Virus record (IMG/VR): IMGVR_UViG_3300032782_000001
Location: 62,001 to 126,000 of that record
Reading direction: 5' to 3' (one strand)
DNA length: 64,000 nucleotides
Part shown: in pieces, positions 1 to 64,000 of the stretch
Layout of the letters: the number at the start of each line of letters is the position of its first letter
Numbering within the stretch: the first letter of the stretch is position 1
Translations under genes and position numbers: made by a program
The notes under the pieces: model-generated
Seen by the model: only the letters and a program-made list of their open reading frames with translations
Database searches by the model: none
What the model was told of the DNA's origin: nothing

Positions 1-169
1 GGAAACGTCCCTTACGGACTCTTCGTATGGGAAGAAGGCGATCATAAGCACGTGCCCTTGAAGACTGGCGATCTATTCAAGTCGCTTGGCTTCTCCCCTG
101 ATGTCCGTGATTGGGCCCATTCCCTTCCTATTGTTGCACTTGAATTGTCAGCACTGAAGGCGTCATAAT

Positions 170-358
170 TTGCCATACGACAACGCTGGCTCAGCAATTT
201 TCCCCTTTACAGACGTTAAATGTTGGACATCCGTAGGTCCAATATTTTGCAAACGATGCGGCGGAAGTTACTGGATTGTAGATCAGCAAACCCAAGAAGA
301 GGCCCACACGCAACAAAAATGTGATTTGGCGATTGTGGAAGCGGTGATGGAATCATGA
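170..358 (+). CDS. small CxxC protein with VMES tail
   Basis: CKRCGG motif; ends CDLAIVEAVMES*; start uncertain. Confidence 0.6.
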   Translation: MPYDNAGSAIFPFTDVKCWTSVGPIFCKRCGGSYWIVDQQTQEEAHTQQKCDLAIVEAVMES

Positions 359-687
359 CCGTTAATGAATTGAAGAAGGCGATCATTAAGGCTAGTTGGA
401 AACAAATTATCGATTGGACCCTCCTTATCGACACTCTCCACGAACTCAAAGACACGACTAAAGGTCGTCGCTATGCTCGTACTGGATGGAAAGACCGTCA
501 CATCCGTCGGGGAGCCGTTCTAGCAGCTCTTTTCAGGACTTATATTCCGTTCGACTTCCAAGTGGAAGAAGCTCGCAAGCTTCTGAAGTATTACGCTGGC
601 CAAATCCGAGCGTATGAGGGGAAAGTCCCCATGAAGACTCGTGAAGCCATTTTCAATGAATCTGCCAAAAAGTGGCAAGCGGCATGA
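355..687 (+). CDS. hypothetical protein
   Basis: ATGA overlap with both neighbours. Confidence 0.6.
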   Translation: MTVNELKKAIIKASWKQIIDWTLLIDTLHELKDTTKGRRYARTGWKDRHIRRGAVLAALFRTYIPFDFQVEEARKLLKYYAGQIRAYEGKVPMKTREAIFNESAKKWQAA

Positions 688-1013
688 AACAAGAAGAATC
701 CAATTGTGACTCCGAAGAATCTGAATGCCCTGGAGATGGCAAGTGTCATGGGCCTATGCGTTGGTGCACGAGGTGCGGAGAAGTCGATCTGGTCTGCGAT
801 TTCCCGGAATGCGATTCTCATCCGAGAATTGGAGTAATTCAAAAGATTGTAGAATCATCGAGACGTGAAGTCCAAAGACTGGAATCTGAACTTCGACTCG
901 CTCGAAAAGAACTGGATGAAGCGGAGGAAAAGCTTTACCACTATCTTCGTGGTCCTTACCGGATGACTAAAGAATCTCGTCTGGATGTTATCCGAACCGT
1001 CATGGATTCATGA
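684..1013 (+). CDS. Cys-rich / coiled-coil protein with VMDS tail
   Basis: Cys cluster then heptads; ends IRTVMDS*. Confidence 0.65.
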   Translation: MKQEESNCDSEESECPGDGKCHGPMRWCTRCGEVDLVCDFPECDSHPRIGVIQKIVESSRREVQRLESELRLARKELDEAEEKLYHYLRGPYRMTKESRLDVIRTVMDS

Positions 1014-1014
1014 G

Positions 1015-1233
1015 ATGAAACAGTTCAAGTTAGGCATTGGGCTTCACGGGATAGTGAAAAAACATCGTTGGATTCGGACGTCTGAGTCTCAACGTCAACC
1101 TGGCGATGCTTATTATTTCAAATGGAAATGTCGGCGTTGCGATACTACAACGAGTTTCCGACGCAAGAAACCCAAGTCTCCTGAGTTCGGAGACTGTGCA
1201 GAAGCTATCATCCGTCAGGTGATGGACTCGTAG
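1015..1233 (+). CDS. HxW-CxxC zinc-finger-like protein with VMDS tail
   Basis: HRW...CRRC...DC; ends IRQVMDS*. Confidence 0.65.
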   Translation: MKQFKLGIGLHGIVKKHRWIRTSESQRQPGDAYYFKWKCRRCDTTTSFRRKKPKSPEFGDCAEAIIRQVMDS

Positions 1234-1266
1234 AGATCGGGCCTTTTATTCCGTAATGACATCGAG

Positions 1267-1893
1267 ATGAAACTCTCTAGGGTCATCCCATTCTTCCTGT
1301 TGTTCAATCTCGGATCCTGTTTCCAGGATCGGACGCCACAGAGTTCGAAGGAGATGCCTGCGCTATCTTCTCCGAGTCCGTCTGTTGTCGAATCCGTAGC
1401 GGCACCCGCGGCTACTCGCGCTCCCGTTGTGGAGACTTACTTTTCGCCGAAAGGTGGATGTACCGACGCCATCGTAGCTCGAATTGAGAAGTCCAAAAGC
1501 ATTCGGGTCCTCGCCTATTCTTTCACGTCTAAACCCATCATTGCCGCGCTCATTGTATCTCAACAGAAATATGGAGACGTCAAAGTTGTTCTGGATCGGG
1601 AGGACGAGGATTCGGATCAATCCAAACAGTTAATGGATGCGGGGATCCCTGTTTGGATCGATAAAATGCACGCCATCGCTCACCAGAAAGTCATGATCTT
1701 CGATGGTGAGATTACCGAAGAAGGTAGTTTCAATTACACGCAACAGGCAGAAACTAGTAACTCCGAGAATTGCAATTTCATCCACATTGGAGCAGTGTCT
1801 CAGGACTACCTCTCGAATTGGGAACTTCATCAATCCCATTCAGTAGTCCCGGGGACTACGCCCGTCTCCACGAAAAAGAAACGGTTCAAATAA
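1267..1893 (+). CDS. phospholipase D family (Nuc-like) nuclease, probable lipoprotein
   Basis: YFSPKGG, AYSFTS, HQKxxxxD and GSFNYT motifs; hydrophobic N-terminus ending LGSC. Confidence 0.85.
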   Translation: MKLSRVIPFFLLFNLGSCFQDRTPQSSKEMPALSSPSPSVVESVAAPAATRAPVVETYFSPKGGCTDAIVARIEKSKSIRVLAYSFTSKPIIAALIVSQQKYGDVKVVLDREDEDSDQSKQLMDAGIPVWIDKMHAIAHQKVMIFDGEITEEGSFNYTQQAETSNSENCNFIHIGAVSQDYLSNWELHQSHSVVPGTTPVSTKKKRFK

Positions 1894-2083
1894 TGGTAGA
1901 GAAGATTAAGGATTGTCCTTGCTATTCATGTCTGGATGACCCGGATGCTGGATTAGAAAATCCAGTCTTCCAGAGAATGGTTCTTTGCCCTATATGCGGA
2001 AACAAGCGTTGTCCTAAGGCAACGCTTCATTCCAATCCGTGTACCAAGTCCAATGACCCTGGACAGCCAGGCAGCCGATACGA

Positions 2084-2380
2084 CTAAGATCGCATTACGA
2101 ACCTGACCACGCATTCTGGATCTTCACACTCTTCTATCGGGATCTCGTGGGGTTTACAACACTCGATTTGAACCCCACATAACCAACAGTCCTTCTCCCA
2201 AACCCCTACCCGACTTGGGTGTTCGGATATAATCCCCTTCAAAGCGTGTTGTCCATCTTTAGCGAACGGACAGGGTTCTCCCTTCTTCTCCCATCTCCAC
2301 TGAATAGATTCTGTCACAATGTTGTCTTTAAGGGCCATGACCTGATCGGGATGACTTCCGATGACCGGAAGATACAACAT
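2084..2380 (-). CDS. Cys-rich protein with VMRS tail
   Basis: ends ECEDPECVVRFVMRS*. Confidence 0.6.
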   Translation of the reverse strand: MLYLPVIGSHPDQVMALKDNIVTESIQWRWEKKGEPCPFAKDGQHALKGIISEHPSRVGVWEKDCWLCGVQIECCKPHEIPIEECEDPECVVRFVMRS

Positions 2381-2847
2381 TCACATGTTTCGTAAAGAGT
2401 CCCTGCCCAGACGGTCTTAGTGAATTCGTTCTGTGGAAATTCAGGCACCGGATCGCCTTGCTTATGAACGATTTTCATTCCGGTACCGCCACAAGTCATA
2501 CATCGACCGTTTAGTTTCCAAATCATAGTTATTTTACTTCCTGAGCAAAAATGTCCAAAGCGTCGCGATAACAAGTCATATAATCCCCAATGATTTTTCC
2601 TTTTACGGGACCACTCGGAACTTCTCCTTTCTCCCAAGCAGCGAAAGCTTTGGCAAACTCTCTCATCTTTTTAGCCATGAATTTGGCTCTCCCGGAACCA
2701 ATTTTATCCAGCCTATAGGCAAAATCCGAGGCTGTCTGGTGCCAGACCGGATACATTCCTGAAGATCGAGTATCCTTCATGGCCCCCACACATAACGTCC
2801 AAAAATTCTATACGTAAACTGTAACGGTTCGGTTGTATTGACCTGGA

Positions 2848-3168
2848 ATGGATACCATTCAGTTCGTCCCTGAACGAGTTGAATTCCATTGTTCCGTATG
2901 CGGACTTTCGAAGTTCAATATGGCACGTGCTGACGTCTTCGTTTATGTGCGGAGGTCCAATAACCCTGACCCTCGATCATTTCCCACTGATTTATGGTCC
3001 GAAAAAGACATTCTTAAACAGTTCTACGTCGAATCGCGATGTTCAAGACATGTGGCTTCTCATCAACGACCTGCCATTCCTTACGATAAAGGTAAGCAGC
3101 TCGCGTGGAGAGGACTCTCCGAAGAAGAACGACGCCTCATCATTGTGCAATCAGTCATGGAGTCTTGA
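2848..3168 (+). CDS. CxxC protein with VMES tail
   Basis: CSVCG; ends VQSVMES*. Confidence 0.65.
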   Translation: MDTIQFVPERVEFHCSVCGLSKFNMARADVFVYVRRSNNPDPRSFPTDLWSEKDILKQFYVESRCSRHVASHQRPAIPYDKGKQLAWRGLSEEERRLIIVQSVMES

Positions 3169-3169
3169 C

Positions 3170-3661
3170 ATGTTTGAATCTGCTTGTCACTTCACCATGA
3201 AAGAATCTGTCGTCCGTAATTGTATTACGGGGGACGGTGAGGTCATCAGACTAAGTGTTAATGTATGCCTGACCGCTCAAATTGAATCCTATGGGATTAT
3301 CTGGAAAGTCACTGAAGAACGATGGGTCAAAGGTCTAAACGATGTTTATGAATCTGCGATCTTCACCGTGGGCACATGGCATTGTAATTTCCATGTCGGG
3401 TCGTATTATGATGATCCTGAATGGCTTGGCCGAATGGTTAAGACTAACGTAGTAGCAATCACCAAAGCCATCGGTATGATTGCCACCAAAGAGTCGGGGG
3501 ATCTTATTTATGATATTTTCATGGGGTTGTATTATCCTTCAGAACGAGAAGACCAGTACAACTCCTGGGTGAAAGAATCCGCTCCGGAAATTCATGAGAA
3601 AATGATTAACAACCTGCGAATGCGGAACATGCAAACCGTTCGAGAGGTAATGGAGGCGTGA
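3170..3661 (+). CDS. hypothetical protein with VMEA tail
   Basis: ATG at 3170 directly after the upstream stop; ends VREVMEA*. Confidence 0.65.
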   Translation: MFESACHFTMKESVVRNCITGDGEVIRLSVNVCLTAQIESYGIIWKVTEERWVKGLNDVYESAIFTVGTWHCNFHVGSYYDDPEWLGRMVKTNVVAITKAIGMIATKESGDLIYDIFMGLYYPSEREDQYNSWVKESAPEIHEKMINNLRMRNMQTVREVMEA

Positions 3662-4332
3662 TGGAAAAACCTCCGCTCCATCTCGTCATTTCTTACGTGC
3701 CACTTCTTACCGGAGAGGCCGGTTCTCATGTTGAGGCGGATTCCGATCAGATGTCGGACCTGTTTAAGAAGATCGACAGTCTTCCTAGTGGATTCGCGGA
3801 TGCCATTCTATGGAGTCAGTCGTCTGAAGGAGATCCATGGCCTATTTTCGTGATGGAAGATGCTAACCGAATCTTGGATCATCTGGTCGACTGGTCCGAA
3901 GGATCACCTACCTCGTGGTTCGATTTCAGGCTGCATTCCAGAGGCAGTGACTACGCCATGGCTCTCATGCCTAAAGTTGAGAAGTCTATTGATAGGTATA
4001 AACTCGCCATCGGAATGCAAACTGGCATTACTCCACCCAAAGATGGTAATTACAAAGTCTTGTTCAAAAGTATTCATTTCTCCAGTACGCCTGGAGAAAC
4101 TTCTACTTTTAGCATTGTGAAACCAATGATGAAGTCTAGTGTGAAAATTGGGTTTCTCGAAAAATCAGAGCTGGGTGCCAACGGTGAGATTCCGGGGGAT
4201 TTTGATCCAAAGAAAATTTACTGGATCGGACCTTTTGACGTCCAACCTGATTACCAGAACTTCCTCGCCAACATGCTACCGAAGAAGTCCAAGAATCGTC
4301 AGAAATTCGAACGCAGAGCTCGTCGAGGATAG
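3658..4332 (+). CDS. hypothetical protein
   Basis: 224 aa ORF coupled to the upstream stop. Confidence 0.65.
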   Translation: MMEKPPLHLVISYVPLLTGEAGSHVEADSDQMSDLFKKIDSLPSGFADAILWSQSSEGDPWPIFVMEDANRILDHLVDWSEGSPTSWFDFRLHSRGSDYAMALMPKVEKSIDRYKLAIGMQTGITPPKDGNYKVLFKSIHFSSTPGETSTFSIVKPMMKSSVKIGFLEKSELGANGEIPGDFDPKKIYWIGPFDVQPDYQNFLANMLPKKSKNRQKFERRARRG

Positions 4333-4350
4333 CGTTCTAGAAGAACACTA

Positions 4351-4887
4351 ATGAGTCGCGCTCCTTTCCCATCTGGCGGCATTTCTTGCAAGATTTGTGA
4401 GAAGCATGTCGGTTATAACGCCGGGAAAGACGCCGATGTTGAATTTGGGAAATATAGGCGTTTTTGTTCCCACTGCAGACAGTGGGTTCATTATTGGTGT
4501 TTTGTTCCCTCGGAAGCTCTCTGTCTGGAATGCAGTGGACCAAGTTTGGCCGCTATGAAAATGGGGGTCGAAGATTTAGAATTCGGTACTCAAGACGAGA
4601 AGAATACTGCCCTTCTCGTCATGTCTGCCTGGTCCGTTGGAACTGATGAATCTGACCTCGCAAAGTTCACTGGTCTGTCAGAGGAATTCATCCATCCTCG
4701 AGCCGAGAGACTTCGTCAGTCCGGAGTTTGGTCTGAAGATGGCAAAATCATTATAGACGCGAGCGCAGATATGAAAGATTGCCGCCATCTTCAGATCGTC
4801 ATCATCCTTCACACCCTCTGTGCCGAAGGCATGATTGTCTGCTCCAACAAGGAACATCGTGGAGACTCCGAAGAAAAAGTCATTTAG
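4351..4887 (+). CDS. CxxC-rich protein with possible HTH-like C-terminus
   Basis: three CxxC pairs; LAKFTGLSEE segment. Confidence 0.55.
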   Translation: MSRAPFPSGGISCKICEKHVGYNAGKDADVEFGKYRRFCSHCRQWVHYWCFVPSEALCLECSGPSLAAMKMGVEDLEFGTQDEKNTALLVMSAWSVGTDESDLAKFTGLSEEFIHPRAERLRQSGVWSEDGKIIIDASADMKDCRHLQIVIILHTLCAEGMIVCSNKEHRGDSEEKVI

Positions 4888-5115
4888 GCAAATTCTTCGA
4901 GAACACGGGTTCTCCCTCTCTGAGGAAGCTCAGGCTGCCTGCGGCATCCTTGCGGTTCCCGGTGATTACACCTTCATGCCTGAAGATTGTGAAGACGATT
5001 ATTTGATCGGATTCGTTGAAGGTCGTTACGACAGCATAAATGCTGGAAACGATAAACTCGTTGCAAAGGAAAAAGAGCAAGCTCGTGAAGAACTTCGACG
5101 TCGAGGATCCCTGAA

Positions 5116-5310
5116 ATGATCGAGAAGAAAAACGAGAAGTCGGTGAAGGATCTCTTCAAATTCAAGGGGTCCATGGGCCTTATTCGGATTATTCACCCGG
5201 ACACGGAGCATCCCGTCTATTTCAAACATCACGTGAACAAAGACGGGACTCGTGTGGAAAACCCCTGTTGCCATCCGATGTGCATTGTTCGGGATGTCAT
5301 GGAGTCGTGA
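5116..5310 (+). CDS. small protein with VMES tail
   Basis: ends CCHPMCIVRDVMES*. Confidence 0.65.
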   Translation: MIEKKNEKSVKDLFKFKGSMGLIRIIHPDTEHPVYFKHHVNKDGTRVENPCCHPMCIVRDVMES

Positions 5311-5564
5311 TTCCTCGCGAGAAATGCAGCGTTCCTGAGAAGTGCAATATTCCTGATCATCCTACTTACGGACCCGAATATTGGCAGCTCGTTGCTGGTC
5401 GGGCCACGCGATTCTTTATTCGCAATCAGCAAAGCGCTCCCCTCACTTGGCCTAATGAAATGGCCGTCTGTGATATTTGCTACAGGAAGTTTCCACAGAT
5501 TCGAGATTACTGTATTGAAATAACCTACGAAGACTGGGTTGTACTCACAGTCATGGAGGCGTGA
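5307..5564 (+). CDS. Cys protein with VMEA tail
   Basis: GTGA overlap; ends VLTVMEA*. Confidence 0.6.
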   Translation: MIPREKCSVPEKCNIPDHPTYGPEYWQLVAGRATRFFIRNQQSAPLTWPNEMAVCDICYRKFPQIRDYCIEITYEDWVVLTVMEA

Positions 5565-5791
5565 TGCCTAAAGACAAATCTGTGGGGAAGAAAGCCATTC
5601 ATAGGTGGGAACTGGCCGAAAACGGGCCCGGTTTCGATGATATGCGAGCTTACGTTTGCAAGCGTTGCGGTGTTGGCCCAGTGACTGTCCGAGTCTTGGA
5701 CGGGAAATTCAGTATTAACAAAACCGCCAAACAACAAGGCATCTCATCGGACTGCAATTTCGAGACAGTAAAGGGCGTGATGGAATCCTGA
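5561..5791 (+). CDS. HxW-CxxCG zinc-finger-like protein with VMES tail
   Basis: HRW...CKRCG...DC; ends VKGVMES*. Confidence 0.65.
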   Translation: MMPKDKSVGKKAIHRWELAENGPGFDDMRAYVCKRCGVGPVTVRVLDGKFSINKTAKQQGISSDCNFETVKGVMES

Positions 5792-5792
5792 G

Positions 5793-6008
5793 ATGAGGTG
5801 CCATGGCCGCCATCCAGGAGTGGCTTTCACGGTATTTGGTCCATGTAATAATGAAGCCGTTAAACTCATTAACTGTCCATCCTTGCCATGGAGTGGTCAA
5901 AAGAACACAATCCGACCGATTTGTGAAGAATGCGCTTCAGACGCACCTGACGGTAGTCGAATTCTGAGTTCTGAAGAATTCATTGTTTGGGAGATCATGG
6001 AGAGTTGA
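5793..6008 (+). CDS. Cys protein with IMES tail
   Basis: CEEC; ends VWEIMES*. Confidence 0.65.
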   Translation: MRCHGRHPGVAFTVFGPCNNEAVKLINCPSLPWSGQKNTIRPICEECASDAPDGSRILSSEEFIVWEIMES

Positions 6009-6248
6009 CATCATCGGACGTTTGTCCGGTGTAGCTTGCATTATGGACGATCTATCCATGGAATTTAAGCAATCTGAAGGCCGCGTTTCCATCATCGCCC
6101 GGAATCGTTCTTTATCGTTCTCGGGCACCGGAGCGAATCAAGAACATGCAGTCCGGAGCTTAGAGAATGCTCTTCGTGGGCAACTCGGGCCGAATTTCGA
6201 CTTTCAAATTCACCCGGATAAGCAACGGGTGGAAATTCGGCCCAAGCC

Positions 6249-6518
6249 GTGAAGCATGAATGGAAAAAGCCGGTCCCATGTGATCCGGCCCCACGTCTCC
6301 AAAAGACGTGCTCTAAATGCGGACTCCAAGTCAGTTTCACACTTGCTGGAGACGCAGTCACTAATCGGGCCGTCTTTATCGACGGTCAATGGAATTTCTC
6401 CATCAAGAAAGATCCGGAGTGCGTTCGTCATGCACCCCGTAGTCCAAAGGTGAAACGAGAATTCACCGAGGCCCAGAGATTCACTTTCCAAGCGCCGATC
6501 AGGAAATCTGAATCGTAG
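6249..6518 (+). CDS. HxW-CxxCG zinc-finger-like protein (no tail)
   Basis: HEW...CSKCG...EC. Confidence 0.6.
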   Translation: MKHEWKKPVPCDPAPRLQKTCSKCGLQVSFTLAGDAVTNRAVFIDGQWNFSIKKDPECVRHAPRSPKVKREFTEAQRFTFQAPIRKSES

Positions 6519-6532
6519 ATGTAAATCTTCGA

Positions 6533-6952
6533 ATGTCGCCTGAAAAGTCAGACCTAAGTGAACTCGATCAGGCCACGGAAGACCTCAACGAAGGTCTTCT
6601 TCAAGCCGAATCGGCCCTTCGGTCTAGAAATCTTGGAGTTTCCGCAGGCATCACGTTCCTTCATAATAGCCGGATTTGCATGCTTTATTTTAAAAAGCGT
6701 GGTGATGAATGGTGTTTCATCGTCTCTGGACCTGACGTTCCGGAAACTCATCTCTTGTCTGCTTCAAGATCCTTACGAGTGGAAGCGGCAGCACACCTTC
6801 GAGAGCTGTACAAAGCAATGGTTTCTGAAGAACAGAACCAACTCGAAGTTGTCAACAAAGCCATTAAAGACGTTTACAACTTCATCGGCGATGTGAATGC
6901 CAATAACTTGGATTTCGGGCGACTCTGGCCGCCCGACCTCAGAAATCCATAA
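6533..6952 (+). CDS. hypothetical protein
   Basis: 139 aa ORF. Confidence 0.6.
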   Translation: MSPEKSDLSELDQATEDLNEGLLQAESALRSRNLGVSAGITFLHNSRICMLYFKKRGDEWCFIVSGPDVPETHLLSASRSLRVEAAAHLRELYKAMVSEEQNQLEVVNKAIKDVYNFIGDVNANNLDFGRLWPPDLRNP

Positions 6953-7142
6953 CCTCTTGGACCGACTTTGCCGCATGATGGAGCGCATCCAACGCTCTCA
7001 GCCCGAAGAGAAATTCTTCAGCTTCTGCAGCTGACTTCTTTTCTAACTCGTGCCATTTCTCGAACATTTTCGAAATAATGCGCTTTCGACGGCCCCTCGG
7101 AAGATTCATAAATACTAAGATGTCTTTGTCGTACATTTCCAT
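6939..7142 (-). CDS. small protein with VMDF tail
   Basis: ends VQEVMDF*. Confidence 0.55.
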   Translation of the reverse strand: MEMYDKDILVFMNLPRGRRKRIISKMFEKWHELEKKSAAEAEEFLFGLRALDALHHAAKSVQEVMDF

Positions 7143-7191
7143 ACATTATCCTACATTTAAAAAGTCTAAGATTTTGCGTGTACCTTGAACC

Positions 7192-8400
7192 ATGACGTAT
7201 GAACTTGTCGAGGGTGGACGAGTCCCTATTAAGGCATGGACTCAGGGTGTGAAGTTTGAAGCAGGAGCCAAACTCCAGCTCATCAAAACGGCCATGCTTC
7301 CAATCGTGCACGGGCACATCGCGGTCATGCCCGATGTCCATTATGGCATCGGAGCGACTGTCGGAAGTGTTATTCCAACCTTGAAAGCCATTATCCCGGC
7401 CGCGGTCGGAGTAGACATTGGCTGCGGAATGATGGCCGTTCGTACGACCTTATCCGCTGATGACCTTCCAGATAAGGCAGACGAACTCTTGTTCACCCAT
7501 ATCTCGGCAGCCGTCCCGCATGGAGGAGGGAAGGATAAGGCGGTCGGTTCATGGCAGAAAGTGCCAAAATACGTCAACGAGGCGTGGGGAGGTATTGCTC
7601 CGGGGCTCGACGGCATTCTGCGTCGTCATGGGCGCTCCTTGATGCCGAACGCAGAAGGGCAGCTCGGGACGCTCGGCGGAGGTAACCACTTCGTAGAAGT
7701 TTGCCTGGACCAGAATCAACGGGTTTGGTTCATGCTCCATTCCGGTTCCCGTGGCATTGGAAATCGGATCGGAACGCATTTCATCGAGCTGGCCAAGAAA
7801 GATATGGCTCGACTTGATCGCAGACTCCCTGACAAGGACCTTGCATACCTTGAGGAAGGTACTGAACATTTCGACGATTACGTTCAGGCGGTCACGTGGG
7901 CCCAAGACTATGCCCGCATTAATCGTGAACTGATGATGCGCGCGGTGGTGGATGCAGTTCGGAAGTCTGGTCTGCCGAAGTTCACTCTCACTGATGTTGC
8001 AGTGAATTGTCATCACAATTACGTCGCCCGCGAGACCCACTTCGGCGAGGAAGTGTGGGTTACAAGGAAAGGCGCTGTCCGTGCCCAGAAGGGCGACATG
8101 GGGATCATTCCCGGATCTATGGGCGCCAAGAGTTACATCGTTCGCGGAAAAGGGAACCCTGACAGTTTCAATTCTTGCTCGCACGGAGCGGGTCGCGTAA
8201 TGGCTCGAGGTGAAGCCAAGAGAACTATTACGCTCGAACAACACCGGGCGGATACCGCGGGGGTTGCCTGCCGCAAGGACAAAGAAGTTGTCGATGAAAG
8301 CCCGTCCGCTTACAAGCCTATCGACGATGTCATGGCCGCTCAGTCCGACCTCGTTGATATCGTCTTCACCCTCAAACAAATCACGTGTGTCAAAGGCTAA
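7192..8400 (+). CDS. rtcB: RtcB RNA 2',3'-cyclic phosphate/5'-OH ligase
   Basis: MPDVHYG, VGVDIGCG, GTLGGGNHF, HSGSRG, HHNY, TRKGA, PGSMG, SCSHGAGR, AYKPI motifs. Confidence 0.97.
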   Translation: MTYELVEGGRVPIKAWTQGVKFEAGAKLQLIKTAMLPIVHGHIAVMPDVHYGIGATVGSVIPTLKAIIPAAVGVDIGCGMMAVRTTLSADDLPDKADELLFTHISAAVPHGGGKDKAVGSWQKVPKYVNEAWGGIAPGLDGILRRHGRSLMPNAEGQLGTLGGGNHFVEVCLDQNQRVWFMLHSGSRGIGNRIGTHFIELAKKDMARLDRRLPDKDLAYLEEGTEHFDDYVQAVTWAQDYARINRELMMRAVVDAVRKSGLPKFTLTDVAVNCHHNYVARETHFGEEVWVTRKGAVRAQKGDMGIIPGSMGAKSYIVRGKGNPDSFNSCSHGAGRVMARGEAKRTITLEQHRADTAGVACRKDKEVVDESPSAYKPIDDVMAAQSDLVDIVFTLKQITCVKG

Positions 8401-8416
8401 TTTCGGTCCATCTCCC

Positions 8417-8569
8417 GTGGCTGCTCTCTATAAGCTGACGAAGCTCATGGAGAAAGCCGGATGGAAAGTGAAGCCTTCTGGTGATGCCATAATCATCTGT
8501 CCACATGATAAACAATTTCAAGACTGTGAAGAGCCTGAGTGCGTCGTCCAACATGTCATGGAGTCTTGA
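8417..8569 (+). CDS. small protein with VMES tail
   Basis: ends DCEEPECVVQHVMES*; start uncertain (GTG 8417 or ATG 8447). Confidence 0.55.
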   Translation: MAALYKLTKLMEKAGWKVKPSGDAIIICPHDKQFQDCEEPECVVQHVMES

Positions 8570-8884
8570 ATGGAGAAGTCACTCACTTTGGATAATCCTG
8601 GCCCCGGACCATTCCGACTCTTTCACACGTTGAAAGGTAAGAAGGGTCGTTACTATTTCCGAGGATATTGCATCATCGGTCCGATGTGCGGTGGAACGCG
8701 CGAAGAGGCTATGACTTTCCGCACTGCACGTGAGACTCTCGGGATTACCGCAGATTGGAGGGCAATGACTCTAAAAATCGAGAACGATGAAGGCAATATC
8801 GTTGATCGATTCGACCTACCAAAGAATTCTGAAGTGACGAAAATGCGCAAGAAAGCTTCCAAATCTCAAAATCGGTCTAAATGA
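8570..8884 (+). CDS. hypothetical protein
   Basis: ORF abutting the upstream stop. Confidence 0.55.
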   Translation: MEKSLTLDNPGPGPFRLFHTLKGKKGRYYFRGYCIIGPMCGGTREEAMTFRTARETLGITADWRAMTLKIENDEGNIVDRFDLPKNSEVTKMRKKASKSQNRSK

Positions 8885-8893
8885 GGTGGAGTC

Positions 8894-9262
8894 ATGGCAA
8901 CCAAAAAGACCAGCAAGATCCGGAAGACTGACACGAAACCGGTTCAGGAAATCCGGTTCGTCAACGAACAAATCCCAGTACCTGAAGGTAACAGTGAACG
9001 CCACCTATTTAAGGTGACACTGGTCGTCCTGGCGGATTCTCGATGTGGGCCCGACCAAGTTCTCACTCACGTCATGGGAGGATGCCTAAGGCATCCCATT
9101 TCCCTTCCCGTCGTGGATGGATATGGTGCAGAAGTCAAGAATCTGACTTTGACCGGCCCCAGTCGTCGCAAATACAAGCACGGCGGTGCTGTCTATTGCA
9201 CCGGCTTCAAAAATAAGCCGGTGCCTAAAGACAAAGTGCCTGTCATCCAAATTGTTGAATAA
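8894..9262 (+). CDS. hypothetical protein
   Basis: GAGGTGGAG SD before ATG. Confidence 0.6.
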   Translation: MATKKTSKIRKTDTKPVQEIRFVNEQIPVPEGNSERHLFKVTLVVLADSRCGPDQVLTHVMGGCLRHPISLPVVDGYGAEVKNLTLTGPSRRKYKHGGAVYCTGFKNKPVPKDKVPVIQIVE

Positions 9263-10540
9263 CTACTTCCAAACGCCATCGCGCACAGCGTTCGGATGCT
9301 TCTTCAACTTGATCTTGTTCTTCGGGTCAGTAGACTGATTCTCGGGGAGAATCGGGATCTTCTTCTCCTTCGTGAATTCAGCTACGCTCTTGAGGTTTTT
9401 GGTCTTATCCGTTCCACTGTGGGATGAGACCTTTTCTTCGTAATATTCAAACCATGGGTAACCCTTGGCCGTGTACATTGCGGCCGAGATAGGAGTCGTC
9501 GGAGGCTTTTGTCCCGTTACCTGCTCCCATCCGAGGGAATTTGCCATGTGAACGAAGCAACGGGATTTTTCCGTCTTATGCCAAACGTCGAGACCGTGCG
9601 GGTCCTCAAAGACTTGTTGCTTCATTCTGCCGCCCGGAGCGAGACCCATATCGATCTGGGCTCCCACTTCCTCGCTGACACCGCGAGAGAGGTCTTCCAT
9701 TGAGTCCATCGACATGGTTGCGCCGATTAATGCGTCCGCGTACATTTCTGGCCTCTTAGTACGAGCTTCGGCATCGCTCAACATTGTGATGGTGTTGCAT
9801 ACGTAGTTTTGACTCTCAAGGGTTTTAGTTGCAGAAGATGCAGAGATTTTGGAACGCAACGAGAAATTCGTTTTGGCTTCCAAAAGATCACCCGAAAAAG
9901 AGTTGTTCGTCACGACTGATGAGTAGACACCTGGGAGTCCACAGAACGGGAACTTCCCTCCACCTCCGAAGCTCTGAACAGTTAAACCTCTCAAGATCCC
10001 GTGTGGATTCTTCTTGTCGAAGGCTTCACGCGACATTGGAATGACTTCGATTTGGAGCCCTCCGAATTCGGCTTTGCCCGTGATCTGTTCCTCAGCTGTC
10101 ACTCCGAGTCCGAGAGGGGCCGCAACGAACTGCCTAACAGTCCCGTCCTCGATTACGTAACCATCAAGCCAAGGCTGCTCGGGACAAACAAGGTAGTCCT
10201 TCTCCCGGAGCTTTTTGGACCATGGCTTTCCAGTGATTGCGCTGCATTTACCAGTGGCGACTTTCACCGCGCACGGGTAATTGGTTTGGAACCCGAGCCA
10301 AAGAGCTTCACTCTGATAGAGAGGAACCATGACGCCGCCACGACCAACCCATTTCTTCGGGACGCGGTTGGAGAAGTCGTCAACATGGCGCGTAGGGAAT
10401 GCCCCGAGGCTGGGAGGAAGCGGATAATCTTTCCCATCGTCCGGAATCCGAAGAGTCCGGTGCAAGGTCACCGTCATGACGGCGTCCGGATGAACTTCAG
10501 GAAAACGGAAAACGAGACAGTCATTCTTGAGTTCGAGCAT
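9263..10540 (-). CDS. conserved protein of unknown function
   Basis: RTLRIPDDGKDYPLPP, QPWLDG, VRQFVA, MGLAPGGRMKQ blocks, recalled from a widespread uncharacterised family. Confidence 0.75.
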   Translation of the reverse strand: MLELKNDCLVFRFPEVHPDAVMTVTLHRTLRIPDDGKDYPLPPSLGAFPTRHVDDFSNRVPKKWVGRGGVMVPLYQSEALWLGFQTNYPCAVKVATGKCSAITGKPWSKKLREKDYLVCPEQPWLDGYVIEDGTVRQFVAAPLGLGVTAEEQITGKAEFGGLQIEVIPMSREAFDKKNPHGILRGLTVQSFGGGGKFPFCGLPGVYSSVVTNNSFSGDLLEAKTNFSLRSKISASSATKTLESQNYVCNTITMLSDAEARTKRPEMYADALIGATMSMDSMEDLSRGVSEEVGAQIDMGLAPGGRMKQQVFEDPHGLDVWHKTEKSRCFVHMANSLGWEQVTGQKPPTTPISAAMYTAKGYPWFEYYEEKVSSHSGTDKTKNLKSVAEFTKEKKIPILPENQSTDPKNKIKLKKHPNAVRDGVWK

Positions 10541-10544
10541 GGTT

Positions 10545-10940
10545 TCACCAATCGCCGTCGCGGACTTCCCGGACGAGCCTCAGGATTGTTTTTTCGGGGG
10601 CGGATTTTAGATGCAAGATGAGATCGGCAAAAGCTTTAGGGTGTTTGACGATGACATCTTGCAATTCTTTCGTAACTCGCCCGGAGAACGAGTAAAGAAC
10701 AATAGGGTCAACTTCCAGGATCTTCGCAGCGTCGTTGGAAAGTTCCTCTGACACTGAGACAATCCCAAGTTCCACTTTCGAAAGATGAGGTGGTTGAATC
10801 CCCAACTTCCCGGCGAGTGTCCGTAAAGACATTCCCTTTCTTTCCCGGAGATGACGGAGTTCCGCTCCGTACCTTTCATTTTCCGGTTTCGGACTATCTC
10901 GTCTCATGTAGCTAACCCAGTATACATTCAAGCCTCGCAT
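10545..10940 (-). CDS. XRE-family HTH transcriptional regulator
   Basis: LRHLRERKGMSLRTLAGKLGIQPPHLSKVELG; true start may be the second Met. Confidence 0.85.
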   Translation of the reverse strand: MRGLNVYWVSYMRRDSPKPENERYGAELRHLRERKGMSLRTLAGKLGIQPPHLSKVELGIVSVSEELSNDAAKILEVDPIVLYSFSGRVTKELQDVIVKHPKAFADLILHLKSAPEKTILRLVREVRDGDW

Positions 10941-10964
10941 TTGTCAAGTGTCTGTTGATCTAAG

Positions 10965-11312
10965 GTGGTTTATAAGAAGAAAGAGCCCATCGGGCATTTG
11001 GTCGGACTAGATATTTTCTTTCTTCTAGAATATTCCACTTCCACAGTTTGGCTAGAACTTCGGGCAGGTTCCATCGACTGTTCCGGTCCTTTCACTTGGA
11101 CTCCTGAGACCCGATTCGATCTCCAAAGGGGAACTAGTTACGACGGAACTACTTCTTTAGATACTGAAGCATTGAAGAAGTATATGATCAACAAATTCAA
11201 TGAACCTGAGAACAATCAACTGAAGGAATTGCTGGAAACGTGGGACGGTTGGGACACTTTCGAGAAAGTAATCTCCGATTGGTACTGCGTTTGTTTTGTC
11301 ATGGACTCGTAG
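10965..11312 (+). CDS. hypothetical protein with VMDS tail
   Basis: ends DWYCVCFVMDS*. Confidence 0.6.
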   Translation: MVYKKKEPIGHLVGLDIFFLLEYSTSTVWLELRAGSIDCSGPFTWTPETRFDLQRGTSYDGTTSLDTEALKKYMINKFNEPENNQLKELLETWDGWDTFEKVISDWYCVCFVMDS

Positions 11313-11332
11313 TGTGATCTTATAATGGACGT

Positions 11333-11608
11333 ATGAGACTTGTAAAAAATCCTCTCGTTGTCCATTGCGAACAAGAACCTTTCGACGTGTACATAGGACG
11401 TGGAACTCCATTCGGTAATCCATTCCGAATAGGACCCGCCCAAAATCGGTCCCAAGCAATACAGGCTTTCAAATCTTGGATTTTATCTCAACCAGAACTC
11501 GTAGAGCGGGTGAAGAAGGAACTTCGTGGAAAGAAGCTTGGTTGTCATTGTCGCCCAAAGTCTTGCCATGGTGACGTATTAGCTGAAATCGCAAATGGAC
11601 CAGATTAA
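11333..11608 (+). CDS. DUF4326-type protein
   Basis: DVYIGRGTPFGNPF ... LRGKKLGCHCRPKSCHGDVL. Confidence 0.85.
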   Translation: MRLVKNPLVVHCEQEPFDVYIGRGTPFGNPFRIGPAQNRSQAIQAFKSWILSQPELVERVKKELRGKKLGCHCRPKSCHGDVLAEIANGPD

Positions 11609-11825
11609 ATGCAAATATCTCCTTGTCCGTGCTAAGACTGAACAGACTAGTCGTATTCATCAGGTATATGATGTTCTCCCCAGTCACAACACTTTCGGAG
11701 AGCCTGTTAACTTGGACCTATGGGAAGTAATTGAAGAGAGCCGGGACGGCTCGGCATCTGAGTGGATGCGACTTCTGACCAGGCGAGATGGCCTTCGCAT
11801 TATCTTCCAAGTTATGGAATCATGA
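11595..11825 (+). CDS. small protein with VMES tail
   Basis: ends IIFQVMES*. Confidence 0.6.
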   Translation: MDQIKCKYLLVRAKTEQTSRIHQVYDVLPSHNTFGEPVNLDLWEVIEESRDGSASEWMRLLTRRDGLRIIFQVMES

Positions 11826-11826
11826 A

Positions 11827-12096
11827 ATGGGAAAGTTCAAGCGACCACGTCGTGGTATCAAGCTTACCGATTCCACATATATGAAAATTAAGACTGCAAT
11901 TCGGTGTGACGACACTATCTACAAGATTGGTCGTTCTTCGGAACTTCAACGAAAGTTCCCTATCACACTCATCGTGAGCGACGGCAACATCCAAGATTAT
12001 CGATTCCGTCTCACTGTAGAGGCGGCTAAAAAGCTCGGTCAGAAGCTCATTGAATCTGCTGATTTGGCAGCAGTGTCTCAAGTCATGGATACTTAG
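11827..12096 (+). CDS. small protein with VMDT tail
   Basis: ends AAVSQVMDT*. Confidence 0.6.
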   Translation: MGKFKRPRRGIKLTDSTYMKIKTAIRCDDTIYKIGRSSELQRKFPITLIVSDGNIQDYRFRLTVEAAKKLGQKLIESADLAAVSQVMDT

Positions 12097-12233
12097 GGCT
12101 GTTCATGTAAGCCGCAAGTTCACAATCTTCTTCATGTTCTTTTTCCCCGTCACATTCGGGGCAAGTCTTGCATTGTTCGTAGGCGGCAAAGAGCCAATCA
12201 CGTACTTTCTCGAGCTCTTCTCTGAGCGCTGAC

Positions 12234-12587
12234 TCAGTGTCCGCCATACATCATTGAATGCTTGAAAGCGTCAAATAGGTCTTCCCGACCGGCAAAGCTC
12301 ATAGCGAAGATGCACCCGAATTTTTCTCCGACATATGCAGCTTCATAATCTTCCATGGGAAGCGACTTCCCCGTATGGACGTTGGCTTGCGTGAAGTCAA
12401 TGCCTTCTTCCAAAGCTTTTTGGCATAGCTTTATATATTCGTTCATGAATCCTGTGAATTCGATGAACGGGTGGTTGCCGATTTGGACCGCCAATGAATA
12501 GAAAGCATTCGATGCTTTCTTCATCTCTTTGATTTTCTGCTCAAGTTGTTCTCGAGTATGTGTTGCTTCAGGTTCCATTAGTTTCAT
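12234..12587 (-). CDS. hypothetical protein
   Basis: last gene of the minus-strand operon; HPFIEFTG motif. Confidence 0.65.
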   Translation of the reverse strand: MKLMEPEATHTREQLEQKIKEMKKASNAFYSLAVQIGNHPFIEFTGFMNEYIKLCQKALEEGIDFTQANVHTGKSLPMEDYEAAYVGEKFGCIFAMSFAGREDLFDAFKHSMMYGGH

Positions 12588-12903
12588 TTAGTTCTCCACA
12601 AGAGCAAGGGTCACACTCATTGCATACATTTAGTCCGTGTAACTTGCACGATATAGGAATAGCGCATGTCATCGCGAATCTCCTCTGACACCCTTTCTGG
12701 TGCCGACGAGCCTCGGTACAGACACATTGGATGAGCTGGCAGTCACAATCCTCCACTCGACCGCGAGCCGTCCAAACATCGAAATCTTCCAAGAATGCTC
12801 CTGGAGGAGCTTCCCCTGTATCAATCCAGTATTTCGTTCCTCGGACGATCTCTTCGGGTGGAGTCCCTTTCAAGAATAAAAGAACTTTGTTTTCGACGGT
12901 CAC
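12568..12903 (-). CDS. Cys-rich hypothetical protein
   Basis: coupled overlap; many Cys in the C-terminal half. Confidence 0.6.
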   Translation of the reverse strand: MTVENKVLLFLKGTPPEEIVRGTKYWIDTGEAPPGAFLEDFDVWTARGRVEDCDCQLIQCVCTEARRHQKGCQRRFAMTCAIPISCKLHGLNVCNECDPCSCGELNETNGT

Positions 12904-13499
12904 CAGTTTTCTCCAGGCTTCCTTTCGAAAGCTCCCTGGATCCTCTCTTTGACACTGTCCATGTTCGTCCCATCGTATCTGACCACATATCGATACGATC
13001 CGCGATTGGACGCGTACATCTCATTCCAAGGATGAGCAATGCAAATAACGAGACCTCGAGGCCTCACTTTCTGCCATGCTTCGAAATAAGGCGGGAAATC
13101 ATCGAAGAGGACGCGCCCATAGACAAGAGACTTGTCTTGAGTGATCGTGACGTTGGCCTTCGGCATGTTCTCCTGACACCACTCGACCTTCTCGGTCCAA
13201 GCTCCCGTTGTCTTGACGGGGCCCTTCGTCAGAGCATGAAGTTCGAACCCTACGGCTTCAAGCTCGGCCACCACCTCGAATCCGAGTTGGATTCGAGGAA
13301 GATTCCGCCAGAATCCAGGTTGCCTCTTGACGAGATCCCGACGAGCCACGATATGAGGAGGAATGTTGACCCACCCTTCATAGCGCTGTTCATCCGGGCC
13401 ATAGAGGGGTTCCATGGCCGTGGCCAAAGCACCATCATAATCTGCCACAGTTCCGTCGAGGTCGATGAGTGCAATCCTATCGCCAGCCGTTTTATTCAT
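12900..13499 (-). CDS. HAD-family 5'(3')-deoxyribonucleotidase-like protein
   Basis: LIDLDGTVAD, FWRNLP, WTEKVEW, LFDD, HPWN motifs; ATG overlaps the upstream stop. Confidence 0.85.
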   Translation of the reverse strand: MNKTAGDRIALIDLDGTVADYDGALATAMEPLYGPDEQRYEGWVNIPPHIVARRDLVKRQPGFWRNLPRIQLGFEVVAELEAVGFELHALTKGPVKTTGAWTEKVEWCQENMPKANVTITQDKSLVYGRVLFDDFPPYFEAWQKVRPRGLVICIAHPWNEMYASNRGSYRYVVRYDGTNMDSVKERIQGAFERKPGENW

Positions 13500-13855
13500 A
13501 CCAACTCCAATTCTTCGCCAATCAAGACTTCCGCCAACCCCCACGTTCCATCTTCGTGTGCCACAACACGTGTCACACGGACGAATTCTGGGGGAAGAAT
13601 TTCTGCGATGGCACTGGACGCCATTGAGACTCCTTTTACTTCCACTTCAGCCAAATCGTGTGGATCCACACGACCTTTCGCGAAGATGGCCGTTTCGCCG
13701 GTCGGAATGATTAGCTTGGACAAGTTCCCACGGATTCCACGTTTTACCCAAACGTACAACCCTTTTTGTCCTCCTTCCGATGCGACCATCCAAAGGTCTA
13801 CACGAGGAATACCGCCCAACAGCAGCCTCACTCCTTTCTCAGCTTTCAGTTTCAT
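13496..13855 (-). CDS. hypothetical protein
   Basis: in operon, overlaps neighbours. Confidence 0.55.
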   Translation of the reverse strand: MKLKAEKGVRLLLGGIPRVDLWMVASEGGQKGLYVWVKRGIRGNLSKLIIPTGETAIFAKGRVDPHDLAEVEVKGVSMASSAIAEILPPEFVRVTRVVAHEDGTWGLAEVLIGEELELV

Positions 13856-14321
13856 GGTCCGTCTTCAATTCCGGCTCGATTTTGACTGCTCCGTGTTTCT
13901 TGACAATGTGTTCGATAGTCTTAGTAGTGGAAGGCATTCCGGGAAGATCAGGGATGATGACGAGTTCTACATCAGTCCCTTCAAGTCCATGAATCACCTT
14001 TTCGTCACATAACATGTCCCAGAATGGATTATTCTTGAACATGAGACGGACGTTGAATCGACGGACGATAGCGTCGAGACGTTTGACATCTCGAAGAATG
14101 AATGCGGAGGATACGACTTTGAGTCCGTTGATGATCTCAAGTCGTTGAGTTTCGGAGACAATTGGGCGGGCGTGCCCTTTGGCCGCCCGCACCAAATCGT
14201 CCGAATCTACTGCGACGAGGAGTCTATCACATAGACTACGGCATCTCTGCAAGTACAGAAGATGACCATAATGAAACAGGTCAAAACAGCCCGTCGTCAG
14301 TCCGACGACGATCTCTCTCAC
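13839..14321 (-). CDS. cytidylyl/adenylyltransferase (RfaE-II/TagD-like HxGH family)
   Basis: TTGCFDLFHYGH, AVDSD, KGHARPI, STT motifs. Confidence 0.85.
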   Translation of the reverse strand: MREIVVGLTTGCFDLFHYGHLLYLQRCRSLCDRLLVAVDSDDLVRAAKGHARPIVSETQRLEIINGLKVVSSAFILRDVKRLDAIVRRFNVRLMFKNNPFWDMLCDEKVIHGLEGTDVELVIIPDLPGMPSTTKTIEHIVKKHGAVKIEPELKTDHETES

Positions 14322-15121
14322 GGCGATCCGAAACCGCCCGCTGCCACCTGGCTAAAGGCCGCTGCCGCCTGGCTGGCTCGAACGGCAGACTGGCTGACGA
14401 GGATGAAGGCTTTCCGGATCTCCGAAGGACTGTTCGTCGGAAGAAGAATCCAACTTCCATCGATGCCCATCTGTTCGAAAACCCTGCGGAAGTCGGTATG
14501 ACCACCGTCATCGATTCCCATGGCCGCGATGATGTGGCTCTCCTGCCTACGAAGGTCTCGCACGAGAGGTTCCACTGATGCAGGTCGCCGATGGGTCGTC
14601 GAGTGGACATCCGCTCCGTCGGTCACGATGACGGTCACCGTACGGACCGGAACGCCAGCGTCCGAGAACTCTTGGCTCTTGGCCAAGACCTGTCCGAGAG
14701 TGACCGCCGTCTGATCGTAGAGGGGCGTCCCTCCATTGGCCCGATAGTTCTTGTTGTCGAGCTTGGGAGCATTGTCAAGCGTGACGTACGGGTAGATGGG
14801 CGCCGTCCCGTTGAGGGTTCTGCAGCACACGAGAATCCCGTCTTTCTGCTTCGACTTACCAAGTGCCTCAATCACGAGATTGACGCCATCTCGTACGACC
14901 TGTTCGTTCCCCGCGTCTCGAATGGAACCGGAGTCGTCGACGAGGAAGGTGACAAGCAGAACCTCTGAAGCTTGCACATCATCCACCTTCACGCCGAGGC
15001 CTGCCTGGATGGCCGCTCCCATGTCGGGAATGTTGAGGACCGCAGCGCCAGCGGCGGTGATGGTATTCTCCGCCTGAGCGGTCTGGAAGAGACTGTTGAC
15101 GTTGTTTGCGTTCTGGCTCAT
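14318..15121 (-). CDS. von Willebrand factor A (TerY-like) protein
   Basis: MIDAS DDSGS, GGTPLYD, VIVTDG; start at MSQNANN preferred. Confidence 0.85.
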   Translation of the reverse strand: MSQNANNVNSLFQTAQAENTITAAGAAVLNIPDMGAAIQAGLGVKVDDVQASEVLLVTFLVDDSGSIRDAGNEQVVRDGVNLVIEALGKSKQKDGILVCCRTLNGTAPIYPYVTLDNAPKLDNKNYRANGGTPLYDQTAVTLGQVLAKSQEFSDAGVPVRTVTVIVTDGADVHSTTHRRPASVEPLVRDLRRQESHIIAAMGIDDGGHTDFRRVFEQMGIDGSWILLPTNSPSEIRKAFILVSQSAVRASQAAAAFSQVAAGGFGSP

Positions 15122-15422
15122 CGTTTGATCCCTCGTCGATATTCCTTGTAATTCTCCAACACCCGTTGCTGGTGCTCCCAATCGTGAGGTTTGAAACTCA
15201 CTTCTGGGATGTCGGTCGGTCCCAACTTATTGGCTCCATGCTTTGGCACAGTTCCAACAGGTTGGGACAGACAACTCTGGACATTCTCCGCACCGAGTCC
15301 TGACCTTCCGCAAACAGGACAGGTCACAGTTTGGAAGGGGTAGTCAGTCAGTTCGACTTCTACCCCCTGCCCAGTACACCAGGTCTTGCTCATGTAGACT
15401 GATACTTTTACAGTGATTCGAT

Positions 15423-17201
15423 CTACAGACGGATCCCCTCCCAGCTCGCAAGGGGGTCGGTGCTCCGATGCAGCTTCATCCCTGCATTCGCAAACTTGGC
15501 GAGTGCAATTTCCGTCTCCGGAGTGTAGTCCCGATACGGGGTGACGACGGAGCTCATACAATCCGTCAAGATGTGACACTTGGCGGCGAGCTTCGGATCC
15601 TGGACGAGGATTTCCTCGAGCAAATCCTCGATGCTCGACTTGACGCAATGGGAAGCGGCCTGACCTGCGATGATGACGGCATCGTAGCTCAGAAGCTTCT
15701 TGATGAACGACGTGTTCCTCTGCGCGAGAGCCTTGCCGTCATGCCGAGTAAGGACCTCGGGAGACAGAACGGAGTAGTTCTCGGTCAATGGGTGTCCACC
15801 CTTGACCTCACAGTTGGACTGCGTACCACGCGCCCATGCGTGGAAGAACTGTGCTTCGTTCAGGAGGCCGAGGAGTGAATGCCCGGGCGAACCGAGCAAG
15901 CAATGGAACGGCCAGCAGAGGAGCGTATACTTGCCCTTCTTCTCCAGCTCCCTGCAATAATGCGCCATGTACTGCGTGAGCCACGTGTAATTGCCATCGC
16001 AGAGCCACGAGGCAACCGCCGGGTTGGGTCGAACCTTTCCCTTGAGGACGTGTTCGGTCGTGATCTCGGTGAAAGTCGGAAGATGATTCCCGTCCTCGCC
16101 GAGCCACATGGAACGCACGAAGATCTGCTGCGAGAAGTGCGTATCCATCGTGAACGTCATGTCCGTGATGTGATGCATGTTGCGATAGATCCAAGCTGCC
16201 TTGCGAGCCGAATCCTCGATCGCACCGCGCTGGCTCCTGCCACCAACGTAAAGAGACCCCTGCGGGTGCAAGAAGTCCTTCTGGTCGTCGATGTTCAAAA
16301 CGTGAATCCGGAAAGCGTCCTTGCCAGATGGCTTGATGTCGTGCTGCTTGGCCCAGGCGACTGCATCGTCAAAGAGCTGATTGAGATTCGGAGCGTAGTT
16401 GTAAGACTCGGCATTCCTCGGGTCGAAGAACACCGGGAGAGGAAGTTCATCTTTGTGCTGTGACCTGGCCGTGATGGCGGCGAGCGCCGACGACGGGAGG
16501 GTGACATTGATATCCATGATCCGATGCGGGAACTTGGACAGTGGCTCATCCGGCACGATGAATTCGGGAACGCCGCGCTGACCGCTCGTGTTGCGCGTGT
16601 AACCGTTGCCCGTGTACTGCTCCTTGAGGTACACGGTGAAATAGAGGAAAGCTCGACATTCCTCGAGGGTGCCCTTGCTGGCTTGGAACCTGTCAATCGA
16701 CATGTAGCGTGGGTCTTTCGACCCAATATTGTCAACTTCCTTGAAGGAATACCCGAGCTTCGCCTCGATGCCAGGCAAATCCTCCGGCTGGAGGTTGCAA
16801 ATGGCGGCCCGGTGAGGCTTGATCTTCGACCAGACCTCCGGGTACTTCTCCTCGACAATAGACAAGACGTTGTCCCATGTGCCGAGCTTGCAAGCTTGCT
16901 CGGGGAAGATGACGAGCTTGACGGTCGTCCCGCCCTTGATCTTGCTCTCGATGTAGGCGTCGTCCCAGCCGACCTTCTGCAGCATCTCATAGCCGTTGAG
17001 GCCGAGAAGGCCCTCGAGACCTGAAGAATCGACGAGGAAGACTACTCGTCGATTCGGGTCATCGGTGAGCCTATCGAAGGCTCGGGGATTCTGCTTGAGA
17101 TTCCCGCGGGTGATGCGGCCTGCGAGACCCGTCACCTTCTGTGAAGCGGTCTTGCCGCTGGTGAAGAGCTTCTCGTATGCGTCGAGGATGGCGTTATTCA
17201 T
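15423..17201 (-). CDS. nicotinamidase/isochorismatase-family protein with extra ~245 aa N-terminal domain
   Basis: IDDQKDF, GSLYV, MDTH, WPFHC, KG..ENYS, AGQAASHCV motifs. Confidence 0.85.
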   Translation of the reverse strand: MNNAILDAYEKLFTSGKTASQKVTGLAGRITRGNLKQNPRAFDRLTDDPNRRVVFLVDSSGLEGLLGLNGYEMLQKVGWDDAYIESKIKGGTTVKLVIFPEQACKLGTWDNVLSIVEEKYPEVWSKIKPHRAAICNLQPEDLPGIEAKLGYSFKEVDNIGSKDPRYMSIDRFQASKGTLEECRAFLYFTVYLKEQYTGNGYTRNTSGQRGVPEFIVPDEPLSKFPHRIMDINVTLPSSALAAITARSQHKDELPLPVFFDPRNAESYNYAPNLNQLFDDAVAWAKQHDIKPSGKDAFRIHVLNIDDQKDFLHPQGSLYVGGRSQRGAIEDSARKAAWIYRNMHHITDMTFTMDTHFSQQIFVRSMWLGEDGNHLPTFTEITTEHVLKGKVRPNPAVASWLCDGNYTWLTQYMAHYCRELEKKGKYTLLCWPFHCLLGSPGHSLLGLLNEAQFFHAWARGTQSNCEVKGGHPLTENYSVLSPEVLTRHDGKALAQRNTSFIKKLLSYDAVIIAGQAASHCVKSSIEDLLEEILVQDPKLAAKCHILTDCMSSVVTPYRDYTPETEIALAKFANAGMKLHRSTDPLASWEGIRL

Positions 17202-17225
17202 GGGTTTCCTTCTGGGTATGACTCG

Positions 17226-19091
17226 TCAAGAGATGACGAGGAGCGAGATTTCTTGCCTTGATACTGCGTAGAGTCCGGCATTTGCGGCGATAAGTTTCAT
17301 TCCTGCGTCCACGAATGGCTCCGTATCAGGAAAGGTCTTCATCACCGACGCGGAGCCATTCTCTGCCTTGACTTGGACCACACCTTGATCGGTCGGGACG
17401 AGCAGTACGCGGTTCACGGCACAACATCCGCGAATGTTGGAAAGCCAAGACCCGTCGCCGGCTTCGGCTTCTGCCGAAGCTTCCACAGCGCCGTCGGGCC
17501 GCAGGACCGTGCAGCGATTGACAGTCTTGCTGCCTTCTTGAGTCGAAGTCAGGAACCAAGCCCTGTCTTTCGACAATTCGCAAGTTGCATCGATCAGTTT
17601 TCCTCTGATCAGATGAACTTTGACAGAATCGTTGATTCCGCCAGATTTGGTTCCGAACACGAACGACCTGACAAGTTGTCCAGCCCTGTAAAAGCCGAAT
17701 CCAAAGGTCTGCCCTGTCCAGAATAAAGTTTGGCCTCCAAGAACGTCCCCGATCCTTTCCGGACCGAGCCGTCCTTCCTTGTACAGAGAGTCCCCATGGA
17801 CCCAGAACAAGTTCTCATCATTCGTATCGAAGATAGTCAATGAACCAAGAAGATCTGCATCCGTCCTGCCCGCGGAAGTTCCTCCTACGAGTTTCACGAC
17901 GATCCCGTCTCTAGCCATGAAAGTTGATCTACCCTGAAGTCGGAACCTAAGCCTCGGATCAATTTGACCGTCTGCCACTCGTGAAGAATCTTCACGAATA
18001 AACTTCCCATTGTCGTGATAAAGCCAAATGAGGCGGCCTTCGTGGAGGTCGGCCCTTACTATAGTTCCGCGGGTTTGGAAAATCCTTGTAGCTTTCACCT
18101 GGCCCCGGATTTCCACATGTGCTTTGACAGCTTCAGGTACAATAGTGGAACAGTGGGGACATGAAGTGCGAGCGTGTTCTGCTCCACATCCTGAGCATTT
18201 TGTCCAATGGAGCCTCTCGAGCAGACTAGCAGGAAATGGTCCCCTCTCATCTCGCTCGAATACGAGATGGAACCTCTGCAAGAGATCATCCGGCAAAACA
18301 CCGTATGGAATGGCGGGCTTCGGGTATTTCACTTCCGGGTGGAAGACTGTAATTCGTTTGAGAGGCCTTGCTGAATGGACTAAAGCCTTCGTCGGATCAT
18401 GCGGTTTATAAGTACCTCCGAACGGGTCCGTGAAGAGAAGGCACTGGAACACCATTACGAAGAATGCATACCAATCCGAATTCTCGTTATGAGCCTTCAC
18501 GAGATGGAGGCTGTTGGCAGCAGGATCACAAAGAGTTGGATCCACAAATCGCTGCGTGAAAACAGAGCAACGGAATTTCCCGAATTGCATTGAATCGGCA
18601 TCAATGAAATCCGCGTCCTTCCCCGTTACCATGACATTCAAATCATTGAAATCGCCGATAACCGCTCCCGCCTTGTGTATGGCGTCTACGGTAATCCTCA
18701 TCCCCTTGAGAATAGAAATGACATCTTCGGTGCTGATAGCCTGACGGAAATTGCGTTGCGTGTAACGAAGGAGAACTTCCGCCCCTTTCAGCATTCGCAT
18801 CACATATCCGACAGTCCGTCCTTTTCCATCCAATGCCAAGGCATCTGGAATAACGACATGGCCTGGCATACCTTTCGGGAATGCGGGCAATTTCAATTGA
18901 TGCTCTTCAATCCTGCGAGATGCTGCTGCTTGAGCTTCGGGTTGACCGTCGAAGTCGGGATGGTCAGGTCGCTTAAAGATCTTCACAACCTGATCAGTGC
19001 CGAATGGATAGATCTCCGCTTCTCCTCCTTGACCGAGAATTTTGCTCGGATCCAGCCGACTCTTTTTTCCGTCAACCCAGATGTCAGGCAC
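17226..19091 (-). CDS. Ser/Thr protein kinase (TerY-P type) with CxxC and beta-rich C-terminus
   Basis: LGQGGEA, VKIFK, IGDFNDLNV, IDADS; GTG start at 19091 overlaps the PP2C stop. Confidence 0.88.
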   Translation of the reverse strand: MPDIWVDGKKSRLDPSKILGQGGEAEIYPFGTDQVVKIFKRPDHPDFDGQPEAQAAASRRIEEHQLKLPAFPKGMPGHVVIPDALALDGKGRTVGYVMRMLKGAEVLLRYTQRNFRQAISTEDVISILKGMRITVDAIHKAGAVIGDFNDLNVMVTGKDADFIDADSMQFGKFRCSVFTQRFVDPTLCDPAANSLHLVKAHNENSDWYAFFVMVFQCLLFTDPFGGTYKPHDPTKALVHSARPLKRITVFHPEVKYPKPAIPYGVLPDDLLQRFHLVFERDERGPFPASLLERLHWTKCSGCGAEHARTSCPHCSTIVPEAVKAHVEIRGQVKATRIFQTRGTIVRADLHEGRLIWLYHDNGKFIREDSSRVADGQIDPRLRFRLQGRSTFMARDGIVVKLVGGTSAGRTDADLLGSLTIFDTNDENLFWVHGDSLYKEGRLGPERIGDVLGGQTLFWTGQTFGFGFYRAGQLVRSFVFGTKSGGINDSVKVHLIRGKLIDATCELSKDRAWFLTSTQEGSKTVNRCTVLRPDGAVEASAEAEAGDGSWLSNIRGCCAVNRVLLVPTDQGVVQVKAENGSASVMKTFPDTEPFVDAGMKLIAANAGLYAVSRQEISLLVIS

Positions 19092-19917
19092 GGTGCAAAA
19101 TTCTCCTTCCAGAAACGAAAGTCGTGTCGTCTTCCAGCAAACCTGGAAATCTGGACCCGACTCCTCCATTAGCAAGGACGAGGTGACGCCGTCCAACATC
19201 CGCGTTGAGGAAGAATTTTTCATCCTCCCAAAGCTGACTCATGGGTCCGACAGTTCGAGTCTTTCCAGGAAGCGGTTTGTCCGCTGACTTATGAAGTGAA
19301 GTCAACCCGTCGCTCCCGATCAAGAAGCTTTGAAGGTCTTCAGTCTTCATCGCCTTATGCACAACGAATTGCATTTGTTCCTCCTTCATGGAGGTCTTCA
19401 CAAGCCCGTAGCCAAGATATGGCGGCATATTGCCTTCGAATGGCCCAAGGAATGATGTCTCCCCGTTCACAGAGATGCACCCATCGCCGATAGACGCGAA
19501 TTCGGTCCGTTCGGGGGTAATGACAACGCAAACAACAGTGAAGAGAAAATAGTCGTTGACGAACGATGGATTCACACGCCCTTCGGAATCTTCGGCACCA
19601 ATCCCCCGAGCCCACTTTCGCATCTCCCAGAGGGCGTCCCGTCGGATAATAGACCAGGCCAGAATTTCTCTGGGGTTCCGAATAGTCCATCCAGATCGGA
19701 CTCGAAGGTGGTCAGCGATTGTGTGGGTCAGAAGAAGAGACCCGAATTGTGCTCCGACTTCGCTATACTTACCGCTCGAGCATCCGTCGCAAACCACTGC
19801 GATTGTGAAATCCGAAGTTTGGAGAATCGATACCCCATCCTGATTGTTCTTGCCAGCTCGGATATGATCATATCCGGGAATACTCCCGCGAGCCAGTTCG
19901 AAAATGTTCTGCATCAA
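19084..19917 (-). CDS. PP2C-family protein phosphatase
   Basis: NNQD, VVCDGCSS, SIGDG, GSDG, DDTT motifs. Confidence 0.9.
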   Translation of the reverse strand: MMQNIFELARGSIPGYDHIRAGKNNQDGVSILQTSDFTIAVVCDGCSSGKYSEVGAQFGSLLLTHTIADHLRVRSGWTIRNPREILAWSIIRRDALWEMRKWARGIGAEDSEGRVNPSFVNDYFLFTVVCVVITPERTEFASIGDGCISVNGETSFLGPFEGNMPPYLGYGLVKTSMKEEQMQFVVHKAMKTEDLQSFLIGSDGLTSLHKSADKPLPGKTRTVGPMSQLWEDEKFFLNADVGRRHLVLANGGVGSRFPGLLEDDTTFVSGRRILHRA

Positions 19918-19969
19918 ACTGATTTACATCTAGCTGGCCAGGATTTCTGATCAGGTGTATTGTGGTGAA

Positions 19970-20512
19970 GTGGAATTCTTCAAGAAGCCGTGGGAAGAAT
20001 TATCCCCCGAGGAGCGAGAAGCCCGTGGAAAGTGGGTTCACTCTGAACTCGCGAGATATCAGGCCGAAGATGACGCTTGGAAGGATGAGATGGATAGGCA
20101 AACGATCTTGGAGTCAGAACGAAGGCACGAACTGGAAGACGTAAATGGTGCCGCTGGGCGATATGAAGTCCGGAAAAAGTGGTTCCAAAATGATGGGGAA
20201 CCGAACCCGAAACTTCGTCATCAAGCTTTTTGGTTCATTCATAACTGCGTAGCTCACCCAATGCTGGGTTTGTTTCCGAATAGGCAAGCTGTCCAATTCC
20301 ACAGTTTGACTTCATCATGGTTGAATAAAGAGCGGGTAGAAATTAGCGATAGCGATCGCTACCCGATCCAAGCTCCCAAAATTCCGAACAAGAAAGCTTG
20401 GATTCTTCACAACGTCGTAGCCCACGTGGCTATCGGTTTGTGGCCATCCGAATGGACTTTCCGATTCCATGACGAATCTGCGGAGAAGATGAAAGTTCCG
20501 GGCTGGGTCTAA
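19970..20512 (+). CDS. hypothetical protein with duplicated W-x-x-HN-x-VAH motif
   Basis: FWFIHNCVAHP...FHSLTS and WILHNVVAHV...FHDESA; start uncertain. Confidence 0.7.
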   Translation: MEFFKKPWEELSPEEREARGKWVHSELARYQAEDDAWKDEMDRQTILESERRHELEDVNGAAGRYEVRKKWFQNDGEPNPKLRHQAFWFIHNCVAHPMLGLFPNRQAVQFHSLTSSWLNKERVEISDSDRYPIQAPKIPNKKAWILHNVVAHVAIGLWPSEWTFRFHDESAEKMKVPGWV

Positions 20513-20514
20513 TA

Positions 20515-20748
20515 ATGGAACCCGAGAAAAAGGATCTTCCTGTAGTCCAATCGGAAGACGGATCTCTTCGGTTTGCCGATAACCCCGTTGGAAGAAGACT
20601 CCGAAATCTCGGGATCATTACTTCCGTTGGTACGACCGCAATCCTTCTAGGAGCGACCGTTTTGGGTCTCCCTACGGGTCTAGTCGTCGGGTTGTCTCTT
20701 ACATTCTTCTGTCTGATGATCCGTCTCGGAATTCGGACTATTCGGTGA
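20515..20748 (+). CDS. small two-TM membrane protein
   Basis: two hydrophobic segments. Confidence 0.55.
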   Translation: MEPEKKDLPVVQSEDGSLRFADNPVGRRLRNLGIITSVGTTAILLGATVLGLPTGLVVGLSLTFFCLMIRLGIRTIR

Positions 20749-20963
20749 TCCTGGAATTACATATTTCCGGACTTCATATCGAGATCCATCTGCATACTCA
20801 GCACACAAGCCGAGCCACTTCTTGGCGTTTTCCTCGGTGAAAGATAACCGCGGCGAATCGAAGCAGTCCAAAATCCAAGTCTTCTCGACGAGGTCGTAGA
20901 CACCCCAGCAAACTCTTCCTGGATAGAAAAGATCCGCTATTGTGGCCATAACCTCTCCGAAGG

Positions 20964-20997
20964 AGAGAAGGGCCACGAGATCTCGTGGCCCTTCTCT
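20964..20997. terminator. perfect 34 bp palindrome just downstream of the MVP gene; probable terminator hairpin
   Basis: AGAGAAGGGCCACGAGA|TCTCGTGGCCCTTCTCT. Confidence 0.55.
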
Positions 20998-21002
20998 TTC
21001 GA

Positions 21003-23609
21003 TCAGGCGTGCGGTTGGGTCGTGCCGTTAGTGGCGGCGGGAAGAAGGTGCTTTGCCAGTGGCGAGCCTTCAACCATTTTGCGGAGGACCTCGAGAACGG
21101 AATCTCCTCCAAGGAGCGCCATGGGTGCCATCGACTTGGCAACCCTCTCAATGAGTTCACGTTCTCCGAACGAATTGAGTGCAGCAATGAGATCCGGCGA
21201 GACTGCCTTAGCCCTCTCGACATGACCTTGAATCTCGGCTTGAAGCCAGGCAACCCTCTGAGCGAGTTTGGCGGCTTCAAGTTCGATGGTCTGCTCTTCA
21301 GCAGCACGAACAGTATGGAGCTTGATTTGAGCTTCTTGAGCCCTAGCTTGTTCCATTGCCATGGAGAGCTTGCACTTCTCTCCATCGGTCTGATTTTGAG
21401 CATCGAGCTTGGCAAGATCCGATGCGAGAGAGGACTTGAGTTCCTCGAGAGCCAGTTCATGCTGCTTCACGACAGTCTCGGTCCTTACCTCGGCCGTCCG
21501 TTGTTTGATAGTCTCGGATTCACGGGTGAATTCGAGAATACGCTTCTCTTTGGCAAGGCTCAACGTGTGATTAATGACCTCACGTTGAGCATTGGTGAGG
21601 AGTTGAGCGAGATTCTTATCTTCGAGAGCGACGTCTAAGACTTCGATATCGTAGATGTTCATTCCGTTTTCTTCGAACTTCGTTCCCGTTCGAGTCACCT
21701 TGCCGTTGGAGGGATCGACGGTCTTTCCAAGAACGACATCACGAATGATATCATCTGATTTCGCGTAGAACTCCTCGACGCCGATCTTCTTGATCGCGTT
21801 GCGGAGCTTGGACCTCATGTGATCGCAAAGGAATTTGACGTAGTTCTCGACTCCGAACCACGACTCAGAATCCCCCTCGAAGTTCACTCGATACGAGACT
21901 TTCACGTCGAGCTTGCAGAAATCGGACGTTTCCACCTTTACGACGTCCGAGACCTTGTTTGCTCGGGTGAGAAGAAACGCAGTCCTGAGAAGATTGTCCG
22001 TCGTCTTGGGCTTCCCACGAGAGAGCATCAGAACTTGCGGCGACTCGTCGTACTCGAGAAGAACCGTCTGCGGTCCCACGACTACACGCTTCTCACCGCT
22101 CTTGCGGACGAGCATCATGGCGTAACCAGTCCAGACCTCTACCGTGACTGCCCCATCCCATTTCGTCTGAAGAGTGATCGTGCGCGGCGGAGTATACTGC
22201 GTCTTGCGTTCGAACTGGTCTCCGGAAAAACCCTTAGCAGGCTTATTCCCGAGCCCTCGAAGCATCGCATCGTCTCCGACGAGCCCTGCAGAGTACATGG
22301 CATTGGAAGAGATGTCCATACCGCGAATGGGAGCCGTGGCTGCAGCCGCTACGGCGACTGCTGCGGGAGACCCGATGGCTTCACTCAGATAAGAGGAAAG
22401 GTTCACTCCTGCGAGTTGAGCGTTGTATGCCATCGCTTCCGTGTTGCCAGGATATAGCATATCACAGATTTTCAAGTCGAGGATACGACGCGTGATAACT
22501 TCCTTCCTCGGGTCAGGAAGAAAGACCGTTGGGCCCCTGACGAGCTTGATATCACCGCTGTTGCGGTCGAGAACATACCGTGCTTCACCGGCAGGAATGG
22601 CGATACCGTAGAAGACATCCGAATTGTCGTACTTGACAATCGCATGCTCTTCCCGCGGGAAATAAATCATCTGCTGGCGACCGGTGATGAAGAGTTCGTC
22701 TCCGACCTTATGTTGCTGGCCGTCTTCTTCATAATCGGCGATGACTTTGACGTAAATACCGGAATTTTCGTTCAGCTCAATGGCCTTGTGCTTTCGAGTC
22801 TTGTTCGTACCGCCGGCCTTACCATCCGAAATTTCGCGCGTGGCGAATACTTCAGTAGGCCTCGGAAATACGACCTGAGGACCGCGTTCATAACGCTTAT
22901 TCCCGTTCTCATCGTAGAGCAGGCAGTATTCCAACCGGCCGAGGGTTACGGCCTCACGAACGAGGTTGCCGTTCTCATCTGCCACGACCTCCACACCCGT
23001 CGGAGGAATGTAGAAGGAGACTTCAGTTCCCTTGATGACAAGGAGCTTGCCCATAGTGAGATCGGGCGGGGATTCGCTGGTAAGCGTGTAATCTGGGTCC
23101 TGAGTTGCTTCCGTTCCGGGATCCTTCTGGACCTGCGTCTTGATGATGGCATTCTTCCAGTTCTTGGTCGCTGCCTCTTCATCGTAGACACGAACGAGAA
23201 GATACTGATTGGAACGGATATGATGTCCCTTCAGCACCTTGGCCATCTGACCAGGCCATAGAGCGAAGCTCACGGGACCTGGAGTGTTGACTTTCCGGCC
23301 GATTTCAAGCTCGGAAGTGCTGGCCTTTCCAGGAATAGAAGGCCTTTTCCCATCCTTTGCAGGATTCTTGAGGACGATGTACCATCCTTCAGGAGCGGTT
23401 TTGACCGTTTGAATGGCTTCCTTGAGCTCTACCCGCTTGAATCGCTTAGTGGATTCATCAAAGATTACGGGTTGATCAGTGCCCGACAAGCTTTGCTTCG
23501 TCGGGCCTACGAAGACGTCGATGATACCTTTCGTCTCGTCAGAGACATAAAGATATTCATTGGGAGCGAGAATCATATCACGCTCTCGGCGATTACTTTC
23601 TTCTGCCAT
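21003..23609 (-). CDS. major vault protein (MVP) homologue: vault repeats, SPFH-like shoulder, cap helix
   Basis: repeated xxGP-containing vault-like repeats; RVVVGPQTVLLEYDE.PQVLMLSRGKPK...SDVVKVETSD..KLDVKVSY..NF resembles the MVP repeat-9/shoulder region; long C-terminal coiled coil; 868 aa; AGGAG SD. Confidence 0.85.
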   Translation of the reverse strand: MAEESNRRERDMILAPNEYLYVSDETKGIIDVFVGPTKQSLSGTDQPVIFDESTKRFKRVELKEAIQTVKTAPEGWYIVLKNPAKDGKRPSIPGKASTSELEIGRKVNTPGPVSFALWPGQMAKVLKGHHIRSNQYLLVRVYDEEAATKNWKNAIIKTQVQKDPGTEATQDPDYTLTSESPPDLTMGKLLVIKGTEVSFYIPPTGVEVVADENGNLVREAVTLGRLEYCLLYDENGNKRYERGPQVVFPRPTEVFATREISDGKAGGTNKTRKHKAIELNENSGIYVKVIADYEEDGQQHKVGDELFITGRQQMIYFPREEHAIVKYDNSDVFYGIAIPAGEARYVLDRNSGDIKLVRGPTVFLPDPRKEVITRRILDLKICDMLYPGNTEAMAYNAQLAGVNLSSYLSEAIGSPAAVAVAAAATAPIRGMDISSNAMYSAGLVGDDAMLRGLGNKPAKGFSGDQFERKTQYTPPRTITLQTKWDGAVTVEVWTGYAMMLVRKSGEKRVVVGPQTVLLEYDESPQVLMLSRGKPKTTDNLLRTAFLLTRANKVSDVVKVETSDFCKLDVKVSYRVNFEGDSESWFGVENYVKFLCDHMRSKLRNAIKKIGVEEFYAKSDDIIRDVVLGKTVDPSNGKVTRTGTKFEENGMNIYDIEVLDVALEDKNLAQLLTNAQREVINHTLSLAKEKRILEFTRESETIKQRTAEVRTETVVKQHELALEELKSSLASDLAKLDAQNQTDGEKCKLSMAMEQARAQEAQIKLHTVRAAEEQTIELEAAKLAQRVAWLQAEIQGHVERAKAVSPDLIAALNSFGERELIERVAKSMAPMALLGGDSVLEVLRKMVEGSPLAKHLLPAATNGTTQPHA

Positions 23610-23743
23610 GTAAATTACTCCTGTCGTTCAGTCGAAATCAACGATTACACTCGAACACCTAGTAATAAGGGTACCGAAGTCGTCAGGACAAGATTCAGAA
23701 ATTTTTTCCTCGGCCAAGTAGAAGGCGTCGGAGGTTAAAACCA

Positions 23744-24472
23744 ATGACCACGTCTGCTCCCACGAAGCCCTCGGCTCTTGATGCTCTCCGCGCTCTCTCC
23801 AAGAAGGCTCCTGCTCCTGAAACTCCCGCGCTCTCCACTCAGATCACGGATCCCGCCATCGCAGGCGCTACGCGAGTCAAGGACACCGTCAAGCTCGGGT
23901 TCGATCCGCAGATTGCTGAGCACGCTCGTCATGCCGCGTCCCTCAAAGAAGCTATGGACCGGGCCACGGCGGAATTCGCCGTTGAGCAGGCCAAGATGCG
24001 TGATTACGGCAAGAACAAGCGCGACCTCTACAATAGTACCCTCAAGTGCGACGTGACCACCGTCTGTGTTCCGTACTCAGTGGAAGTGTCCGGTAACGGG
24101 GACGGCTCCACTCCCGGTCGAGAGACGAGGTACGTACAGGTGATCTGCACGTCTAAGTACAGCGTTCAGCAGGACACTGTTCTTCGTCTCGAACCCGCCC
24201 TTGGTCCGGATTTCAAGAAGCTCTTCACGAAGGAGGAAACGAAGGTCCTCAAGCCGAACGCTGAGGAACTGATTCGTCAGATTCTGACTGAAGCTGGGCT
24301 CACTGGCGAAGACCTCGACAATTCGATGGACACGCTTTTCGAGACCGTAGTCAAGGTCACGGCCAACAAGTCCTTCGAACATGACATCCGAACGATCTCC
24401 AACCCTGAAGTCCGGTTCGCCGTCGAGCAGGCGGTTACTCGCCAACAGCCCGGGTTGAAGTTCCCCGTGTAA
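23744..24472 (+). CDS. hypothetical protein
   Basis: GGAGG SD; 242 aa. Confidence 0.75.
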   Translation: MTTSAPTKPSALDALRALSKKAPAPETPALSTQITDPAIAGATRVKDTVKLGFDPQIAEHARHAASLKEAMDRATAEFAVEQAKMRDYGKNKRDLYNSTLKCDVTTVCVPYSVEVSGNGDGSTPGRETRYVQVICTSKYSVQQDTVLRLEPALGPDFKKLFTKEETKVLKPNAEELIRQILTEAGLTGEDLDNSMDTLFETVVKVTANKSFEHDIRTISNPEVRFAVEQAVTRQQPGLKFPV

Positions 24473-24474
24473 CC

Positions 24475-24675
24475 ATGCCGCTGACACGCATCATTCTGAC
24501 CGACAGTCCCAAGTCCCTTCATGACTGGGAAGGACCCATCCCAGATTCGGACAGACTTGGAATCTATGTCTACACGTGTGATGCGTGTTCAGCCAAAGCG
24601 ACCCGTGAGGAATTGAAAGGACGAGCTAACGAGCTGTGTCCGACTAAGATCGTCCGAGAGGTCATGGATTCATGA
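24475..24675 (+). CDS. HxW-CxxC protein with VMDS tail
   Basis: HDW...CDAC...C; ends VREVMDS*. Confidence 0.65.
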   Translation: MPLTRIILTDSPKSLHDWEGPIPDSDRLGIYVYTCDACSAKATREELKGRANELCPTKIVREVMDS

Positions 24676-24914
24676 GTCACGGACCTAACCCTAAAACATT
24701 CCGTGGGTATCTTATCCGGAGTGTAGACCGCCAGGGACCGGCTTATCATTTCGCCGTAGACACCTGCCCAGAGCGAGAAGTTTTGTTTCGTACCTGGTCG
24801 AGTGATGGGGAACTAACGACTTGCGAGATGAATCCTGAAGAGGCGATCGGGCTGGCCAAAAAGCTGCAGGATTATGCATTCCTTGTGATCGTCAGAGACG
24901 TCATGGGATCGTGA
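24672..24914 (+). CDS. small protein with VMGS tail
   Basis: ends VIVRDVMGS*. Confidence 0.65.
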   Translation: MSHGPNPKTFRGYLIRSVDRQGPAYHFAVDTCPEREVLFRTWSSDGELTTCEMNPEEAIGLAKKLQDYAFLVIVRDVMGS

Positions 24915-25120
24915 TGGTCAATCACGTCTGGACAGAAGCGGGGACATGGGAGAGGTATAGTAAGGGATTTCTACGTACTGGGAAGAAATTCCAGTGTTCT
25001 CGCTGCGGATGCACTGTCCAAACTGGTCCAGAGGGGAGGATCGACGGTCTAGATCTTGAGGATTCGGACATTCACAATGATTGCGATTTGCAAGTCGTTG
25101 ATAACGTGATGGAATCGTGA
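24911..25120 (+). CDS. HxW-CxxCG protein with VMES tail
   Basis: HVW...CSRCG...DC; ends VDNVMES*. Confidence 0.65.
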   Translation: MMVNHVWTEAGTWERYSKGFLRTGKKFQCSRCGCTVQTGPEGRIDGLDLEDSDIHNDCDLQVVDNVMES

Positions 25121-25362
25121 ATAACCTCAAATATTGCGGACATGAATTGAATCCACATCAACTCTGCACTAACTTGGCTACACAATGGTCCAAAAATTTA
25201 TTTGACCTACCAGGCGCTTACCCGTCGCCAATCGTTGCTCGGTGTTCTCACCATCAAATAAATGCACACTACGTCGGTGGTGGCCTACCTGGCTCTTTTT
25301 CCGACACTCGTTTCTACGCCTCTTTCGAAGAAGCAATCGTCGCAGAGGTCATGGAGTCGTAA
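25117..25362 (+). CDS. small protein with VMES tail
   Basis: ends AIVAEVMES*. Confidence 0.65.
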   Translation: MNNLKYCGHELNPHQLCTNLATQWSKNLFDLPGAYPSPIVARCSHHQINAHYVGGGLPGSFSDTRFYASFEEAIVAEVMES

Positions 25363-25756
25363 GTCGACTCAGGTCAATATTCACCACTCCGGAACGCGTG
25401 ACTTCTTCAAGGTCTTCGTCAAAATCCAACTCTGAAATCCGACGAAGTGCAAGCTTTTTCACATGAGATGATACCGCATCTTGGATCTGATCCCAGAATC
25501 GAACCGATTTAAACTGGAGGATGTGTAACCTGAGTTCTTCTTCTTTCTTCCGGAAGATCTTCGTTTCCTCAATGAGGCATGGATGATCAAATTCACATTG
25601 AGCTGCAAATCCGAGGAGCCGAACAAGACTATGTGCGAATGACTGGAACAACTCAGAATCGAACAGATAACTCGTGAGAGGCCATTCTGGAATCGTTCGA
25701 ACAAGACCCGGACCCTGAATATCGGACAAAACTTCCGCCGTAGAACTTCGAATCAT
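25349..25756 (-). CDS. hypothetical protein
   Basis: GGAG SD before ATG. Confidence 0.55.
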   Translation of the reverse strand: MIRSSTAEVLSDIQGPGLVRTIPEWPLTSYLFDSELFQSFAHSLVRLLGFAAQCEFDHPCLIEETKIFRKKEEELRLHILQFKSVRFWDQIQDAVSSHVKKLALRRISELDFDEDLEEVTRSGVVNIDLSRLTTP

Positions 25757-26077
25757 GATGTCTCCGTATGTGTATATGAAACCTCCCAGAATGAAGACCC
25801 GGGAAGTTTACATGTTAATGTTGGGGTTCCCGGATAATCCTCATCCAATCATCATTTAGGAATTTTGTCTATCGGGAAAGAATGGAACTTGCCGTTAGGT
25901 TCAACCTATTGTCCCAATGGGTGAATTGCTTGATTGAACCGATTTCTTACTCAATTATCACTGATTCCGATATTTGTAGTATCCTAATACACAGTCTGCG
26001 TTTTTCTTGTTGCTTTGTTGTTGAAATGAGACCGATATATTCTTTAAAATATGAAGTATTCTAGTGTAGTGTGTGTT

Positions 26078-26359
26078 ATGGCGACTGACGAAGAAATGCT
26101 CCGAGCTCTTCTAGCGGACGACAGGCTGTCTGAAGAAGAGCGGAAAGCTTTCCAGGATATGCAAGATGGTCTCCGACCATGGAAGAGTTTAAAACCAAAA
26201 CAACACAGCTGGGTTCATGACAGATGGATCCAACTGGAGTTAGACTCAAATGAGGCGCTCAACTTAGTGAGTTCCGGGAAGGTTCCGAGAGGAAAAGAAG
26301 TTGTGATGAGTTTCGCAAGTATGCCTAAACCTTTGAAACCACCGAGGCGCATTGGATGA
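26078..26359 (+). CDS. hypothetical protein
   Basis: TAGTGT-N5-ATG start. Confidence 0.6.
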   Translation: MATDEEMLRALLADDRLSEEERKAFQDMQDGLRPWKSLKPKQHSWVHDRWIQLELDSNEALNLVSSGKVPRGKEVVMSFASMPKPLKPPRRIG

Positions 26360-26568
26360 TTCGGAAAATTCCACGGGTCATAGTCCCTCCAATCATTTTC
26401 ACAACAGAACCGAAAGTCACAATCAATGAAATCCGCACTCGCAGATTCGACTTAATAGATCGAGGTCCTAAATGTGAAATATGCGGCGGACGCGTGGCTT
26501 ACGGGAAAAAAGAACACTCTCCCGAAGAGTGTGATCTTCAGTATGTTCGCGAAATCATGGAATCGTGA
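26356..26568 (+). CDS. CxxC protein with IMES tail
   Basis: CEICGG; ends ECDLQYVREIMES*. Confidence 0.65.
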   Translation: MIRKIPRVIVPPIIFTTEPKVTINEIRTRRFDLIDRGPKCEICGGRVAYGKKEHSPEECDLQYVREIMES

Positions 26569-26759
26569 TGCCGATCTACATTTTTACGGGCGTGGATCTC
26601 GGCTTAAGTGATTCCATCAGCCAGTATTCTGCTCAGTGTGCACGATGCGATTCGTGGATCCATGCCGATACGGAAAAAGATGTCGAAAGACTATTCCAAA
26701 CGCATTTTAAAAGCACTGAGTGCGATTTATCCATTGTCCAGCGTATCATGGAATCATGA
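26565..26759 (+). CDS. CxxC protein with IMES tail
   Basis: CARC; ends ECDLSIVQRIMES*. Confidence 0.65.
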   Translation: MMPIYIFTGVDLGLSDSISQYSAQCARCDSWIHADTEKDVERLFQTHFKSTECDLSIVQRIMES

Positions 26760-26987
26760 AGCCTGTAGCTAATGGTAGGAACATTCGACATGATCTCTTG
26801 CTGGCGGAGAAGTATCAAGCTCGCTTGGAGCCGATTGAAAAGGAAACTCGCACGATGATTGAGAACGTTGCAGGATTTTGGGGCGTGGAATTTTCTGCAT
26901 CCGATTCCAATCCAGTTATCATTGAAAAGATTCGAGCACTTATCAAGGATGATTAGTCGATCCGGCTTTTAATGAATTTAGTCGTAT

Positions 26988-29903
26988 GTGGCAATCGGCG
27001 TAACCGCATACTCGACTTCCAAAACACCAAATCTGGTGGAAGCCATTGCAGTTCTGACATCGACTGAGTCGATTCCAGATCCTGTCAGCGTGCTGGTATC
27101 CAATATTGCACAGGTTTATGGCGCCTTACAAATCACACAAGGAGCATTTACCTTATCAGAATTGTCTCTGACAAAGTCCACTCCACCGGCCAACCAATCT
27201 TCTTTTTCTTACACATTTGTAATCCGATTCAATTCTCCAGGTCTTTACACGCCAGGAAGGTTCCAAGGTCCACCTGGTCCTCAAGGGCCCCCAGGTCAAT
27301 TCCAAGGTCCACCTGGTCCTCAAGGGCCCAGGGGGCTCACCGGGGCTATGGGCATCAGGGGTGTTCCAGGGCCTATGGGTCCGGTCGGTCCTCCTGGTTT
27401 CAACGGCGCCACCGGACCCATGGGTCCGCAGGGGGCCACCGGTCCGGGAGGTGGCCCTCCAGGCGCAACCGGTCCTGCAGGGCCGCAGGGTGCAACTGGA
27501 CCTTTTGGAGCGACTGGACCACAAGGTGTAGCTGGAGCGACTGGACCACAAGGTGTCACAGGACCATTTGGGCCAACTGGTCCCCAAGGACCAGCAGGAC
27601 CGGAGTCTGGTGGAGGAAACGTTTTCGTCTACCGAGACTCAGAACCATCGCCAAACAACACAACAGTCTTCGCTTCATTTGATGAAGCGTATTCGGCGGC
27701 TATTTCTACAAATGCTCCGGCTGTTATTGTCAGTGACGACACGCTCGGGGACTGTGTCGTAGGCAACGCCTACGGCAACAATGCCACCGTCGATTCTGTA
27801 GTGGGTTCCACGGTCACGCTCAAGGGCCTCCATGGGTTGAATACAGGGCTCGTCGGCAAATTGATTGGCATTTCCAACGCGACGAGTCCTGGCACGAACG
27901 GTCTATACACCATCACGGCGATCCTTTCATCGAAGAGTCTTCAGATAGCGAACGCAGCAGCCACTATAGACGACATTTTCGAGTGGCGTCTCGTCGATGG
28001 AAGCACAGCGTCTCTCACTCCTGGCCCGTCCAATTTGGTTCTTATTCAGGGTGCCGTCGTTCCTAACGGAACGAATAGCCCGCCAGGTGCATTTTCATCG
28101 GCGAGTGTTGGACAGACAGTCACCCTCACGAACGGCCTCTCTGGAAATAATGGGACCTTCCCCATCGTCGCGTATGTCTCGCCTTCGTCCGTATGGATCC
28201 AGAACGCCTCTGGTGTTGGCCCCGATAGTGTGTATCTCGTGGCCGCGAGTGGCAGTACAGCCTCGATCATAAGCTGGGACTCCATCCGCAATACGGCTAT
28301 CCTTACAGGCCTTTCGAGTGTCCCTCCGCAGACGGATGGTTGGCACATCATCATCACTGGATCGGCAAGCAACGATGGCATCTACCAAGTTGTACGCACA
28401 CTCTCGACGACTTCCATCGAGATCCGTTCGTACGGAGCCACAGCGCCCGATGCGAACAACGGCGCCATCTCATGGAATCTCTGCCCATCGAATGCATTGA
28501 TCCCGTTTGCCGCTGTGCCAGTCCTGTCCGTCACGGGTCTCAGTAGCGTGCCCAGTTCGGCGGTTGGGAACGCACTGAGCCTCGGCAACGCCACGACTTC
28601 CGGCAACAACGCCTCTTCCGCAATCCTTGGGTGGGTTGACGCCACATCCGTCTATTTGAATTCATTCAATGGAAGCTTCGTGGCACCAGATCCGAACAAC
28701 GGTTCTCTTTGGTGGTATCTCGGCACAAATTACGACCTCAGCCGCATCACGCTCACAGGGCTCGGTGTGCCTTTCGGCGGCTCTTCCTTGTCTGTCCTCG
28801 AAGGCGCAACCTTCAACCAAGGTATAGCTGCCGTCATCAACTCCTTGGAGGTAGCGGGAGAAGGGAGCCTACAGCCTTTCTACGGGACGCTTGCCCTAGT
28901 CGGCCCATTCAATAGCCTGCTCAACATCTCTGATGGGAGTACGATTAGCTGCAACTCCAAAGACTTTTTTGACCTTAGCTGGGGGCTCGCGACCCTAAAT
29001 GTGACGGTGGCCTCCCAAGCCGAAATTGATAACCTTGCATGGACGGGAGACAACTATAACGCAGGTCTCAATGTCACCATGTCCGGAGGTGCTGAAGTTG
29101 GCGGGGACCTTATTTCTGGTGGCGCGGGCTCCGTGGGGATCACGATCCTGGATGCGACAGTTAATCCACCGCCCGTGACTTTCGGCGGCTATTACGGAAC
29201 GCCAGGGAGTGGTATTCAAATCACATATGAAGCCACAGCCGCTTCTCTTGTCCCATTCACACAGAATGGTCCACCTACTCCCAATAATTCAGGGCAACCT
29301 CAAGGTCAATACAATGTCGATGTCGGAACGATGTATTTCGATTCCGGCTCGAAGCAACCATTTTGGTGGGATGGTACGCAGTGGGTTTCATACGTTGCTC
29401 CGTCGTTCGCCACGACTAACGTATATCAGGGCCATGCCTCTCCCCAAACTACGAATTTGAATGCCGGCGACCATGTAATGTTTGACTCGTCCGACACCGA
29501 AACTGGTGGCGGAAACATTAGTCTTGACACCACATCGCCATATCAAACGGCACCAGGTCCAAGTATTGGTCGTATCTCACTTGCCGCAGAGCATCTTTAC
29601 AAACTCACGTTCAATCCTTCGCAAGTTTCCGGCGCTGGGAATATTTATTTCCAATGGTTCGTCTACAATAGTATTTACCCGAACGGTCAAGCCATGGGGA
29701 ATGGCACGCGGATGGACGATGGTACTAATGTTGGTGACTTTGCAAGTCATGGCCCGTGTGTCGCGTATGTATACACAAATTCTGGGAGTGGCGGTGCTGG
29801 CACCGCCGAGATCCGTATCACATTTAATAATTCGATAACGGGACTCGGGGAAAATGCGGCATCTCCTCTTTACGCGTGGTTTACCGTCGAGCAAGTCTAC
29901 TAA
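26988..29903 (+). CDS. collagen-repeat virion fibre / decoration protein
   Basis: long Gly-X-Y tract followed by repeated beta-rich Ser/Thr/Gly domains; 971 aa. Confidence 0.85.
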
Positions 29904-29940
29904 ATTACGTAGACCCGGCTTTTAATGATTCCATAAGTCC

Positions 29941-30924
29941 GTGGGTATTAACATAAGTGCGTTCGCCAAGTCTCAAGACTCAGTTTCTCTTGAGGGTGTG
30001 GCCGTACTTAACTCTGATACCCAATTAGCAAGCCCCGTCAGCACTCTCATCGCAAATCTTTCTGGTGTTTACAGTGCTCTTGGAATCAGCTCGAATACTC
30101 TTATTCTGACGGAGTTATCTTTCGTACGAGCCACCCAACCTTCCGCTCAAAATGCTCAATATAGCTATTCTTTTACCATCCGATTTGGTATTATTGGTCA
30201 ACCGCAACTCGGACGGTTCCAAGGACCTCCGGGTCCACCTGGACCAGTCGGTCCAATGGGGCCTTTCGGCCCGCCAGGATCTCCCGGACCTACAGGTTTT
30301 ACTGGTCCCTTCGGTCCCACTGGCGTAGCTGGTCCACCAGGAGCCACAGGACCTGTAATCACAGGGCCAGCCGGTCCGACGGGTTTTCCGGGTTCAACTG
30401 GGGCCGCTGGAACTACAGGTCCCCAAGGTCCCACTGGGGCCGCCGGAGCTACAGGTCCCCAAGGTCCCACCGGGGCCGCCGGACTTACCGGATTTACTGG
30501 TCCACAAGGAGCAACAGGAACAGCAGGACCAGTTGCTCCTGACGTCCACCTCTTTGATGGAATTGCCGGTCGATTCCAGACGGATGCCATTAGTGACGAA
30601 CTAGGCAGCATTGTCTTTAATCCATCGGCCATCCTTGCAGCTGGTTCCTTGACACGAACCATCAAACTTTTGGCCGTTTTGGAATGCTCAGTTGGTGGTC
30701 AGACTGCAAGTCTGGAACTTTTCAATTTGACTGATGCAATCTCCGTTGTCACGATTAGTACGAGCAACACTTCTCCGACCGTTGTTAGGTCTGCAACTCT
30801 TGTAGTCCCGACTGACTTGCCTAATAGTGAAAAGCTCTATGTCCTTCGTCTCACGAGGATGGGCGGAAGTTCCACTGATCTCGTGACTTGCAAACGGGCT
30901 GCCTTGGAGATCGTATACTCATGA
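29941..30924 (+). CDS. collagen-repeat protein (N-terminus paralogous to 26988 gene)
   Basis: Gly-X-Y tract; shared ~90 aa N-terminal domain ending GRFQGPPGP. Confidence 0.85.
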
Positions 30925-31874
30925 GTCTTCCTACTCTAGTTAAAGGGTGGCAATTTAGTACAAATAATGTTATCCCTCCTCAGGGGTCCGCCACAGCGAA
31001 TGCTCAGCGCATGTGGCGTCTCATAACAACTCAACTTTTGGCTTTTGGAAGTGGAGCTCCTACGTGTCTAGGGTCCTCAGATCACGTCACGGCAGCTTTA
31101 GACAACGTCAATCGTTGGACGACTGACGGGGCTATCGTCGCCCAGTCACCAGGAGTGGCGCATTCTTGGATTGTTTTCCAAATGGCTGCAGGGTTCGGGA
31201 CCAACGTCCAATTTTGTATTGACCTCGGGTACAACAGTACGGTTCAGCCAGCCAACCTCATCATGTCGGTTTCTGCCGGATTTACTGGTGGAACCACCAC
31301 CAACCGTCCGACAGCTACTGACGAAGTTGTTTGCGCCAGCAACATCGGATTAGTTCTCAATAGTAATACACAAAATGTTTGGCACATGTGGTTATCAACG
31401 GACGGGTCAATTTTCCGCCTTTTCAATTTCAATGGCAATTCACAATCTGCTGTGATGATCTTGGAGAAGCCTGTATCGAGTTCGGCAGGATGGTCAATTC
31501 CTGCGATTGGAGCCATGTCTAATGATGTGAGCAGTTACGGTAACCTGTTTGGAAATACCAACTACAATATCACGGGCCGCGGGCCTTCCGGTACGATGCT
31601 CTTTGGACTCACTACTGAGTCTTATGGAGCCAGTGCGCTTGGTCAGGTTATGACTGCTGCTGATGGTATTGACGGCGGATTCCCATTTACATCCATAGGA
31701 ATCTATTCACCAACAGTTGGTATGACGGGAGAACACGGACGTCTTACGGACATATGGTTCGGGACTACCGTTGCTAATGACGGGGATACTTATCCCAACG
31801 ATGCTACGAAGCAATTCGTTACTATTGGAGATATCATTTTGCCGTGGGATGGTTCCACGCTGGTTACGACGTGA
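30921..31874 (+). CDS. probable virion structural (tail-associated) protein
   Basis: ATGA-coupled to the collagen gene; Gly/Thr/Ser-rich beta composition. Confidence 0.6.
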
Positions 31875-31877
31875 TTT

Positions 31878-32138
31878 ATGGCAACTCGTGACGCAAACAC
31901 ATACGACTTAGGGACGGTATTTGTAGCCCAAAAGGAACACTTACGAGTCGGATTCCTTGGATTCGCAAGCTCTTCTCCTTCCACAATGCACTTCAAAATG
32001 ATCGGTCAAAGTGCCGTCAATTCAGACCACGATACTTGGCTAGTTGTGGATTCACCTGACTTCACAGGAGCCCAATACACGGGACCTCTGGCGACGCCTT
32101 TACGGAATATTTCTATTGCAAGTAAGTGGACAGTGTAA
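31878..32138 (+). CDS. hypothetical protein
   Basis: in operon. Confidence 0.55.
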   Translation: MATRDANTYDLGTVFVAQKEHLRVGFLGFASSSPSTMHFKMIGQSAVNSDHDTWLVVDSPDFTGAQYTGPLATPLRNISIASKWTV

Positions 32139-32172
32139 CCTCGTAGGCATAGTCCGATTAGGAGGACCAGCC

Positions 32173-32973
32173 ATGTGTTGCACTCTCGCGCCCGCAGAGC
32201 TCAAGAATACCATTCTCTATGCCGCCGATGCGCGTGTGGACGGAAAGTACGTTCATGTCCTCGGCTACCAGAATCTGGCAACGAATCATTCGCCAGGTCC
32301 GAATGCCATGATTCTGCCGTTTCCGGCTTCTGCTCCCATGGGTCCAGATAATATTCTCGATGTTTCCGGCTGTCGCCGTATCCTCAAAGACATGGCTTAT
32401 TCTATCGCGGAAAGAAGTCGGGGCCTCACTAAGAGTGCGAGCACGCTCCGTTCAGCTCAAGTGTTTGAATCAGGGGCTTACACGATCGTTTTGGCTGAAG
32501 ATGCTTCAGACATTCCGGGTGCTCTCCATCGAGTTCCTGAAGCTAAGAGGCCGCCTTTGAATGCCGAAATTTTCGAGGCGTATTCCCAGTGGTACCCAAA
32601 TTGGCCTATTGCTCTATGCTGTTTCTCCAATCGAGCATCCCTAGATGCCGACCCAATCCTTTGGTGGTATGAACCGAAGGAAGAAAATTCATTATTCGCC
32701 CCTGCTCTAGATGCGCATGACGGACGTGCACCGAATCTTCGTCGCAATGTTGAAGTAGATCACACGTTGATTTATGGTTCTTGTGTCGATCCGCATGGAT
32801 CGAAGGTGCAATACCGAGATGAATTGCCGAATCGCGTCCGGTCTCTTCTTGCTCCCAGCATTATCGGTCGCACCGTCCGACAATCCATGCCAAATGGTGA
32901 TTTCACCATTTCCGTAGAAAAAGTCCGTAGTGCCAGGATGGGTTATTCCCGAATCGCACCGCCCGGCGCATGA
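32173..32973 (+). CDS. conserved hypothetical protein
   Basis: GGAGG SD; YQN..NAMILPFP and PALDAHDG blocks. Confidence 0.7.
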   Translation: MCCTLAPAELKNTILYAADARVDGKYVHVLGYQNLATNHSPGPNAMILPFPASAPMGPDNILDVSGCRRILKDMAYSIAERSRGLTKSASTLRSAQVFESGAYTIVLAEDASDIPGALHRVPEAKRPPLNAEIFEAYSQWYPNWPIALCCFSNRASLDADPILWWYEPKEENSLFAPALDAHDGRAPNLRRNVEVDHTLIYGSCVDPHGSKVQYRDELPNRVRSLLAPSIIGRTVRQSMPNGDFTISVEKVRSARMGYSRIAPPGA

Positions 32974-33204
32974 ATGCGTGGCCACGCTTGGAAGCTTCAT
33001 AGTTCAAAAACATCGGACGGTCAATCGCGGCTCAAAATGGATGACGAATATCCTTTTTGGAAATGTGACAGATGTGGTTCAGTTATCCGAGCTTATGTCA
33101 GAGACCCGATTTGGGCTTCTGCACGAGGAGTTCCTTCCCTAAAGAAAGAAGGGATTCTCCATGATTGCGATGAAGAAATGGTGCGGAAAGTTATGGAGTC
33201 GTAA
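32974..33204 (+). CDS. HxW-CxxCG protein with VMES tail
   Basis: HAW...CDRCG...DC; ends VRKVMES*. Confidence 0.65.
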   Translation: MRGHAWKLHSSKTSDGQSRLKMDDEYPFWKCDRCGSVIRAYVRDPIWASARGVPSLKKEGILHDCDEEMVRKVMES

Positions 33205-33233
33205 TTGAAATTGCGTCTTCTGCGGCGTAAACT
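33205..33233 (+). promoter_or_regulatory. sigma70-type promoter for a leaderless pncB transcript
   Basis: TTGAAA-17 nt-TAAACT-5 nt-ATG. Confidence 0.6.
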
Positions 33234-33238
33234 TCGGC

Positions 33239-34585
33239 ATGGACGCTTCTATTCACACGGATCTCTACCAACTCACGATGGTTGCCGGATACTTCCACCG
33301 GCAAATGACTGGTTCCATGGCGACATGTGAGATGTTCGTCCGAAGGCTCCCGGAGCGTCGAAAATATCTTGTCGTAATGGGTGTCTCTAAAGTCATCGAC
33401 TATTTGGAGAAGCTCCACTTCTCTGAAGAATCTACCAGCTATCTGAAACAAATCCCTGGTATCCGAGACGCCATGACTCCGGAGTTCGAGGATTTTCTCC
33501 GGGATTTCAAATTCACTGGAGACGTAGACGCGATGCTTGATGGGACCATTGCATTCGCCAATGAACCCATCATTCGGATTCGCGCTCCTCTTGCAGAAGC
33601 GCAACTTGTCGAGACTTTCATCCTCAGCACCATCAATCATGCTACTTCTGTAGCCACCAAAGCAGCTCGAATCGTGAAAGAAGCTGGTCATGCCCGTTGC
33701 GTGGAATTTGGAACTCGGCGGACGCATCCGGAAGCGGCGGTAGACGCGGCTTATGCTGCTTGTCGAGCTGGATTCGTCGGAACGTCCAATGTCGCGGCCG
33801 GCATGAAATACGGTCTAAATATCACTGGAACGGCTGCCCATATGTGGACGATGGCGCATTCGAGCGAAGAAGACGCGTTCCGGTCATATGCGGAAGTTTT
33901 TCCGAATTCTTGCATCTTGCTCATCGACACCTACGACACCGAGAAGGGCGCAGAGCGAGCTGCGAAGATTGCACGGGAAAAATTGGCGGGCGTCCGGTTG
34001 GACTCCGGCGATCTACTCGTCTTGAGCAGGGCTGTAAGGCAGATTCTAGACTCGCACGGTCTGCAAAAGACCGAAATTGTTGCATCTGGCGACTTAAACG
34101 AATATAAGATCCGGTCGTTGCGTGAAGCAGGAGCTCCCATCGACGTCTACGGCATCGGGACTGATCTCGTCGCCTGCATAGATGCTCCGGCCCTTGGTGG
34201 AGTATATAAACTCGTCGAACTCGATGGGCGTCCTACCGCGAAATTTTCGGAATATAAATCCACTCTCCCTGGACCCCACCAAGTCATCAGGATTCAAGAG
34301 AATGGACACCTTCGCCAAGATACGATCGTCCTTGAAGACGAAACGTTGGATTTTCTCGGTCCTCCTGGCGTCTCAGCGCTGCTCGAGCCTGTCATGAGGG
34401 CTGGATGCAAGACGATGGATGGTGAAATTACGGAAATCGTACAAAATCGCGTGCGTCTCGGGCTTGACTCTCTCCCTAAAGAAATCTTGGATATCGCGTG
34501 TCCATTCACTTGTGAATTCAAAGCGTCCATTTCCACTCGTTTGCAGAGCCTTCAGGATCGACTCCGGGCATCATTTCGGAAATGA
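33239..34585 (+). CDS. pncB: nicotinate phosphoribosyltransferase
   Basis: TDLYQLTM, EFGTRR, GTSNV, GTAAH, LIDTYDT, GVRLDSGD, SGDLNE, GIGT, GVYKLVE. Confidence 0.95.
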   Translation: MDASIHTDLYQLTMVAGYFHRQMTGSMATCEMFVRRLPERRKYLVVMGVSKVIDYLEKLHFSEESTSYLKQIPGIRDAMTPEFEDFLRDFKFTGDVDAMLDGTIAFANEPIIRIRAPLAEAQLVETFILSTINHATSVATKAARIVKEAGHARCVEFGTRRTHPEAAVDAAYAACRAGFVGTSNVAAGMKYGLNITGTAAHMWTMAHSSEEDAFRSYAEVFPNSCILLIDTYDTEKGAERAAKIAREKLAGVRLDSGDLLVLSRAVRQILDSHGLQKTEIVASGDLNEYKIRSLREAGAPIDVYGIGTDLVACIDAPALGGVYKLVELDGRPTAKFSEYKSTLPGPHQVIRIQENGHLRQDTIVLEDETLDFLGPPGVSALLEPVMRAGCKTMDGEITEIVQNRVRLGLDSLPKEILDIACPFTCEFKASISTRLQSLQDRLRASFRK

Positions 34586-34827
34586 GCACACTTTCGAAGA
34601 AAGATAGTAGGCCGATCACAGTCAACGAACGAAGCTATCGTTGGATGGTGAAGAAGACCGTAGATCGAGATACGGTGCGGCTCACGGTTCAAGACACGAC
34701 GACGGGAGAAACGCATCAAAGAGATGTTAGAGATCCGGAAGGTGGGGAACCGCCGCCCGTGACACCGTCAACCGTCAAAGAATTCATTCTCTTGCGTTTC
34801 CCGATTGAAAAATCTTCTCGGATGTAG
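34582..34827 (+). CDS. hypothetical protein
   Basis: ATGA-coupled to pncB. Confidence 0.6.
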   Translation: MSTLSKKDSRPITVNERSYRWMVKKTVDRDTVRLTVQDTTTGETHQRDVRDPEGGEPPPVTPSTVKEFILLRFPIEKSSRM

Positions 34828-34965
34828 AGTAGAACAGAACGACGGAGCGACTCACCCCTACGCGGCCCGACCGTCACCGCCTCAGTCCCATCGGTTGGCG
34901 TAGCATCCGATGGGACGTCCGATAAATTCGGACTTGTCGAGTGTAGATTCGTTGTTCGGGAATAC

Positions 34966-34994
34966 TTGACACACGTCATGGCGTGTGCTAAGCT
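34966..34994 (+). promoter_or_regulatory. sigma70 promoter heading the tRNA island, with an inverted repeat in the spacer
   Basis: TTGACA-17 nt-TAAGCT; CACACG-N6-CGTGTG dyad. Confidence 0.7.
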
Positions 34995-35341
34995 CCTTGT
35001 GAAGCCGTACTGAAGAAGGAAAACAGAGTTCAAGACATGTTGCGCTATAGCTCGATGCAGACCAGGCCAGTGGCGACGGAAACGTCGCAAGCGGCTTGGT
35101 GTGTCGTCGGTTCAAGCTTTGCGCATCAGCCGGGACTCATTCTCACCTCCAGCCGCAAGCCCGCCGCCCGCAATCTGGAGGATACGTAAGGCGGCCTTCT
35201 TTAGTTCTCCAACCGAGGAGAAAGAAGGCCGCCGGAGAGATCCTGGCGGCCTTCAACGTTTTGGGGTTCAAGAATCGACATGAGCAAGCGTCCTGATACA
35301 ATCCGAGAGAGCTATCGACTCTCACCGCTTCCAACCCTTAC

Positions 35342-35418
35342 GGGGTGAGCGCTGGGACGCAAGGAGCTCTGTAAAAGCACCGCCTCTGGCTAGCCGGGTT
35401 CGATTCCCGAGCACCCCA
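35342..35418 (+). tRNA. tRNA-Tyr(GTA), atypical
   Basis: GCT-CTGTAAA-AGC anticodon arm, variable arm, GGTTCGATTCC. Confidence 0.65.
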
Positions 35419-35490
35419 CTAAGAAAGTTCAACGAGGAAGACATGAAACGCAAGACCAAGCCCGGAAAAGCCGGGCCAAAACAGAAAGGA

Positions 35491-35565
35491 GAACCCGTAG
35501 TTCAGCGGTAGAACGACTGGCTTTTAACCAGTGCGCCGTGAGTTCGATCCTCACCGGGTTCACCA
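35491..35565 (+). tRNA. tRNA-Lys(TTT)
   Basis: cloverleaf, CCA. Confidence 0.9.
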
Positions 35566-35580
35566 GTCGTAAGACTGAAT

Positions 35581-35652
35581 GGATCCGTAGTTCAGAGGTA
35601 GAACAGCTGGCTCTTAACCAGCGTGTCGAGGGTTCGATTCCCTCCGGATCCT
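35581..35652 (+). tRNA. tRNA-Lys(CTT)
   Basis: cloverleaf. Confidence 0.9.
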
Positions 35653-35722
35653 CCGGGCCACGAAAGTGCCTGACGTGTCACATGCGTGCTTCTGCACGCC
35701 ACGGTTGAGAAGTGTTCATCAT

Positions 35723-35796
35723 TCGGGGTTAGGACAGTGGCAGTCCAGCGGTCTCTGACACCGCCAACGTGAGTTCGATTCTCACACCCCGGACCA
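35723..35796 (+). tRNA. tRNA-Gln(CTG)
   Basis: GCGGT-CTCTGAC-ACCGC, CCA. Confidence 0.85.
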
Positions 35797-36027
35797 AGCC
35801 CAGACAAAGGTGCAGGGCTTCGATCTCTGACAATCTAACGCAGAGCGATTGAGAAGGCTCAAGGCAGCTGGAAGTTGCCAAAAGTCTTCAAACCGGGAGC
35901 TTCATGCCGCAGCCAGGTGGAAGGTGTGGAGCTCCCGGGAACCGAACTCGTGTCGGTTCAGGTCTGAAAATAACCAACGGTGGGTCCCGAAAGGGTTAGC
36001 GGGTTCGACTCCCGCTTTCAGATCCAT

Positions 36028-36329
36028 TCCAGGATAGCCAAGCGGAAAGGCAGGTGGCTGTCGATAAGGCAGCGTCTTGGGGTGACCCAAGATGGAAAAT
36101 CGGGTGAATTCAAGGAACCCTAAACCGGAAGGTATGGGAACCCTGAGCCAAGCCGGTCGAGGACAAAAGTAGACCGGAAGGTGCAGAGACTAGGAGGTGA
36201 GCAGTCCAGCGATAAACTCCACTAGCGCCCGACGTCCCTCGAGGACGATGAGATAGTCCACGCCTTGAGGAAACTCAAGGGCTTCGTGTAACCACCCTAC
36301 CGCAGGTTCGAATCCTGCTCCTGGAGCCA
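36028..36329 (+). tRNA. tRNA-Asn(GTT) interrupted by a group I intron
   Basis: exons 36028-36061 and 36289-36329 join to GGTGG-CTGTTAA-CCACC; U1-A72, G73, CCA. Confidence 0.85.
36062..36288 (+). mobile_element. group I intron (no ORF) at anticodon position 35/36
   Basis: P1 GCTGT|C pairs with GGCAGC giving the U.G splice pair; core elements GAATTCAAGGAA, AACCCTGAGCCAAG, GTGCAGAGACT, GATAGTCC; terminal G. Confidence 0.88.
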
Positions 36330-36352
36330 TTACAAGCTCGGTAATGTCCTTC

Positions 36353-36886
36353 ATGGACAAAGCCGAGAAACGTCGGAGGACCGCAATCCTCGTCACTGAT
36401 TTTCGACGTCGAATCAAGGAGAAAGCTGTCTCCTATAAAGGTGGTCAGTGCCAGAAATGCGGATACGACAAATGCGTGGCCGCTCTCAGTTTCCACCATC
36501 GTGATCCGAAAGAAAAGGAGTTCCGGCTCTCTTCAGGAAGGACTAAGAATTGGGAGAAGGTCAAGAAGGAGCTCGACAAATGCGATCTCCTTTGCGCGAA
36601 TTGTCACATGGAAGTCCATGATCAGTGGAAGCGAGAGGCTCGGGAACAGCACGAAGCGGAAATCGTTTCTCGTCGCCGCCGGCCAAAGACTTCTCGGGTT
36701 CATAAAGCTCCGGTGATTCGACCCTGGCCTGAATCCGACGAACTGCGGCATCTCGTAGAGACTACTCCGATCACTCATATTGCAAAAATGGTGGGGGTGT
36801 CCGATAAAGCAGTGCTGAAGCGATGTAAGAAGCTTGACATCGCGACTCACCCCGCAGGATTTTGGGCCCGTAAAAAGGCCGCTTGA
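36353..36886 (+). CDS. HNH endonuclease with C-terminal HTH
   Basis: CQKCGY..ALSFHHRDP..KCDLLCANCH. Confidence 0.85.
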   Translation: MDKAEKRRRTAILVTDFRRRIKEKAVSYKGGQCQKCGYDKCVAALSFHHRDPKEKEFRLSSGRTKNWEKVKKELDKCDLLCANCHMEVHDQWKREAREQHEAEIVSRRRRPKTSRVHKAPVIRPWPESDELRHLVETTPITHIAKMVGVSDKAVLKRCKKLDIATHPAGFWARKKAA

Positions 36887-36888
36887 AT

Positions 36889-36963
36889 GGTGACGAAGCT
36901 CAATGGTAGAGCAGCAAGTTGTTAACTTGTCGGAAGAAGGTTCGATTCCTTCCGTCATCGCCA
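36889..36963 (+). tRNA. tRNA-Asn(GTT)
   Basis: CAAG-TTGTTAA-CTTG, GCCA end. Confidence 0.85.
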
Positions 36964-37091
36964 TTGTTTAGGTGCCAGACCTCGAATCTGGAATACTTAA
37001 ACAGGGTAAGTGGAACCCAAACCCGTAGAAGCTCCGAAAATCAGATGCTGTTTGGTGTAAAAAGTTTTAGAGCAACTACGGGCCACTTCAC

Positions 37092-37165
37092 GCCGGCTTA
37101 GTTCTCGCGGGAGAACCCCTGTTTCGTAATCAGGTGAGAGCGGTTCGACTCCGCTAGCCGGCTCC
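37092..37165 (+). tRNA. tRNA-Thr(CGT)
   Basis: cloverleaf, GCCGGCT acceptor. Confidence 0.8.
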
Positions 37166-37209
37166 GGTGCAAATCTGCAGTTGTCAACTGTAGAGTGGCA
37201 TCGACAATT

Positions 37210-37334
37210 GGGGATCTTGGGTAATGGTAACCCACTCAGTGTGAAAACTGATCCGGCATCGCACCTCGCCTTTGAAAGAAGGCACCAAGCGGTTCCTACA
37301 AGCTATCCTCGTTCGAATCGAGGGATCCCCACCA
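37210..37334 (+). ncRNA. tRNA-mimic RNA 1 (conserved module inserted in the variable region)
   Basis: acceptor, D and T arms plus ACCA, with CCGGCATCGCACCTC-hairpin-GCGGTTCCTACAAGC insert. Confidence 0.8.
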
Positions 37335-37367
37335 GGCACTCACAAGCCTAGAATTGTGAGAAAGTAT

Positions 37368-37494
37368 GGGGAAGAAGGGCACGGCGCCCAGTCCGCTGTT
37401 AACGGAACAAACCCGGCATCGCACCTCGCTCTTGAAAGAGAGCATCAAGCGGTTCCTACAAGCTAATCAGGTTCGACTCCTGACTTCCCCGCCA
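37368..37494 (+). ncRNA. tRNA-mimic RNA 2 (GTT loop)
   Basis: same insert; GGGGAAG/CTTCCCC acceptor, GCCA. Confidence 0.8.
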
Positions 37495-37523
37495 GCCGGT
37501 TACGGGCTTTAAACGTGACGAAT

Positions 37524-37656
37524 GAGGGACAAGGGCACGGCGCCCACCAGCCATCCAAGCTGGCCGCAAGGCACAACTCGGCATCGCACCTCGCTTTCGC
37601 AAGGAAGCACTCAGCGGTTCCTACAAGCATACCAGGTTCGACTCCTGGGTCCCTCT
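37524..37656 (+). ncRNA. tRNA-mimic RNA 3 (TCC loop)
   Basis: same insert; GAGGGAC/GTCCCTC acceptor. Confidence 0.8.
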
Positions 37657-37691
37657 CGAAGCCTTGGTCACAGGCTTTAAACGTGATGAAT

Positions 37692-37827
37692 GAGGAAGAA
37701 GGGCATGGCGCCCACCCGGTCAATAAAACCGGTGCCTAAAAAGCACCCGGCATCGCACCTCGCTTTCGCAAGGAAGCACCAAGCGGTTCCTACAAGCAAA
37801 GTTGGTTCGAATCCAGCCTTCCTCACC
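37692..37827 (+). ncRNA. tRNA-mimic RNA 4
   Basis: same insert; GAGGAAG/CTTCCTC acceptor. Confidence 0.8.
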
Positions 37828-37950
37828 GAGACGTCCATTACGTGCTGCTTACAAGCAAAATGCTCAACGGTAGAGCATCTGATCGGAACTCAGAGAGAAG
37901 TGGGTTCAACTCCCACTTTGCAAAAATCAGCAGCGCAACTCGGACGTCTC
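37828..37950 (+). ncRNA. tRNA-mimic RNA 5 (module extends the acceptor stem)
   Basis: GAGACGTCC/GGACGTCTC ends, GCTGCT/AGCAGC stem, TACAAGC, then D, anticodon-like and T arms. Confidence 0.7.
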
Positions 37951-37989
37951 AAACCTTTTGGCCGATCATGAATCGGTCTGACAGATTAC

Positions 37990-38111
37990 GGGGAAATTGG
38001 GCACGGCGCCCGCCACCTTGAACAAGTGGTTGAATCCGGCACTGCATCTCGGTCCTGTAAGGGATCAATCAGCAGTTCCCACAAGCGAGGTTCGACTCCT
38101 CTTTTCCCCCA
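37990..38111 (+). ncRNA. tRNA-mimic RNA 6 (covariant module)
   Basis: CCGGCACTGCATCTC-GGTCCT/GGGATC-GCAGTTCCCACAAGC insert. Confidence 0.75.
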
Positions 38112-38116
38112 ATTTC

Positions 38117-38190
38117 GGCCCCATCATCTAGTGGTCAGGATCCCGGCTTTTCAACCCGGGTAGGAGAGTTCAATTCTCTCTGGGGTCACC
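38117..38190 (+). tRNA. tRNA-Glu(TTC)
   Basis: cloverleaf, TTTTCAA loop. Confidence 0.8.
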
Positions 38191-38316
38191 GCAGTTGCCA
38201 GAGGCGCATCTGAGCGCTTCGTACCAGCTTGGACTGGTGGTAGCCGCATTTCATGACAGGCCGGCCCGTTGGGCGACGAGGCGCATGAAGGTCAGTCCCA
38301 CCAAACGGGGCGTTTC

Positions 38317-38393
38317 GGGCTCTGAGCTAGTCTGGTGATACAGCGTCCGCCTGAAGAGCGGAAGAACTCGGTTCGATTCCGAGAGAGCCCACC
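38317..38393 (+). tRNA. tRNA-Phe(GAA)
   Basis: TCCGC-CTGAAGA-GCGGA. Confidence 0.85.
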
Positions 38394-38554
38394 GATCGCG
38401 TCCATCAGCTGGATCTAACAAGCAAATTCCCGGTTCGACTCCGGGCTCCCCGACTAGATCTCCGGATCTAAACCTCGGGGAGTGGCGGAACGGTAGACGC
38501 ACCCGTATAGGAACGGGCCGAAAGGCACTTCAGCTTCAGCACTCGGACGCGATC
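38394..38554 (+). ncRNA. tRNA-mimic RNA 7, circularly permuted (YrlA Y-RNA-like topology)
   Basis: terminal stem GATCGCGTCC/GGACGCGATC; ACAAGC, then T arm, closed acceptor stem CTCCCCGA/TCGGGGAG, D arm, anticodon-like arm. Confidence 0.8.
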
Positions 38555-38562
38555 AAACATTT

Positions 38563-38638
38563 CGGGGAGTAGCTCAGTCTGGTAGAGCACGAGCTTTGGG
38601 TGCTCGTTGTCGCAGGTTCAATTCCTGTCTCCCCGACC
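38563..38638 (+). tRNA. tRNA-Pro(TGG)
   Basis: cloverleaf. Confidence 0.9.
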
Positions 38639-38651
38639 GTAGTGTAATGCC

Positions 38652-38927
38652 ATGGACCCTTTTGCGTTGTGGGTAAAAGGAGCCATTCTTCACAGACTCT
38701 CCGTGGTACATCCCGGTGGAATTCGCCCAGAAGTGCGAATCATGAAGGGGTATGAACAATTCGTAGCCTCCTGTAAAGATTGCAATTGGAGGTCTACAAT
38801 CTCTCGTGTTGGAACAGTCGACGATCTCGAATTTGTACAAGGGTTTGTCAACTCGACCGAATCCGCGGGGATCCTCACAGACAGATTCATGAAGGAATTT
38901 CTCGTCTTTTCGGTAATGGCGAGTTGA
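38652..38927 (+). CDS. CxxC protein with VMAS tail
   Basis: CKDC; ends FLVFSVMAS*. Confidence 0.6.
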   Translation: MDPFALWVKGAILHRLSVVHPGGIRPEVRIMKGYEQFVASCKDCNWRSTISRVGTVDDLEFVQGFVNSTESAGILTDRFMKEFLVFSVMAS

Positions 38928-39104
38928 AGAGGAAATCATGGACTGGGTGGAAAAAGAAACAGAAATCGTCCTTCGGAATATCCGAAGGAATTGGAACGGA
39001 TCCTGGGTTCCTCGAATTGAACAAAAGCTTCGGGAGCGAATCCGAAAGGAGCTCCAGTCAAAAGCAGAGAAAGGGTTGAAAGTAGTATATCAACCTTCAG
39101 ACAT

Positions 39105-39181
39105 GGTGGTATGACTCAGCTGGTGAAGAGGGTGCTCTGTGACAGCATTTTCGGCGGGTTCGATCCCCGTATACCACCCCA
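39105..39181 (+). tRNA. tRNA-His(GTG)
   Basis: G-1:C73, CTGTGAC loop, CCA. Confidence 0.85.
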
Positions 39182-39182
39182 T

Positions 39183-39255
39183 CTCCCCGTAGTTCAGTGG
39201 ACAGAACGCGAGTTTCCTAAACTCGATGTCGCAAGTTCGATTCTTGCCGGGGAGA
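39183..39255 (+). tRNA. tRNA-Arg(CCT)
   Basis: cloverleaf. Confidence 0.9.
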
Positions 39256-39339
39256 TCGTAACGGTGGTTTGCCAAGCATCTTCCTCACGGATGTTTTGGC
39301 AAACCACCGTGTAAATCGATCGGGGCGAAAGCCTCGCAT

Positions 39340-39413
39340 GCCTCGTGATGCGACTGGGGTCGCAGCTGCACTGTCGATGCAGTGAGACGGGTTCAATTCC
39401 CGTACGGGGCGCC
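39340..39413 (+). tRNA. tRNA-Asp(GTC)
   Basis: CTGCA-CTGTCGA-TGCAG. Confidence 0.8.
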
Positions 39414-39491
39414 GGTTCCTGAGGTCGAAATCACTGCAACTGATTTCGTAATCGGGGTAAAAGGTTTCCGATCAGAACGAAAGTTCTGCAT

Positions 39492-39570
39492 GGGGATGTA
39501 GAGGAGAGGCCGTCCTCGCCTGCCTGTCACGCAGGAAACTTCGCGGGTTCGAATCCCGTCATCCCCGCCA
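39492..39570 (+). tRNA. tRNA-Asp(GTC)
   Basis: CCTGC-CTGTCAC-GCAGG, GCCA. Confidence 0.9.
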
Positions 39571-39718
39571 GGTCAAAGAAGCGAGATTGTCGACATCTGC
39601 CGTATTTCCGCGAGGTATGGCTGCTTCTAACCTGACAATTTTCGCCCCTGGAGCCAAGATTCGCTTGGCGGGGTGCACGCAGAGACAGAGAAAGCGGGGC
39701 TGGCAACCCCACAAACCC

Positions 39719-40889
<1,171 letters not shown>

Positions 40890-40923
40890 ACTGCGAATAC
40901 TGGTCCACCTGGTAGAGTGCTCC

Positions 40924-41733
40924 ATGGGTACTCCCAGGTGGACTGTTTACTGCCATACGCACGTTGCAACTGGCCGTCGCTACATCGGGCTTACGAAGCT
41001 CACGATGATGAAGCGGTGGAACCAACACCTTCGCGATTCGCGGTTGAAGGTCGGTAAAGGATGTCGCCACCTTTGGAACGCTATCCGTGCTTACGGGAAG
41101 GATGCGTTCTCGCACGAGGTGCTCGAGATCTGCACGAATCTCGAAGTAGCAAATCTCGCGGAAAAATGTTGGATCGAGTTACACGACACTAGGAACTCCA
41201 AAAAAGGCTTCAATTTGATGCGCGGCGGTGGTCATACACCTCACCCGAACAGGAATCCTTGGGATCGTCCCGAGTATCGAGTCAGGTCCTCTGCCGCTTC
41301 CAAGAAGAAGTTCGAAAATCCGGCGTTTCGAATGAGTCAAATTCAAAGGTTGAAAGCACTGGCAGACGACCCAAAGAATCGGGCGGCTGTCAAAGCAGCT
41401 CTAAATTTACCTGAATCCAAAGCCAAACGGTCTGACATCTCTAAAGAGATTAGAAGTCGGCCGGAAGTTGTAGCGCGCATGACTGAAGTGCGCAGTTCAC
41501 CGGAGTTTAAAAGTAGGCATCGAGAAGCCTGTTCGAAGGCGATGTCGCGGCCAGAAGTCAAGGAGAAAGTGTCATTGGCTTCCAAAGCCATGTGGGCGGA
41601 TCGCAGGCCGACTCACTGCAAACGTGGCCACCCACTGGATGACGCTTATGTCGGCAAGAACGGTAATCGAACTTGCCGCCCATGCCGGAAACTCCGGGCC
41701 AATGAATCCACCACTGTAAAAGAACAGAGTTAG
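40924..41733 (+). CDS. GIY-YIG homing endonuclease with repeated DNA-binding helices
   Basis: TVYCHT...YIGLT..RW..H, E..WI...GFN; C-terminal HCKRGH..CRPC. Confidence 0.85.
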   Translation: MGTPRWTVYCHTHVATGRRYIGLTKLTMMKRWNQHLRDSRLKVGKGCRHLWNAIRAYGKDAFSHEVLEICTNLEVANLAEKCWIELHDTRNSKKGFNLMRGGGHTPHPNRNPWDRPEYRVRSSAASKKKFENPAFRMSQIQRLKALADDPKNRAAVKAALNLPESKAKRSDISKEIRSRPEVVARMTEVRSSPEFKSRHREACSKAMSRPEVKEKVSLASKAMWADRRPTHCKRGHPLDDAYVGKNGNRTCRPCRKLRANESTTVKEQS

Positions 41734-41742
41734 TTGAAACAT

Positions 41743-41811
41743 ACGTCCGAGCCAAGGTGGCAACGTGGCCTCCAAAACCACGGAAGCGGGGTTCGATTCC
41801 TCCCGGGCGTG
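41743..41811 (+). tRNA. tRNA-Trp(CCA), short D arm
   Basis: CTCCAAA loop, GGTTCGATTCC. Confidence 0.7.
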
Positions 41812-41951
41812 CTGGTGAGTTCGAAATCACCGAGGAACGGTGTCTAGCGGGGAAATAGCGCGGGCGGCCTAGGTCGTCGGTTCTGAACCACCCGTCGTCC
41901 TTCTCTCTTACGGGAGAAAAGCTTCTGCAGGAGCAAGTAGGCACCACCAAT

Positions 41952-42023
41952 GGGGTTGTAGCATAGCGGGAATGCGACGTGCTCGGCAAGCACGGGACGC
42001 GGGTTCGAATCCCGCTGACTCCA
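41952..42023 (+). tRNA. tRNA-Ala(GGC)
   Basis: G3.U70, TCGGCAA loop. Confidence 0.8.
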
Positions 42024-42036
42024 CTAAAGTAGTAAC

Positions 42037-42073
42037 GGGGCCATAACATAGCGGGAATGTGCGTCCTTCGCAC
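42037..42073 (+). pseudogene. 5' half of tRNA-Ala(CGC), truncated after the anticodon loop
   Basis: GGGGCCATAACATAGCGGGAATGTGCGTCCTTCGCAC, then unrelated sequence. Confidence 0.6.
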
Positions 42074-42092
42074 AACTCAGTAACGTTCCATC

Positions 42093-42675
42093 ATGGATTT
42101 CATCATTTCTACCGAATGGGATGGTAAACCTCGCAAGCTCTTCCCGAAGAAATGTGAAATATGTACTCGTGTCTTTTATCGTCCCAAACATCATTTAGGA
42201 AAGGCGCGTTTTGTGATCCGAAGTGCGCTATTAAAGGGAGGGAGAAGAAGATCAAGCTAGCTTGCAATCAATGTAAGAATTCGTTCTTCCGGACTCCGAG
42301 TGGAGTTGACTCTCCCCGTGGGCAGTACAGATTTTGTTCTCGTCGATGCAAAGACGAGGCTCAGAAGATTGACGGAGTCTTCCAACAAACCCACGCCAAG
42401 AATGGTTTCAGTTCATATCGCGATCGTGCCCTCCGAGAACACGGGAGTCTTGTTTTGCGTGCGGATATGATAAAGACGAACGCATGCTTGACGCCGATCA
42501 TGTGAACGGTGATCGAAGCAACAGCAAGAAGGGAAACTTGCAAGTGCTTTGTGTATGGTGTCATGCACTAAAGACCAGAAAAGTTCAATATCACGAATGG
42601 GCCCCTAGTTTAACTGGGAAAATTGCCGCCTCGCACGCGGTAGACGGCGGGTTCGACTCCCCCGGGGTCCACTAG
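42093..42675 (+). pseudogene. HNH endonuclease split over three frames (two apparent 1-nt deletions)
   Basis: CEIC, FCSRRC, CFACGY, DADHVNGDRSN..NLQVLCVWCH across frames. Confidence 0.7.
42599..42671 (+). tRNA. tRNA-Ala(CGC)
   Basis: G3.U70; CCGC-CTCGCAC-GCGG; followed by an orphan T-arm/acceptor 3' remnant at 42674-42698. Confidence 0.75.
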
Positions 42676-42712
42676 TTCGACTCCCCGGCGGTCCACCATT
42701 GTAACGTCGGAT

Positions 42713-43000
42713 ATGCCTGTCGCATACTCCGAACCACTGGAGAAGGAGGAATTTGTCCTCCATGTAGCCTATGAGGCCTTCCGGGGCCTCATGCGATTCC
42801 ACAATCACTGGGGCCATCAGGACTTCTACAAACTCGATCTATCGTTACAGAAGAAGTTGGTGGCCGCGGTAGACGCAGCCGTTCGTGGAGATAAACCGAA
42901 CCCCGTCTGGAATGGATCCTGGAGTCAGGATGACGCTTGGGACCTATTCATCGACATGTCACGCAAGATGGCAACTCTTATCGGCTACACGGTGAAGTAA
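42713..43000 (+). CDS. hypothetical protein
   Basis: TAACGT-N5-ATG start. Confidence 0.65.
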   Translation: MPVAYSEPLEKEEFVLHVAYEAFRGLMRFHNHWGHQDFYKLDLSLQKKLVAAVDAAVRGDKPNPVWNGSWSQDDAWDLFIDMSRKMATLIGYTVK

Positions 43001-43139
43001 GATGTATGCTGGATGATCATCCGGTCCAGTCATGAAGTTTGGACCGGAAGTTCTTGGAGAAGAACTGATGATCTCCAAATTGGAGATTCTATCCGAGGAC
43101 CTAGTGGTAAGATGACAACTGTCTTAAAATTTACGTAAT

Positions 43140-43214
43140 GGGCCTTTAGCTCAGTGGGAGAGCACTTCGCTGGCAGCGAAGGGGTCGCGAGTTCAACTCT
43201 CGCAAGGTCCACCA
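43140..43214 (+). tRNA. tRNA-Ala(GGC)
   Basis: cloverleaf, CCA. Confidence 0.9.
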
Positions 43215-43234
43215 CTCTCACCGTAAAGTCTGTC

Positions 43235-43456
43235 ATGGCTGGGATCTGTTCTCGTCATCGGTCTGAGATCCCGGTTCCGGGATGCAAACAGTGTGCAGCG
43301 CATCCACGCGACATCTTCCCAGATTGGGACGAGAAGGTCAAACAAGCTGAAGCCTCTGGAATCCACGTTTGCGAATGCGGATTCAAATACTACAAGACGA
43401 TCGACTTCTGTCCGTTATGCGGAAAGAAAATGTCTATGAACAAAACGGGTCCGTAG
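43235..43456 (+). CDS. small Cys-rich protein
   Basis: TAAAGT-N5-ATG; CKQC, CECG, CPLCG. Confidence 0.6.
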   Translation: MAGICSRHRSEIPVPGCKQCAAHPRDIFPDWDEKVKQAEASGIHVCECGFKYYKTIDFCPLCGKKMSMNKTGP

Positions 43457-43520
43457 TTCAGCGGGAGAACGTCAGCTTTGCAAGCTGAATGTCGCCGGTT
43501 CGATTCCGGCCGGATCCACC
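43447..43520 (+). tRNA. tRNA-Ala(TGC)
   Basis: cloverleaf. Confidence 0.9.
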
Positions 43521-43613
43521 GGGTCAGAGGACTGATACCCTTACTAGTGAGACGACAGTCAAGCAGCCCGGCCGATGGGCATCGCTTGATGCCCATCGGC
43601 AGAATACTCGTTC

Positions 43614-43832
43614 ATGAAACTGCATAACTGGGTCAGAGTCCCCATGACGGCGCAAGATTTCGGACAAAATTGGTCCGATGAGCCCCTTAAGGAAAACGAA
43701 GGGAGATATGAATGTGATGGGTGCGGTCTCAGTGTCCTAATATGGGATGGTGAAACCGTAGAGGATCTGGAAGACCGTGGAATTTCAAATGACTGCGAGT
43801 TGGAACTCGTAAGACAAGTCATGCAAAGTTAG
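43614..43832 (+). CDS. HxW-CxxCG protein with VMQS tail
   Basis: HNW...CDGCG...DC; ends VRQVMQS*. Confidence 0.65.
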   Translation: MKLHNWVRVPMTAQDFGQNWSDEPLKENEGRYECDGCGLSVLIWDGETVEDLEDRGISNDCELELVRQVMQS

Positions 43833-43835
43833 TTT

Positions 43836-43911
43836 GCCGGCTTAGTCCTCGTGGGAGGGCACCTCCTTGGTATGGAGGATCAGGCGGGTTCGACTCCCGC
43901 AGCCGGCTCCA
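43836..43911 (+). tRNA. tRNA-Thr(GGT)
   Basis: cloverleaf, CCA. Confidence 0.85.
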
Positions 43912-43940
43912 CTCTCGCCACCCTGTATGGTGAGGGGAAT

Positions 43941-44012
43941 GCGGGCGTAGCCAAGTGGTAAGGCTCGGGGTTTCCAACCCCGCATTCGCGCGTTCGAATC
44001 GCGTCGCCCGCT
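43941..44012 (+). tRNA. tRNA-Gly(TCC)
   Basis: cloverleaf. Confidence 0.85.
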
Positions 44013-44034
44013 CGAGATCCGGTTCCAATCCGGG

Positions 44035-44231
44035 ATGCCAGTCATACCACTTCACTGCTACGTAGGGCATTCTGGAAGGAGGAAGTACAGTCTGGAAGAA
44101 TGCGAATTCTTGGTTGGATACGACGTTCGCTCCGACATCGCATACGTCCTCGCGTATGAAGAATTCTCCGGCAGAAAGTCCATGGTCTCAGTAAGCCCCG
44201 AGTCCGAGGAACGATGGGATAAGATTCGAAT
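44035..44231 (+). pseudogene. C-terminal fragment of a PD-(D/E)xK homing-endonuclease-like gene
   Basis: YSLEECEFLVGYD...YV...EERWDKI resembles the C-terminus of that family; N-terminus absent. Confidence 0.4.
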
Positions 44232-44302
44232 GCGGGTGTAGCTCGAAGGTCGAGCACTTGGTTGCCATCCAAGAGGGGCGGGTTCGATTCCCGTCACCCG
44301 CT
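44232..44302 (+). tRNA. tRNA-Gly(GCC)
   Basis: cloverleaf. Confidence 0.9.
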
Positions 44303-44383
44303 CTGAGAGCTGGTTTGGGTCCCTTTCAATCAAGGTTGCAGGCGACCCAGCCCGCTCTCTCCAGTTCGTTGTAGAGTAGAACT

Positions 44384-44502
44384 GCGCGGATAGCTCAGAC
44401 GGAGTGGATCGGCCGGGTCCCGAGGCGCCTCGGTTCGGCCGGGAAGCCCACCAGAGCACCTTCCTGTTAGGGAGGAGGACGTCGAAGGACCGACTCCGCG
44501 CC
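44384..44502 (+). ncRNA. tRNA-like RNA with a large D-loop insertion and degenerate T loop
   Basis: GCGCGGA/TCCGCGC, GCTC/GAGC, CCTTC-CTGTTAG-GGAGG. Confidence 0.55.
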
Positions 44503-44513
44503 TTTGTTGAAAC

Positions 44514-44587
44514 GCGGGTGAGGCCGATTGGTAAGGCAACAGTTTCCCATACTGTTTCATGTGGGTTCAATTCCCATCACCCGCTCC
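44514..44587 (+). tRNA. tRNA-Gly(CCC)
   Basis: cloverleaf. Confidence 0.85.
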
Positions 44588-44672
44588 GGTGTCACTGCTC
44601 GCATTCAGGTCCCTAAACCTGAAAGTGAAGGCCCACAGGTTTAGGGACCTGGAAGTCCTGTGACATCGCCAT

Positions 44673-44744
44673 GGCCCGTTTCTCCGGCGAGGAGTTTGGT
44701 CTGCAAAACCGAACGCGACGGTCCAACTCCGTCACGGGCCTCCA
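44673..44744 (+). tRNA. tRNA-Cys(GCA)
   Basis: CTGCAAA loop, U73, CCA. Confidence 0.8.
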
Positions 44745-44777
44745 GTAATGGCAGTAAGTTCACTGTAGGGTAGTTCC

Positions 44778-46046
44778 GTGGAACACTCAATTGAGACGTT
44801 AGGCAACGGCATTACTTTCGTCGTTCTTCGGAATCCGGCACTTCAAACCATGGTCGCCATGGTCGGCGTAAAAGTGGGTTCGAGATATGAAGCGAAAGAA
44901 ATGCAAGGCGCTTCTCATTTCATTGAGCACATGATGTTCAAAGGGACGAAAAAGTATCCTTCGAGCAAAGCGCTTTCTGAAATCATCGATGCTCGGGGTG
45001 GTGAGCATAATGCCTATACAGACAAGGAACTGACGAATTTTTACGTCAGGATGGCAAAATCATGCGGAGATGTTGCAGTCGATCTCGTTCATGACATGAT
45101 TGCTAACTCTCTCTTCCGGACTTCGGACGTAGAAAAAGAGCGTCCGGTCATCCAAGAAGAGATCTCCGGATATGACAACAACCCGGACCATAATGCCTGG
45201 GAGCTTTCTGAACGGGTCGCTTACAAGGGTTCAGGACTCGAACACCCGATCGCGGGTTCTGTGGAAAGCGTTACTTTCCCCGCCAATTCCCTTCGCAAAT
45301 TTTTTCGAAAGCATTACGTGCCGTCTCGAATGGCCGTTGTCCTTTCAGGAGCTGTCGATGATAAGCTAGTGGCTACTGCCCAGGAGAAATTTTCTAGTAT
45401 TCCCATGGAAGAAGTCGATACTGGCTACGATATGGCCAGTATGCCGAAAGGTGGATTGGACTTCAAAGTAGGTAATACTGACAAAATCCATTTTGTAATC
45501 CGGCTGCCTGGAACGGCATACGGGGCTCCGTATGCTAGAATGACAGATATCCTGTCTGTTGTTTTGGGTGGATACATGTCAGCCCGTCTTTTCCAGTCTC
45601 TTCGAGACAAACACGGGCTTTGCTATGGAGTATTCGCATTCCCGCACCATTATTCTGACACGGGGTCACTGCTCATTGGAACTTCTCTCGACAGGAAAAA
45701 TTTCCCGAAAGCGCTTGAAGTTCTCGTGAAGGAACTTTGGAAAATCTCCAAAAAAGGCGTCACAGAGAAGGAACTTCAAACGGTCAAAGATCACATCCGC
45801 GGCGTTAAATCAATGGACATGGATAGGCCAATGGGTCTTGCCGCTGATGCCATTTTGCAACTCTTCATGAGCCGCACGTACGAAACCCCTGAAGAGGATA
45901 TGGCGAAGTACCAAGAGGTTACGCTGAATGATGTAAATGTTCAGGCGTCAGGAGTAAAGCCGACTGCGCATGGCATGCACATCGCCGTGGTCGGGCCGAA
46001 AGGAGCAGAAAAAGAAGTTCGTAAGGCATACGAAGCAGCGTTGTAA
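44778..46046 (+). CDS. M16 (pitrilysin-family) zinc peptidase
   Basis: GSRYE, HFIEHMMFKGT, NAYTDKE, LGGYMSARLFQ.LRDKHGLCY. Confidence 0.93.
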   Translation: MEHSIETLGNGITFVVLRNPALQTMVAMVGVKVGSRYEAKEMQGASHFIEHMMFKGTKKYPSSKALSEIIDARGGEHNAYTDKELTNFYVRMAKSCGDVAVDLVHDMIANSLFRTSDVEKERPVIQEEISGYDNNPDHNAWELSERVAYKGSGLEHPIAGSVESVTFPANSLRKFFRKHYVPSRMAVVLSGAVDDKLVATAQEKFSSIPMEEVDTGYDMASMPKGGLDFKVGNTDKIHFVIRLPGTAYGAPYARMTDILSVVLGGYMSARLFQSLRDKHGLCYGVFAFPHHYSDTGSLLIGTSLDRKNFPKALEVLVKELWKISKKGVTEKELQTVKDHIRGVKSMDMDRPMGLAADAILQLFMSRTYETPEEDMAKYQEVTLNDVNVQASGVKPTAHGMHIAVVGPKGAEKEVRKAYEAAL

Positions 46047-46051
46047 ATAAT

Positions 46052-46127
46052 GCCCCTGTGGCCGAGCGGACAAGGCGGCGGTCCTCTAAATCGCACAACG
46101 CAGGTTCGATTCCTGCCAGGGGTACCA
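46052..46127 (+). tRNA. tRNA-Arg(TCT)
   Basis: GCGGT-CCTCTAA-ATCGC, A20, CCA. Confidence 0.8.
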
Positions 46128-46186
46128 GGCGCTTCCGGAGGGAAGCTTGGAAAAGGTTGCTGATCCTTTCCTGAAATCAGCGTCAT

Positions 46187-46263
46187 GTCCCCATCGTCTA
46201 GCTGGCCTAGGACGCTAGCCTCTCACGCTGGTAACCGGGGTTCGAATCCCCGTGGGGACGCCA
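46187..46263 (+). tRNA. tRNA-Glu(CTC)
   Basis: cloverleaf, CCA. Confidence 0.9.
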
Positions 46264-46264
46264 T

Positions 46265-46340
46265 GCTCCCATCTGCTAACGGCTCAGGCAACTTGATTCT
46301 CGATCAAGGAATGAGGGTTCGACTCCCTCTGGGAGTGCCA
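46265..46340 (+). tRNA. tRNA-Glu(CTC)
   Basis: cloverleaf, CCA. Confidence 0.85.
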
Positions 46341-46611
46341 TGAAGATGAAAGAAGAAGGTGTGCCTCCCTAGGGAGGCACACCTTGCACATCAATCACCG
46401 TCGAAAGAACAAGTTCCGAGGCAAGCACCACGGATACTTCGGATACCCAAACGTCTACAGTCTCAAGCCATTCAAGGTCATGGACGCTCAAAAGCGCCGT
46501 GCCCGAGAACGGGCCTTCATGTCGAATGGCAAATTCGATATGCTTCCAATCAGATTCCAGAAGGATCTACTCTGGAACTATTGGTAAAACGTAGGCCCGA
46601 AAGGGCCTTAT

Positions 46612-46687
46612 GCCCCCACAGCACGACGGATCGTGCAACGCGCTACGAACGCGGAGGCTGAAGGTTCAAATCCTTCTGGGGGCACCA
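46612..46687 (+). tRNA. tRNA-Arg(ACG)
   Basis: cloverleaf, CCA. Confidence 0.85.
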
Positions 46688-46688
46688 T

Positions 46689-46761
46689 GCCTTCATGGCG
46701 CAATGGATAGCGCAGCGCGCTTCGAACGCGAAGGTTGGAGGTTCAAGTCCTCCTGGAGGCA
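46689..46761 (+). tRNA. tRNA-Arg(TCG)
   Basis: cloverleaf. Confidence 0.9.
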
Positions 46762-46972
46762 CTACCGATTCACAAACCTTTTCAAGCGCGACCACCAAAC
46801 AAGAATAGAGCTGGTCGCTACCACGAAAAGCAACAAGAGTGATTGTTTGGATGCCGCCCACGAACGGAAAGAAAGGTGGATAGTGAGCCGGTCACCTTTA
46901 CCGGTCCCGTTTGGGATCCTCACAATATCTTGCAGTTTGTGAGCGTTGTAGTTCATATCGGAACGGTACGAT

Positions 46973-47041
46973 CTCCCTGCCGGCGGATCCGGCGGCGACC
47001 CTCCGAAGGTCGCTTTACAAGTTCGACTCTTGTCAGGGAGG
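46973..47041 (+). tRNA. tRNA-Arg(CCG)-like, compact D arm and extended anticodon stem
   Basis: CTCCCTG/CAGGGAG; GCGACC-CTCCGAA-GGTCGC; GTTCGACTC. Confidence 0.55.
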
Positions 47042-47046
47042 CTGTG

Positions 47047-47120
47047 TGTCAGAGTGGAGCAGTGGCAGCTTGTTGGGCTCATAACTCAAAGGTCGAAGGT
47101 TCGAATCCTTCCTCTGACCC
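47047..47120 (+). tRNA. tRNA-Met(CAT), initiator-like
   Basis: GGG-CTCATAA, 1:72 mismatch. Confidence 0.8.
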
Positions 47121-47198
47121 CGCGGGCGAGTGAAACGGTTACATTCCGGGCTCATAACCCGTGAGACAGCGAGGTTCGACTCCTCGTGCCCGCAACCA
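47120..47198 (+). tRNA. tRNA-fMet(CAT)
   Basis: C1:A72, GGG/CCC anticodon stem, CCA. Confidence 0.8.
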
Positions 47199-47289
47199 AA
47201 TCCTCTCTAGGTAGTCAGGATTCAGTTCCTGTCATAGCGTGCAGGGAGAGGGGAAGTCCGGATAGAGTGCACGTATTCCGGACATCAAT

Positions 47290-47364
47290 CGCAGGTAGGC
47301 TCTACGGTTGAGCAGTCGTTTCATACGCGACCACCAGCGGGTTCGACTCCCGCACCTGCGACCA
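47290..47364 (+). tRNA. tRNA-Met or Ile2 (CAT)
   Basis: GTCGT-TTCATAC-GCGAC, CCA. Confidence 0.75.
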
Positions 47365-47376
47365 GTAACGTCCCCC

Positions 47377-47697
47377 GTGGATCGTCAATTTACGACAGCT
47401 TCTCAGCTTGTCGTCGATATGCAACGAATTCTCCGGGAGAACCCGAAGGCCGTTGCAGAGTTAGAACGAGATCAAAGACGTTTACTGCTCATTTTCCGAT
47501 GCGGTGGAGTTTGTTGGAATGTCCTCAGAACACGAGCACAGTCTGTTTCTCCGACCGATTTCAGAATTTTGTTCGAACATCAAGATCTTATACTGGCTGC
47601 CATTAATAGGAGGATGTGCTTGAGGTCAGTAGGATTGAAAGAATGTGACTGCGGAAATGAGAGTTTGCATATCGTAGCCGATGTACAACTCTCATAG
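47377..47697 (+). CDS. hypothetical protein with variant tail (VADVQLS)
   Basis: ORF after the tRNA; ends CDC...IVADVQLS*; start uncertain. Confidence 0.5.
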   Translation: MDRQFTTASQLVVDMQRILRENPKAVAELERDQRRLLLIFRCGGVCWNVLRTRAQSVSPTDFRILFEHQDLILAAINRRMCLRSVGLKECDCGNESLHIVADVQLS

Positions 47698-47705
47698 AGG
47701 TCATC

Positions 47706-48017
47706 ATGAATTGGAAACTATGGCTTGATGATCAAATGCTCGACAATGAGGCGCCAGATCGTCACTGCCCTGAGGGTTTCTTTGGTGCCCGGAGTACGGG
47801 CGAGGCGCAACGTCTCTGCTTGATGGCAGGACCTCCATCCTTCGTCGATTTCGACCACGATCTTGGTGGATCTGACGATGCTTTGGTGTTCCTCCATTGG
47901 TTGGAGAAGTCGTTCCCGGATACCCCTCCCGAGTATCAAATCCATTCGGCCAATCCCGTTGGCCGGGAGAGGATCGTGTCGTTTCTGGAGAGTTGGAAGA
48001 AAAGTTTGCAATTGTAA
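47706..48017 (+). CDS. cyclic-phosphate-processing receiver-domain protein
   Basis: KLWLDD, DFDHDLG, IHSANPVG motifs. Confidence 0.8.
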   Translation: MNWKLWLDDQMLDNEAPDRHCPEGFFGARSTGEAQRLCLMAGPPSFVDFDHDLGGSDDALVFLHWLEKSFPDTPPEYQIHSANPVGRERIVSFLESWKKSLQL

Positions 48018-48018
48018 T

Positions 48019-48092
48019 CAGGGTGTAGCTCAGCCTGGTAGAGCACCGCGTTCGGGACGCGGGTGTCGGAGGTTCGATTCCTCTCACCCTGA
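48019..48092 (+). tRNA. tRNA-Pro(CGG)
   Basis: cloverleaf. Confidence 0.9.
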
Positions 48093-48104
48093 CTATTTTT
48101 TTGT

Positions 48105-48179
48105 GCCCGATTAGCTCAGAGGTAGAGCACTGGCTTTACAAGCCGGCTGCCGGGGGTTCGATTCCCTCATCGGGTACCA
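48105..48179 (+). tRNA. tRNA-Val(TAC)
   Basis: cloverleaf, CCA. Confidence 0.9.
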
Positions 48180-48180
48180 T

Positions 48181-48219
48181 GGGCAGATAGTTCAATCGGT
48201 CAGAACCCCCGCCTCATAA
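48181..48219 (+). pseudogene. 5' half of a CAT tRNA, truncated after the anticodon loop
   Basis: GGGCAGATAGTTCAATCGGTCAGAACCCCCGCCTCATAA, then stops. Confidence 0.65.
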
Positions 48220-48222
48220 TAT

Positions 48223-48299
48223 GGGGCAGTGAACGTAATCGGTGAACGTCCTCGCCTCATAAGCGAGTTCATGTGGATTCGAATCCCACCTGCCCTACC
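48223..48299 (+). tRNA. tRNA-Ile2/Met (CAT)
   Basis: CTCGC-CTCATAA-GCGAG. Confidence 0.75.
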
Positions 48300-48329
48300 T
48301 CGTCGGCATTATAAACACTGGTACCGTTT

Positions 48330-48698
48330 ATGATGCCGAATAAGGACCCTATTGTCCGGAAAGAACACCATCGAAACTATATGAAGAATGTCTGGCTGAA
48401 AAAGCCAGAGAATAGAGAAGCTCACATTTGTCGAGTCCGTGCCGTAAGCAAACGTCGTGATGCAGCGGCGAAGCAATTACTTGCAGAATTCCGATCAGGA
48501 GGTTGCAAGCAATGTGGAGAACTGGACGAATCATGTCTAGTAGCTCACCACATAGACCCTTCGGAGAAGGAATTCAATGTGAGCCATGCGATGAGGCGAT
48601 CACTGAAAGCAATCGCACGTGAATTGGCGAAATGCATATGCCTTTGCATGAACTGCCATGCTAAACTCCATGCTGGCCGAATTACCATCCCAGAATGA
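48330..48698 (+). CDS. HNH endonuclease
   Basis: CKQCG..LVAHHIDP..KCICLCMNCH. Confidence 0.85.
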   Translation: MMPNKDPIVRKEHHRNYMKNVWLKKPENREAHICRVRAVSKRRDAAAKQLLAEFRSGGCKQCGELDESCLVAHHIDPSEKEFNVSHAMRRSLKAIARELAKCICLCMNCHAKLHAGRITIPE

Positions 48699-48702
48699 AA
48701 AT

Positions 48703-48777
48703 GCCGGCTTCGCTCTCAGGGAGAGCACCTTCCTCACGCGGAGGACTAGGAGGGTTCGAGTCCCTCAGCCGGTACCA
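48703..48777 (+). tRNA. tRNA-Val(CAC)
   Basis: cloverleaf, CCA. Confidence 0.8.
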
Positions 48778-48778
48778 C

Positions 48779-48853
48779 GGGGAGATCGTATAATGGTTAG
48801 TACCCATGTCTGATAAACATGGAATCCGGGTTCAATTCCCGGTCTCCCCACCA
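48779..48853 (+). tRNA. tRNA-Ile(GAT)
   Basis: cloverleaf, CCA. Confidence 0.9.
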
Positions 48854-48855
48854 AT

Positions 48856-48930
48856 GCCGGCTTCGTTCTCTGGGAGAGCACCACTGTGACAAGGTGGATT
48901 AGGAGAGTTCGATTCTCTCAGCCGGTACCA
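48856..48930 (+). tRNA. tRNA-Val(GAC)
   Basis: cloverleaf, CCA. Confidence 0.8.
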
Positions 48931-48944
48931 ATGTAAATCAGTTC

Positions 48945-49208
48945 ATGAGCGGGAAGAAGCCAACCCACGAACTGTGCGTGAAGGACCTTGAAACTCAGGA
49001 TCGTGGTAGGATCGGTGTCGCTTGGGAGAATGAAGACGGATCTTTCACGATCAAACTTCACCCTTGTACATCGATCACTTATGATAACGTGAAGAATAAG
49101 GCTTTATCTTTGTTTCCCCTCCGATCTGAAGCAGAATGGGCAAAATGGCAGGCTGCAAGGGCAGCTCGAGAGGCCAAAAAAGCTGCGGCTGGAGACCCTC
49201 AAGAGTAA
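48945..49208 (+). CDS. hypothetical protein
   Basis: RIGVAWENEDGS motif ORF. Confidence 0.65.
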   Translation: MSGKKPTHELCVKDLETQDRGRIGVAWENEDGSFTIKLHPCTSITYDNVKNKALSLFPLRSEAEWAKWQAARAAREAKKAAAGDPQE

Positions 49209-49209
49209 C

Positions 49210-49290
49210 GCCCGGGTGAGCTAACGGTGAATGGCACAGCCACTAGATTTAGGGTCTAGGCTTTTGCGGGTTCGAGTCCCGCCCCGGGTA
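49210..49290 (+). tRNA. tRNA-Leu(TAG), enlarged D region, short variable loop
   Basis: CTAGA-TTTAGGG-TCTAG. Confidence 0.7.
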
Positions 49291-49498
49291 CTAAGATGAA
49301 CCATGAAGACGAACATGAGTACGACGATGAGAGTGATGAGATTCACTCATACGATCAAAACTCATCCAATGTTTTCGTGAGGGCCGGTTATATTCGAGCC
49401 ATGGCTCACAAGCTTCCACATGGTGAAGATTGGAAATTTCTGAGGCGGGCTTCCAAGTCTCTCCTGGCGTACGGGAAGAAGCTTCAGGAAGAAGGCAA

Positions 49499-49672
49499 AT
49501 GAAGCCAGAAGACATCAAGAAAGTACATGAACTTACGGGGCTCAGTCTATCGGCTTGCAAACGTGCGCTTATCGTCTCCAAAGATGTGGAACATGCCGTA
49601 GCACTTCTTAAGAAAGAGTTTTTGACTTCTCCCGAAGAAGTCAAAGAAGAAGACCGTAAGCCGGTCTGTTAA
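49499..49672 (+). CDS. EF-Ts N-terminal (UBA-like) domain mini-protein
   Basis: IKKVHELTGLSLSACKRAL..DVEHAVALLK parallels the EF-Ts VKELR..TG..MMDCKKAL..GD.E.A pattern. Confidence 0.65.
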   Translation: MKPEDIKKVHELTGLSLSACKRALIVSKDVEHAVALLKKEFLTSPEEVKEEDRKPVC

Positions 49673-49674
49673 AC

Positions 49675-49747
49675 GCTCTCGTATCCTAATTGGCAACGGA
49701 ACACCCCTCAGAAGGGTGGAATGTGAGTTCGAGTCTCACCGAGAGCA
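49675..49747 (+). tRNA. tRNA-Leu(CAG), short variable loop
   Basis: CACCC-CTCAGAA-GGGTG. Confidence 0.75.
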
Positions 49748-49755
49748 CTGTTTGC

Positions 49756-49829
49756 GCGATGGTGGCCCAACTGGCAGAGGCGCTACCTTGAGGTGGTAGA
49801 GGTTGAGGGTTCGAATCCCTCCCGTCGCA
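49756..49829 (+). tRNA. tRNA-Leu(GAG), short variable loop
   Basis: CTACC-TTGAGGT-GGTAG. Confidence 0.8.
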
Positions 49830-49834
49830 CTAAT

Positions 49835-49919
49835 GTCCTCGTGGTGGAAAGGCATACACACCAGGCTGAGAACCTGGGCTCTTAAATGGGCATTGGGAGT
49901 TCGAGTCTCCCCGAGGACA
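49835..49919 (+). tRNA. tRNA-Leu(GAG), long variable arm
   Basis: CCAGG-CTGAGAA-CCTGG. Confidence 0.85.
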
Positions 49920-49962
49920 CAAATCAATAAGCTGTCGTTGTAGACCTCTCTAGGAGGTCCGC

Positions 49963-50364
49963 ATGGGAATCATCGGAGAATTCCTCAAGAGGCGTCGCAG
50001 GGATGGCGCAAAAGCTGACTCCGAACGTGGGCTCACCAACGAATGGAGAGTCTGGAAAGTTCTCCAACGTCCTAGTCGACCGTGGTGGATCACGAATGTT
50101 CGCATGTCGACCGTCGCTGAAGATCATCATGGTATCGATGTTGTCGTTGAGACATCGGATTACGGGGATCTCTACCTCCAAGTCAAGAGCTCGCTTAGGG
50201 GAGCAAAGGAATTTCGCAGCAAAAGTCGTAGTGTTCGTGTGGACATCGAAGTCGTGGTGGTTGCACGAACGGATGATGCTAACACGTTGTATGGAAAGAC
50301 TCTTGGCGCTCTGATTCTCCTTAGAGAGAGGTTGGATGCAATGAGTTCTGGACTCGTGGGATAA
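49963..50364 (+). CDS. PD-(D/E)xK-like nuclease
   Basis: GGAGG SD; E...ED..GIDVVV...LQVKSS. Confidence 0.65.
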   Translation: MGIIGEFLKRRRRDGAKADSERGLTNEWRVWKVLQRPSRPWWITNVRMSTVAEDHHGIDVVVETSDYGDLYLQVKSSLRGAKEFRSKSRSVRVDIEVVVVARTDDANTLYGKTLGALILLRERLDAMSSGLVG

Positions 50365-50430
50365 AGGCGAATGGCACAGCCTGCCGGTTTAAGCCCGGTT
50401 CCTTTGCGGGTTCGAGTCCCGCCGGGTCTA
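50350..50430 (+). tRNA. tRNA-Leu(TAA), enlarged D region
   Basis: GCCGG-TTTAAGC-CCGGT. Confidence 0.7.
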
Positions 50431-50435
50431 CTAAT

Positions 50436-50516
50436 GCGCGAGTGGGGTAGTAGCGAATGGCACAGCTTGCCGCCTCAAGAGCGGTCCCTTTGAGGGTTCG
50501 AGTCCCTCCTTGCGCA
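50436..50516 (+). tRNA. tRNA-Leu(CAA), enlarged D region
   Basis: GCCGC-CTCAAGA-GCGGT. Confidence 0.7.
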
Positions 50517-50594
50517 CAAATCAGCCATATATGGCTGTAATCTATAGATCGGAGAAATGAAATGAACTGGCACAGTAGAAGGCGAAGGTGAATC

Positions 50595-51107
50595 ATGAAC
50601 GCGCAGACGCTCCTCCTAACCCCCTGGTGCAGTCCGCACAAGGTCGTCCCCTGGCAGAAAGCTGTCACGATGCTCTATACGGGCGACGTGGAGGTACTCC
50701 AGGAGTACGACGAGACCATTCGATCGCCTTCGATCAGCATGAAAATGCCGGCCGTCGTGCGACTCAAGAAGTCCGTAGGAAGCGTCAAGCGCGGCGTGAA
50801 GTTCTCACGTCTCAATGTTCTCATCCGTGATGGGTATCGCTGCCAGTATTGCGGTGCTCGCAAGGAAGCTCACGAACTCAACTACGATCACGTCATCCCG
50901 CGTAAGCAGGGTGGTAAGACCGTCTGGGAGAACATCGTGGCTGCCTGCTACCCCTGCAACTCTCGGAAGAGTGATAGGACCCCGGAGCAAGCAGGCATGA
51001 CGCTTCTCTCGAAGCCGCACAAGCCGAAGACCCTCCCGCTCGTAGGAGCAAGGATCGACTCTCGTACGGCGCATCCAGTCTGGGCTTCCTGGCTCGGCGC
51101 AGCGTGA
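50595..51107 (+). CDS. HNH endonuclease (McrA-like)
   Basis: SRLNVLIRDGYRCQYCG, DHVIPR..GG..WENIV.AC..CN.RK. Confidence 0.92.
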   Translation: MNAQTLLLTPWCSPHKVVPWQKAVTMLYTGDVEVLQEYDETIRSPSISMKMPAVVRLKKSVGSVKRGVKFSRLNVLIRDGYRCQYCGARKEAHELNYDHVIPRKQGGKTVWENIVAACYPCNSRKSDRTPEQAGMTLLSKPHKPKTLPLVGARIDSRTAHPVWASWLGAA

Positions 51108-51146
51108 GCTCAAGTCGTGGCCCCCGGACTCATACGGGGGCGTCAT

Positions 51147-51220
51147 CAGGGTGTCGCCTAACGGTAGGGCGCTTGTCTGGGGGACAAGAGATAAAGGTGG
51201 TTCAACTCCACTCACCCTGA
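51147..51220 (+). tRNA. tRNA-Pro(GGG)
   Basis: cloverleaf. Confidence 0.85.
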
Positions 51221-51230
51221 CTAGTTGAAT

Positions 51231-51316
51231 GGAGAGGCTAGCCGATTGGTGACGGCACCCCGTTGGAAGCGGGACGAGCGATAAGCCTTGCGGGTTCGAC
51301 CCCCGCCCTCTCCGCC
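51231..51316 (+). tRNA. tRNA-Ser(GGA)
   Basis: cloverleaf with variable arm. Confidence 0.85.
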
Positions 51317-51334
51317 GCAGAAAAGGAGATAGTC

Positions 51335-51962
51335 ATGAAGGTCCGTGGAACTCAATATGTCTTCGGTTCAGCTGCCGATCGCCGGTGGCAGGTCGTTTCC
51401 GAGCTTCGTTCCTGCCTTCATTGAAGCTGGATTCCAGGAACTCATCGTTCCTGCGCTCGCTTCTCAAGACGTCTTCGTAAAGAAAGCCGGTCCTGAAGTC
51501 CTCGGACAGATGTACACGTTCCCCGACAAAGGCGGGCGTCCGCTCTGTCTTGTACCGGAAATTACCGGTGTAGTCCAGGACCTTTGGAATGAAGGCTTCT
51601 TCAGCCAGCTTCCGAAGCCGATTCGTCTCTTCTACGTCAGCCGATGTTGGCGCTACGAACGTCCACAAGCCGGAAGGTATCGAGAATTCACCCAAGTAGG
51701 TGTGGAGATTCTCGGCGCACGGGACGACCAACGAACAGGATGCATCGACCTTCTCCGTAAATGCTTGGATGCCGTAGGGCTTCAAGGCTACGTCATCAAC
51801 GACGCAGTGAAACGTGGACTCGCTTACTACTTGGAAGACGGGTTTGAAGTGGAATTCGCGGCACTCGGAGCGCAGAAACAAATTGCGGGTGGTGGGAAGT
51901 ACGCTGAAGGGATCGGATGGGCCATCGGTCTGGAAAGGCTTTTGTTGGCCTTGAGCACATGA
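51335..51962 (+). CDS. histidyl-tRNA synthetase-like, catalytic domain only; apparent +1 indel near 51410
   Basis: AAGGAG SD + MKVRGT in one frame; QMYTFPDKGGR, PEIT, WRYERPQAGRYREFTQ, RGLAYY, AGGGKY, GWAIGLERL in the next frame; no anticodon-binding domain. Confidence 0.85.
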
Positions 51963-51989
51963 CAGAAAACGAGCGGAAACGCTCGTTTT

Positions 51990-52071
51990 GGAGATCTCCA
52001 GCCGAGGTGGCGAGCCAGCCTTGAAAACTGGTGGGGCGTGAAAGCGCAGGGTTCGATTCCCAAGGTCTCCG
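51990..52071 (+). tRNA. tRNA-Ser(TGA)
   Basis: CTTGAAA loop, variable arm. Confidence 0.75.
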
Positions 52072-52098
52072 CTAATTTTCCATACTGTATTCTGGGGA

Positions 52099-52665
52099 AT
52101 GTCAAAGAATGAAATCTATATCTCTACCGATGTAGAGACCGACGGGCCCATCCCGGGCCCGAATTCCATGCTCTCTTTGGGAGCTGCTGCGTTCACGGAA
52201 GATGGGACCATGGCTTCCACTTTCTCTGTGAATTTCGAAACCCTTCCGGAGGCCTCCGGAGACCCTGACACCATGAATTGGTGGGCGGGGCGGCCCGAGG
52301 CTTGGAAGGCCTGTCGTGAGGCGACGAGACCGCCGGAGAATGCCATCCGGTCCTTCAAGAACTGGGTCGAATCCCTAAATGGGACCCCGGTATTCGTCGG
52401 ATACCCCGCAGGATTCGATTTTCTCTTCGTTTATTGGTATCTCATCCGGTTCACCGGAAAGAGTCCTTTCTCGTTCTCCGCTCTCGACATCAAGTCGTTC
52501 GCGAGCGGACTTCTGGGGACTCAATATCGCGAAACTACCAAACGGAACATGCCGAAAAGGTGGACGGAAAAGCTTCCGTCTCACACTCATGTTGCCGTGG
52601 ACGATGCTATTGAGCAGGGAGTGATGTTTTGTCGAATGCTCAAAGAAAGTCGTAGAAAGAAGTAA
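52099..52665 (+). CDS. DEDDh 3'-5' exonuclease
   Basis: [26 protein letters not shown]. Confidence 0.88.
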
Positions 52666-52666
52666 T

Positions 52667-52750
52667 GGAAGGTGACGTCCCGGTGGCGGGACACCGGCCT
52701 CGAAAACCGGGGGCGCTAACCACGCAGAGGTTCGACTCCTCCACCTTCCG
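52667..52750 (+). tRNA. tRNA-Ser(CGA)
   Basis: CTCGAAA loop. Confidence 0.8.
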
Positions 52751-52828
52751 CGAGACAGGTACGTCAAGGGCGGGCCTCCATGAGGTTCCGCGGGCTTCGG
52801 CTGCAAATGACCTTGACGTACCGAATTT

Positions 52829-52915
52829 GGAGGATGAACTGGACGGGGTCCAGACCGGTTTGCTAAACCGAGTGGCGCTGAAAGGCGTTTGGGTTCGAGA
52901 CCTACTTCCTCCGCC
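52829..52915 (+). tRNA. tRNA-Ser(GCT)
   Basis: TTGCTAA loop, variable arm. Confidence 0.8.
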
Positions 52916-53002
52916 GAGTTACGCTCGTAGGGTGTTGCTGACCGGAAGGCAGCAACCGGGAGGCCTTCGGGCCAACCGACTTAGCAGCCCCCACGAGCAC
53001 TT

Positions 53003-53075
53003 GCCGCTGTCGTTCAGTCTGGTAGGACGTCTCCCTTGTAAGGAGAATACGCGGGTTCAAATCCTGTCGGCGGCT
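53003..53075 (+). tRNA. tRNA-Thr(TGT)
   Basis: cloverleaf. Confidence 0.85.
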
Positions 53076-53089
53076 CAAATTAAGTATAT

Positions 53090-53165
53090 TCGGGGATAGG
53101 ACAGTGGCCTAGTCCGCCCGGCTTTGACCCGGGACACGAGGGTTCGAATCCCTCTCCCCGGACCA
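53090..53165 (+). tRNA. tRNA-Gln(TTG)
   Basis: cloverleaf, CCA. Confidence 0.9.
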
Positions 53166-53208
53166 TTAATTCCTCTAATCAGTCTTCTCTCGCTCTGTAA
53201 TGTTGTGA

Positions 53209-53514
53209 ATGGGCCTAGGTCCGTTCAATATCCACCAAGTGCCCGGTATCTACGGGCATACGGACCCGGAAGCCACCATTCTCTGGGAAGAAGAGTCTGA
53301 TTCGGATTTCCAGTTCCGATGTGTGTGGCAGCCGCATTATTATTCATCAACGCCGCATATAGAGCTCCATAAAGTTCAAAATCGTACTTTTTGGCGCCTG
53401 GCGCAGTATGATGGCGAAACGATGACCAGAGAATGGGAAAACATTCTTGTTCCCGAACGGATGATTGAATCTTTGAAAGATTGGTACACTATCGCTTCGG
53501 TGATGGTACCGTAG
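53209..53514 (+). CDS. hypothetical protein with VMVP tail
   Basis: ends DWYTIASVMVP*. Confidence 0.65.
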   Translation: MGLGPFNIHQVPGIYGHTDPEATILWEEESDSDFQFRCVWQPHYYSSTPHIELHKVQNRTFWRLAQYDGETMTREWENILVPERMIESLKDWYTIASVMVP

Positions 53515-53552
53515 CTCTTCTCTCGCTCTGTCGTCCTTGGCGTTATCCAGAC

Positions 53553-53858
53553 GTGGATCTATATCAAATTCGACTCTTGAATTACAAGCCTCCCGACGTA
53601 CACGAGCCGGGATTTCCCATGAAGGAACATGTCCACTTGTGGGAAGTCAGCGACGATTCCGGCTTCTTCGTGTGTATGTGGCAAACCGATGAAGTGCGTC
53701 TATACTATGAACGGAGGCAGGGAGGATTGACCCATACGCAATCTTTACTTTGTACGTTCAACGGTGACGAATTCGCAGGGGAGTGGAATTTACTCCCTTT
53801 GTCCATCACTAACCGCATGAAAGATTCCTTTCTAATTGCTTCCGTGATGGAGTCATGA
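53553..53858 (+). CDS. paralog of the 53209 gene, with VMES tail
   Basis: LWE..D...C.WQ...F.G....EW shared; ends IASVMES*; start uncertain. Confidence 0.6.
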   Translation: MDLYQIRLLNYKPPDVHEPGFPMKEHVHLWEVSDDSGFFVCMWQTDEVRLYYERRQGGLTHTQSLLCTFNGDEFAGEWNLLPLSITNRMKDSFLIASVMES

Positions 53859-53912
53859 AAATGGAACAACGCTGTAGAGGTCCGCCGGTTCCTTCAGTTC
53901 AAAGGAGCCGCT

Positions 53913-54365
53913 ATGGGATCTTCACTTCCGATTGAGGACTGGTTCATATTTCGCCAGGATGCCGCATTGGCTTATCTGGCCAAAGTGCTTCGGGAAATTC
54001 ATTGGAAAGCTTCTAGGGATCCATTCCTAGATCGTCTCGGATTATCTACTAAAGGGAATCTTGTTCGGGTTTTGGAAGAACCCGATCCTAAGCATATTTG
54101 TGATTGTGGATGTCGTAATTTCTTCCCTCATTGCAAATATCGTGGGAAGTCCCCCGTTCGATGTGCCTTCCGGTTCGAATTAGATAGAGGCAGAGCTGGA
54201 ATGGGTCATGAATACGTCATGGAAATTCTTTCTAGTAAGACCCTTTTCTGGCGCATGGACCAGTGGGAACAAAAGAAAGAACTCAAGATCCTGAACGATC
54301 TTCTTCCGGAAGACCTTTTGAAATCGATCAGGGAATCCATCATTATAGAAATTATGAATTCTTAA
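53913..54365 (+). CDS. hypothetical protein with IMNS tail
   Basis: AAGGAG SD; ends IIIEIMNS*. Confidence 0.65.
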   Translation: MGSSLPIEDWFIFRQDAALAYLAKVLREIHWKASRDPFLDRLGLSTKGNLVRVLEEPDPKHICDCGCRNFFPHCKYRGKSPVRCAFRFELDRGRAGMGHEYVMEILSSKTLFWRMDQWEQKKELKILNDLLPEDLLKSIRESIIIEIMNS

Positions 54366-54386
54366 CCTGAGATTGTAACGTTTTGT

Positions 54387-54785
54387 ATGGGCGTTATCGG
54401 TTTCAGTATGTATGAAACTGTTGCCGTTTCGGTCATAAATCCGAGTGCTGTGTCCAAAGTCCAAATCGCTAAACCACCTCCCTCCCTAATTTGGTCCTTT
54501 CCTGATCGTGACATTGAAATCCATGCCATTCAAATTGGATTTTGGTTAGATTTTGAAATCCATACAATAAGCTCAGGGGCAAATAAGTCCATGTTTTGCC
54601 GATATGGGTCTTCACACGACGAGCCGTCTAATCGACGATTCGAATCGTTTCAAGGTTCTTGGCAAAGAATCGATGACTCTCGGGCACCGGTAGCTGTTGA
54701 TCGCCTAATAGCCGATGAAGAGTGGATTCCCATTCGTGATGAAATATGTAGACTTTACGAAGTGGTCCTCGTCATGAATTCATAA
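54387..54785 (+). CDS. hypothetical protein with VMNS tail
   Basis: ends EVVLVMNS*. Confidence 0.65.
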   Translation: MGVIGFSMYETVAVSVINPSAVSKVQIAKPPPSLIWSFPDRDIEIHAIQIGFWLDFEIHTISSGANKSMFCRYGSSHDEPSNRRFESFQGSWQRIDDSRAPVAVDRLIADEEWIPIRDEICRLYEVVLVMNS

Positions 54786-54888
54786 AACTTGTGCTTGAGA
54801 CTGACTTAGTGTAGAATTTCCTCATGCTCGGCAACCGCATTCCTCACGGAAAGGAGTTCATGTCATGACCCCGTGAGGGAGGTGTCCC

Positions 54889-55302
54889 GTGCCGACGCGG
54901 AAGAAAGCACGCCTAACTAAGCGTCTTCAGTCTCAGTACAATCAGATTCTTCAAGGTAACATCCCGGGCCATTACGAATATGGTTATGGGTTCGGATGGC
55001 CGATTGGCGGTGCCGGTTCTGGTGCCATTGGATGGGTCGCGTATTTGTTCGCCAAGGAATGGTCAGGTCGTGAAGGCGTCGATCTGAAAAAGCTTCAGGG
55101 AATCGTTCTGCGTTCAGGTGACGCAGAGTGTGCCTGGCGATTTGCCAGAGACATTCCGGCGGCCAATAAGCGTCGATTACAAACTCTCGTCATGCAGACG
55201 GGAGGTGCCAATCAGATGCGAAAGTTCGCAGCTCATGTTCCCGGAGCTGATAAGCAAACTCTTGAAAATCTCGCTATCGTATCTGAGATCATGAATATGT
55301 AG
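54889..55302 (+). CDS. helical-repeat protein with IMNM tail
   Basis: GGAGG SD; repeated FA..IP.A...L; ends VSEIMNM*. Confidence 0.7.
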   Translation: MPTRKKARLTKRLQSQYNQILQGNIPGHYEYGYGFGWPIGGAGSGAIGWVAYLFAKEWSGREGVDLKKLQGIVLRSGDAECAWRFARDIPAANKRRLQTLVMQTGGANQMRKFAAHVPGADKQTLENLAIVSEIMNM

Positions 55303-55316
55303 GCGTATTTTCAGAA

Positions 55317-55703
55317 GTGTATGTCCTCGGCTGCGGGAGTCGTGACTGGTCGGATTTCTTAATTGTCCGAGAGGCACTTTCATTTATTCCCGAAGGATCT
55401 ATTGTTGTTCACGGCAACCAGCGCGGGGCAGATACATATATTGACATTGAAGCTCGGAATCGTGGATTAAAAGTCATACCAGTTCCGGCTGCATGGGAAA
55501 CGCTGGGAGTTGCAGCAGGCCCTCTTAGGAATAACAGAATGCTTGAAATAATGAAAGAAGCTAGACGGAAAGGTCATGCCACATTAGTTATGGCTTTCCA
55601 CGATGATCTCAATCTTGGTGTAGGGACACGCGATATGGTGAAAAAAGCGTTGTCCGCAAAAATGGAAGTAATAATTTTCCTCCGCGTACCATTTTGGGAG
55701 TAA
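55317..55703 (+). CDS. SLOG/DUF2493-like protein
   Basis: LGCGSRDW, VHGNQRGAD, AAGPLRNNRM, GTRDM. Confidence 0.85.
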   Translation: MYVLGCGSRDWSDFLIVREALSFIPEGSIVVHGNQRGADTYIDIEARNRGLKVIPVPAAWETLGVAAGPLRNNRMLEIMKEARRKGHATLVMAFHDDLNLGVGTRDMVKKALSAKMEVIIFLRVPFWE

Positions 55704-56082
55704 CGTCGTCTGTGGACTTATATGGACCTACTGTTCCAACCGGATGGGGGTCTTCCCTGATTCAAATTCACATTACTGTTACATCCAGTAATATATCCAA
55801 CCCTTTCGTCATAATTTCCAGTACGTCACCTAGTTCTTCCACATATAACGGCCCACAGAGAACATCTGACGGAATCAGAACCAGGAGGCTCATAGACAGA
55901 TTTAAAAAGTCTGCTCTTAAAAATGCAGTATTCCATGAATCCAGAATGCTAGGATTGGACAACCGTCCTAGTGTGGAACCTAAGCCGAAATCTCTGGCTC
56001 TCTCCACCAGTTTAGACAGGAACTGGATAGTCCATCGCCAACGGAATTTCTCTCGGAGATCGCCTGGCCGGAAAAGGATCGG

Positions 56083-56373
56083 GTGATGGGAATCCCTCAG
56101 TTCCACATCCAAAATAATGTTTTTCTCACCCCCGCTCAGTTGGATTTTTCCAGATTGGAAACCTATGTCGGGCCAGTTCGTATCGTAAAGATTCATAACG
56201 AAATCTTCCGTTTTCTTTTTTCAGCGGAAGAAATGGCTGCGGCAGTAGAAGAAATCAGCGATCTTACAGAAATCCGCATAGGGGTGTGCATTTTCTGCGG
56301 GGGGTTGGCGGCATATGAACCAGATGGAATACCGAGGTGTCGCAACCCGATCCGATGTGTCATGAATTTTTAG
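56083..56373 (+). CDS. CxxC protein with VMNF tail
   Basis: CIFCGG; ends IRCVMNF*. Confidence 0.5.
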   Translation: MMGIPQFHIQNNVFLTPAQLDFSRLETYVGPVRIVKIHNEIFRFLFSAEEMAAAVEEISDLTEIRIGVCIFCGGLAAYEPDGIPRCRNPIRCVMNF

Positions 56374-56771
56374 GACATCATCACATCCAACACAATTGCG
56401 TTGCGGATTATTGTGTCGCTAATATTACGAGCTTCCTCAATTAAGTCTTGAGGACGCCATGGGAGGACCATTCTGCCAATTCTCAATCCTAGTTCTCGGA
56501 TGGACGATCGATACTGACGTAGTTTCGGAGACTCTCGGGAATCTTGAACTCGGATTCTCCTAGCGGGCCAGTCATTCCATTCAACATATGTTTTCCCACG
56601 ATTTGTTGTTTGGAACACTCCGATATTCCAGGAATTACGTCTGTCTTCGACAAGAAAATCAGTCCCGACAACTTGGGATTCAACATATACCCAATATTCA
56701 GAAGTGCTTCTCTGTTCCAGTCTAACATTCAGTTTAAGCTGACCTATCGATTTGAAAGGTTCCAGCGGCAT
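56370..56771 (-). CDS. hypothetical protein with VMMS tail
   Basis: AAGGAG SD; ends AIVLDVMMS*. Confidence 0.65.
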   Translation of the reverse strand: MPLEPFKSIGQLKLNVRLEQRSTSEYWVYVESQVVGTDFLVEDRRNSWNIGVFQTTNRGKTYVEWNDWPARRIRVQDSRESPKLRQYRSSIRELGLRIGRMVLPWRPQDLIEEARNISDTIIRNAIVLDVMMS

Positions 56772-56814
56772 GTTGACTCCTTCATCCTACCGCTAAGTTG
56801 TAGGGTCCAATCCC

Positions 56815-57117
56815 ATGTCTAAGAAAACTCTTGAAGAAGCATTAGAACAAGAACTGCTACGGAAGCATCTTGTTTCCAGTCGCGATGCCATCAATAAGAT
56901 GCTGGACGTGAGTGTCCCTGTCATAATTCAAGCACAGCGGATTCACGCCATATGGGCTGAACATGCCGCAAGAGCGGGATGGGAATACGGGTTGTTCAAA
57001 GATCCTGATAATCGCCGGGATCCAAGATTGTTACCCTTCAATCAGTTATCTGAAGAGTTCAAAACTGAATTCTACGACATAGCATCTGGGACTCGAGATA
57101 CTGACTCCATGAATTAG
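56815..57117 (+). CDS. RyR-domain-like small protein
   Basis: IHAIW....GWEYG..KD...R.DP.LLPF.QLSEE. Confidence 0.6.
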   Translation: MSKKTLEEALEQELLRKHLVSSRDAINKMLDVSVPVIIQAQRIHAIWAEHAARAGWEYGLFKDPDNRRDPRLLPFNQLSEEFKTEFYDIASGTRDTDSMN

Positions 57118-57351
57118 TTATTTCCGGTCCATGATCGTTCGGAAGAGAGTAAATAACTCGTCAGTAGCTTTCTTCTTTTCTTCAACAGAAGTATCTGGAG
57201 TCCAGCTTCTCGCCGTTTCCCTCACGGCAATAGCTCGTTTCCGTAAATCCTCAGCTTCGTCAGTGGATTCATCACCAAGCTTCAAAAGCATGGCTTCCAC
57301 GCCTTTTTCAAAATAAGACATGGTGCCGGATTCTTTTGTCTTGCCGGCCAT
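57118..57351 (-). CDS. hypothetical protein
   Basis: 77 aa helical ORF. Confidence 0.55.
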   Translation of the reverse strand: MAGKTKESGTMSYFEKGVEAMLLKLGDESTDEAEDLRKRAIAVRETARSWTPDTSVEEKKKATDELFTLFRTIMDRK

Positions 57352-57384
57352 AATATGACCCCGTAATGGAAGTTGAGCGTTGTG

Positions 57385-57582
57385 TTAGCTCAACATCACG
57401 ACTTTTACGATGTGATACTCGCAATTCTCGATTGATACCGATCCGTCAGGGTCTTCTCCTGGGGATCTCGCAGTAACCTGTCCACAACGTCTACATTGGT
57501 ACACATTCATCTCTTTACCGCAAGCTTTGTCCATTATTTTGTTTATTTCAGGATGTTGTAATACCTCCCAAACATGAGCCAC
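57385..57582 (-). CDS. HxW-CxxCG protein with VMLS tail
   Basis: HVW...CRRCG...NC; ends VKVVMLS*. Confidence 0.65.
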   Translation of the reverse strand: MAHVWEVLQHPEINKIMDKACGKEMNVYQCRRCGQVTARSPGEDPDGSVSIENCEYHIVKVVMLS

Positions 57583-57605
57583 CTTTAACAGTACGTCGAA
57601 TGTAA

Positions 57606-58265
57606 ATGCATGTCATGGATCCATATGGTATTGAACCTAAAAAGAGGAACCAGGTTCGTCACACTCCGCCATCTCGATCGAATTTTTTGAATCGATTCCG
57701 AGATAGGATCGTAAAGTGTGATGATGATTGGATTATCGTAAGGAATTGGGCCTCTGAGCTCAGCATGCCAATACTGATAGTAGCATCGTTGTTCAATTCG
57801 CTTGTAGCTGAAGGGATTTTGGAAGGACCTCTTCCCGTTCCTGTCGAAGAAGAACATCTCAAGTACGGCGGCCGAGGCATTTGTTTCTTAAATGGGAAAT
57901 GGTATTACAGAGATTTCGAATTTGAGAGATTTTACAAATGGGGATCTCGCGGTTGTCAGAAAGTCAAGAAATGTGGTAAATCCGAACTGCCAATAGGCAG
58001 GCAACCTTCTAAAAGGACTATTTCCAAAAAGGCACAGGAAAGGCCTTTGAAACTGTGTGAATGGAACGGGAAAGGATACCGTATTAATCGAGACGCACCA
58101 ACATTCAAGGAAGCCGCGAGAACACAGGTGCAGGTTACTACGGGTTCTATTTGTAATCGATGCGGCATTCAGTTGGATTTCAATGGGAAACATTCTAGAA
58201 GAAGCAGAGGACATACTCGAATTAAATGTAACAAATTTATCGTAAAAACTGTCATGGAAAGCTGA
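57606..58265 (+). CDS. hypothetical protein with C-terminal CxxC-H-C motif and VMES tail
   Basis: CNRCG..H...C; ends VKTVMES*. Confidence 0.65.
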   Translation: MHVMDPYGIEPKKRNQVRHTPPSRSNFLNRFRDRIVKCDDDWIIVRNWASELSMPILIVASLFNSLVAEGILEGPLPVPVEEEHLKYGGRGICFLNGKWYYRDFEFERFYKWGSRGCQKVKKCGKSELPIGRQPSKRTISKKAQERPLKLCEWNGKGYRINRDAPTFKEAARTQVQVTTGSICNRCGIQLDFNGKHSRRSRGHTRIKCNKFIVKTVMES

Positions 58266-58286
58266 CCTGGGATTGTATTGTCGACC

Positions 58287-59123
58287 ATGGCGAAGACTCC
58301 TCCTTATCCTTTCCTCAAATGGGCTGGCGGGAAAGGCCGAGTCGCGTCACGAATTTTGGCGCGACTCCCTGAATCGATCAATACTTATTACGAACCATTT
58401 CTTGGTGGAGGAGCTATTTTCTTTGAATTGGCAAAAGAAAAGCGGTTCAAGCGTGCCGTCTTATCTGATATGAATCCGGCACTCATCAACTGTTGGCAAG
58501 TCATTCAAGCCAATGTTGAATCTCTGATCCGTGAGCTCCAAAAGTCCCAGTATAAGTATGAAAAGAAGACGTATTTGAAAATCCGAGCAGCTGATATTTC
58601 GACATTTTCAGACGTCCAAAAGGCTGCCAGGACTATTTACCTCAATAAGACTTGTTTCAATGGTCTTTATCGAGTAAATAGTCAAGGCAATTTCAACGTA
58701 CCTTTTGGCAAATACTCCAACCCAACGATTTGTGATGAATCTAATCTCACGGCCGTAAGTCAAGCTCTAAAAGGCGTTGAGATCAAAATTTGCGAGTTCA
58801 ATGTCGCGGAGAAAGCCAAGATTGGAGATGCGGTGTATTTCGATCCTCCGTATCTACCAATTTCGGCTACTTCGAAATTCACGGCATATACTGAATTAGG
58901 ATTCGGGTTGGAAGATCACGAAAAACTTGCTGGACTTTTCCAACATATCGGTAAGAAAGGTGTTAGATGTGTCCTTTCCAATTCAGCGGCGAAGAAAGCT
59001 ATTGAGTTATACTCGGATTTCGACATGGATAAATTCATTGGAACTAGGTCAGTCGGTGGTCCAGTAGATTTCCGGAAACCCGCTGGCGAAATCATTGTGT
59101 TCAATGGACCGAAAACAAAGTAA
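58287..59123 (+). CDS. dam: DNA adenine methyltransferase (Dam/D12 family)
   Basis: LKWAGGK, EPFLGGGA, FNGLYRVN, FNVPFG, YFDPPY. Confidence 0.95.
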   Translation: MAKTPPYPFLKWAGGKGRVASRILARLPESINTYYEPFLGGGAIFFELAKEKRFKRAVLSDMNPALINCWQVIQANVESLIRELQKSQYKYEKKTYLKIRAADISTFSDVQKAARTIYLNKTCFNGLYRVNSQGNFNVPFGKYSNPTICDESNLTAVSQALKGVEIKICEFNVAEKAKIGDAVYFDPPYLPISATSKFTAYTELGFGLEDHEKLAGLFQHIGKKGVRCVLSNSAAKKAIELYSDFDMDKFIGTRSVGGPVDFRKPAGEIIVFNGPKTK

Positions 59124-59132
59124 AGGTTCCTA

Positions 59133-59378
59133 ATGATTGACATCATTGAAACACAATCTTTCCGTGTGGATGGATTAGTTCTAATTGAAGAATCCGGAGC
59201 TGTCTGGCGAACTTTCAGTAGGCCATGGTGGGATATTTCTTCCTGGTTTTGGTGGTGGCTTTGTCCTGGTAGAAAGAAGATGATCATCACCAAGCATAAC
59301 GACGGCCGTCGGACGCGAGTCCGTGCGGTAAGAATAGCGAAATCGTACCTACATATTGGGTCTAAATCGCGAACGTAA
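59133..59378 (+). CDS. Trp-rich hypothetical protein
   Basis: 81 aa ORF. Confidence 0.55.
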   Translation: MIDIIETQSFRVDGLVLIEESGAVWRTFSRPWWDISSWFWWWLCPGRKKMIITKHNDGRRTRVRAVRIAKSYLHIGSKSRT

Positions 59379-59407
59379 ATTCCAATTATTGCGATGTAAT
59401 TACGTTC

Positions 59408-60787
59408 GTGAACCATGATACGAAGATCGCCATGATTCTTCATGCGGCGAGGTCTTTAGTATCGAGGAAGCAACCCGCTTCCGTTATTGAAATTTTTGCT
59501 GGCTTCGTTAATCCTACCAGCAACAAGCCGATTAGCTCAAGCAGAAAACACGCATTATTGGACCATTGGGTGTCCAATGGATGGGTTTCGCGAAGGCGTG
59601 TGAAAGGGATCGATCATTATTCGGCGCTCTCCGTTTCAGACTTGGAGGCGGTTGTAGAAGTACACGAGGAAGAAGAAGCAGACATGAAAAGAAAGCGCTA
59701 CAGTCGTCTGTCCGAAGAGCTACACGGTAAAGGGCTAGTAGCCGTACGCGCTTTGAAGAAACTTCTATCCGACGAAACTCCTCAACCACGCACTAGTCTA
59801 TTCACCGTCTATCGAGGAGATAAGTTCCAAGAACGAGCAGCTCTGAGTCCTCCATGGCAAATGGAACTTCTCCAAGTTCTTACAGGGAATGGAGTCGTTG
59901 TGAAAATCGACGGCAATCCCACTCTTTACAAGATTGGAGACCATGAAGCGGCCCAAAATCTTGTAGAAGGGATTGAGCATCCATGCATCATTTCTCTCAT
60001 TGATCCTAACACTCCATGTGGGTTGGATCATGAGTCTATGAGACAGAGGAAACTGAACAAAGAACGTACTCTGAATGTGAAGGTTCCCACTCATGAGTCT
60101 ATCCCCGAAGAGGAGCTTCCTACAGAATCTATCGTGACTACGTCCGAATCGGTCATTGATCAAGCTCCCGCGTTTCCAGCCGCTGTTCCAGCCGAATCGA
60201 TCGAAGAAGAACCCAAGGATAAACTTCAAGAGAAAGAGGACGGTCTCCTTGAGACTATCCTTGAGCAAGTCTTAGATTCGATGAAAGCGCAAAATGCACT
60301 CAGTGAGCGCATTGCGAATCATGTGAAAGATCTCGGTGGGTACATGAAATCTACGAATGACTTCATGCATACGACCAAGGAGTCACTGAAGCATATTGAT
60401 CAGAGAATCGTCAGATTGGAAGAATTAATTCGTTCGTCTAATTCTGATTCTAAGCAGAAGGCCGTTTCGAAATTAGAAGAGAAAATGATTCATGACGTCA
60501 TTTCCAAATGTGACGAATCGGTCCGATTGGCGACGCAGTCTACTATAACGAGCTTGAAGATTGAAATCGGCTCGATGAAATCTGGATTCCAATCAATGGA
60601 ATCGGCCATTGCAGAAGTGGCTGCGTCCATGGCATCCATTTCAGCACACATTCAAAAACCTCGCTCGAAAATGTCCAGGAAGGCCCGATGGGGTCACATC
60701 CTCGGGCGTCTCGATGTAGTTGTGAACGATCTTGACACCTTGAAGGAGTTGGCATTGGAAACTGTTCCGGGTTCCAATTCTTCATAA
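59408..60787 (+). CDS. large protein, possible winged-helix N-terminus, coiled-coil C-terminus
   Basis: 459 aa; shares a segment with the 62159 gene. Confidence 0.7.
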   Translation: MNHDTKIAMILHAARSLVSRKQPASVIEIFAGFVNPTSNKPISSSRKHALLDHWVSNGWVSRRRVKGIDHYSALSVSDLEAVVEVHEEEEADMKRKRYSRLSEELHGKGLVAVRALKKLLSDETPQPRTSLFTVYRGDKFQERAALSPPWQMELLQVLTGNGVVVKIDGNPTLYKIGDHEAAQNLVEGIEHPCIISLIDPNTPCGLDHESMRQRKLNKERTLNVKVPTHESIPEEELPTESIVTTSESVIDQAPAFPAAVPAESIEEEPKDKLQEKEDGLLETILEQVLDSMKAQNALSERIANHVKDLGGYMKSTNDFMHTTKESLKHIDQRIVRLEELIRSSNSDSKQKAVSKLEEKMIHDVISKCDESVRLATQSTITSLKIEIGSMKSGFQSMESAIAEVAASMASISAHIQKPRSKMSRKARWGHILGRLDVVVNDLDTLKELALETVPGSNSS

Positions 60788-60827
60788 ATTACTGAGCTTT
60801 CAGCGTAAACTTGCATGGAGGTAAACC

Positions 60828-61247
60828 ATGAGTTTGCGCAATGCAATCCAAAGCATCGTTCGTGAAATGTTGGGATCCGATATCCGACGGCTCGTGAAGG
60901 AGATCCTTCTCGAAGAGCTCGAGGAACCGAATGAAACCCCACCCGCACCTGCATTGAACCCGAGGTCGGAAGCTGCGAAAAGGGCCGCAGCCGCTCGCGT
61001 TTCTAACCAGAAAAAGAAGAATCCACTGAAATTGCCGAAGGAGGCATTGAACCTCGGTCTGGAAGTTGGTCAATCTTGGACGGGAAAGCCGTACATGAAG
61101 GGCCTCGTGGGTCGCGTGATCGAGATCACGTCCATTGATGCCACCGGTTGCGGGACCGTGGTGAAGAAGAGCAATTCCAAGCATCCGCAAGCCAAGCACG
61201 TTTCTTTCGAGCGGCTCCGGAAGAGCTACGTTCGTGTAACTCCATGA
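60828..61247 (+). CDS. hypothetical protein
   Basis: GGAGG SD. Confidence 0.7.
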   Translation: MSLRNAIQSIVREMLGSDIRRLVKEILLEELEEPNETPPAPALNPRSEAAKRAAAARVSNQKKKNPLKLPKEALNLGLEVGQSWTGKPYMKGLVGRVIEITSIDATGCGTVVKKSNSKHPQAKHVSFERLRKSYVRVTP

Positions 61248-62125
61248 GTCTACGAGACGTTATAAGACGAATCGTACTCCAAGAGATTCGTGAATTGGTG
61301 GTGGAAGCCGTCCAGGTTTCCACCACTGATCCGAGACCTGACATAATTCCGGCCCGGAAACGGTCTGTCCTTTACAAAGGTGATAGCTGGGCGAAGAAAT
61401 CAGTTCGCCTTCGAGTCTGGGAAGCGGTTTTGTTGAGTCTTGGGCGACAAAGATTCCAAGCTGGCCCCCATCTCTTCTTAGCATCTCGAGAAGGCGGAGA
61501 TGCATCGGTGCTCCGTGCACTAGGGGCTCCAGATAGATCCATGATCGCTGTGGATTGGGATGAGGAGGCCATCTCAGAATTTAAAAAGATCTACCCAGGA
61601 ATCCGGACTGCATCCGATGACGTAGCTAATGTTTTGGTATCGGAAGATTCCTTTGCTTCTGTTCATTTGGATCTCACGTCTCAAATTACAGAATCTTATC
61701 TCGCAAGAATAATTTTAGCCTCAAAGAAGATCATGCCAGGCGGCGTTATTGCTTGCGCGTTCACAGTTGGACGCGAGAAAAGCTTCCAGAAAAGCATCAA
61801 CGGTTGCGCATATGACGCGCGCCTGGGGACTGTGTTGGACAGTATCCGGTCTTCCATTGGGTATAAACCAAGGGTCCTTCTTCAATTCAAGTATAGAAGC
61901 GATTCTATTCACGGAATTGGCACCAATATGTGCGTTCTTGTCGTTCAAATGGTTCCCTTTATCGAGCCGGCTCCGAAGCTCCAATCCATTTCTGTGTATG
62001 ATTTCTATCGAGATATCGAACGTCATGTTAATTCCCGTTCGTTGAATCTCTTCATTAACTGTAGTCAGTCCAAGACTGAAGAGCTTCGAGCACGAGTGAT
62101 GATGTATCCTCCTCCTCGAGCATAA
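61244..62125 (+). CDS. possible class I SAM-methyltransferase-fold protein
   Basis: LFLASREGGD, IAVDWDEEA, VHLDL, IMPGG spacing. Confidence 0.5.
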   Translation: MSLRDVIRRIVLQEIRELVVEAVQVSTTDPRPDIIPARKRSVLYKGDSWAKKSVRLRVWEAVLLSLGRQRFQAGPHLFLASREGGDASVLRALGAPDRSMIAVDWDEEAISEFKKIYPGIRTASDDVANVLVSEDSFASVHLDLTSQITESYLARIILASKKIMPGGVIACAFTVGREKSFQKSINGCAYDARLGTVLDSIRSSIGYKPRVLLQFKYRSDSIHGIGTNMCVLVVQMVPFIEPAPKLQSISVYDFYRDIERHVNSRSLNLFINCSQSKTEELRARVMMYPPPRA

Positions 62126-62158
62126 ATCGACCTGAAGGTCGAGTATGTATTGGGACTC

Positions 62159-63442
62159 ATGGGAATGTACGAAGAAGCTTCCAAGCGGAAGGCGCTCGCT
62201 GTCAGGGCTCTTCGTTCTCTTCTTGTAAGTCAGAAACCCCTTGAAATGGATGCTATTTTCATGCTTCCAGGGGAAGCTTATGAACGTCGAGATTCTCCCA
62301 ATCGGGCCTGGCAGAACGAATTCATGGCTTCTTTGATCGGAAGCGGGATTGTTCAAGAGCACTCGAAAAATAAGGGACGATCCATGTTTGTCTTAAAGAA
62401 CCCGGATCGTGTTATCCAGCTCTTGAAAGACGAAAACGCGGGTGGTGATGAGTTAGCAGAACTCGTCACCGAGACGTCTGAAAATGCTCAGTGGTCTAAG
62501 ACCGGACAGTCTAACGTCACTCGGACAGCTAAGGGGATCCCTCTTACCAGCAAACCATTTCATAATCTTCCCAGTCTTCTCAAGACGCCAGAATCCACTA
62601 AGACTAATGTAAACGTCACTGTATTCGGCCTCAACGATGATATGAATGTGGAAACTGAAGACGGAGGGAAATTCGAGACTGAGGAAGAGACTGAGGAGAC
62701 TGAAGAATCAGATGACGAATCTGAGACTTCAGGAAATGAAGTTCCGCCAACTTATCAGTGGCCTACTGTCATTCTTGATTATGTTGAAGCCACTAATAAG
62801 CAATATGTTTCCACTTCAGAGATCGCAGTTCACGCTCTCAAGTTTTCGCCTTCCAACGTCAACGTTTCTGTCCTGAGAGCCATTGGCGGAGTGCTTCGCA
62901 ATAATGGTTGGCGAAATGGGAAATCTAAACCTAATGATGGTTCTAGGCCTATAAGGATTTGGATCCGAAAGGGTTCGCCGGATCCTCAAAACTATGACCT
63001 TCCCGGTTCTTCCCATTCAGAGTATGAGACCGAATCTAACTCACGTGATTCCATTGTTCCGACAGCGATTCCTGGTGTTCAAACCATCACTCAGACCAGT
63101 CTTGATTCTATTCAGAATACTCTTTCTGAACTTCAAGATCTGCAGGCTAGGGTATGTGAGAATCTAATCTACGTCAGGGATAGTGTAAACACTCTTCACG
63201 ATAGAATGGAAAGTCTGGAAACTAAACTGGACAGATTGGAAGCCGATAGAAGCACGGATCTAGACTCTGCTCTTGTAAATTCCATGCGTAAAGAAGTAAG
63301 GGCAGCAATGGAAGAGGCAGTAAGTCAGATTGAGACCGGGCGTTCGGCACGCGCCATGGCTGCTGCAGGGAAACTGTCCAGCGAAATCGCAAGTCTCCGC
63401 GATCTCATTCAAAACGCGATGGACGGAGACGAAGATGAATGA
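62159..63442 (+). CDS. large protein with acidic linker and coiled-coil C-terminus
   Basis: ~430 aa ORF. Confidence 0.7.
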   Translation: MGMYEEASKRKALAVRALRSLLVSQKPLEMDAIFMLPGEAYERRDSPNRAWQNEFMASLIGSGIVQEHSKNKGRSMFVLKNPDRVIQLLKDENAGGDELAELVTETSENAQWSKTGQSNVTRTAKGIPLTSKPFHNLPSLLKTPESTKTNVNVTVFGLNDDMNVETEDGGKFETEEETEETEESDDESETSGNEVPPTYQWPTVILDYVEATNKQYVSTSEIAVHALKFSPSNVNVSVLRAIGGVLRNNGWRNGKSKPNDGSRPIRIWIRKGSPDPQNYDLPGSSHSEYETESNSRDSIVPTAIPGVQTITQTSLDSIQNTLSELQDLQARVCENLIYVRDSVNTLHDRMESLETKLDRLEADRSTDLDSALVNSMRKEVRAAMEEAVSQIETGRSARAMAAAGKLSSEIASLRDLIQNAMDGDEDE

Positions 63443-64000
63443 TTTGACCAAAATGATTTCCTCTTACAAGGGGAACTCCAAATCAATGACGGAAAGACAG
63501 AAAGCAGAGCTGGAGAGTCAACTCTGGGCGAGTTATACCGCCTCTTCCGGTAAATCTTCAAATGGTTCCAGTCGAGAATGGTTGGTGACTGTTCTTGGTG
63601 GGAAGAGTAGGGATTATGAACTTCGTTTCACCTTGTGGAACGCTGGTGAATGGGTACAGCCACTATGGGATTTACTTGAAAACGGAATGCCGAGAACCAC
63701 TGCCGTTCGACTCATGCGAGAGGCGCGCAGTAATGCATCTCTGAATCGGGTATCTCTCGCCGTATCTTTGCAGGCTGTGCTCGCCGCGTACAATGAATCA
63801 GGGTACGAAGCACGAACCCCGGAGGGGAAGACTTACAGGCGGACATCTCCTGGTCAGAAGTCTCAACAAGAAACGGAGTCGGAATCAAATCCTATCTTTG
63901 ATTCCGATCAGTTCCAGATCACCAGGTCCAAAAAGTTCCGAGATAAGCTCGTGGCTCTGACGAGCGAATATGTTAGGACTAGTCTTACTGATTATCCCAA
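63435..64000 (+). CDS. hypothetical protein, runs off the window end
   Basis: ATG overlapping the upstream stop (MNDLTKMISSY...); appears open to the end. Confidence 0.55.
   Translation, partial: MNDLTKMISSYKGNSKSMTERQKAELESQLWASYTASSGKSSNGSSREWLVTVLGGKSRDYELRFTLWNAGEWVQPLWDLLENGMPRTTAVRLMREARSNASLNRVSLAVSLQAVLAAYNESGYEARTPEGKTYRRTSPGQKSQQETESESNPIFDSDQFQITRSKKFRDKLVALTSEYVRTSLTDYP

Follow-up and report, generated by a model that had tools for sequence, protein, structure and literature searches.

Positions 12234-19914 of the window, the 64,000-nucleotide stretch analysed here (positions 62,001 to 126,000 of IMG/VR virus record IMGVR_UViG_3300032782_000001), raised the question of what a vWA protein, a PP2C phosphatase, a Ser/Thr kinase and a nicotinamidase-like enzyme do together on a phage genome. 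The source record was 436,316 bp long with direct terminal repeats, a CheckV completeness of 100% and 44 tRNA genes, and tail-fibre genes were present within the window. The genome is a complete 436-kb phage; these features confirmed the phage origin, which the preliminary description had considered probable. Overall, these genes probably form a phosphorylation-controlled nicotinamidase step of NAD salvage which would help the phage to rebuild NAD, rather than a stand-alone defence triad, a reading based on their place among NAD-recycling genes in bacteria and other giant phages.

The locus was an array of ten head-to-tail genes on the minus strand, none separated by more than 29 nt. Spacing along the array was -8, 24, 29, -4, -4, -17, -4, -4 and -20 nt (minus values are overlaps), with five overlaps of 4-8 nt. 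The six genes previously named were all found in place on this strand by profile, structure and motif evidence, and small ORFs completed the array. In transcription order, with the fused protein shown as two domains, the array consisted of:

19084..19914, minus strand: PP2C-type Ser/Thr phosphatase, 276 aa, first gene (Pfam PP2C_2 1.9e-18, 67 bits, cut-off 24)
17226..19091, minus strand: Ser/Thr protein kinase, 621 aa (AlphaFold2 model, Foldseek, invariant catalytic residues)
16488..17201, minus strand: IsoN domain, residues 1-238 of a 592-aa protein (homologs on phage-like contigs only)
15423..16487, minus strand: nicotinamidase-like (PncA-like) cysteine hydrolase domain, residues 239-592 (identity to bacterial proteins, conserved active site, gene context)
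15118..15393, minus strand: s91, Cys-containing small ORF, 91 aa (ATGA stop/start overlap with the vWA gene, codon score)
14318..15121, minus strand: vWA-domain protein, 267 aa, intact MIDAS (Pfam VWA 2e-4, below cut-off; ESM Atlas structure match)
13839..14321, minus strand: HxGH nucleotidyltransferase, cytidylyltransferase-like, 160 aa (Pfam CTP_transf_like 7e-12, 46 bits)
13496..13855, minus strand: g119, 119-aa ORF overlapping both neighbours (codon score 0.155)
12900..13499, minus strand: HAD-type 5'-nucleotidase, NT5C family, 199 aa with the ATG at 13499 as start (Pfam NT5C 4.7e-12, 46.6 bits)
12568..12903, minus strand: g111, Cys-rich small ORF (low codon score, 0.009)
12234..12587, minus strand: g117, phage family, last gene (phrog_37280 1.2e-20)

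The metal-binding DG/GDG/SDG/DD motifs of the PP2C were kept in 67 homologs, and identity to the gene that opens the bacterial cassettes described below was 28-41%. The most likely kinase start, replacing the one at 19223 given earlier, was the GTG at 19091, which lies behind a GGAGGA-like site (GGAAGGAG) and gives an 8-nt overlap with the PP2C stop. No Pfam match was found for the kinase, and weak sequence matches in PADLOC, NCBIfam and the PDB included PD-T4-6 (1.8e-5), LanL (1.9e-6) and RSK (7e-4). The AlphaFold2 model (pLDDT 91, pTM 0.88) matched the LRRK2 kinase-WD40 structure in Foldseek (3e-11) as well as PKA, RSK2 and PknG. It showed a kinase domain (residues ~1-295), a four-Cys zinc ribbon (C299, C302, C311 and C314) and a C-terminal beta-propeller (~325-621). 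The four Cys residues and G20, G22, G23, K37, D147, N152, D164 and D166 were invariant in the family.

The hydrolase gene (15423-17201, minus strand) encoded a protein of 592 aa, in which an IsoN domain of about 238 aa preceded the nicotinamidase-like domain. The C-terminal 308 residues were 57-67% (about 60%) identical to bacterial proteins of about 350 aa named "nicotinamidase" or "cysteine hydrolase" (3015 matches). The triad D305/K467/C519 and the metal ligands D353/H355/H433 were invariant across the family. The window hydrolase itself matched no Pfam or NCBIfam nicotinamidase model; its ortholog in another phage, L094, matched the PncA model NF008623 (1.4e-7). A search of the PDB with the family profile (E up to 1) returned only the nicotinamidases 3r2j, 3pl1 and 2h0r and the cysteine hydrolase 3irv, with weak values (E 0.002-0.3). 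The IsoN domain had three homologs among 5.8 billion proteins, plus one ORF in L094, where it was located between PP2C and NadE, while in L004 it was a separate gene adjoining the nicotinamidase.

The vWA protein scored 21-22 bits against Pfam VWA, below the cut-off of 23.8, and one of 47 family members scored at all. Its ESM Atlas model (pTM 0.90) aligned to a cluster that was 85% VWA (TM 0.69/0.86). The MIDAS motif DxSxS..T..D was conserved, with D62, D63, S64, S66, T132 and D168 invariant. An apparent 300-nt gap before the vWA gene was filled by s91, with an in-frame codon score of 0.077, the other two frames scoring -0.46 and -0.24. The ATGA overlap indicates translational coupling of s91 to the vWA gene; no s91 homologs were found in any of the related loci examined.

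The nucleotidyltransferase was the sole member of its family in the phage genome. It scored 80 bits against NCBIfam rfaE_dom_II (cut-off 181), and its best PDB matches were ethanolamine-phosphate cytidylyltransferase 3elb (3.5e-13), 3glv and TagD, with no NadD or NMNAT among the PDB matches. The NT5C gene matched phrog_420 and phrog_2643 (5'-3' deoxyribonucleotidase), and family searches with g119 gave no match. In L004, an ORF located between the kinase and IsoN genes shared 47% identity with g111, which also weakly matched an ORF adjoining the vWA gene in L003. The extension of the operon with nucleotide enzymes, as previously proposed, did not hold in related loci: none of the cassette-bearing loci contained an NT5C homolog, and the cytidylyltransferase-like, not NadD-like, nucleotidyltransferase had a single homolog (36%), on the opposite strand at the far end of the NAD operon of locus L073. 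By this comparison, the nucleotidyltransferase, NT5C and small ORFs are phage-specific neighbours outside the conserved unit.

The hydrolase was encoded in about 485 of 185,579 species genomes (Myxococcota and Elusimicrobiota), from among which 80 loci were used for gene-order counts. The vWA gene followed the hydrolase in 80/80 of these loci, with 53-61% identity to the window vWA, and the kinase preceded the hydrolase in 76/80. The full order PP2C, kinase, hydrolase and vWA was present in 60/80, with median spacers of 4, 28 and 38 nt. At least 12 other giant-phage contigs carried the cassette. All four genes were present in 8/9 IMG/VR contigs with GC of 33-68%, seven of them 235-318 kb and one 42 kb long; the end of the ninth contig (L090) falls immediately ahead of the kinase, and the locus starts there. 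A distant version was found in three GenBank huge phages. The recurrence of the order in 60/80 bacterial loci and 8/9 IMG/VR contigs is far beyond chance, and the tight coupling and co-conservation that had been anticipated were borne out. The four genes form a conserved cassette, no description of which was found in the literature searched. In the kinase tree, the window, eight viral contigs and the loci L008 and L073 formed one clade (SH-aLRT 100) and the bacterial branches tracked taxonomy. The phage copies are one clade, and a giant-phage lineage acquired the cassette whole from bacteria. The nicotinamidase, which the preliminary description placed inside the triad, is not an insertion specific to the phage but a fixed member inherited with the rest.

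The supposed link to NAD was upheld by the genes that adjoin the cassette (NrtR, PncB, NadD, Prs and NadE). In L073, the closest bacterial relative, the order was NrtR, PP2C, kinase, hydrolase, vWA, NadD-like, PncB, Prs and NadE. In 30 bacterial loci (Myxococcota and others), the NAD regulator NrtR was encoded directly upstream in the same orientation, at a median distance of 260 nt. PncB, the commonest enzyme neighbour, was directly 3' of vWA in Elusimicrobiota and Entotheonella and at most 6 kb away in Archangiaceae. Among phages, L094 carried PP2C, IsoN, NadE, PncB, kinase, hydrolase and vWA in this order, with IsoN, NadE and PncB adjacent and the kinase next to the hydrolase; L093 carried, in turn, NadE, the cassette and NadD (TIGR00482, 102 bits). 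No NAD genes were seen within 7 kb in 38/80 bacterial loci. A NAPRTase-family gene was present in 4/5 cassette phages, and in the window it was:

33239..34585, plus strand: nicotinate phosphoribosyltransferase (PncB), 13 kb from the cassette (NCBIfam TIGR01513 456 bits, equivalog cut-off 297; Pfam NAPRTase_N 6.7e-32)

This PncB was 35-42% identical to the cassette-adjoining PncB in 12 bacterial loci. Genes of NadE, Prs and NadD type were absent from this phage genome, so the pathway it carries is partial. The tie of the cassette to Preiss-Handler NAD salvage is well supported by this gene context.

As had been proposed, the cassette resembled the TerY-P triad (Anantharaman et al. 2012, summarised in PMC10542128), which consists of a TerY-like vWA, a PP2C and a Ser/Thr kinase whose C-terminus bears a zinc ribbon; it also resembled the E. 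coli set yegL-pphC-yegI (bioRxiv 10.1101/819920). With these sets it shared an operon combining the three protein types, a four-Cys zinc ribbon directly after the kinase catalytic domain and intact MIDAS and PP2C metal sites. The cassette differed in its fixed fourth member, the nicotinamidase-like enzyme between kinase and vWA, in the beta-propeller of its kinase, and in a context of NAD salvage (NrtR, PncB, NadD and NadE) instead of tellurite-resistance or restriction genes. In addition, YegI is membrane-anchored, whereas such a segment was absent from the cassette kinase model. A TerY-P-type conflict system, in which the switch would detect a rival phage or stress in the host and unleash the nicotinamidase, perhaps with the nucleotide enzymes, for superinfection exclusion or rewired host signalling, is an unlikely account. 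TerY-P-like modules have been reported as stand-alone anti-phage systems (PMC10542128), the kinase weakly matched the defence kinases PD-T4-6 and PglW, and giant phages that differ widely in GC content carry the cassette. However, the PADLOC TerY-P models were unmatched at E 0.01, the hydrolase identity of about 60% across phyla and a bacterial tree that follows taxonomy are typical of housekeeping enzymes, the flanks held NrtR and NAD biosynthesis genes and not defence islands, and nicotinamide removal is no obvious toxic act. The inter-phage exclusion or override of host signalling suggested earlier gained no support.

The hydrolase shared with canonical PncA/Pnc1 (PDB 3pl1, 2h0r and 3r2j) the Asp-Lys-Cys triad, the Asp-His-His metal site, the motifs DxQxDF and WPxHC and the Cys-bearing helix. 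At about 350 aa versus 186-227 aa, it differed in a 45-aa N-terminal extension, an insert of about 75 residues between the metal ligands and a similarity too low for the curated models, which all scored below cut-off, and the copy of this phage was fused to the 238-aa IsoN domain. Given the long insert, a larger pyridine amide is a possible substrate. An isochorismatase-superfamily amidase acting on another substrate (e.g., NMN, nicotinamide riboside, NAD or a protein or peptide amide), with the kinase, PP2C and vWA triad controlling that reaction, has a small chance of being correct, slightly above that of the conflict system, and would suit one Elusimicrobiota genome in which a canonical PncA (238 bits) occurred alongside the cassette. 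Against it, the six nicotinamidase-specific residues were all invariant, including the metal site binding the pyridine nitrogen, the commonest enzyme neighbour uses the nicotinamidase product, and three Myxococcota genomes had no canonical PncA above the cut-off of a narrow model; NMN or nicotinamide riboside as substrate would still mean an NAD-salvage module. Least probable was IsoN as an NAD consumer of the ADP-ribosyltransferase type, with the fused hydrolase clearing the inhibitory product nicotinamide and the module serving host modification instead of NAD supply. The domain was tied to the cassette in three phage loci but was also found away from it, in L088. The IsoN model (AlphaFold2, pLDDT 88) gave no significant fold match: Foldseek best E was 0.28, Atlas TM was at most 0.35 and the best VIA Z was 3.6, below the 7-8 typical of unrelated models. 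Its sub-threshold matches were enriched in NAD-using toxins of the ADP-ribosyltransferase fold, including RES toxins (8gug, 9r35 and 6fkg), SPN NADase (3pnt), DarT (8baq and 7yk3), ParT (6d0h), TreTu (7zhl) and PltA (4z9d).

A nicotinamidase step of NAD salvage agrees with the NrtR-regulated nicotinamide salvage operons nrtR-pncA-pncB-nadD-nadE (Rodionov et al. 2008, PMC2330246). L073 shared nrtR, pncA-like, nadD-like, pncB, prs and nadE genes in one direction, and nrtR was directly upstream in the thirty loci above. In contrast to these operons, the cassette PncA belonged to a divergent subfamily of 350 aa that contains a long insert, its gene was flanked by the PP2C-kinase pair and vWA, an arrangement unmentioned in PMC2330246, and the phage copy had no NrtR. 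The phage NAD reconstitution pathways NARP1, NARP2 and NARP3 (bioRxiv 10.1101/2024.02.11.579819; PMC13464706) likewise comprise enzymes encoded by phages, which would regenerate NAD from its cleavage products, with nicotinamide as entry compound in NARP1 and NARP2. The cassette route differed in being deamidating (PncA-like and PncB, with NadD or NadE in some phages), in lacking Adps/Namat, Nampt/Nmnat and PnuC/NadR, and in having a kinase/phosphatase/vWA switch. Nicotinamidase, PncA and PncB were unmentioned in the two NARP papers.

Beyond the observed gene content, order, conservation, intact motifs and NAD context, we infer a substrate, a phosphorylation target, a vWA role and a benefit to the phage. 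The hydrolase would deamidate nicotinamide to nicotinate, PncB would convert nicotinate to NaMN, and NAD would then be completed by NadD and NadE, supplied by the host or, in related phages, by the phage itself. The kinase and PP2C would set the phosphorylation state of the hydrolase or the vWA protein, which may be a docking or sensor subunit of the switch through its metal-dependent adhesion site, and the kinase beta-propeller may receive the input signal. In bacteria, the cassette probably belongs to the route from nicotinamide to NAD (Preiss-Handler, 'salvage I'). A counter-defence role, as pure inference, would be one possible use, with NAD being rebuilt after host NAD-cleaving defences fire. 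If the proposed function is true, an infected cell would keep or rebuild its NAD from nicotinamide.

The array lies on a single contig of 436,316 bp (50% GC), of which the window covers bases 62001-126000. The phage origin of this DNA was considered sound because IMG/VR lists the contig as viral, with direct terminal repeats and a CheckV completeness of 100%, and because the window contains 44 tRNA genes, tail-fibre genes and an RtcB ligase. A megablast search of the region against GenBank phages produced zero matches. Ten consecutive minus-strand genes were identified. They are bordered by a divergent plus-strand gene that begins at 19955 and by plus-strand genes in convergent orientation, whose block ends at approximately 12096-12232. 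The successive gaps or overlaps were -8, 24, 29, -4, -4, -17, -4, -4 and -20 nt, Shine-Dalgarno-like sites preceded most of the gene starts and no non-standard genetic code was required. The array and its individually located genes are as follows.

19914-12234, minus strand, array in the order PP2C, Ser/Thr kinase, IsoN-hydrolase fusion, s91, vWA, HxGH transferase, g119, NT5C, g111 and g117
19091, minus strand, GTG start of the kinase gene (621 aa)
15423-17201, minus strand, 592-aa fusion of an N-terminal domain (IsoN, residues 1-238) with a nicotinamidase-like hydrolase (residues 239-592)
15118-15393, minus strand, 91-aa ORF s91
12568-12903, minus strand, cysteine-rich g111

All six genes listed in the preliminary description (PP2C, kinase, nicotinamidase, vWA, HxGH transferase and NT5C) were confirmed by Pfam, fold models, homology and motifs. 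The vWA-coupled ORF s91, the small ORFs g119, g111 and g117 and the 238-aa N-terminal domain on the hydrolase were added here. Curated Pfam thresholds were passed by three array genes: PP2C (PP2C_2, PF13672, 67 bits), the HxGH transferase (CTP_transf_like, 46 bits) and NT5C (46.6 bits).

Other features were also observed around the array. The vault-protein ORF, an unusual homolog to be carried by a phage, lies about 1 kb past the array start with two short plus-strand ORFs intervening.

21003-23609, minus strand, 868-aa ORF with major-vault-protein domains (MVP_shoulder 4e-29, Vault_3 1.2e-10, weak Band_7)
26988-29903 and 29941-30924, plus strand, adjacent tail-fibre/collagen-like proteins with a common repeat-bearing N-terminal region
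35491-53165, plus strand, array of the 44 tRNA genes for 19 of the 20 amino acids, with tRNA-Trp and tRNA-Tyr not listed, four Met-anticodon genes and small ORFs interspersed
39587-40768, plus strand, within the tRNA region, 393-aa ORF with an N-terminal part similar to a translation elongation factor family (phrog_6880, 1.8e-27)
7192-8400, plus strand, RtcB-type RNA ligase (phrog_1075, 1e-141), consistent with the large tRNA set of the phage

The PP2C and kinase genes have 8 nt in common. Sequence searches with the kinase gave weak kinase matches only, and the kinase-family profile had no match in the PDB at E 0.001. The structure predicted from 33 homologs (AF2, pLDDT 91) showed a protein-kinase domain followed by a short zinc ribbon and a beta-propeller, and a Foldseek search of the PDB with this model matched the LRRK2 kinase-WD40 structure at 3e-11 together with many further kinases. 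The glycine loop, K37, D147, N152, D164, D166 and four cysteines (residues 299-314) were invariant. The 267-aa vWA protein scored just below the Pfam VWA cut-off, with one of 47 family members scoring, and the family profile had no match in the PDB at E 0.1. The MIDAS motif was invariant, and a confident ESM Atlas model aligned to VWA clusters (TM 0.69/0.86), so that a vWA fold is supported by modelling.

For the fusion protein, residues 285-592 showed 57-67% identity to bacterial proteins of approximately 350 aa named nicotinamidase or cysteine hydrolase (3015 matches). The Asp-Lys-Cys triad D305/K467/C519 was invariant in sets of 22 and 47 aligned homologs and, in the profile matches to the PDB, fell on the PncA motifs. 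The Asp-His-His metal site D353/H355/H433 was likewise invariant, and the WPPHC motif lined up with the same motif in 3pl1 and 3r2j. The hydrolase-family profile matched only four PDB entries, three of them nicotinamidases and the fourth a cysteine hydrolase, and each match was weak; a sequence search of the PDB with the 592-aa protein gave none. The window protein had no match to PF00857 or NF008623 at the curated thresholds. PF00857 was passed by some homologs, as in the distant huge-phage locus L001 (28.7 bits, cut-off 27), and was precomputed on many of the matches; against NF008623, the ortholog in L094, an IMG/VR viral contig, scored 31.6 bits for a cut-off of 174. Complex prediction for the nicotinamidase domain with the vWA protein returned a score of 0.00, which is evidence neither way.

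Homologs of the N-terminal domain were limited to three in the protein collection and one ORF in L094, all on phage-like contigs. In the phage-like relative L004 the domain is an ORF of its own directly before the hydrolase, in L094 it stands directly before NadE, and in L088 its homolog is unconnected with the cassette. L004 is the closest phage-like relative. There the N-domain and the nicotinamidase (3212-4946) are encoded by two ORFs in different frames, with an overlap of about 50 nt between the homologous regions. Judged from these sequences, the fusion in the window may be recent, or else L004 may be frameshifted. The AF2 model of the domain was confident (pLDDT 88), and fold searches (Foldseek and VIA-align wide in the PDB, and ESM Atlas) gave no significant match. 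ADP-ribosyltransferase-fold NAD users recurred among the weak fold matches and are a lead only; on the basis of these sub-threshold matches the domain might be ADP-ribosyltransferase-like, which we regard as highly improbable.

The preliminary description had treated the nicotinamidase as an extra gene inside a PP2C, kinase and vWA triad and had proposed a synteny search for the gene order. The search recovered the order and did not bear out the extra gene: PP2C, kinase, hydrolase and vWA form a fixed four-gene unit. Close hydrolase homologs on bacterial contigs were found in the order PP2C, a protein of 550-650 aa, hydrolase and a protein of 260 aa, and the window genes were 28-34% (PP2C), 40% (kinase), 58-62% (hydrolase) and 53-57% (vWA) identical to them. 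The hydrolase was present in approximately 485 of 185,579 genomes (one per species), chiefly in Myxococcota (including Myxococcus xanthus) and Elusimicrobiota. Among 80 fetched bacterial loci, the vWA gene followed the hydrolase in all 80, the kinase preceded it in 76 and the full order was kept in 60, with median spacers of 4, 28 and 38 nt; no further flanking family was comparably conserved. In GenBank, tblastn located the kinase and the hydrolase near each other on the same strand in three huge uncultured phages with GC contents of 24-56% (LR756500.1, LR745208.1 and LR756511.1). The vWA gene lay between the two in all three and PP2C in two, the latter not being found in LR756511.1. Nine more hydrolase contigs were found in IMG/VR, seven of 235-318 kb and two shorter (42 and 97 kb). 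All four genes were present in eight of the nine; in the remaining one, L090, the contig end lies immediately upstream of the kinase and the fetched locus starts there. An additional hydrolase contig of only 81 kb with a GC content of 68% may be bacterial. In a quick unrooted tree of the kinase, one clade (SH-aLRT 100) comprised the window, eight viral contigs and the MAG contigs L008 and L073, and the bacterial branches tracked families and phyla. The simplest reading of these sequence relationships, tentative as to direction, would be that a phage lineage captured the cassette once and that it then spread among giant phages.

The extension of the operon with nucleotide enzymes, also part of the preliminary description, did not hold, since NT5C lacked a homolog in the related loci, as did g119, g117 and s91, and the HxGH transferase was cytidylyltransferase-like. 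The transferase is the sole HxGH family member in the phage genome. Its matches were ECT (3elb, 3.5e-13), RfaE-like proteins and TagD; NCBIfam listed rfaE_dom_II, CoaD and TagD-type models, the best PDB matches were cytidylyltransferases, and no NadD or NMNAT model was among the matches in either database. It occupies the position held by NadD in the bacterial contig L073 and the viral contig L093. Its identification as the missing NadD was rejected on account of its cytidylyltransferase-like character and because L073 encodes a NadD-like gene and, separately on the opposite strand, a 36% homolog of the window transferase. The gene g111 recurred beside the cassette in L004 (1484-1660, between the kinase and the N-domain gene, 47%) and, weakly, beside vWA in the distant huge-phage locus L003 (16094-16282). 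Its role may be that of a cassette accessory specific to phages, and its codon score is low.

The tie to NAD in the preliminary description was upheld by NrtR, PncB, NadD, NadE and Prs neighbours across bacterial and phage loci. In the window, a nicotinate phosphoribosyltransferase gene, PncB (33239-34585, plus strand), which encodes the enzyme of the step after nicotinamidase, was located 13 kb from the cassette and scored 456 bits with the NCBIfam equivalog TIGR01513 (cut-off 297). A NAPRTase-family gene was found in four of five other cassette phages. L094, a complete phage of 253 kb, has NadE and PncB interleaved with the cassette in the order PP2C, three small ORFs, IsoN, NadE, GIY-YIG endonuclease, PncB, two small ORFs, kinase, hydrolase, Pif1, RNase H, small ORFs and vWA. 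In L093, NadE is upstream, and a NadD-type transferase downstream of vWA matched NadD models at 1.7e-29. A proteasome-type (HslV-like) subunit and an AAA ATPase were also observed flanking the NAD genes of this contig (11676-12239 and 2863-4224). In L001 (LR756500.1, 62000-84000), from a phage with a GC content of 24%, a NadE homolog (15981-16667, minus strand) lies 3.4 kb upstream of the distant cassette on the same strand, and the NAD link therefore extends to a divergent phage lineage.

The cassette nearest to that of the window (kinase 55%, PP2C 41%) is on L073, a bacterial contig that also encodes an ECF sigma factor and HlyD. Its genes stand in the order NrtR, PP2C, kinase, hydrolase, vWA, NadD-like, PncB, Prs and glutamine-dependent NadE. 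Operons for NAD salvage, nrtR-pncA-pncB-nadD-nadE among them, are repressed by the Nudix-related protein NrtR (PMC2330246). NAD genes were present within 7 kb in 42 of the 80 bacterial loci. NrtR was near the cassette in 36 loci, in 30 of them directly upstream on the same strand (median 260 nt), and PncB in 13, directly after vWA in Elusimicrobiota and Entotheonella; NadE (3), NadD (2) and Prs (2) were also found. The window phage genome contained no NadE, Prs-like or Nudix gene; the phage encodes no more than the first two steps of salvage, and the remainder must come from the host.

The preferred reading, which we consider somewhat probable, is that the cassette is a phospho-regulated nicotinamidase module of NAD salvage used by the phage to keep or rebuild NAD. 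In such a module, we infer the substrate of the kinase, the binding partner of the vWA protein and the signal of the propeller alike. Because of the NAD gene context and the invariant nicotinamidase residues, the hydrolase would most likely perform the nicotinamidase step of Preiss-Handler salvage, and the pncB, nadD, nadE and nrtR context indirectly supports hydrolysis of nicotinamide to nicotinate by this putative enzyme. Action on a different amide substrate, which is suggested by the curated nicotinamidase models not being passed and by a long insert in the hydrolase family, is unlikely. No canonical PncA was found above the cut-off in Myxococcota genomes with a model that is narrow and passed in only one of 14 control genomes, and this absence is not decisive.

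The preliminary description had proposed inter-phage exclusion, and the basis for a defence or exclusion system is a resemblance to TerY-P. As summarised in PMC10542128, TerY-P is a triad of vWA, PP2C and a kinase with a C-terminal zinc ribbon, and the PP2C in the same operon and the Ser/Thr kinase with its C-terminal zinc ribbon fit that description. For the vWA protein the fold is supported by modelling, which makes it a candidate for a TerY-like member. The cassette differs in its fixed fourth gene, the beta-propeller on the kinase and the NAD context. None of the ten array proteins matched the three-gene PADLOC model of TerY-P at E 0.01, and PADLOC system matches were lacking altogether, save for weak kinase matches. 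This lack of matches, the housekeeping-like conservation of the cassette and its NAD context all count against a defence or exclusion role, which we regard as quite improbable. Nothing relevant emerged from the full-text literature on nicotinamidase or isochorismatase together with TerY-P, PP2C, vWA or kinase; its coverage of subscription papers is limited, so an earlier description may exist.

NAD has become central to the conflict of bacteria with their phages. It is destroyed by many defence systems, and since 2024 three pathways have been reported with which phages restore it. These pathways, NARP1-3, use enzymes other than PncA-like and PncB proteins and have neither a nicotinamidase route nor a signalling switch; nicotinamidase and PncB are not mentioned in the NARP1-3 papers. 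Of their defining enzyme pairs (Adps with Namat, Nampt with Nmnat and PnuC with NadR-like), the search of the window phage genome directly covered the first two and found neither: Prs-like, Nudix and NadE genes are absent, the only phosphoribosyltransferase of the phage is the nicotinate phosphoribosyltransferase equivalog, and its only HxGH transferase is the cytidylyltransferase-like one. A more far-reaching proposal, which we hold to be doubtful, is that giant phages carry a fourth, deamidating route of NAD reconstitution (PncA-like and PncB, with NadD or NadE in some), gated by a eukaryote-like kinase/PP2C/vWA switch, with which they would outlast NAD-cleaving host immunity. In this phage the hydrolase would moreover be fused to a new NAD-handling domain, and in Myxococcota the same switch would control NAD salvage post-translationally in a way that has not been described.

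The replacement of a triad plus an odd enzyme by a fixed four-gene unit alters the annotation of such loci. If the phospho-regulated salvage module is true, a regulated Preiss-Handler-type route would join the phage repertoire and the poorly understood vWA/PP2C/kinase triad would gain a concrete and assayable metabolic output. In Myxococcota and Elusimicrobiota, NAD salvage would then be controlled by Ser/Thr phosphorylation in addition to the known transcriptional control by NrtR.

Follow-up and report, generated by a model that had tools for sequence, protein, structure and literature searches.

A major vault protein homolog encoded in the genome of a huge phage from a wetland

The genome of a huge tailed phage from a wetland encodes an 868-amino-acid protein, which is a true major vault protein (MVP) family member, of the prokaryote/phage type. 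The resemblance to MVP, as judged from sequence comparisons, is far beyond chance, and by analogy with its relatives we consider its likeliest role, and a reasonably probable one, to be that of a vault-like shell that assembles by itself inside infected cells. Viral MVPs are already known, two having been reported in a 2023 preprint (10.1101/2023.11.10.566534); new here are the scale (304 viral contigs), the split between phages and bacteria, the seven-module architecture and an invariant “keyhole loop.” What vaults do has been asked since 1986 without a settled answer, and tests are far easier in phage-bacterium systems than in animal cells.

The source record is a 436,316-bp IMG/VR virus with direct terminal repeats and a completeness rating of 100%, and it represents a complete tailed phage. 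Portal and large terminase genes, collagen-like tail fibers and 44 tRNAs were identified in this genome, in agreement with the first-pass annotation, which had suggested a probable jumbo phage. The stretch of DNA analyzed here, referred to as the window, covers 64,000 nucleotides that correspond to bases 62001–126000 of the record, and all coordinates below are window positions. The MVP gene has an ATG start and no internal stops, and the strong Shine-Dalgarno sequence that had been claimed for it is AGGAG. No RNA-seq runs are listed as holding the gene. The features of the locus are as follows.

23618–23622, minus strand: AGGAG Shine-Dalgarno site located 8 nt upstream of the start codon, read from the sequence
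21003–23609 (stop codon included), minus strand: MVP-homolog gene, 868 aa, 96 kDa, pI 6.1
22479–23585, minus strand: N-terminal β-repeat wall, residues 9–377, six β modules
22155–22478, minus strand: R8-like segment, residues 378–485, four short helices and then an insert (AF2 secondary structure)
21963–22154, minus strand: last repeat (R9-like), residues 486–549, Pfam Vault_3
22005–22025, minus strand: keyhole loop L-S-R-G-K-P-K, residues 529–535, placed by alignments to rat MVP
21618–21962, minus strand: shoulder (SPFH-like) domain, residues 550–664
21207–21617, minus strand: cap helix, residues 665–801, one uninterrupted AF2 helix
21006–21206, minus strand: C-terminal tail (cap-ring position), residues 802–868, short AF2 helices of low confidence
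20959–20999, minus strand: 41-nt intergenic insert with a perfect 34-nt palindrome (20964–20997), 3′ of the MVP stop

Family membership and predicted fold

In searches against Pfam, residues 551–663 matched positions 3–117 of the 118 positions in the MVP_shoulder profile (PF11978; E = 4e-29, 101.5 bits versus a 25-bit cut-off) and residues 504–546 matched Vault_3 (E = 1.2e-10, 41.8 bits against a cut-off of 28.8), with vault β-repeat domains present N-terminal to the shoulder. Vault_3 was matched by 50 of 50 family members, and MVP_shoulder was above its gathering score in the same proportion. Both profiles were above their cut-offs. The Band_7 profile was below its gathering score in the phage protein (E = 0.0075, Pfam) and was detected in 21 of 50 relatives. 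Rat and human MVP were recovered from the PDB with phmmer (E = 4e-17), and a family profile matched MVP at E = 6.7e-43. No MVP family is present in NCBIfam or PHROGs v4, and the MVP had no match among the PADLOC defense-system profiles.

All motifs quoted in the first-pass annotation were found in the translation, namely VFVGPT (residues 31–36), YERGPQVVFP (240–249), KVGDELFITG..IYFP (300–318), LVRGPTVFLP (356–365), RVVVGPQTVLL...VLMLSRGKPK (508–535) and SDVVKVETSD (554–563). Its observation of a full-length MVP homolog is confirmed, and its interpretation is supported. The protein has the domain order and the fold of MVP.

The AF2 model was obtained from a run with 128 sequences; an earlier run with 50 close sequences left the repeats unmodelled (pLDDT 59.8). 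About 480 residues of N-terminal β-repeats superpose on the vault wall. The six β modules of the wall comprise approximately residues 9–61, 62–118, 119–203, 204–256, 257–315, and 316–377, with a disordered insert at residues 160–186 inside the third module. A second insert, at residues 418–469 in the R8-like segment, is Ala/Val/Gly-rich, poorly conserved and disordered (AF2 pLDDT < 50), and the family consensus is undefined within this segment. The alignments suggest about seven repeat modules, as compared to nine in canonical MVP: some 83 rat residues between R1 and R6 were unmatched in the profile alignment, and the rigid fits were offset by about 96 residues, with low-rmsd fits beginning at residue 70 of the model versus residue 166 of the chain. 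Likewise, BLASTP aligned phage residues 14–318 with residues 20–281 of the cyanobacterial MVP (L208) and residues 295–815 with residues 366–832, thereby skipping cyanobacterial residues 282–365. The long cap helix that had been proposed to follow the shoulder is present in the AF2 model, where it is succeeded by the C-terminal tail. It aligns with rat MVP residues 647–812 and is the least constrained region of the protein (dN 0.36).

By likeness to eukaryotic MVP and to SPFH relatives (flotillin, HflK/C, prohibitin), many MVP copies made in the infected cell would line up next to one another. In such an assembly, a closed cap would arise from the parallel cap helices, a ring from the shoulders and a barrel from the β-repeat wall, and two such halves, which are 39-fold in mammals, would yield a soluble hollow shell when joined at their N-termini. 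With fewer modules per subunit, the barrel should be shorter than that of the mammalian vault, which measures roughly 67 nm. Closure of the shell could be altered or blocked by the lack of two repeats and by the pair of disordered inserts.

The predicted fold also bears on a conceivable but unlikely alternative, in which the protein is a membrane-associated SPFH-type scaffold, similar to flotillin, HflK/C or stomatin, that would form a single dome on the host inner membrane and organize or shield a patch of it, in place of a free vault with two halves. SPFH proteins have a membrane anchor at the N-terminus, and the SPFH/Band-7 cages (flotillin, HflK/C, prohibitin, stomatin, erlin) are membrane-anchored and lack a β-repeat wall. 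In the phage MVP, by contrast, the anchor position is occupied by the 480 residues of soluble, vault-wall-like β-repeats, and the N-terminus is charged, with no hydrophobic hairpin or anchor. No transmembrane segment was identified in the protein, for which the highest 19-residue Kyte-Doolittle mean was 1.32, located in a non-conserved Ala-rich loop. Moreover, the E-values of full-length MVP chains were better than that of any SPFH protein, the margin exceeding 17 orders of magnitude.

Genomic neighborhood and phylogenetic position

Downstream of the MVP gene, and on the same strand, is a block of genes that is given here as context only.

13839–19917, minus strand: the downstream block as a whole
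19084–19917, minus strand: PP2C phosphatase
17226–19223, minus strand: kinase-like protein, 665 aa
15423–17201, minus strand: 592-aa protein with a nicotinamidase-like C-terminal domain
14318–15181, minus strand: weak VWA similarity
13839–14321, minus strand: NMNAT-like cytidylyltransferase

The segment from the PP2C to the VWA-like gene was matched with tblastn in the nearest relative, L012, in which the gene calls place a CTP_transf_like gene just past it. The block is missing from the other viral MVP loci, with the exception of a homolog to the 592-aa gene in L116. A local inversion relative to L012 was considered and rejected, as the small genes that flank MVP in the two phages are unrelated.

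No recurrent neighbor was found when all ORFs within 4–8 kb of MVP were clustered for 94 loci, and the MVP neighbors in the window had no tblastn match in the viral loci. A comparison of the whole phage proteome to 80 more viral loci recovered lineage-restricted neighbors only, namely a PTH2-like gene of 112 aa (about six independent loci) and a DUF4326-like gene (five loci). Since there is no conserved partner gene, the shell is probably self-sufficient. Because the MVP gene is solitary, expression of a single ORF should reveal whether MVPs of the prokaryote type form cages, and of what size; such cages, if formed, would be of interest to engineers of vault nanocontainers.

A role as a virion component (an internal head, decoration or ejected protein), rather than as an intracellular shell, is distinctly unlikely in this genomic setting. 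Uncharacterized structural proteins are numerous in huge phages, collagen-like tail-fiber genes are located 3.4 kb from the MVP gene on the opposite strand, and a virion or shell role was floated in the 2023 preprint (Santos et al., 10.1101/2023.11.10.566534). However, the portal/terminase module is situated about 275 kb from the MVP gene, and the neighborhoods are non-structural and variable, with genes for DnaB, primase and DNA polymerase in the related phage L013 and for PP2C and the kinase here and in L012. In addition, proteins with about 50% identity are encoded on the chromosomes of cultured bacteria such as Nannocystis and Enhygromyxa.

In total, the family contains 1,324 clusters at 50% identity, and the MVP gene was identified in at least 304 IMG/VR viral contigs and in 397 bacterial species. 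The viral carriers include a record of 735 kb, which is the longest one in the GenBank phage collection that was searched, and among the cultured bacterial carriers are Nannocystis exedens DSM 71, N. punicea FL3, Enhygromyxa salina DSM 15201 and Thermoflexibacter ruber DSM 9560. A tree was built from 159 sequences, in which a single branch with an SH-aLRT support of 100 had every one of the 78 bacterial copies on one side. The copy in the window was placed on the other, together with 80 phage sequences, and no phage copy was nested among the bacterial ones. Diversity is about two times higher in the phage group, whose mean patristic distance is 1.96, versus 0.98 for the bacterial group. A topology with all phage copies in one clade was not rejected (p-AU 0.94), and its log-likelihood was 57.5 units higher than that of the nested topology. 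Midpoint rooting, and a quick tree rooted with an outgroup of two canonical cyanobacterial MVPs in place of eukaryotic sequences, had both placed the bacterial MVPs within the phage radiation; in light of the AU test, this nested topology was rejected as a search and long-branch artifact. In the sample analyzed, the sequences thus place the phage copies in a group apart from the bacterial ones.

It is very improbable that the gene was recently captured from a host and is carried as a passenger, or as an auxiliary metabolic gene, without a role specific to the phage. Such a capture would agree with the commonness of bacterial homologs of about 50% identity and with the auxiliary metabolic gene role that was proposed in the 2023 preprint (10.1101/2023.11.10.566534), but not with the complete split, the higher diversity of the phage group, the retention of the gene in related huge phages despite its shifting position, or the strong purifying selection on it. 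That phages keep a vault-type gene under strong selection, across hundreds of large genomes and in a lineage distinct from that of bacteria, implies that it has a role in infection.

The palindrome 3′ of the stop corresponds to the hairpin described in the first-pass annotation, with a predicted fold of −32.7 kcal/mol (z = −5.3; none of 200 shuffles was as good). A function as an intrinsic terminator is not supported, as the palindrome has no T-run and did not score as one. The 41-nt insert is present in this phage and missing from a related strain in a second sample; a contig from run X2 joins position 20958 straight to 21000. In the source run X1, the contigs break within the palindrome, 10 nt past the MVP stop codon, at a depth of 46.5 and 46.6 on the two sides. 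Although this break, and the mixing of phage and host DNA in metagenomic bins (L016 and L017, for instance, have been assigned to bacterial MAGs), could hint at a bacterial gene misjoined to phage DNA by assembly or binning, this is extremely improbable: perfect palindromes are typical sites of assembler breaks and the depth is equal, the same junction is bridged in an independent sample, L012 has the same neighbors in another run, and the mis-binning runs in the opposite direction, with L016 and L017 each containing 10 genes common to this phage within 6 kb of MVP.

The keyhole loop and a possible ligand

Work from 2025–2026 has linked the human vault particle to NAD+ and ADP-ribose (PMC12280208; 10.64898/2026.05.01.722283). 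The human counterpart of the keyhole loop gives R504 and K506 to the NAD+/ADP-ribose pocket, which also includes R507, P508, H509, R511, L517, D521, F522, W545, P565, and K573 (PMC12280208). We compared these positions to the 128 aligned sequences. Residues S530 and K535 are invariant (128/128), and G532 and P534 are present in 124 and 123 sequences, respectively. Human K506 corresponds to K535 and R504 to K533, a position with K or R in 87 of the 128 sequences, the G-x-P-K frame is retained, and the pocket is still basic, with K/R at positions 542 and 552. However, human H509, D521, W545, P565, and K573 correspond to N, N, V, E, and D in the phage protein, and with most of the residues that contact ribose and nicotinamide in human MVP replaced, nucleotide binding is only a lead.

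The invariant loop L-S-x-G-x-P-K, predicted to be located between neighboring shoulders, is the best lead on a cargo or ligand. In human vaults, the counterpart of this loop contributes the portion of the pocket that binds the diphosphate and, by analogy, an anionic nucleotide-like ligand may be bound by the phage shell. It is a considerably longer step, and quite improbable, that an ancient vault-shell lineage of huge phages acts in an NAD+ arms race, in which the shell, by way of its keyhole loop, would bind NAD+, ADP-ribose or a related nucleotide, or enclose it, and, with nearby nicotinamidase-like, NMNAT-like and NAPRTase enzymes, provide a protected pool or remove defense products under attack by host NADases. 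Such a role would parallel the NAD+/ADP-ribose binding and the TEP1 NADase activity reported for human vaults and, if true, phage vaults could be a reservoir of the bacterial copies. A linkage to NAD+ salvage as a general rule was rejected, the nicotinamidase-like gene being common to L012 and L116 only.

Comparison with known systems

We found no experimental demonstration in the literature of cage formation by an MVP of the prokaryote or phage type. The phage copy has about 17–25% identity to canonical MVPs (rat 4V60/4HL8, human 9BW5 and the 886-aa cyanobacterial L208), from which it differs by its two disordered inserts and by a cap helix of 137 residues, as compared to about 156. With regard to the other vault components, no TROVE/TEP1 match was obtained in the 436-kb genome, while control genomes did match; a PARP search gave no match, nor did it in the controls, and no vault RNA or Y RNA was detected at Rfam gathering scores in the window. 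A predicted vault protein has also been described from the Borg elements of Methanoperedens (PMC12660748), which are archaeal, encode TROVE proteins and have the vault gene sometimes linked to histone genes; none of these features was seen in the wetland phage, which is set apart from the Borgs by this description.

The two previously reported viral MVPs were identified in silico in the human-gut Caudoviricetes ctOa11 and ct2Ri15, and were presented as the first and only ones and as lying within a subclade of bacterial sequences (Santos et al., 2023, bioRxiv 10.1101/2023.11.10.566534). Like the wetland copy, these are full-length, phage-encoded homologs that are nearer to bacterial than to eukaryotic MVP, and they too are described at the level of sequence and structure prediction only. 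Their genomes lack TEP1 and vPARP, and one of the two proteins has 99% identity to a protein that is assigned to a Clostridium MAG. The wetland copy differs by description, being encoded in a complete 436-kb genome and belonging to a phage-only group. Neither ctOa11 nor ct2Ri15 was among the tblastn matches in the GenBank phage collection.

The phage protein also resembles the prokaryote-type (“chemotroph clade”) MVP-like proteins from Myxococcota and Cytophagales, among others (Daly 2013, PMC3762200; Sokolskyi 2019, 10.1101/872010), which have the same domain order and about 50% full-length identity. For the best 80 of 397 genome matches, the identity in the best segment was 48–54%, over residues ~1–866. 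These proteins share the Pfam signature of a strong shoulder and Vault_3, weak matches to the other repeats and a detectable Band_7, and they are likewise encoded by solitary genes without conserved neighbors. The bacterial MVP clade broadly tracks the bacterial taxonomy, with the phage copies placed outside of it.

Domain architecture and predicted fold

The open reading frame that the first-pass annotation had placed at 21003-23609 was recovered there on the minus strand, with an ATG start, 868 codons, no internal stops and all of the quoted peptide motifs, and its strong Shine-Dalgarno sequence is an AGGAG located 8 nt before the ATG. The encoded protein (96 kDa, pI 6.1) had been described as a full-length major vault protein (MVP) homologue, for which vault repeats and an MVP shoulder were to be expected in Pfam. 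Both MVP_shoulder (101.5 bits, cut-off 25, residues 551-663) and Vault_3 (41.8 bits, cut-off 28.8, residues 504-546) scored above their cut-offs, with the Vault repeat PF01505 marginal and Band_7 under threshold (16.8 vs. 23.6). In phmmer searches against PDB sequences, only MVP chains were retrieved (E 4e-17, query residues 504-804 on rat residues 475-786). A profile of 128 relatives improved the PDB match to E 6.7e-43 and added N-terminal matches that were weak but collinear, with the murine R1-R7 fragment at E 1.4e-4. With 50 close relatives as input, AlphaFold did not model the central part of the repeats; the model based on 128 more diverse sequences (mean pLDDT 82.5, pTM 0.62) has an MVP-like domain order:

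Residues 9-377, β-modules
Residues 378-485, four short helices, then a disordered segment
Residues 486-549, last β-module
Residues 550-664, α/β shoulder
Residues 665-801, single unbroken helix
After residue 801, low-confidence tail

These results uphold the description as a full-length homologue, and membership of the MVP family is close to certain.

A profile self-comparison separated two weakly related module classes (9-61, 204-256, 316-377 and 486-549 vs. 62-118, 119-203 and 257-315). Three observations point to about seven repeat modules, as compared to nine in canonical MVP: about 83 rat residues between R1 and R6 have no counterpart in the profile alignment; low-rmsd rigid fits start two repeats in (model position 70 on chain position 166, 3.1 Å over 427 residues, and 32 on 144 in a second fit); and BLASTP against a canonical cyanobacterial MVP paired phage residues 14-318 with 20-281 and 295-815 with 366-832, skipping about 85-100 residues. 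The cyanobacterial protein itself matches human MVP at E 2.4e-294 and contains all five Pfam vault domains. Despite the fewer modules, the overall MVP length is restored by disordered inserts at 160-186 and 418-469, both of them poorly conserved. No TROVE/TEP1 homologue was found in the phage genome and no vault RNA or Y RNA in the window at Rfam gathering scores; a PARP search of the phage genome gave zero matches, as did its control, and is thus uninformative.

Taking the solved cages of vaults and SPFH proteins as a guide, we consider it rather probable that the protein forms a vault-like assembly. A cap would arise from parallel packing of the cap helices, a ring from the shoulders and a barrel from the seven-module wall, and two halves would meet at the conserved charged N-terminus, giving a shell shorter than the mammalian vault that would be produced in the infected cell. 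That the protein instead serves as a membrane scaffold of the SPFH type, to which the MVP shoulder is related, is unlikely given that it has no hydrophobic anchor (the top 19-residue Kyte-Doolittle mean across the protein is 1.32); judging from its sequence, it is soluble. A role as a component of the virion is marginally less likely still.

Keyhole loop and apparent NAD+-salvage genes

The most concrete lead within the vault-like assembly model is an anionic, nucleotide-type ligand that may bind at the keyhole loop. The human vault binds NAD+, ADP and ADP-ribose at the interface of neighbouring shoulders, where R504, K506 and R511 of this loop hold the diphosphate (PMC12280208; 10.64898/2026.05.01.722283). 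The aligned phage counterpart is L-S-R-G-K-P-K (529-535), of which S530 and K535 are invariant in 128 phage and bacterial sequences, G532 is present in 124 and P534 in 123, and K/R predominate at 533, 542 and 552. Conservation does not extend to the residues with which human MVP contacts ribose and nicotinamide, and nucleotide binding is therefore a lead, not a finding.

Three genes near the MVP gene represent apparent steps in NAD+ salvage:

13839-14321, minus strand, NMNAT-like cytidylyltransferase
15423-17201, minus strand, 592-aa protein, nicotinamidase/isochorismatase-like in its C-terminal 343 residues (ESM Atlas TM up to 0.95 by matched model)
33239-34585, plus strand, NAPRTase, 10 kb from the MVP gene

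They could provide a Preiss-Handler-type route, of the kind used by phages against NAD+-depleting defence. The best PDB sequence match to the 592-aa protein is PncA of M. tuberculosis, at only E 0.2, and its N-terminal 250 residues are without explanation. Since this neighbourhood is common only to L012, the nearest relative phage, and in part to another MVP-bearing locus, L116, it does not count as evidence for a functional link in general.

Family distribution and phylogeny

In silico discussion of bacterial MVP homologues dates back to 2013 (PMC3762200; 10.1101/872010), Borg elements are stated to have a predicted vault protein (PMC12660748), and "the first viral MVPs" were described in silico from two phages in a 2023 preprint (10.1101/2023.11.10.566534). 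Our literature search found no experimental work on prokaryotic or phage MVPs. Viral MVPs are already reported, and the protein studied here is one more; the two previous cases are from gut phages, whereas this one is from a wetland huge phage and is likewise known from sequence and model. Added here are the scale of the family in huge phages, the split between phages and bacteria, the seven-module architecture and the invariant loop.

In total, 8,000 candidates from a word-index search were scored, of which 4,857 were relatives at E ≤ 1e-3, the top ones being 79%, 68% and 63% identical; many are located on contigs of 200-460 kb, and many carry the JGI label "major vault protein". An exhaustive search of cluster representatives yielded 1,324 clusters at 50% identity (638 at E ≤ 1e-30). 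In one-genome-per-species data, a relative is encoded by 397 bacterial stretches. Most of the best 80 come from Myxococcota (Nannocystis, Enhygromyxa, Polyangiales), Cytophagales, Sericytochromatia and Rifle/Ozemobacteria; among the 80 are complete chromosomes of cultured strains. Relatives are also encoded by 304 IMG/VR viral contigs, and among the best 80 of these, 38 reach 100 kb or more and 14 reach 200 kb or more, with a maximum of 482 kb. Among huge phages in GenBank, tblastn identified unannotated copies with 44-45% identity in LR756501/LR756503 (735 kb) and LR756500 (462 kb); these include homologues of 809 aa (L096, LR756501.1 17614-19590) and 827 aa (L097, LR756500.1 21372-23375).

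A shoulder match was obtained in 13 of 401 sampled Cyanobacteriota genomes: 11 were prokaryote-type, at about 100 bits, and two were canonical and eukaryote-like (178-187 bits). Some Cyanobacteriota have, beside or in place of full-length MVP, open frames of about 476-488 aa that contain MVP_shoulder (40-108 bits; L197, L205, L206 and L207 in the cyanobacterial genomes G116, G001, G014 and G065), a putative truncated paralogue class. PHROGs v4, NCBIfam and PADLOC contain no MVP model, and the BFVD viral structure library contains no phage MVP. The best BFVD match, A0A3G5A4K1, is an 802-aa "prohibitin domain-containing protein" from the giant eukaryotic virus Harvfovirus sp. that aligns over the whole length (E 9.7e-13, 944 columns) and could represent a giant-virus protein of MVP-like type.

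The tree comprised 159 sequences, drawn from the best 80 phage and best 80 bacterial matches of pattern-based scans and thus leaving out more divergent members. A single branch (SH-aLRT 100) separates all 78 bacterial copies from all phage copies, which makes it improbable that the gene is a recently acquired passenger. The bacterial side broadly tracks bacterial taxonomy, and diversity is roughly double on the phage side (mean patristic distance 1.96 vs. 0.98). Two sequences filed as bacterial, from a Lentisphaeria MAG (L016, JBAZJM010000003.1) and a Methylobacter MAG (L017, DATBQC010000966.1), were placed among the phages. Because each has ten genes within 6 kb of MVP in common with the window phage, their gene content indicates that they are almost certainly mis-binned contigs of huge phages. 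Midpoint rooting and a quick outgroup-rooted tree had nested the bacterial clade deep in the phage diversity, but this topology was rejected, as the tree with all phages together has a log-likelihood 57.5 higher (p-AU 0.94). The test therefore supports two separate groups, phage and bacterial, with transfer possible in either direction.

Host phage genome and gene neighbourhood

The assignment to a probable jumbo phage agrees with the 436,316-bp IMG/VR virus record, of which the window covers bases 62001-126000; the record derives from a wetland metagenome, has direct terminal repeats and is rated complete. Features of this genome are (window coordinates unless stated):

358-362.6 kb of the record, portal and large terminase
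26988-30924, collagen-repeat tail fibres
35491-53165, plus strand, one array of 44 tRNA genes interspersed with protein genes
36050-36280, group I intron in the tRNA region (Rfam RF00028, 76.6 bits, full-length model match)
39587-40768, EF-Tu, in the tRNA array
40837-41733, GIY-YIG endonuclease, in the tRNA array
44778-46046, M16 peptidase, in the tRNA array
50595-51107, HNH endonuclease, in the tRNA array
52099-52665, Rv2179c-like exoribonuclease, in the tRNA array

The hairpin noted after the MVP stop is a perfect 34-nt palindrome (-32.7 kcal/mol, z -5.3) with no T-run, and intrinsic-terminator scoring was negative. In the source sample, contig depth is 46.5 and 46.6 on the MVP gene's two sides, and the sole contig break is inside the palindrome. 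In a second wetland sample, a contig belonging to a related strain connects the MVP 3' end to the downstream gene minus the 41 nt (20959-20999) of the palindrome, with 20958 joined directly to 21000. The MVP gene is therefore a genuine part of the phage, and an artefact is very improbable; the hairpin, missing from the second contig, is a strain-variable insert, and the 41-nt stretch behaves as a small insertion/deletion element.

Compared to L012, the gene has a dN of 0.14 with dS saturated; constraint is strongest in the repeats and shoulder (dN 0.09) and weakest in the cap helix (0.36). MVP is kept in related huge phages at differing positions. In L012 (79% identity), its neighbours are PP2C, kinase-like and 592-aa genes, as in the window phage; in the phage locus L013, it lies between DnaB and primase, adjoining homologues of genes located more than 90 kb away in the window phage; and in L016 and L017, it is flanked by homologues of other window-phage regions again. 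Across 94 bacterial and viral loci there is no recurrent neighbour. The window protein, encoded by a complete huge phage, is an intact and selected member of the MVP family. It belongs to a phage-only group, and its genomic context is that of a solitary gene.

The 665-aa kinase-like frame overlaps the PP2C phosphatase frame (PF13672, 67 bits) on the same strand (17226-19917) and weakly matches RSK/PKC kinase domains (E 7e-4) and PADLOC PD-T4-6 (E 1.8e-5); both frames are kept in L012, at 77% and 66% identity. The small genes between MVP and PP2C (19955-20976; 12608-13890 in L012) differ: the 185-aa and 77-aa frames show zero similarity to the genes of 183 aa and 76 aa that L012 has in this position, and only a 98-aa frame (20680-20976) is common to both phages. 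The interval forms a small hotspot of gene replacement next to MVP.

In three IMG/VR phage contigs (L006 10770-12692, L010 10732-12648 and L007 2524-4437), a protein of about 640 aa with a true Band_7/SPFH domain (86-101 bits) is encoded directly downstream of MVP, which is thus paired with a second SPFH protein; the window phage has no such second gene. RtcB RNA ligase (7192-8400, 418 bits) is encoded no more than about 10-15 kb from MVP here, in L012 (6982-9300) and in L013 (22433-22661). It is 772 aa long in L012 vs. 402 aa in the window phage, and the longer form may contain an intein or an extra domain. A 112-aa protein, PTH2 peptidyl-tRNA hydrolase-like by eye, adjoins MVP in about six independent viral loci (L016 5499-5804; L136-L138, L152, L153, L171, L129/L151); its gene in the window phage is located outside the window (G000:C1:136588-136926), about 53 kb from MVP.

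Four small plus-strand frames at 24475-25362 have 4-nt start-to-stop overlaps and share the C-terminus ..[IV]V..VM[DEG]S, being otherwise barely alike (25-38% identity). In the DNA, this tail corresponds to a repeated GAGGTCATGGAnTC[A/G]TGA-like signal and looks like a conserved ribosome-binding and coupling signal inside the gene ends rather than a protein motif.

What the first reader, a model, noticed from the sequence alone, without database searches (positions are those of the whole stretch)
36028..36329. Self-splicing group I intron inside the anticodon (35/36) of a phage tRNA-Asn
The 227-nt intron has a clear P1 with the U.G pair right after G34-U35, recognisable core elements and a terminal G. 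Splicing restores a GTT anticodon in a body with Asn identity (U1-A72, G73). Classical bacterial tRNA group I introns sit in Leu, fMet, Ile and Arg tRNAs. I recall Asn/Asp 35/36 introns being noted only in a restricted bacterial group. Phage group I introns are typically in protein genes. A free-standing HNH gene and a second, intronless tRNA-Asn follow directly, suggesting collaborative homing.
Basis: partly seen in the sequence, partly recalled or inferred. Interest (0 to 1): 0.65.

Follow-up and report, generated by a model that had tools for sequence, protein, structure and literature searches.

The report
Group I intron in phage tRNA-Asn
A 436-kb wetland phage carries a tRNA-Asn gene split in its anticodon by a 227-nt group I intron of a class already known in bacteria, and the HNH endonuclease gene beside it belongs to the family that sits inside this same intron class in other bacteria, so the pair looks like an intron and its homing enzyme kept as separate genes.

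Summary
Window 36028-36329 is a split tRNA gene. Exons 36028-36061 and 36289-36329 flank a 227-nt group I intron (36062-36288; Rfam RF00028, 76.6 bits, E 1e-17).

ARAGORN's default register gives Thr(UGU). The P1 U·G wobble, the U1-A72/G73 frame and 19 homologous introns all favour CUGU|UAA, which is Asn(GUU) split at 35/36.

The class is not rare. Williams (2020 preprint) lists "Asn.4Ug" in bacteria, and it was the third commonest class in my capped bacterial sample (16 of 121). What seems unreported is this class in phage tRNA arrays: here and in three other viral contigs.

The downstream ORF (36344-36886) is an HNH endonuclease. Homologues are encoded inside Asn.4Ug introns of four MAGs or genomes labelled CPR or DPANN, and they abut the interrupted tRNA-Asn in two other phage contigs. 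This gives comparative support for collaborative (trans) homing.

Splicing and cleavage are untested because no RNA data exist. Verdict: a new member of a known kind, of moderate interest.

The parts
36028..36061 (+). 5' exon of tRNA-Asn(GUU): acceptor 5' strand UCCAGGA, D arm, anticodon-stem 5' strand GGUGG, then C32 U33 G34 U35
   Evidence: ARAGORN -i split tRNA 36028-36329. The precursor fold closes the acceptor, D and anticodon stems. The exon frame matches 19 other Asn.4Ug genes.
36062..36288 (+). 227-nt ORF-less group I intron (IC3-like tRNA type, class Asn.4Ug). Helices: P1 36058-36062/36068-36072 (U36061·G36069); P2 36073-36081/36086-36094; P3 36100-36106/36226-36232; P4 36109-36115/36141-36147; P5 36119-36120/36136-36137; P6 36153-36157/36177-36181; P7 36192-36196/36254-36258; extra hairpin 36197-36225; P8 36233-36237/36243-36247; P9 36263-36269/36274-36280; terminal G at 36288
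   Evidence: RF00028 76.6 bits, E 1e-17. Consensus fold of 9 homologues: 30 of 52 pairs with compensatory changes, 95.5% of cells paired against 32-44% when partners are slid, P7 invariant. nhmmer profile built without ours: E 4e-36.
36289..36329 (+). 3' exon: U36 A37 A38, anticodon-stem 3' strand CCACC, variable loop, T arm (GCAGG UUCGAAU CCUGC), acceptor 3' strand UCCUGGA, G73, CCA
36344..36886 (+). Free-standing HNH endonuclease gene (180 aa from ATG 36344; alternative ATG at 36353): N-terminal CxxC...HH...N...CxxCH core, C-terminal helix-turn-helix
   Evidence: PHROG phrog_2255/3106/35854 'HNH endonuclease', E 2.5e-29 to 7e-18. Pfam HNH is sub-threshold at 15.3 bits over the full model, with a weak HTH at aa 141-164. 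43-57% identical to ORFs inside or beside other Asn.4Ug introns.
36889..36963 (+). Second, uninterrupted tRNA-Asn(GUU). G1-C72, anticodon arm GCAAG UUGUUAA CUUGU. Starts 2 nt after the HNH stop codon
   Evidence: ARAGORN; Rfam tRNA 65.7 bits.

Best explanation
What is shown in silico: window 36028-36329 is a tRNA-Asn(GUU) gene in the roughly 45-gene tRNA array of a 436-kb phage. A compact, ORF-less group I intron interrupts it between anticodon positions 35 and 36. The intron is of the bacterial tRNA (IC3-like) type and belongs to the class Williams named Asn.4Ug.

Inferred mechanism of splicing: the anticodon stem holds the exons together. The guide sequence GGCAG pairs with exon CUGU plus the first intron base to form P1, with U35·G at the cleavage site. 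Exogenous guanosine bound in P7 attacks after U35. The terminal G36288 then takes the G site, and the exons are ligated to give the loop CUGUUAA.

Inferred role of the neighbour: the adjacent HNH gene is the homing endonuclease of this intron lineage, kept outside the intron. It would cut intron-less tRNA-Asn genes at or near the insertion site in co-infecting relatives, and possibly in hosts. Repair would then copy the intron, the HNH gene and flanking DNA. This is collaborative (trans) homing. The phage's own copies would be protected, one by the intron and the other by sequence divergence.

My separate estimates: group I intron at 35/36 of tRNA-Asn, about 0.93; still splicing-competent, about 0.8; HNH functionally coupled to the intron site, about 0.55.
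For: - Intron identity: RF00028 full-length hit above gathering. An independent family profile hits only here in the genome (E 4e-36).
- Structure: P1-P9 are recovered, with 30 of 52 pairs showing compensatory changes and P7 invariant.
- Register: U36061·G36069 is the only wobble in P1, while U36059 pairs with A. In L030, L061, L097, L126, L132, L185 and L207 only CUGU|UAA satisfies both the U(-1) and terminal-G rules. All members have UCC...GGA-G acceptor ends. The phage's own Thr tRNAs have G1-C72.
- Class already described: the supplement of bioRxiv 10.1101/2020.01.27.920355 holds 'Pam37.Asn.4Ug' with the same P3-P4 string.
- HNH inside the same intron class: L123, L150, L230 and L165 carry a homologue in the P1 loop, with the ORF end running through the guide sequence into P2.
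- HNH beside the same intron class in phages: the ORF ends 14 nt before the interrupted tRNA in L030 and starts 57 nt after it in L061.
- Copy number: the phage has only 3 copies of this HNH family in 436 kb, one of them 14 nt from the sole intron.
- Clustering: HNH hits lie near intron cores across 14 loci (Fisher p 5e-5).
- Polymorphism: a related population (run X2) has an identical intron piece but diverges immediately after the tRNA's CCA and does not cover the HNH.
Against: - No RNA evidence exists. Only two DNA metagenome runs hold the phage.
- P10 is at best 1-2 bp (read from the sequence), and P4 has one A·C mismatch in this copy.
- The genome has a second tRNA-Asn(GUU), so a dead interrupted copy could be tolerated.
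- No intron-less allele of this exact gene was found, so the junction is not confirmed at DNA level.
- A paralogue of the HNH sits between intron-free tRNAs at 48468-48671. Relatives in cultured phages also lie in tRNA clusters without group I introns. The family may therefore simply favour tRNA arrays.
- L097 has the intron but no HNH within 10 kb. X2 appears to keep the intron without this HNH.
- Pfam's HNH model is below threshold.
Confidence: 0.75

Rival explanations
1. The intron sits 2 nt upstream, after U33, and splicing yields CU|UGUAA, a tRNA-Thr(UGU), as ARAGORN calls it.
For: ARAGORN -i reports Thr(tgt) i(33,227). That register also has a U before the 5' site and a G (36286) at the intron end.
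Against: U36059 is Watson-Crick paired to A36071 in P1, whereas U36061 forms the U·G wobble. Seven homologues lack a terminal G in that register. The acceptor end U1-A72/G73 is the bacterial Asn type, and the phage's Thr tRNAs start GCCG. The genome already has a Thr(UGU) gene at 53003-53076.
Confidence: 0.03
2. The interrupted gene is a decaying relic. The intron no longer splices, and the phage relies on the neighbouring intact tRNA-Asn.
For: A redundant tRNA-Asn(GUU) lies 560 nt downstream. The peripheral region between P7 and P3' differs from that of its relatives, and P4 has an A·C mismatch. There is no expression data.
Against: All 59 positions invariant across the 13 aligned family members (this copy included) are intact here, including P7, J8/7, the guide sequence and the terminal G. 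All core helices pair. A 199-nt stretch of the intron is identical in a second sample from another study. The tRNA exons fold into a normal cloverleaf.
Confidence: 0.15
3. The HNH is an independent free-standing homing endonuclease of tRNA arrays, in the style of T4 SegB. It spreads by intron-less homing, and its position next to the intron is coincidental.
For: A paralogue lies between tRNA-Met and tRNA-Val with no intron nearby. Relatives in Sinorhizobium phage phiM7 and in Lak phages lie among tRNA genes with no RF00028 hit nearby. SegB is a precedent (PMC2330249, listed). X2 seems to have the intron without the HNH.
Against: The same HNH family is embedded inside the same intron class at the same tRNA site in four independent MAGs or genomes. 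It also abuts that site in two other phage contigs. The proximity statistics argue against chance.
Confidence: 0.3

Closest known systems
Asn.4Ug class of bacterial tRNA group I introns (Williams 2020, bioRxiv 10.1101/2020.01.27.920355; seed 'Pam37.Asn.4Ug')
   Same: Same host gene, the same insertion point (CUGU/UAA), U(-1) and a terminal G, and the same P3-P4 core string AAAUCGGGUGAAUUCAAGGAA. The most similar members in my alignment are an Elusimicrobia copy (71%) and Eubacteriales-labelled copies (66-70%).
   Different: That survey covered bacterial and archaeal assemblies only. This copy is in a phage tRNA array, has its own version of the hairpin between P7 and P3', and has its endonuclease outside the intron.
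Classical IC3 tRNA introns: Azoarcus tRNA-Ile(CAU), Anabaena/Nostoc tRNA-Leu(UAA), Agrobacterium tRNA-Arg(CCU), cyanobacterial tRNA-fMet
   Same: Compact introns of about 200-250 nt in the anticodon loop. They share the P6-P7 signature GAGCCAAG...AAGGUGYAGAGACUA, which also retrieved Leu, Arg and Met/Ile2 introns. The exons are held together by the anticodon stem.
   Different: The isoacceptor and loop position differ (35/36 here, against 34/35 or 36/37). Subgroup IC3 was not tested with a subgroup-specific model.
Collaborative (trans) homing: cyanophage S-PM2 psbA intron with the free-standing F-CphI, and the Aeh1/T4-type mobE cases (Zeng, Bonocora and Shub 2009; reviewed in PMC3984707)
   Same: [quoted passage not shown]
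   Different: The host gene is a tRNA, not a protein-coding gene. Cleavage at the insertion site is not shown. Here the same endonuclease family is also found already embedded in the same intron class, which is the end state that the model predicts.
Synechocystis tRNA-fMet intron encoding I-SspI (Bonocora and Shub 2001, cited in PMC3984707)
   Same: [quoted passage not shown]
   Different: From my own knowledge, that enzyme is not an HNH and is intron-encoded. Here the enzyme is an HNH, and in the phage it is extra-intronic.
Lak megaphage tRNA introns (Devoto et al., bioRxiv 10.1101/356790)
   Same: Introns in tRNA genes of very large phages. Lak genomes also encode relatives of this HNH, about 36% identical.
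   Different: Those introns were unclassified ('enigmatic'). The Lak locus I looked at has no RF00028 hit.

Membership tests
Group I intron (Rfam RF00028) | Covariance-model match above the curated gathering score | tested here: met
   76.6 bits against 50, model positions 1-253 of 253, E 1e-17.
Group I intron (Rfam RF00028) | P1 helix with a U·G wobble at the 5' splice site | tested here: met
   U36061·G36069. The wobble is kept in 8 of 9 and 3 of 3 aligned homologues.
Group I intron (Rfam RF00028) | Terminal guanosine at the 3' splice site | tested here: met
   G36288 precedes UAACC. This column is invariant across 13 homologues.
Group I intron (Rfam RF00028) | Conserved core: P3/P7 pseudoknot, P4-P6 and P8, supported by covariation | tested here: met
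   52 pairs, 95.5% of cells paired, 30 pairs with compensatory changes, slid controls 32-44%. P7 never varies, so it is uninformative about covariation.
Group I intron (Rfam RF00028) | Guanosine-dependent self-splicing | not testable with these tools
   No RNA run holds the phage.
Bacterial tRNA (IC3-type) introns | Inserted in the anticodon loop of a tRNA gene whose exons fold into a cloverleaf | tested here: met
   ARAGORN -i call. The precursor fold shows acceptor, D, anticodon and T stems.
Bacterial tRNA (IC3-type) introns | Assignment to subgroup IC3 by a subgroup-specific model | not tested
   Only the shared P6-P7 signature with classical Leu, Arg and Ile2 introns was seen. Williams states that the classical four are IC3.
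Asn.4Ug class | Insertion between positions 35 and 36 of tRNA-Asn(GUU), CUGU/UAA | tested here: met
   The alternative Thr register was rejected on P1 and on comparative grounds.
Asn.4Ug class | Sequence homology of the intron to other members | tested here: met
   nhmmer profile of 12 members without ours: E 4e-36 over profile positions 2-240. Identity to other members is 56-71%.
HNH homing endonuclease | HNH (beta-beta-alpha-metal) motif | tested here: inconclusive
   Strong PHROG HNH families (E 2.5e-29). The motif CxxC...FHHRD...CANCHMEVH is conserved with homologues. Pfam PF01844 reaches only 15.3 bits against a cut-off of 21.4, and there is no PDB sequence match.
HNH homing endonuclease | Site-specific cleavage of the intron-less or endonuclease-less allele | not testable with these tools
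   Needs an enzyme assay.
Collaborative (trans) homing pair | An ORF-less intron with a free-standing endonuclease gene adjacent in the same genome | tested here: met
   No ORF of 50 aa or more lies wholly within the intron on its own strand. The HNH starts 14 nt after the tRNA.
Collaborative (trans) homing pair | The endonuclease target coincides with the intron insertion site | not testable with these tools
   Indirect only: the same HNH family is intron-encoded at this site in L123, L150, L230 and L165.
Collaborative (trans) homing pair | Presence/absence polymorphism among close relatives | tested here: inconclusive
   Run X2 has an identical intron piece but diverges right after the CCA and gives no cover over 36408-36943. 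Depth is only 2-5x and the contigs are short. No intron-less allele was found.

The most novel reading that the evidence does not exclude
The phage's ORF-less Asn intron and its trans-encoded HNH form an active shuttle. It would move the intron between phage tRNA arrays and bacterial tRNA-Asn genes. Together with the CPR copies, where the same HNH is embedded in the P1 loop, this one family would show both stages of the proposed route from collaborative homing to a composite mobile intron. A bolder version is that the HNH also cuts the host's intron-less tRNA-Asn genes during infection, while the phage's own copies are immune (one intron-protected, one diverged).
Probability: 0.2. Interest if true: 0.7.

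Novelty: new member of a known kind. Interest (0 to 1): 0.5.

Why it matters
The 2014 review of bacterial group I introns states that every phage intron then known lay in a protein-coding gene, despite the many phage tRNA genes (PMC3984707). I found no later report of a bona fide group I intron in a phage tRNA. This locus, plus at least 32 split tRNAs among 118 sampled viral contigs, shows that phage tRNA arrays do host such introns, and standard tRNA finders miss or mislabel them.

The HNH result is the more useful part. One endonuclease family occurs both beside and inside one intron class. That makes a natural test bed for how composite mobile introns arise.

For annotation, the lesson is that ARAGORN labels this class Thr(UGU), and Rfam's model misses the compact viral members.

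Tried and rejected
- RNA evidence for splicing: the look-up of sequencing runs returned only two DNA wetland runs, so no junction reads were available.
- Intron-less allele: the 30-nt 5'-exon word occurs only in the phage's own record, in both viral contigs and metagenome contigs.
Exons were handled separately, and ARAGORN's intron mode worked on unspliced DNA. The only joining was reading the 7-nt loop across the junction inside scripts to label the register.
- Cultured phages: blastn of 35900-37000 against 50,697 phage records hit only tRNA-Asn, with no intron relative.
- Rfam on the other viral Asn introns: L097 is sub-threshold (36.4 bits), and L030 and L061 are not found. They were accepted as group I only after a covarying consensus fold.
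- HNH checks: Pfam's HNH model is sub-threshold, and the PDB sequence search gave nothing relevant. The large protein searches were not used because the PHROG scans settled the family.
- Idea that the GIY-YIG ORF or another intron splits the EF-Tu gene: rejected. Domain 3 continues in another frame across an FFF codon run, which is a frameshift.
- Idea that the five odd tRNA-like units hold a known ribozyme or intron: no Rfam match, and no copies elsewhere.
- Operators' limits: read laying was given 4,001 letters.

Full report
**Setting.** The window is bases 62001-126000 of a 436,316-bp IMG/VR virus record with direct terminal repeats, rated complete. It comes from a wetland metagenome. The window encodes a collagen-like tail fibre and an RtcB-type ligase. 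The genome has 50 tRNA genes by ARAGORN, about 45 of them in one array at window 35.5-53.2 kb. Its G+C content is 0.50.

**The observation.** Rfam's group I intron model matches 36050-36280 end to end at 76.6 bits (gathering score 50; E 1e-17). It is the only such hit in the genome. The minimum-energy fold of the 302-nt precursor closes the acceptor stem, D stem, anticodon stem (GGUGG/CCACC) and T arm around an intron with P1, P2, P3, P6, P8 and P9. Its energy lies 3.7 sd below that of shuffled sequences.

**Which anticodon?** ARAGORN places the intron 2 nt upstream, which gives CU|UGUAA, Thr(UGU). Because the intron ends ...GUG, both registers have a U before the 5' site and a G at the intron end. 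Three lines of evidence decide for CUGU|UAA, Asn(GUU).
- In P1, U36061 lies opposite G36069, which is the only wobble. U36059 pairs with A36071.
- Among the first 17 homologous split genes examined, seven allow only the Asn register, and all share the guide sequence GCAG pairing with exon CUG-U. A wider search later raised the family to 19 members besides ours.
- The acceptor end is U1-A72, C2-G71 with G73, as in every other family member and, from established knowledge, in E. coli tRNA-Asn. The phage's own Thr tRNAs begin GCCG with U73.

**Is it a real, intact ribozyme?** I aligned nine homologues of the same subgroup. The consensus fold gives P1, P2, P3, P4, P5, P6, a small hairpin after P7, P8 and P9. 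With the P3/P7 pseudoknot added, the counts are as follows.
- 95.5% of cells form standard pairs, against 32-44% when the partners are slid by 1-3 columns.
- 30 of the 52 pairs change on both sides while staying paired.
- 0 of 500 shuffles reach these values.
- P7 (GACUA/UAGUC), which holds the guanosine site, is invariant.

A profile HMM built from the 12 other family members, without ours, hits the phage genome once, at window 36055-36292 (E 4e-36). Weak points in this copy are an A·C mismatch in P4, a divergent hairpin between P7 and P3', and a P10 of at most 1-2 bp. A weak P10 is usual for tRNA introns, where the anticodon stem aligns the exons (Zaug et al. 1993, cited in PMC3984707).

**What is known.** The 2014 review states that all phage introns then known were in protein-coding genes, despite the many phage tRNA genes. 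Williams (2020 preprint) raised the bacterial tRNA intron types from 4 to 21. Its seed alignment contains 'Pam37.Asn.4Ug', which has the same P3-P4 string as ours. The Lak megaphage preprint reported unclassified tRNA introns and said that none had been reported in phages before. I found no report of a group I intron in a phage tRNA. The library searched is not exhaustive.

**How common is the class?** A P6-P7 signature pattern retrieved at least 118 viral and at least 120 bacterial loci. Both scans were capped, and the pattern biases the sample. I applied ARAGORN plus the U(-1) and terminal-G rule with wide flanks.
- Of 121 bacterial cores, 40 are Leu(UAA) 34/35, 19 are Met/Ile2(CAU) 36/37 and 16 are Asn(GUU) 35/36.
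- The Asn set comes from WWE3, Staskawiczbacteria, Saccharibacteria, Nomurabacteria, Parcubacteria/Paceibacterota, Microcoleus/Tychonema, Elusimicrobia, Eubacteriales-labelled MAGs and two 'Pacearchaeota' bins.
- Of 118 viral cores, 32 are in split tRNAs and 86 are not. Among those resolved, 19 are Leu, 5 are Met/Ile2, 3 are Asn and 1 is Lys.
- The three other viral Asn cases are L030 (361-kb contig), L097 (298-kb contig, inside a dense tRNA array, with a second intron core at L063) and L061.
- These three are compact (199-211 nt), and Rfam scores them poorly or not at all. They still share a covarying group I fold.

Ours is closer to the Elusimicrobia and Eubacteriales-labelled copies (66-71%) than to the other phage copies (59-64%). 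This suggests separate acquisitions.

**The HNH gene.** The ORF at 36344-36886 matches PHROG HNH families strongly, but Pfam's HNH model only weakly. It has a C-terminal helix-turn-helix. The genome holds three copies of this family: here, at window 48468-48671 between two intron-free tRNAs, and at genome position 327 kb. I ran tblastn against all fetched loci.
- In L123 (a complete WWE3 genome), L150, L230 and L165, the Asn 35/36 intron is 423-569 nt long. It encodes a homologue (43-57% identity) on the same strand.
- In L123, L150 and L230 the ORF sits in the P1 loop, and its last codons run through the guide sequence GCAGC into P2.
- Two copies are decayed. L150 has an internal stop, and L165 is a 70-aa stub.
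- In phage L030 a homologous ORF ends 14 nt before the interrupted tRNA-Asn. In L061 one starts 57 nt after it. In ours it starts 14 nt after.
- Homologues also lie inside or beside Leu and Met/Ile2 introns.
- Across 14 loci the hits lie closer to the intron core than chance placement predicts (Fisher p 5e-5).

This matches the collaborative-homing model in the review, in which a free-standing endonuclease and an ORF-less intron share one target site and a later recombination embeds the gene. Here both states occur within one family.

**Population evidence.** A second wetland run from another study holds a contig identical to 36042-36240, and another covering 36231-36327. Its contigs run into unrelated sequence right after the CCA at 36329. 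They give no cover over 36408-36943 and resume identically at 36958. This suggests that the HNH plus second-tRNA-Asn cassette is variable while the intron is kept. Depth is low and the tool warns that holes prove nothing, so I treat this as a hint.

**Limits.** Splicing, the junction and the HNH's target are all inferred.

Noticed in passing
window 37210-37334, 37368-37494, 37524-37656, 37692-37825 and about 37990-38110: Five tandem tRNA-like units. Each has acceptor, D, anticodon-like and T arms plus a conserved extra arm of about 50 nt in the variable-region position: an outer stem, an internal loop, a 6-bp stem and a GNRA-like tetraloop. Both stems show compensatory changes between copies. 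Unit 2 has the loop CUGUUAA (a third GUU gene), and several loops are non-canonical. ARAGORN and Rfam do not call them. The module occurs 5 times in this genome and nowhere else in IMG/VR with that pattern.
   Followed up: partly
window 35963-36026: A tRNA-like mini-element, with an acceptor-like stem UCUGAAA/UUUCAGA, a T arm and a CCCGAAAGGG hairpin in place of an anticodon arm. It ends about 1 nt before the interrupted tRNA-Asn. The 230 nt upstream are unusually structured.
   Followed up: no
window 39587-40890 and 40837-41733: An EF-Tu gene whose domain 3 continues in another frame across an FFF codon run near 40700. This is either a frameshift or an assembly error. A GIY-YIG (SegE-like) endonuclease ORF follows.
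   Followed up: partly
window 48468-48671: A second paralogue of the HNH (37% identity) between tRNA-Met (48223-48299) and tRNA-Val (48703-48777), with no intron nearby.
   Followed up: no
window 44778-46046, 51345-51962, 33239-34585 and 7192-8400: Protein genes embedded in or near the tRNA array: an M16 peptidase, a 205-aa histidyl-tRNA synthetase fragment, a nicotinate phosphoribosyltransferase and an RtcB RNA ligase.
   Followed up: no
G000:C1:139122-139296 and 141433-141807 (outside the window): Two tRNAs with anticodon UCA, which ARAGORN labels SeC, and a tmRNA gene with tag ANDNGALRIAA in the phage genome.
   Followed up: no
L002-L119 (viral contigs): 86 of 118 viral contigs with the IC3-type core signature are not in a tRNA gene that ARAGORN can call. 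They are presumably introns in protein-coding genes. L048 carries a Lys(CUU) 35/36 intron.
   Followed up: partly
L241 (Sinorhizobium phage phiM7, NC_041929.1, 92505-93049): A relative of the HNH (gp151) lies between tRNA-Met and a 123-nt gene annotated tRNA-Thr, on the opposite strand. There is no group I hit, and the over-long tRNA is unexplained.
   Followed up: partly
L132 and L165 (bins labelled Candidatus Pacearchaeota): Asn 35/36 group I introns in bins labelled as DPANN archaea. Williams suspected mis-binning for a similar case.
   Followed up: no
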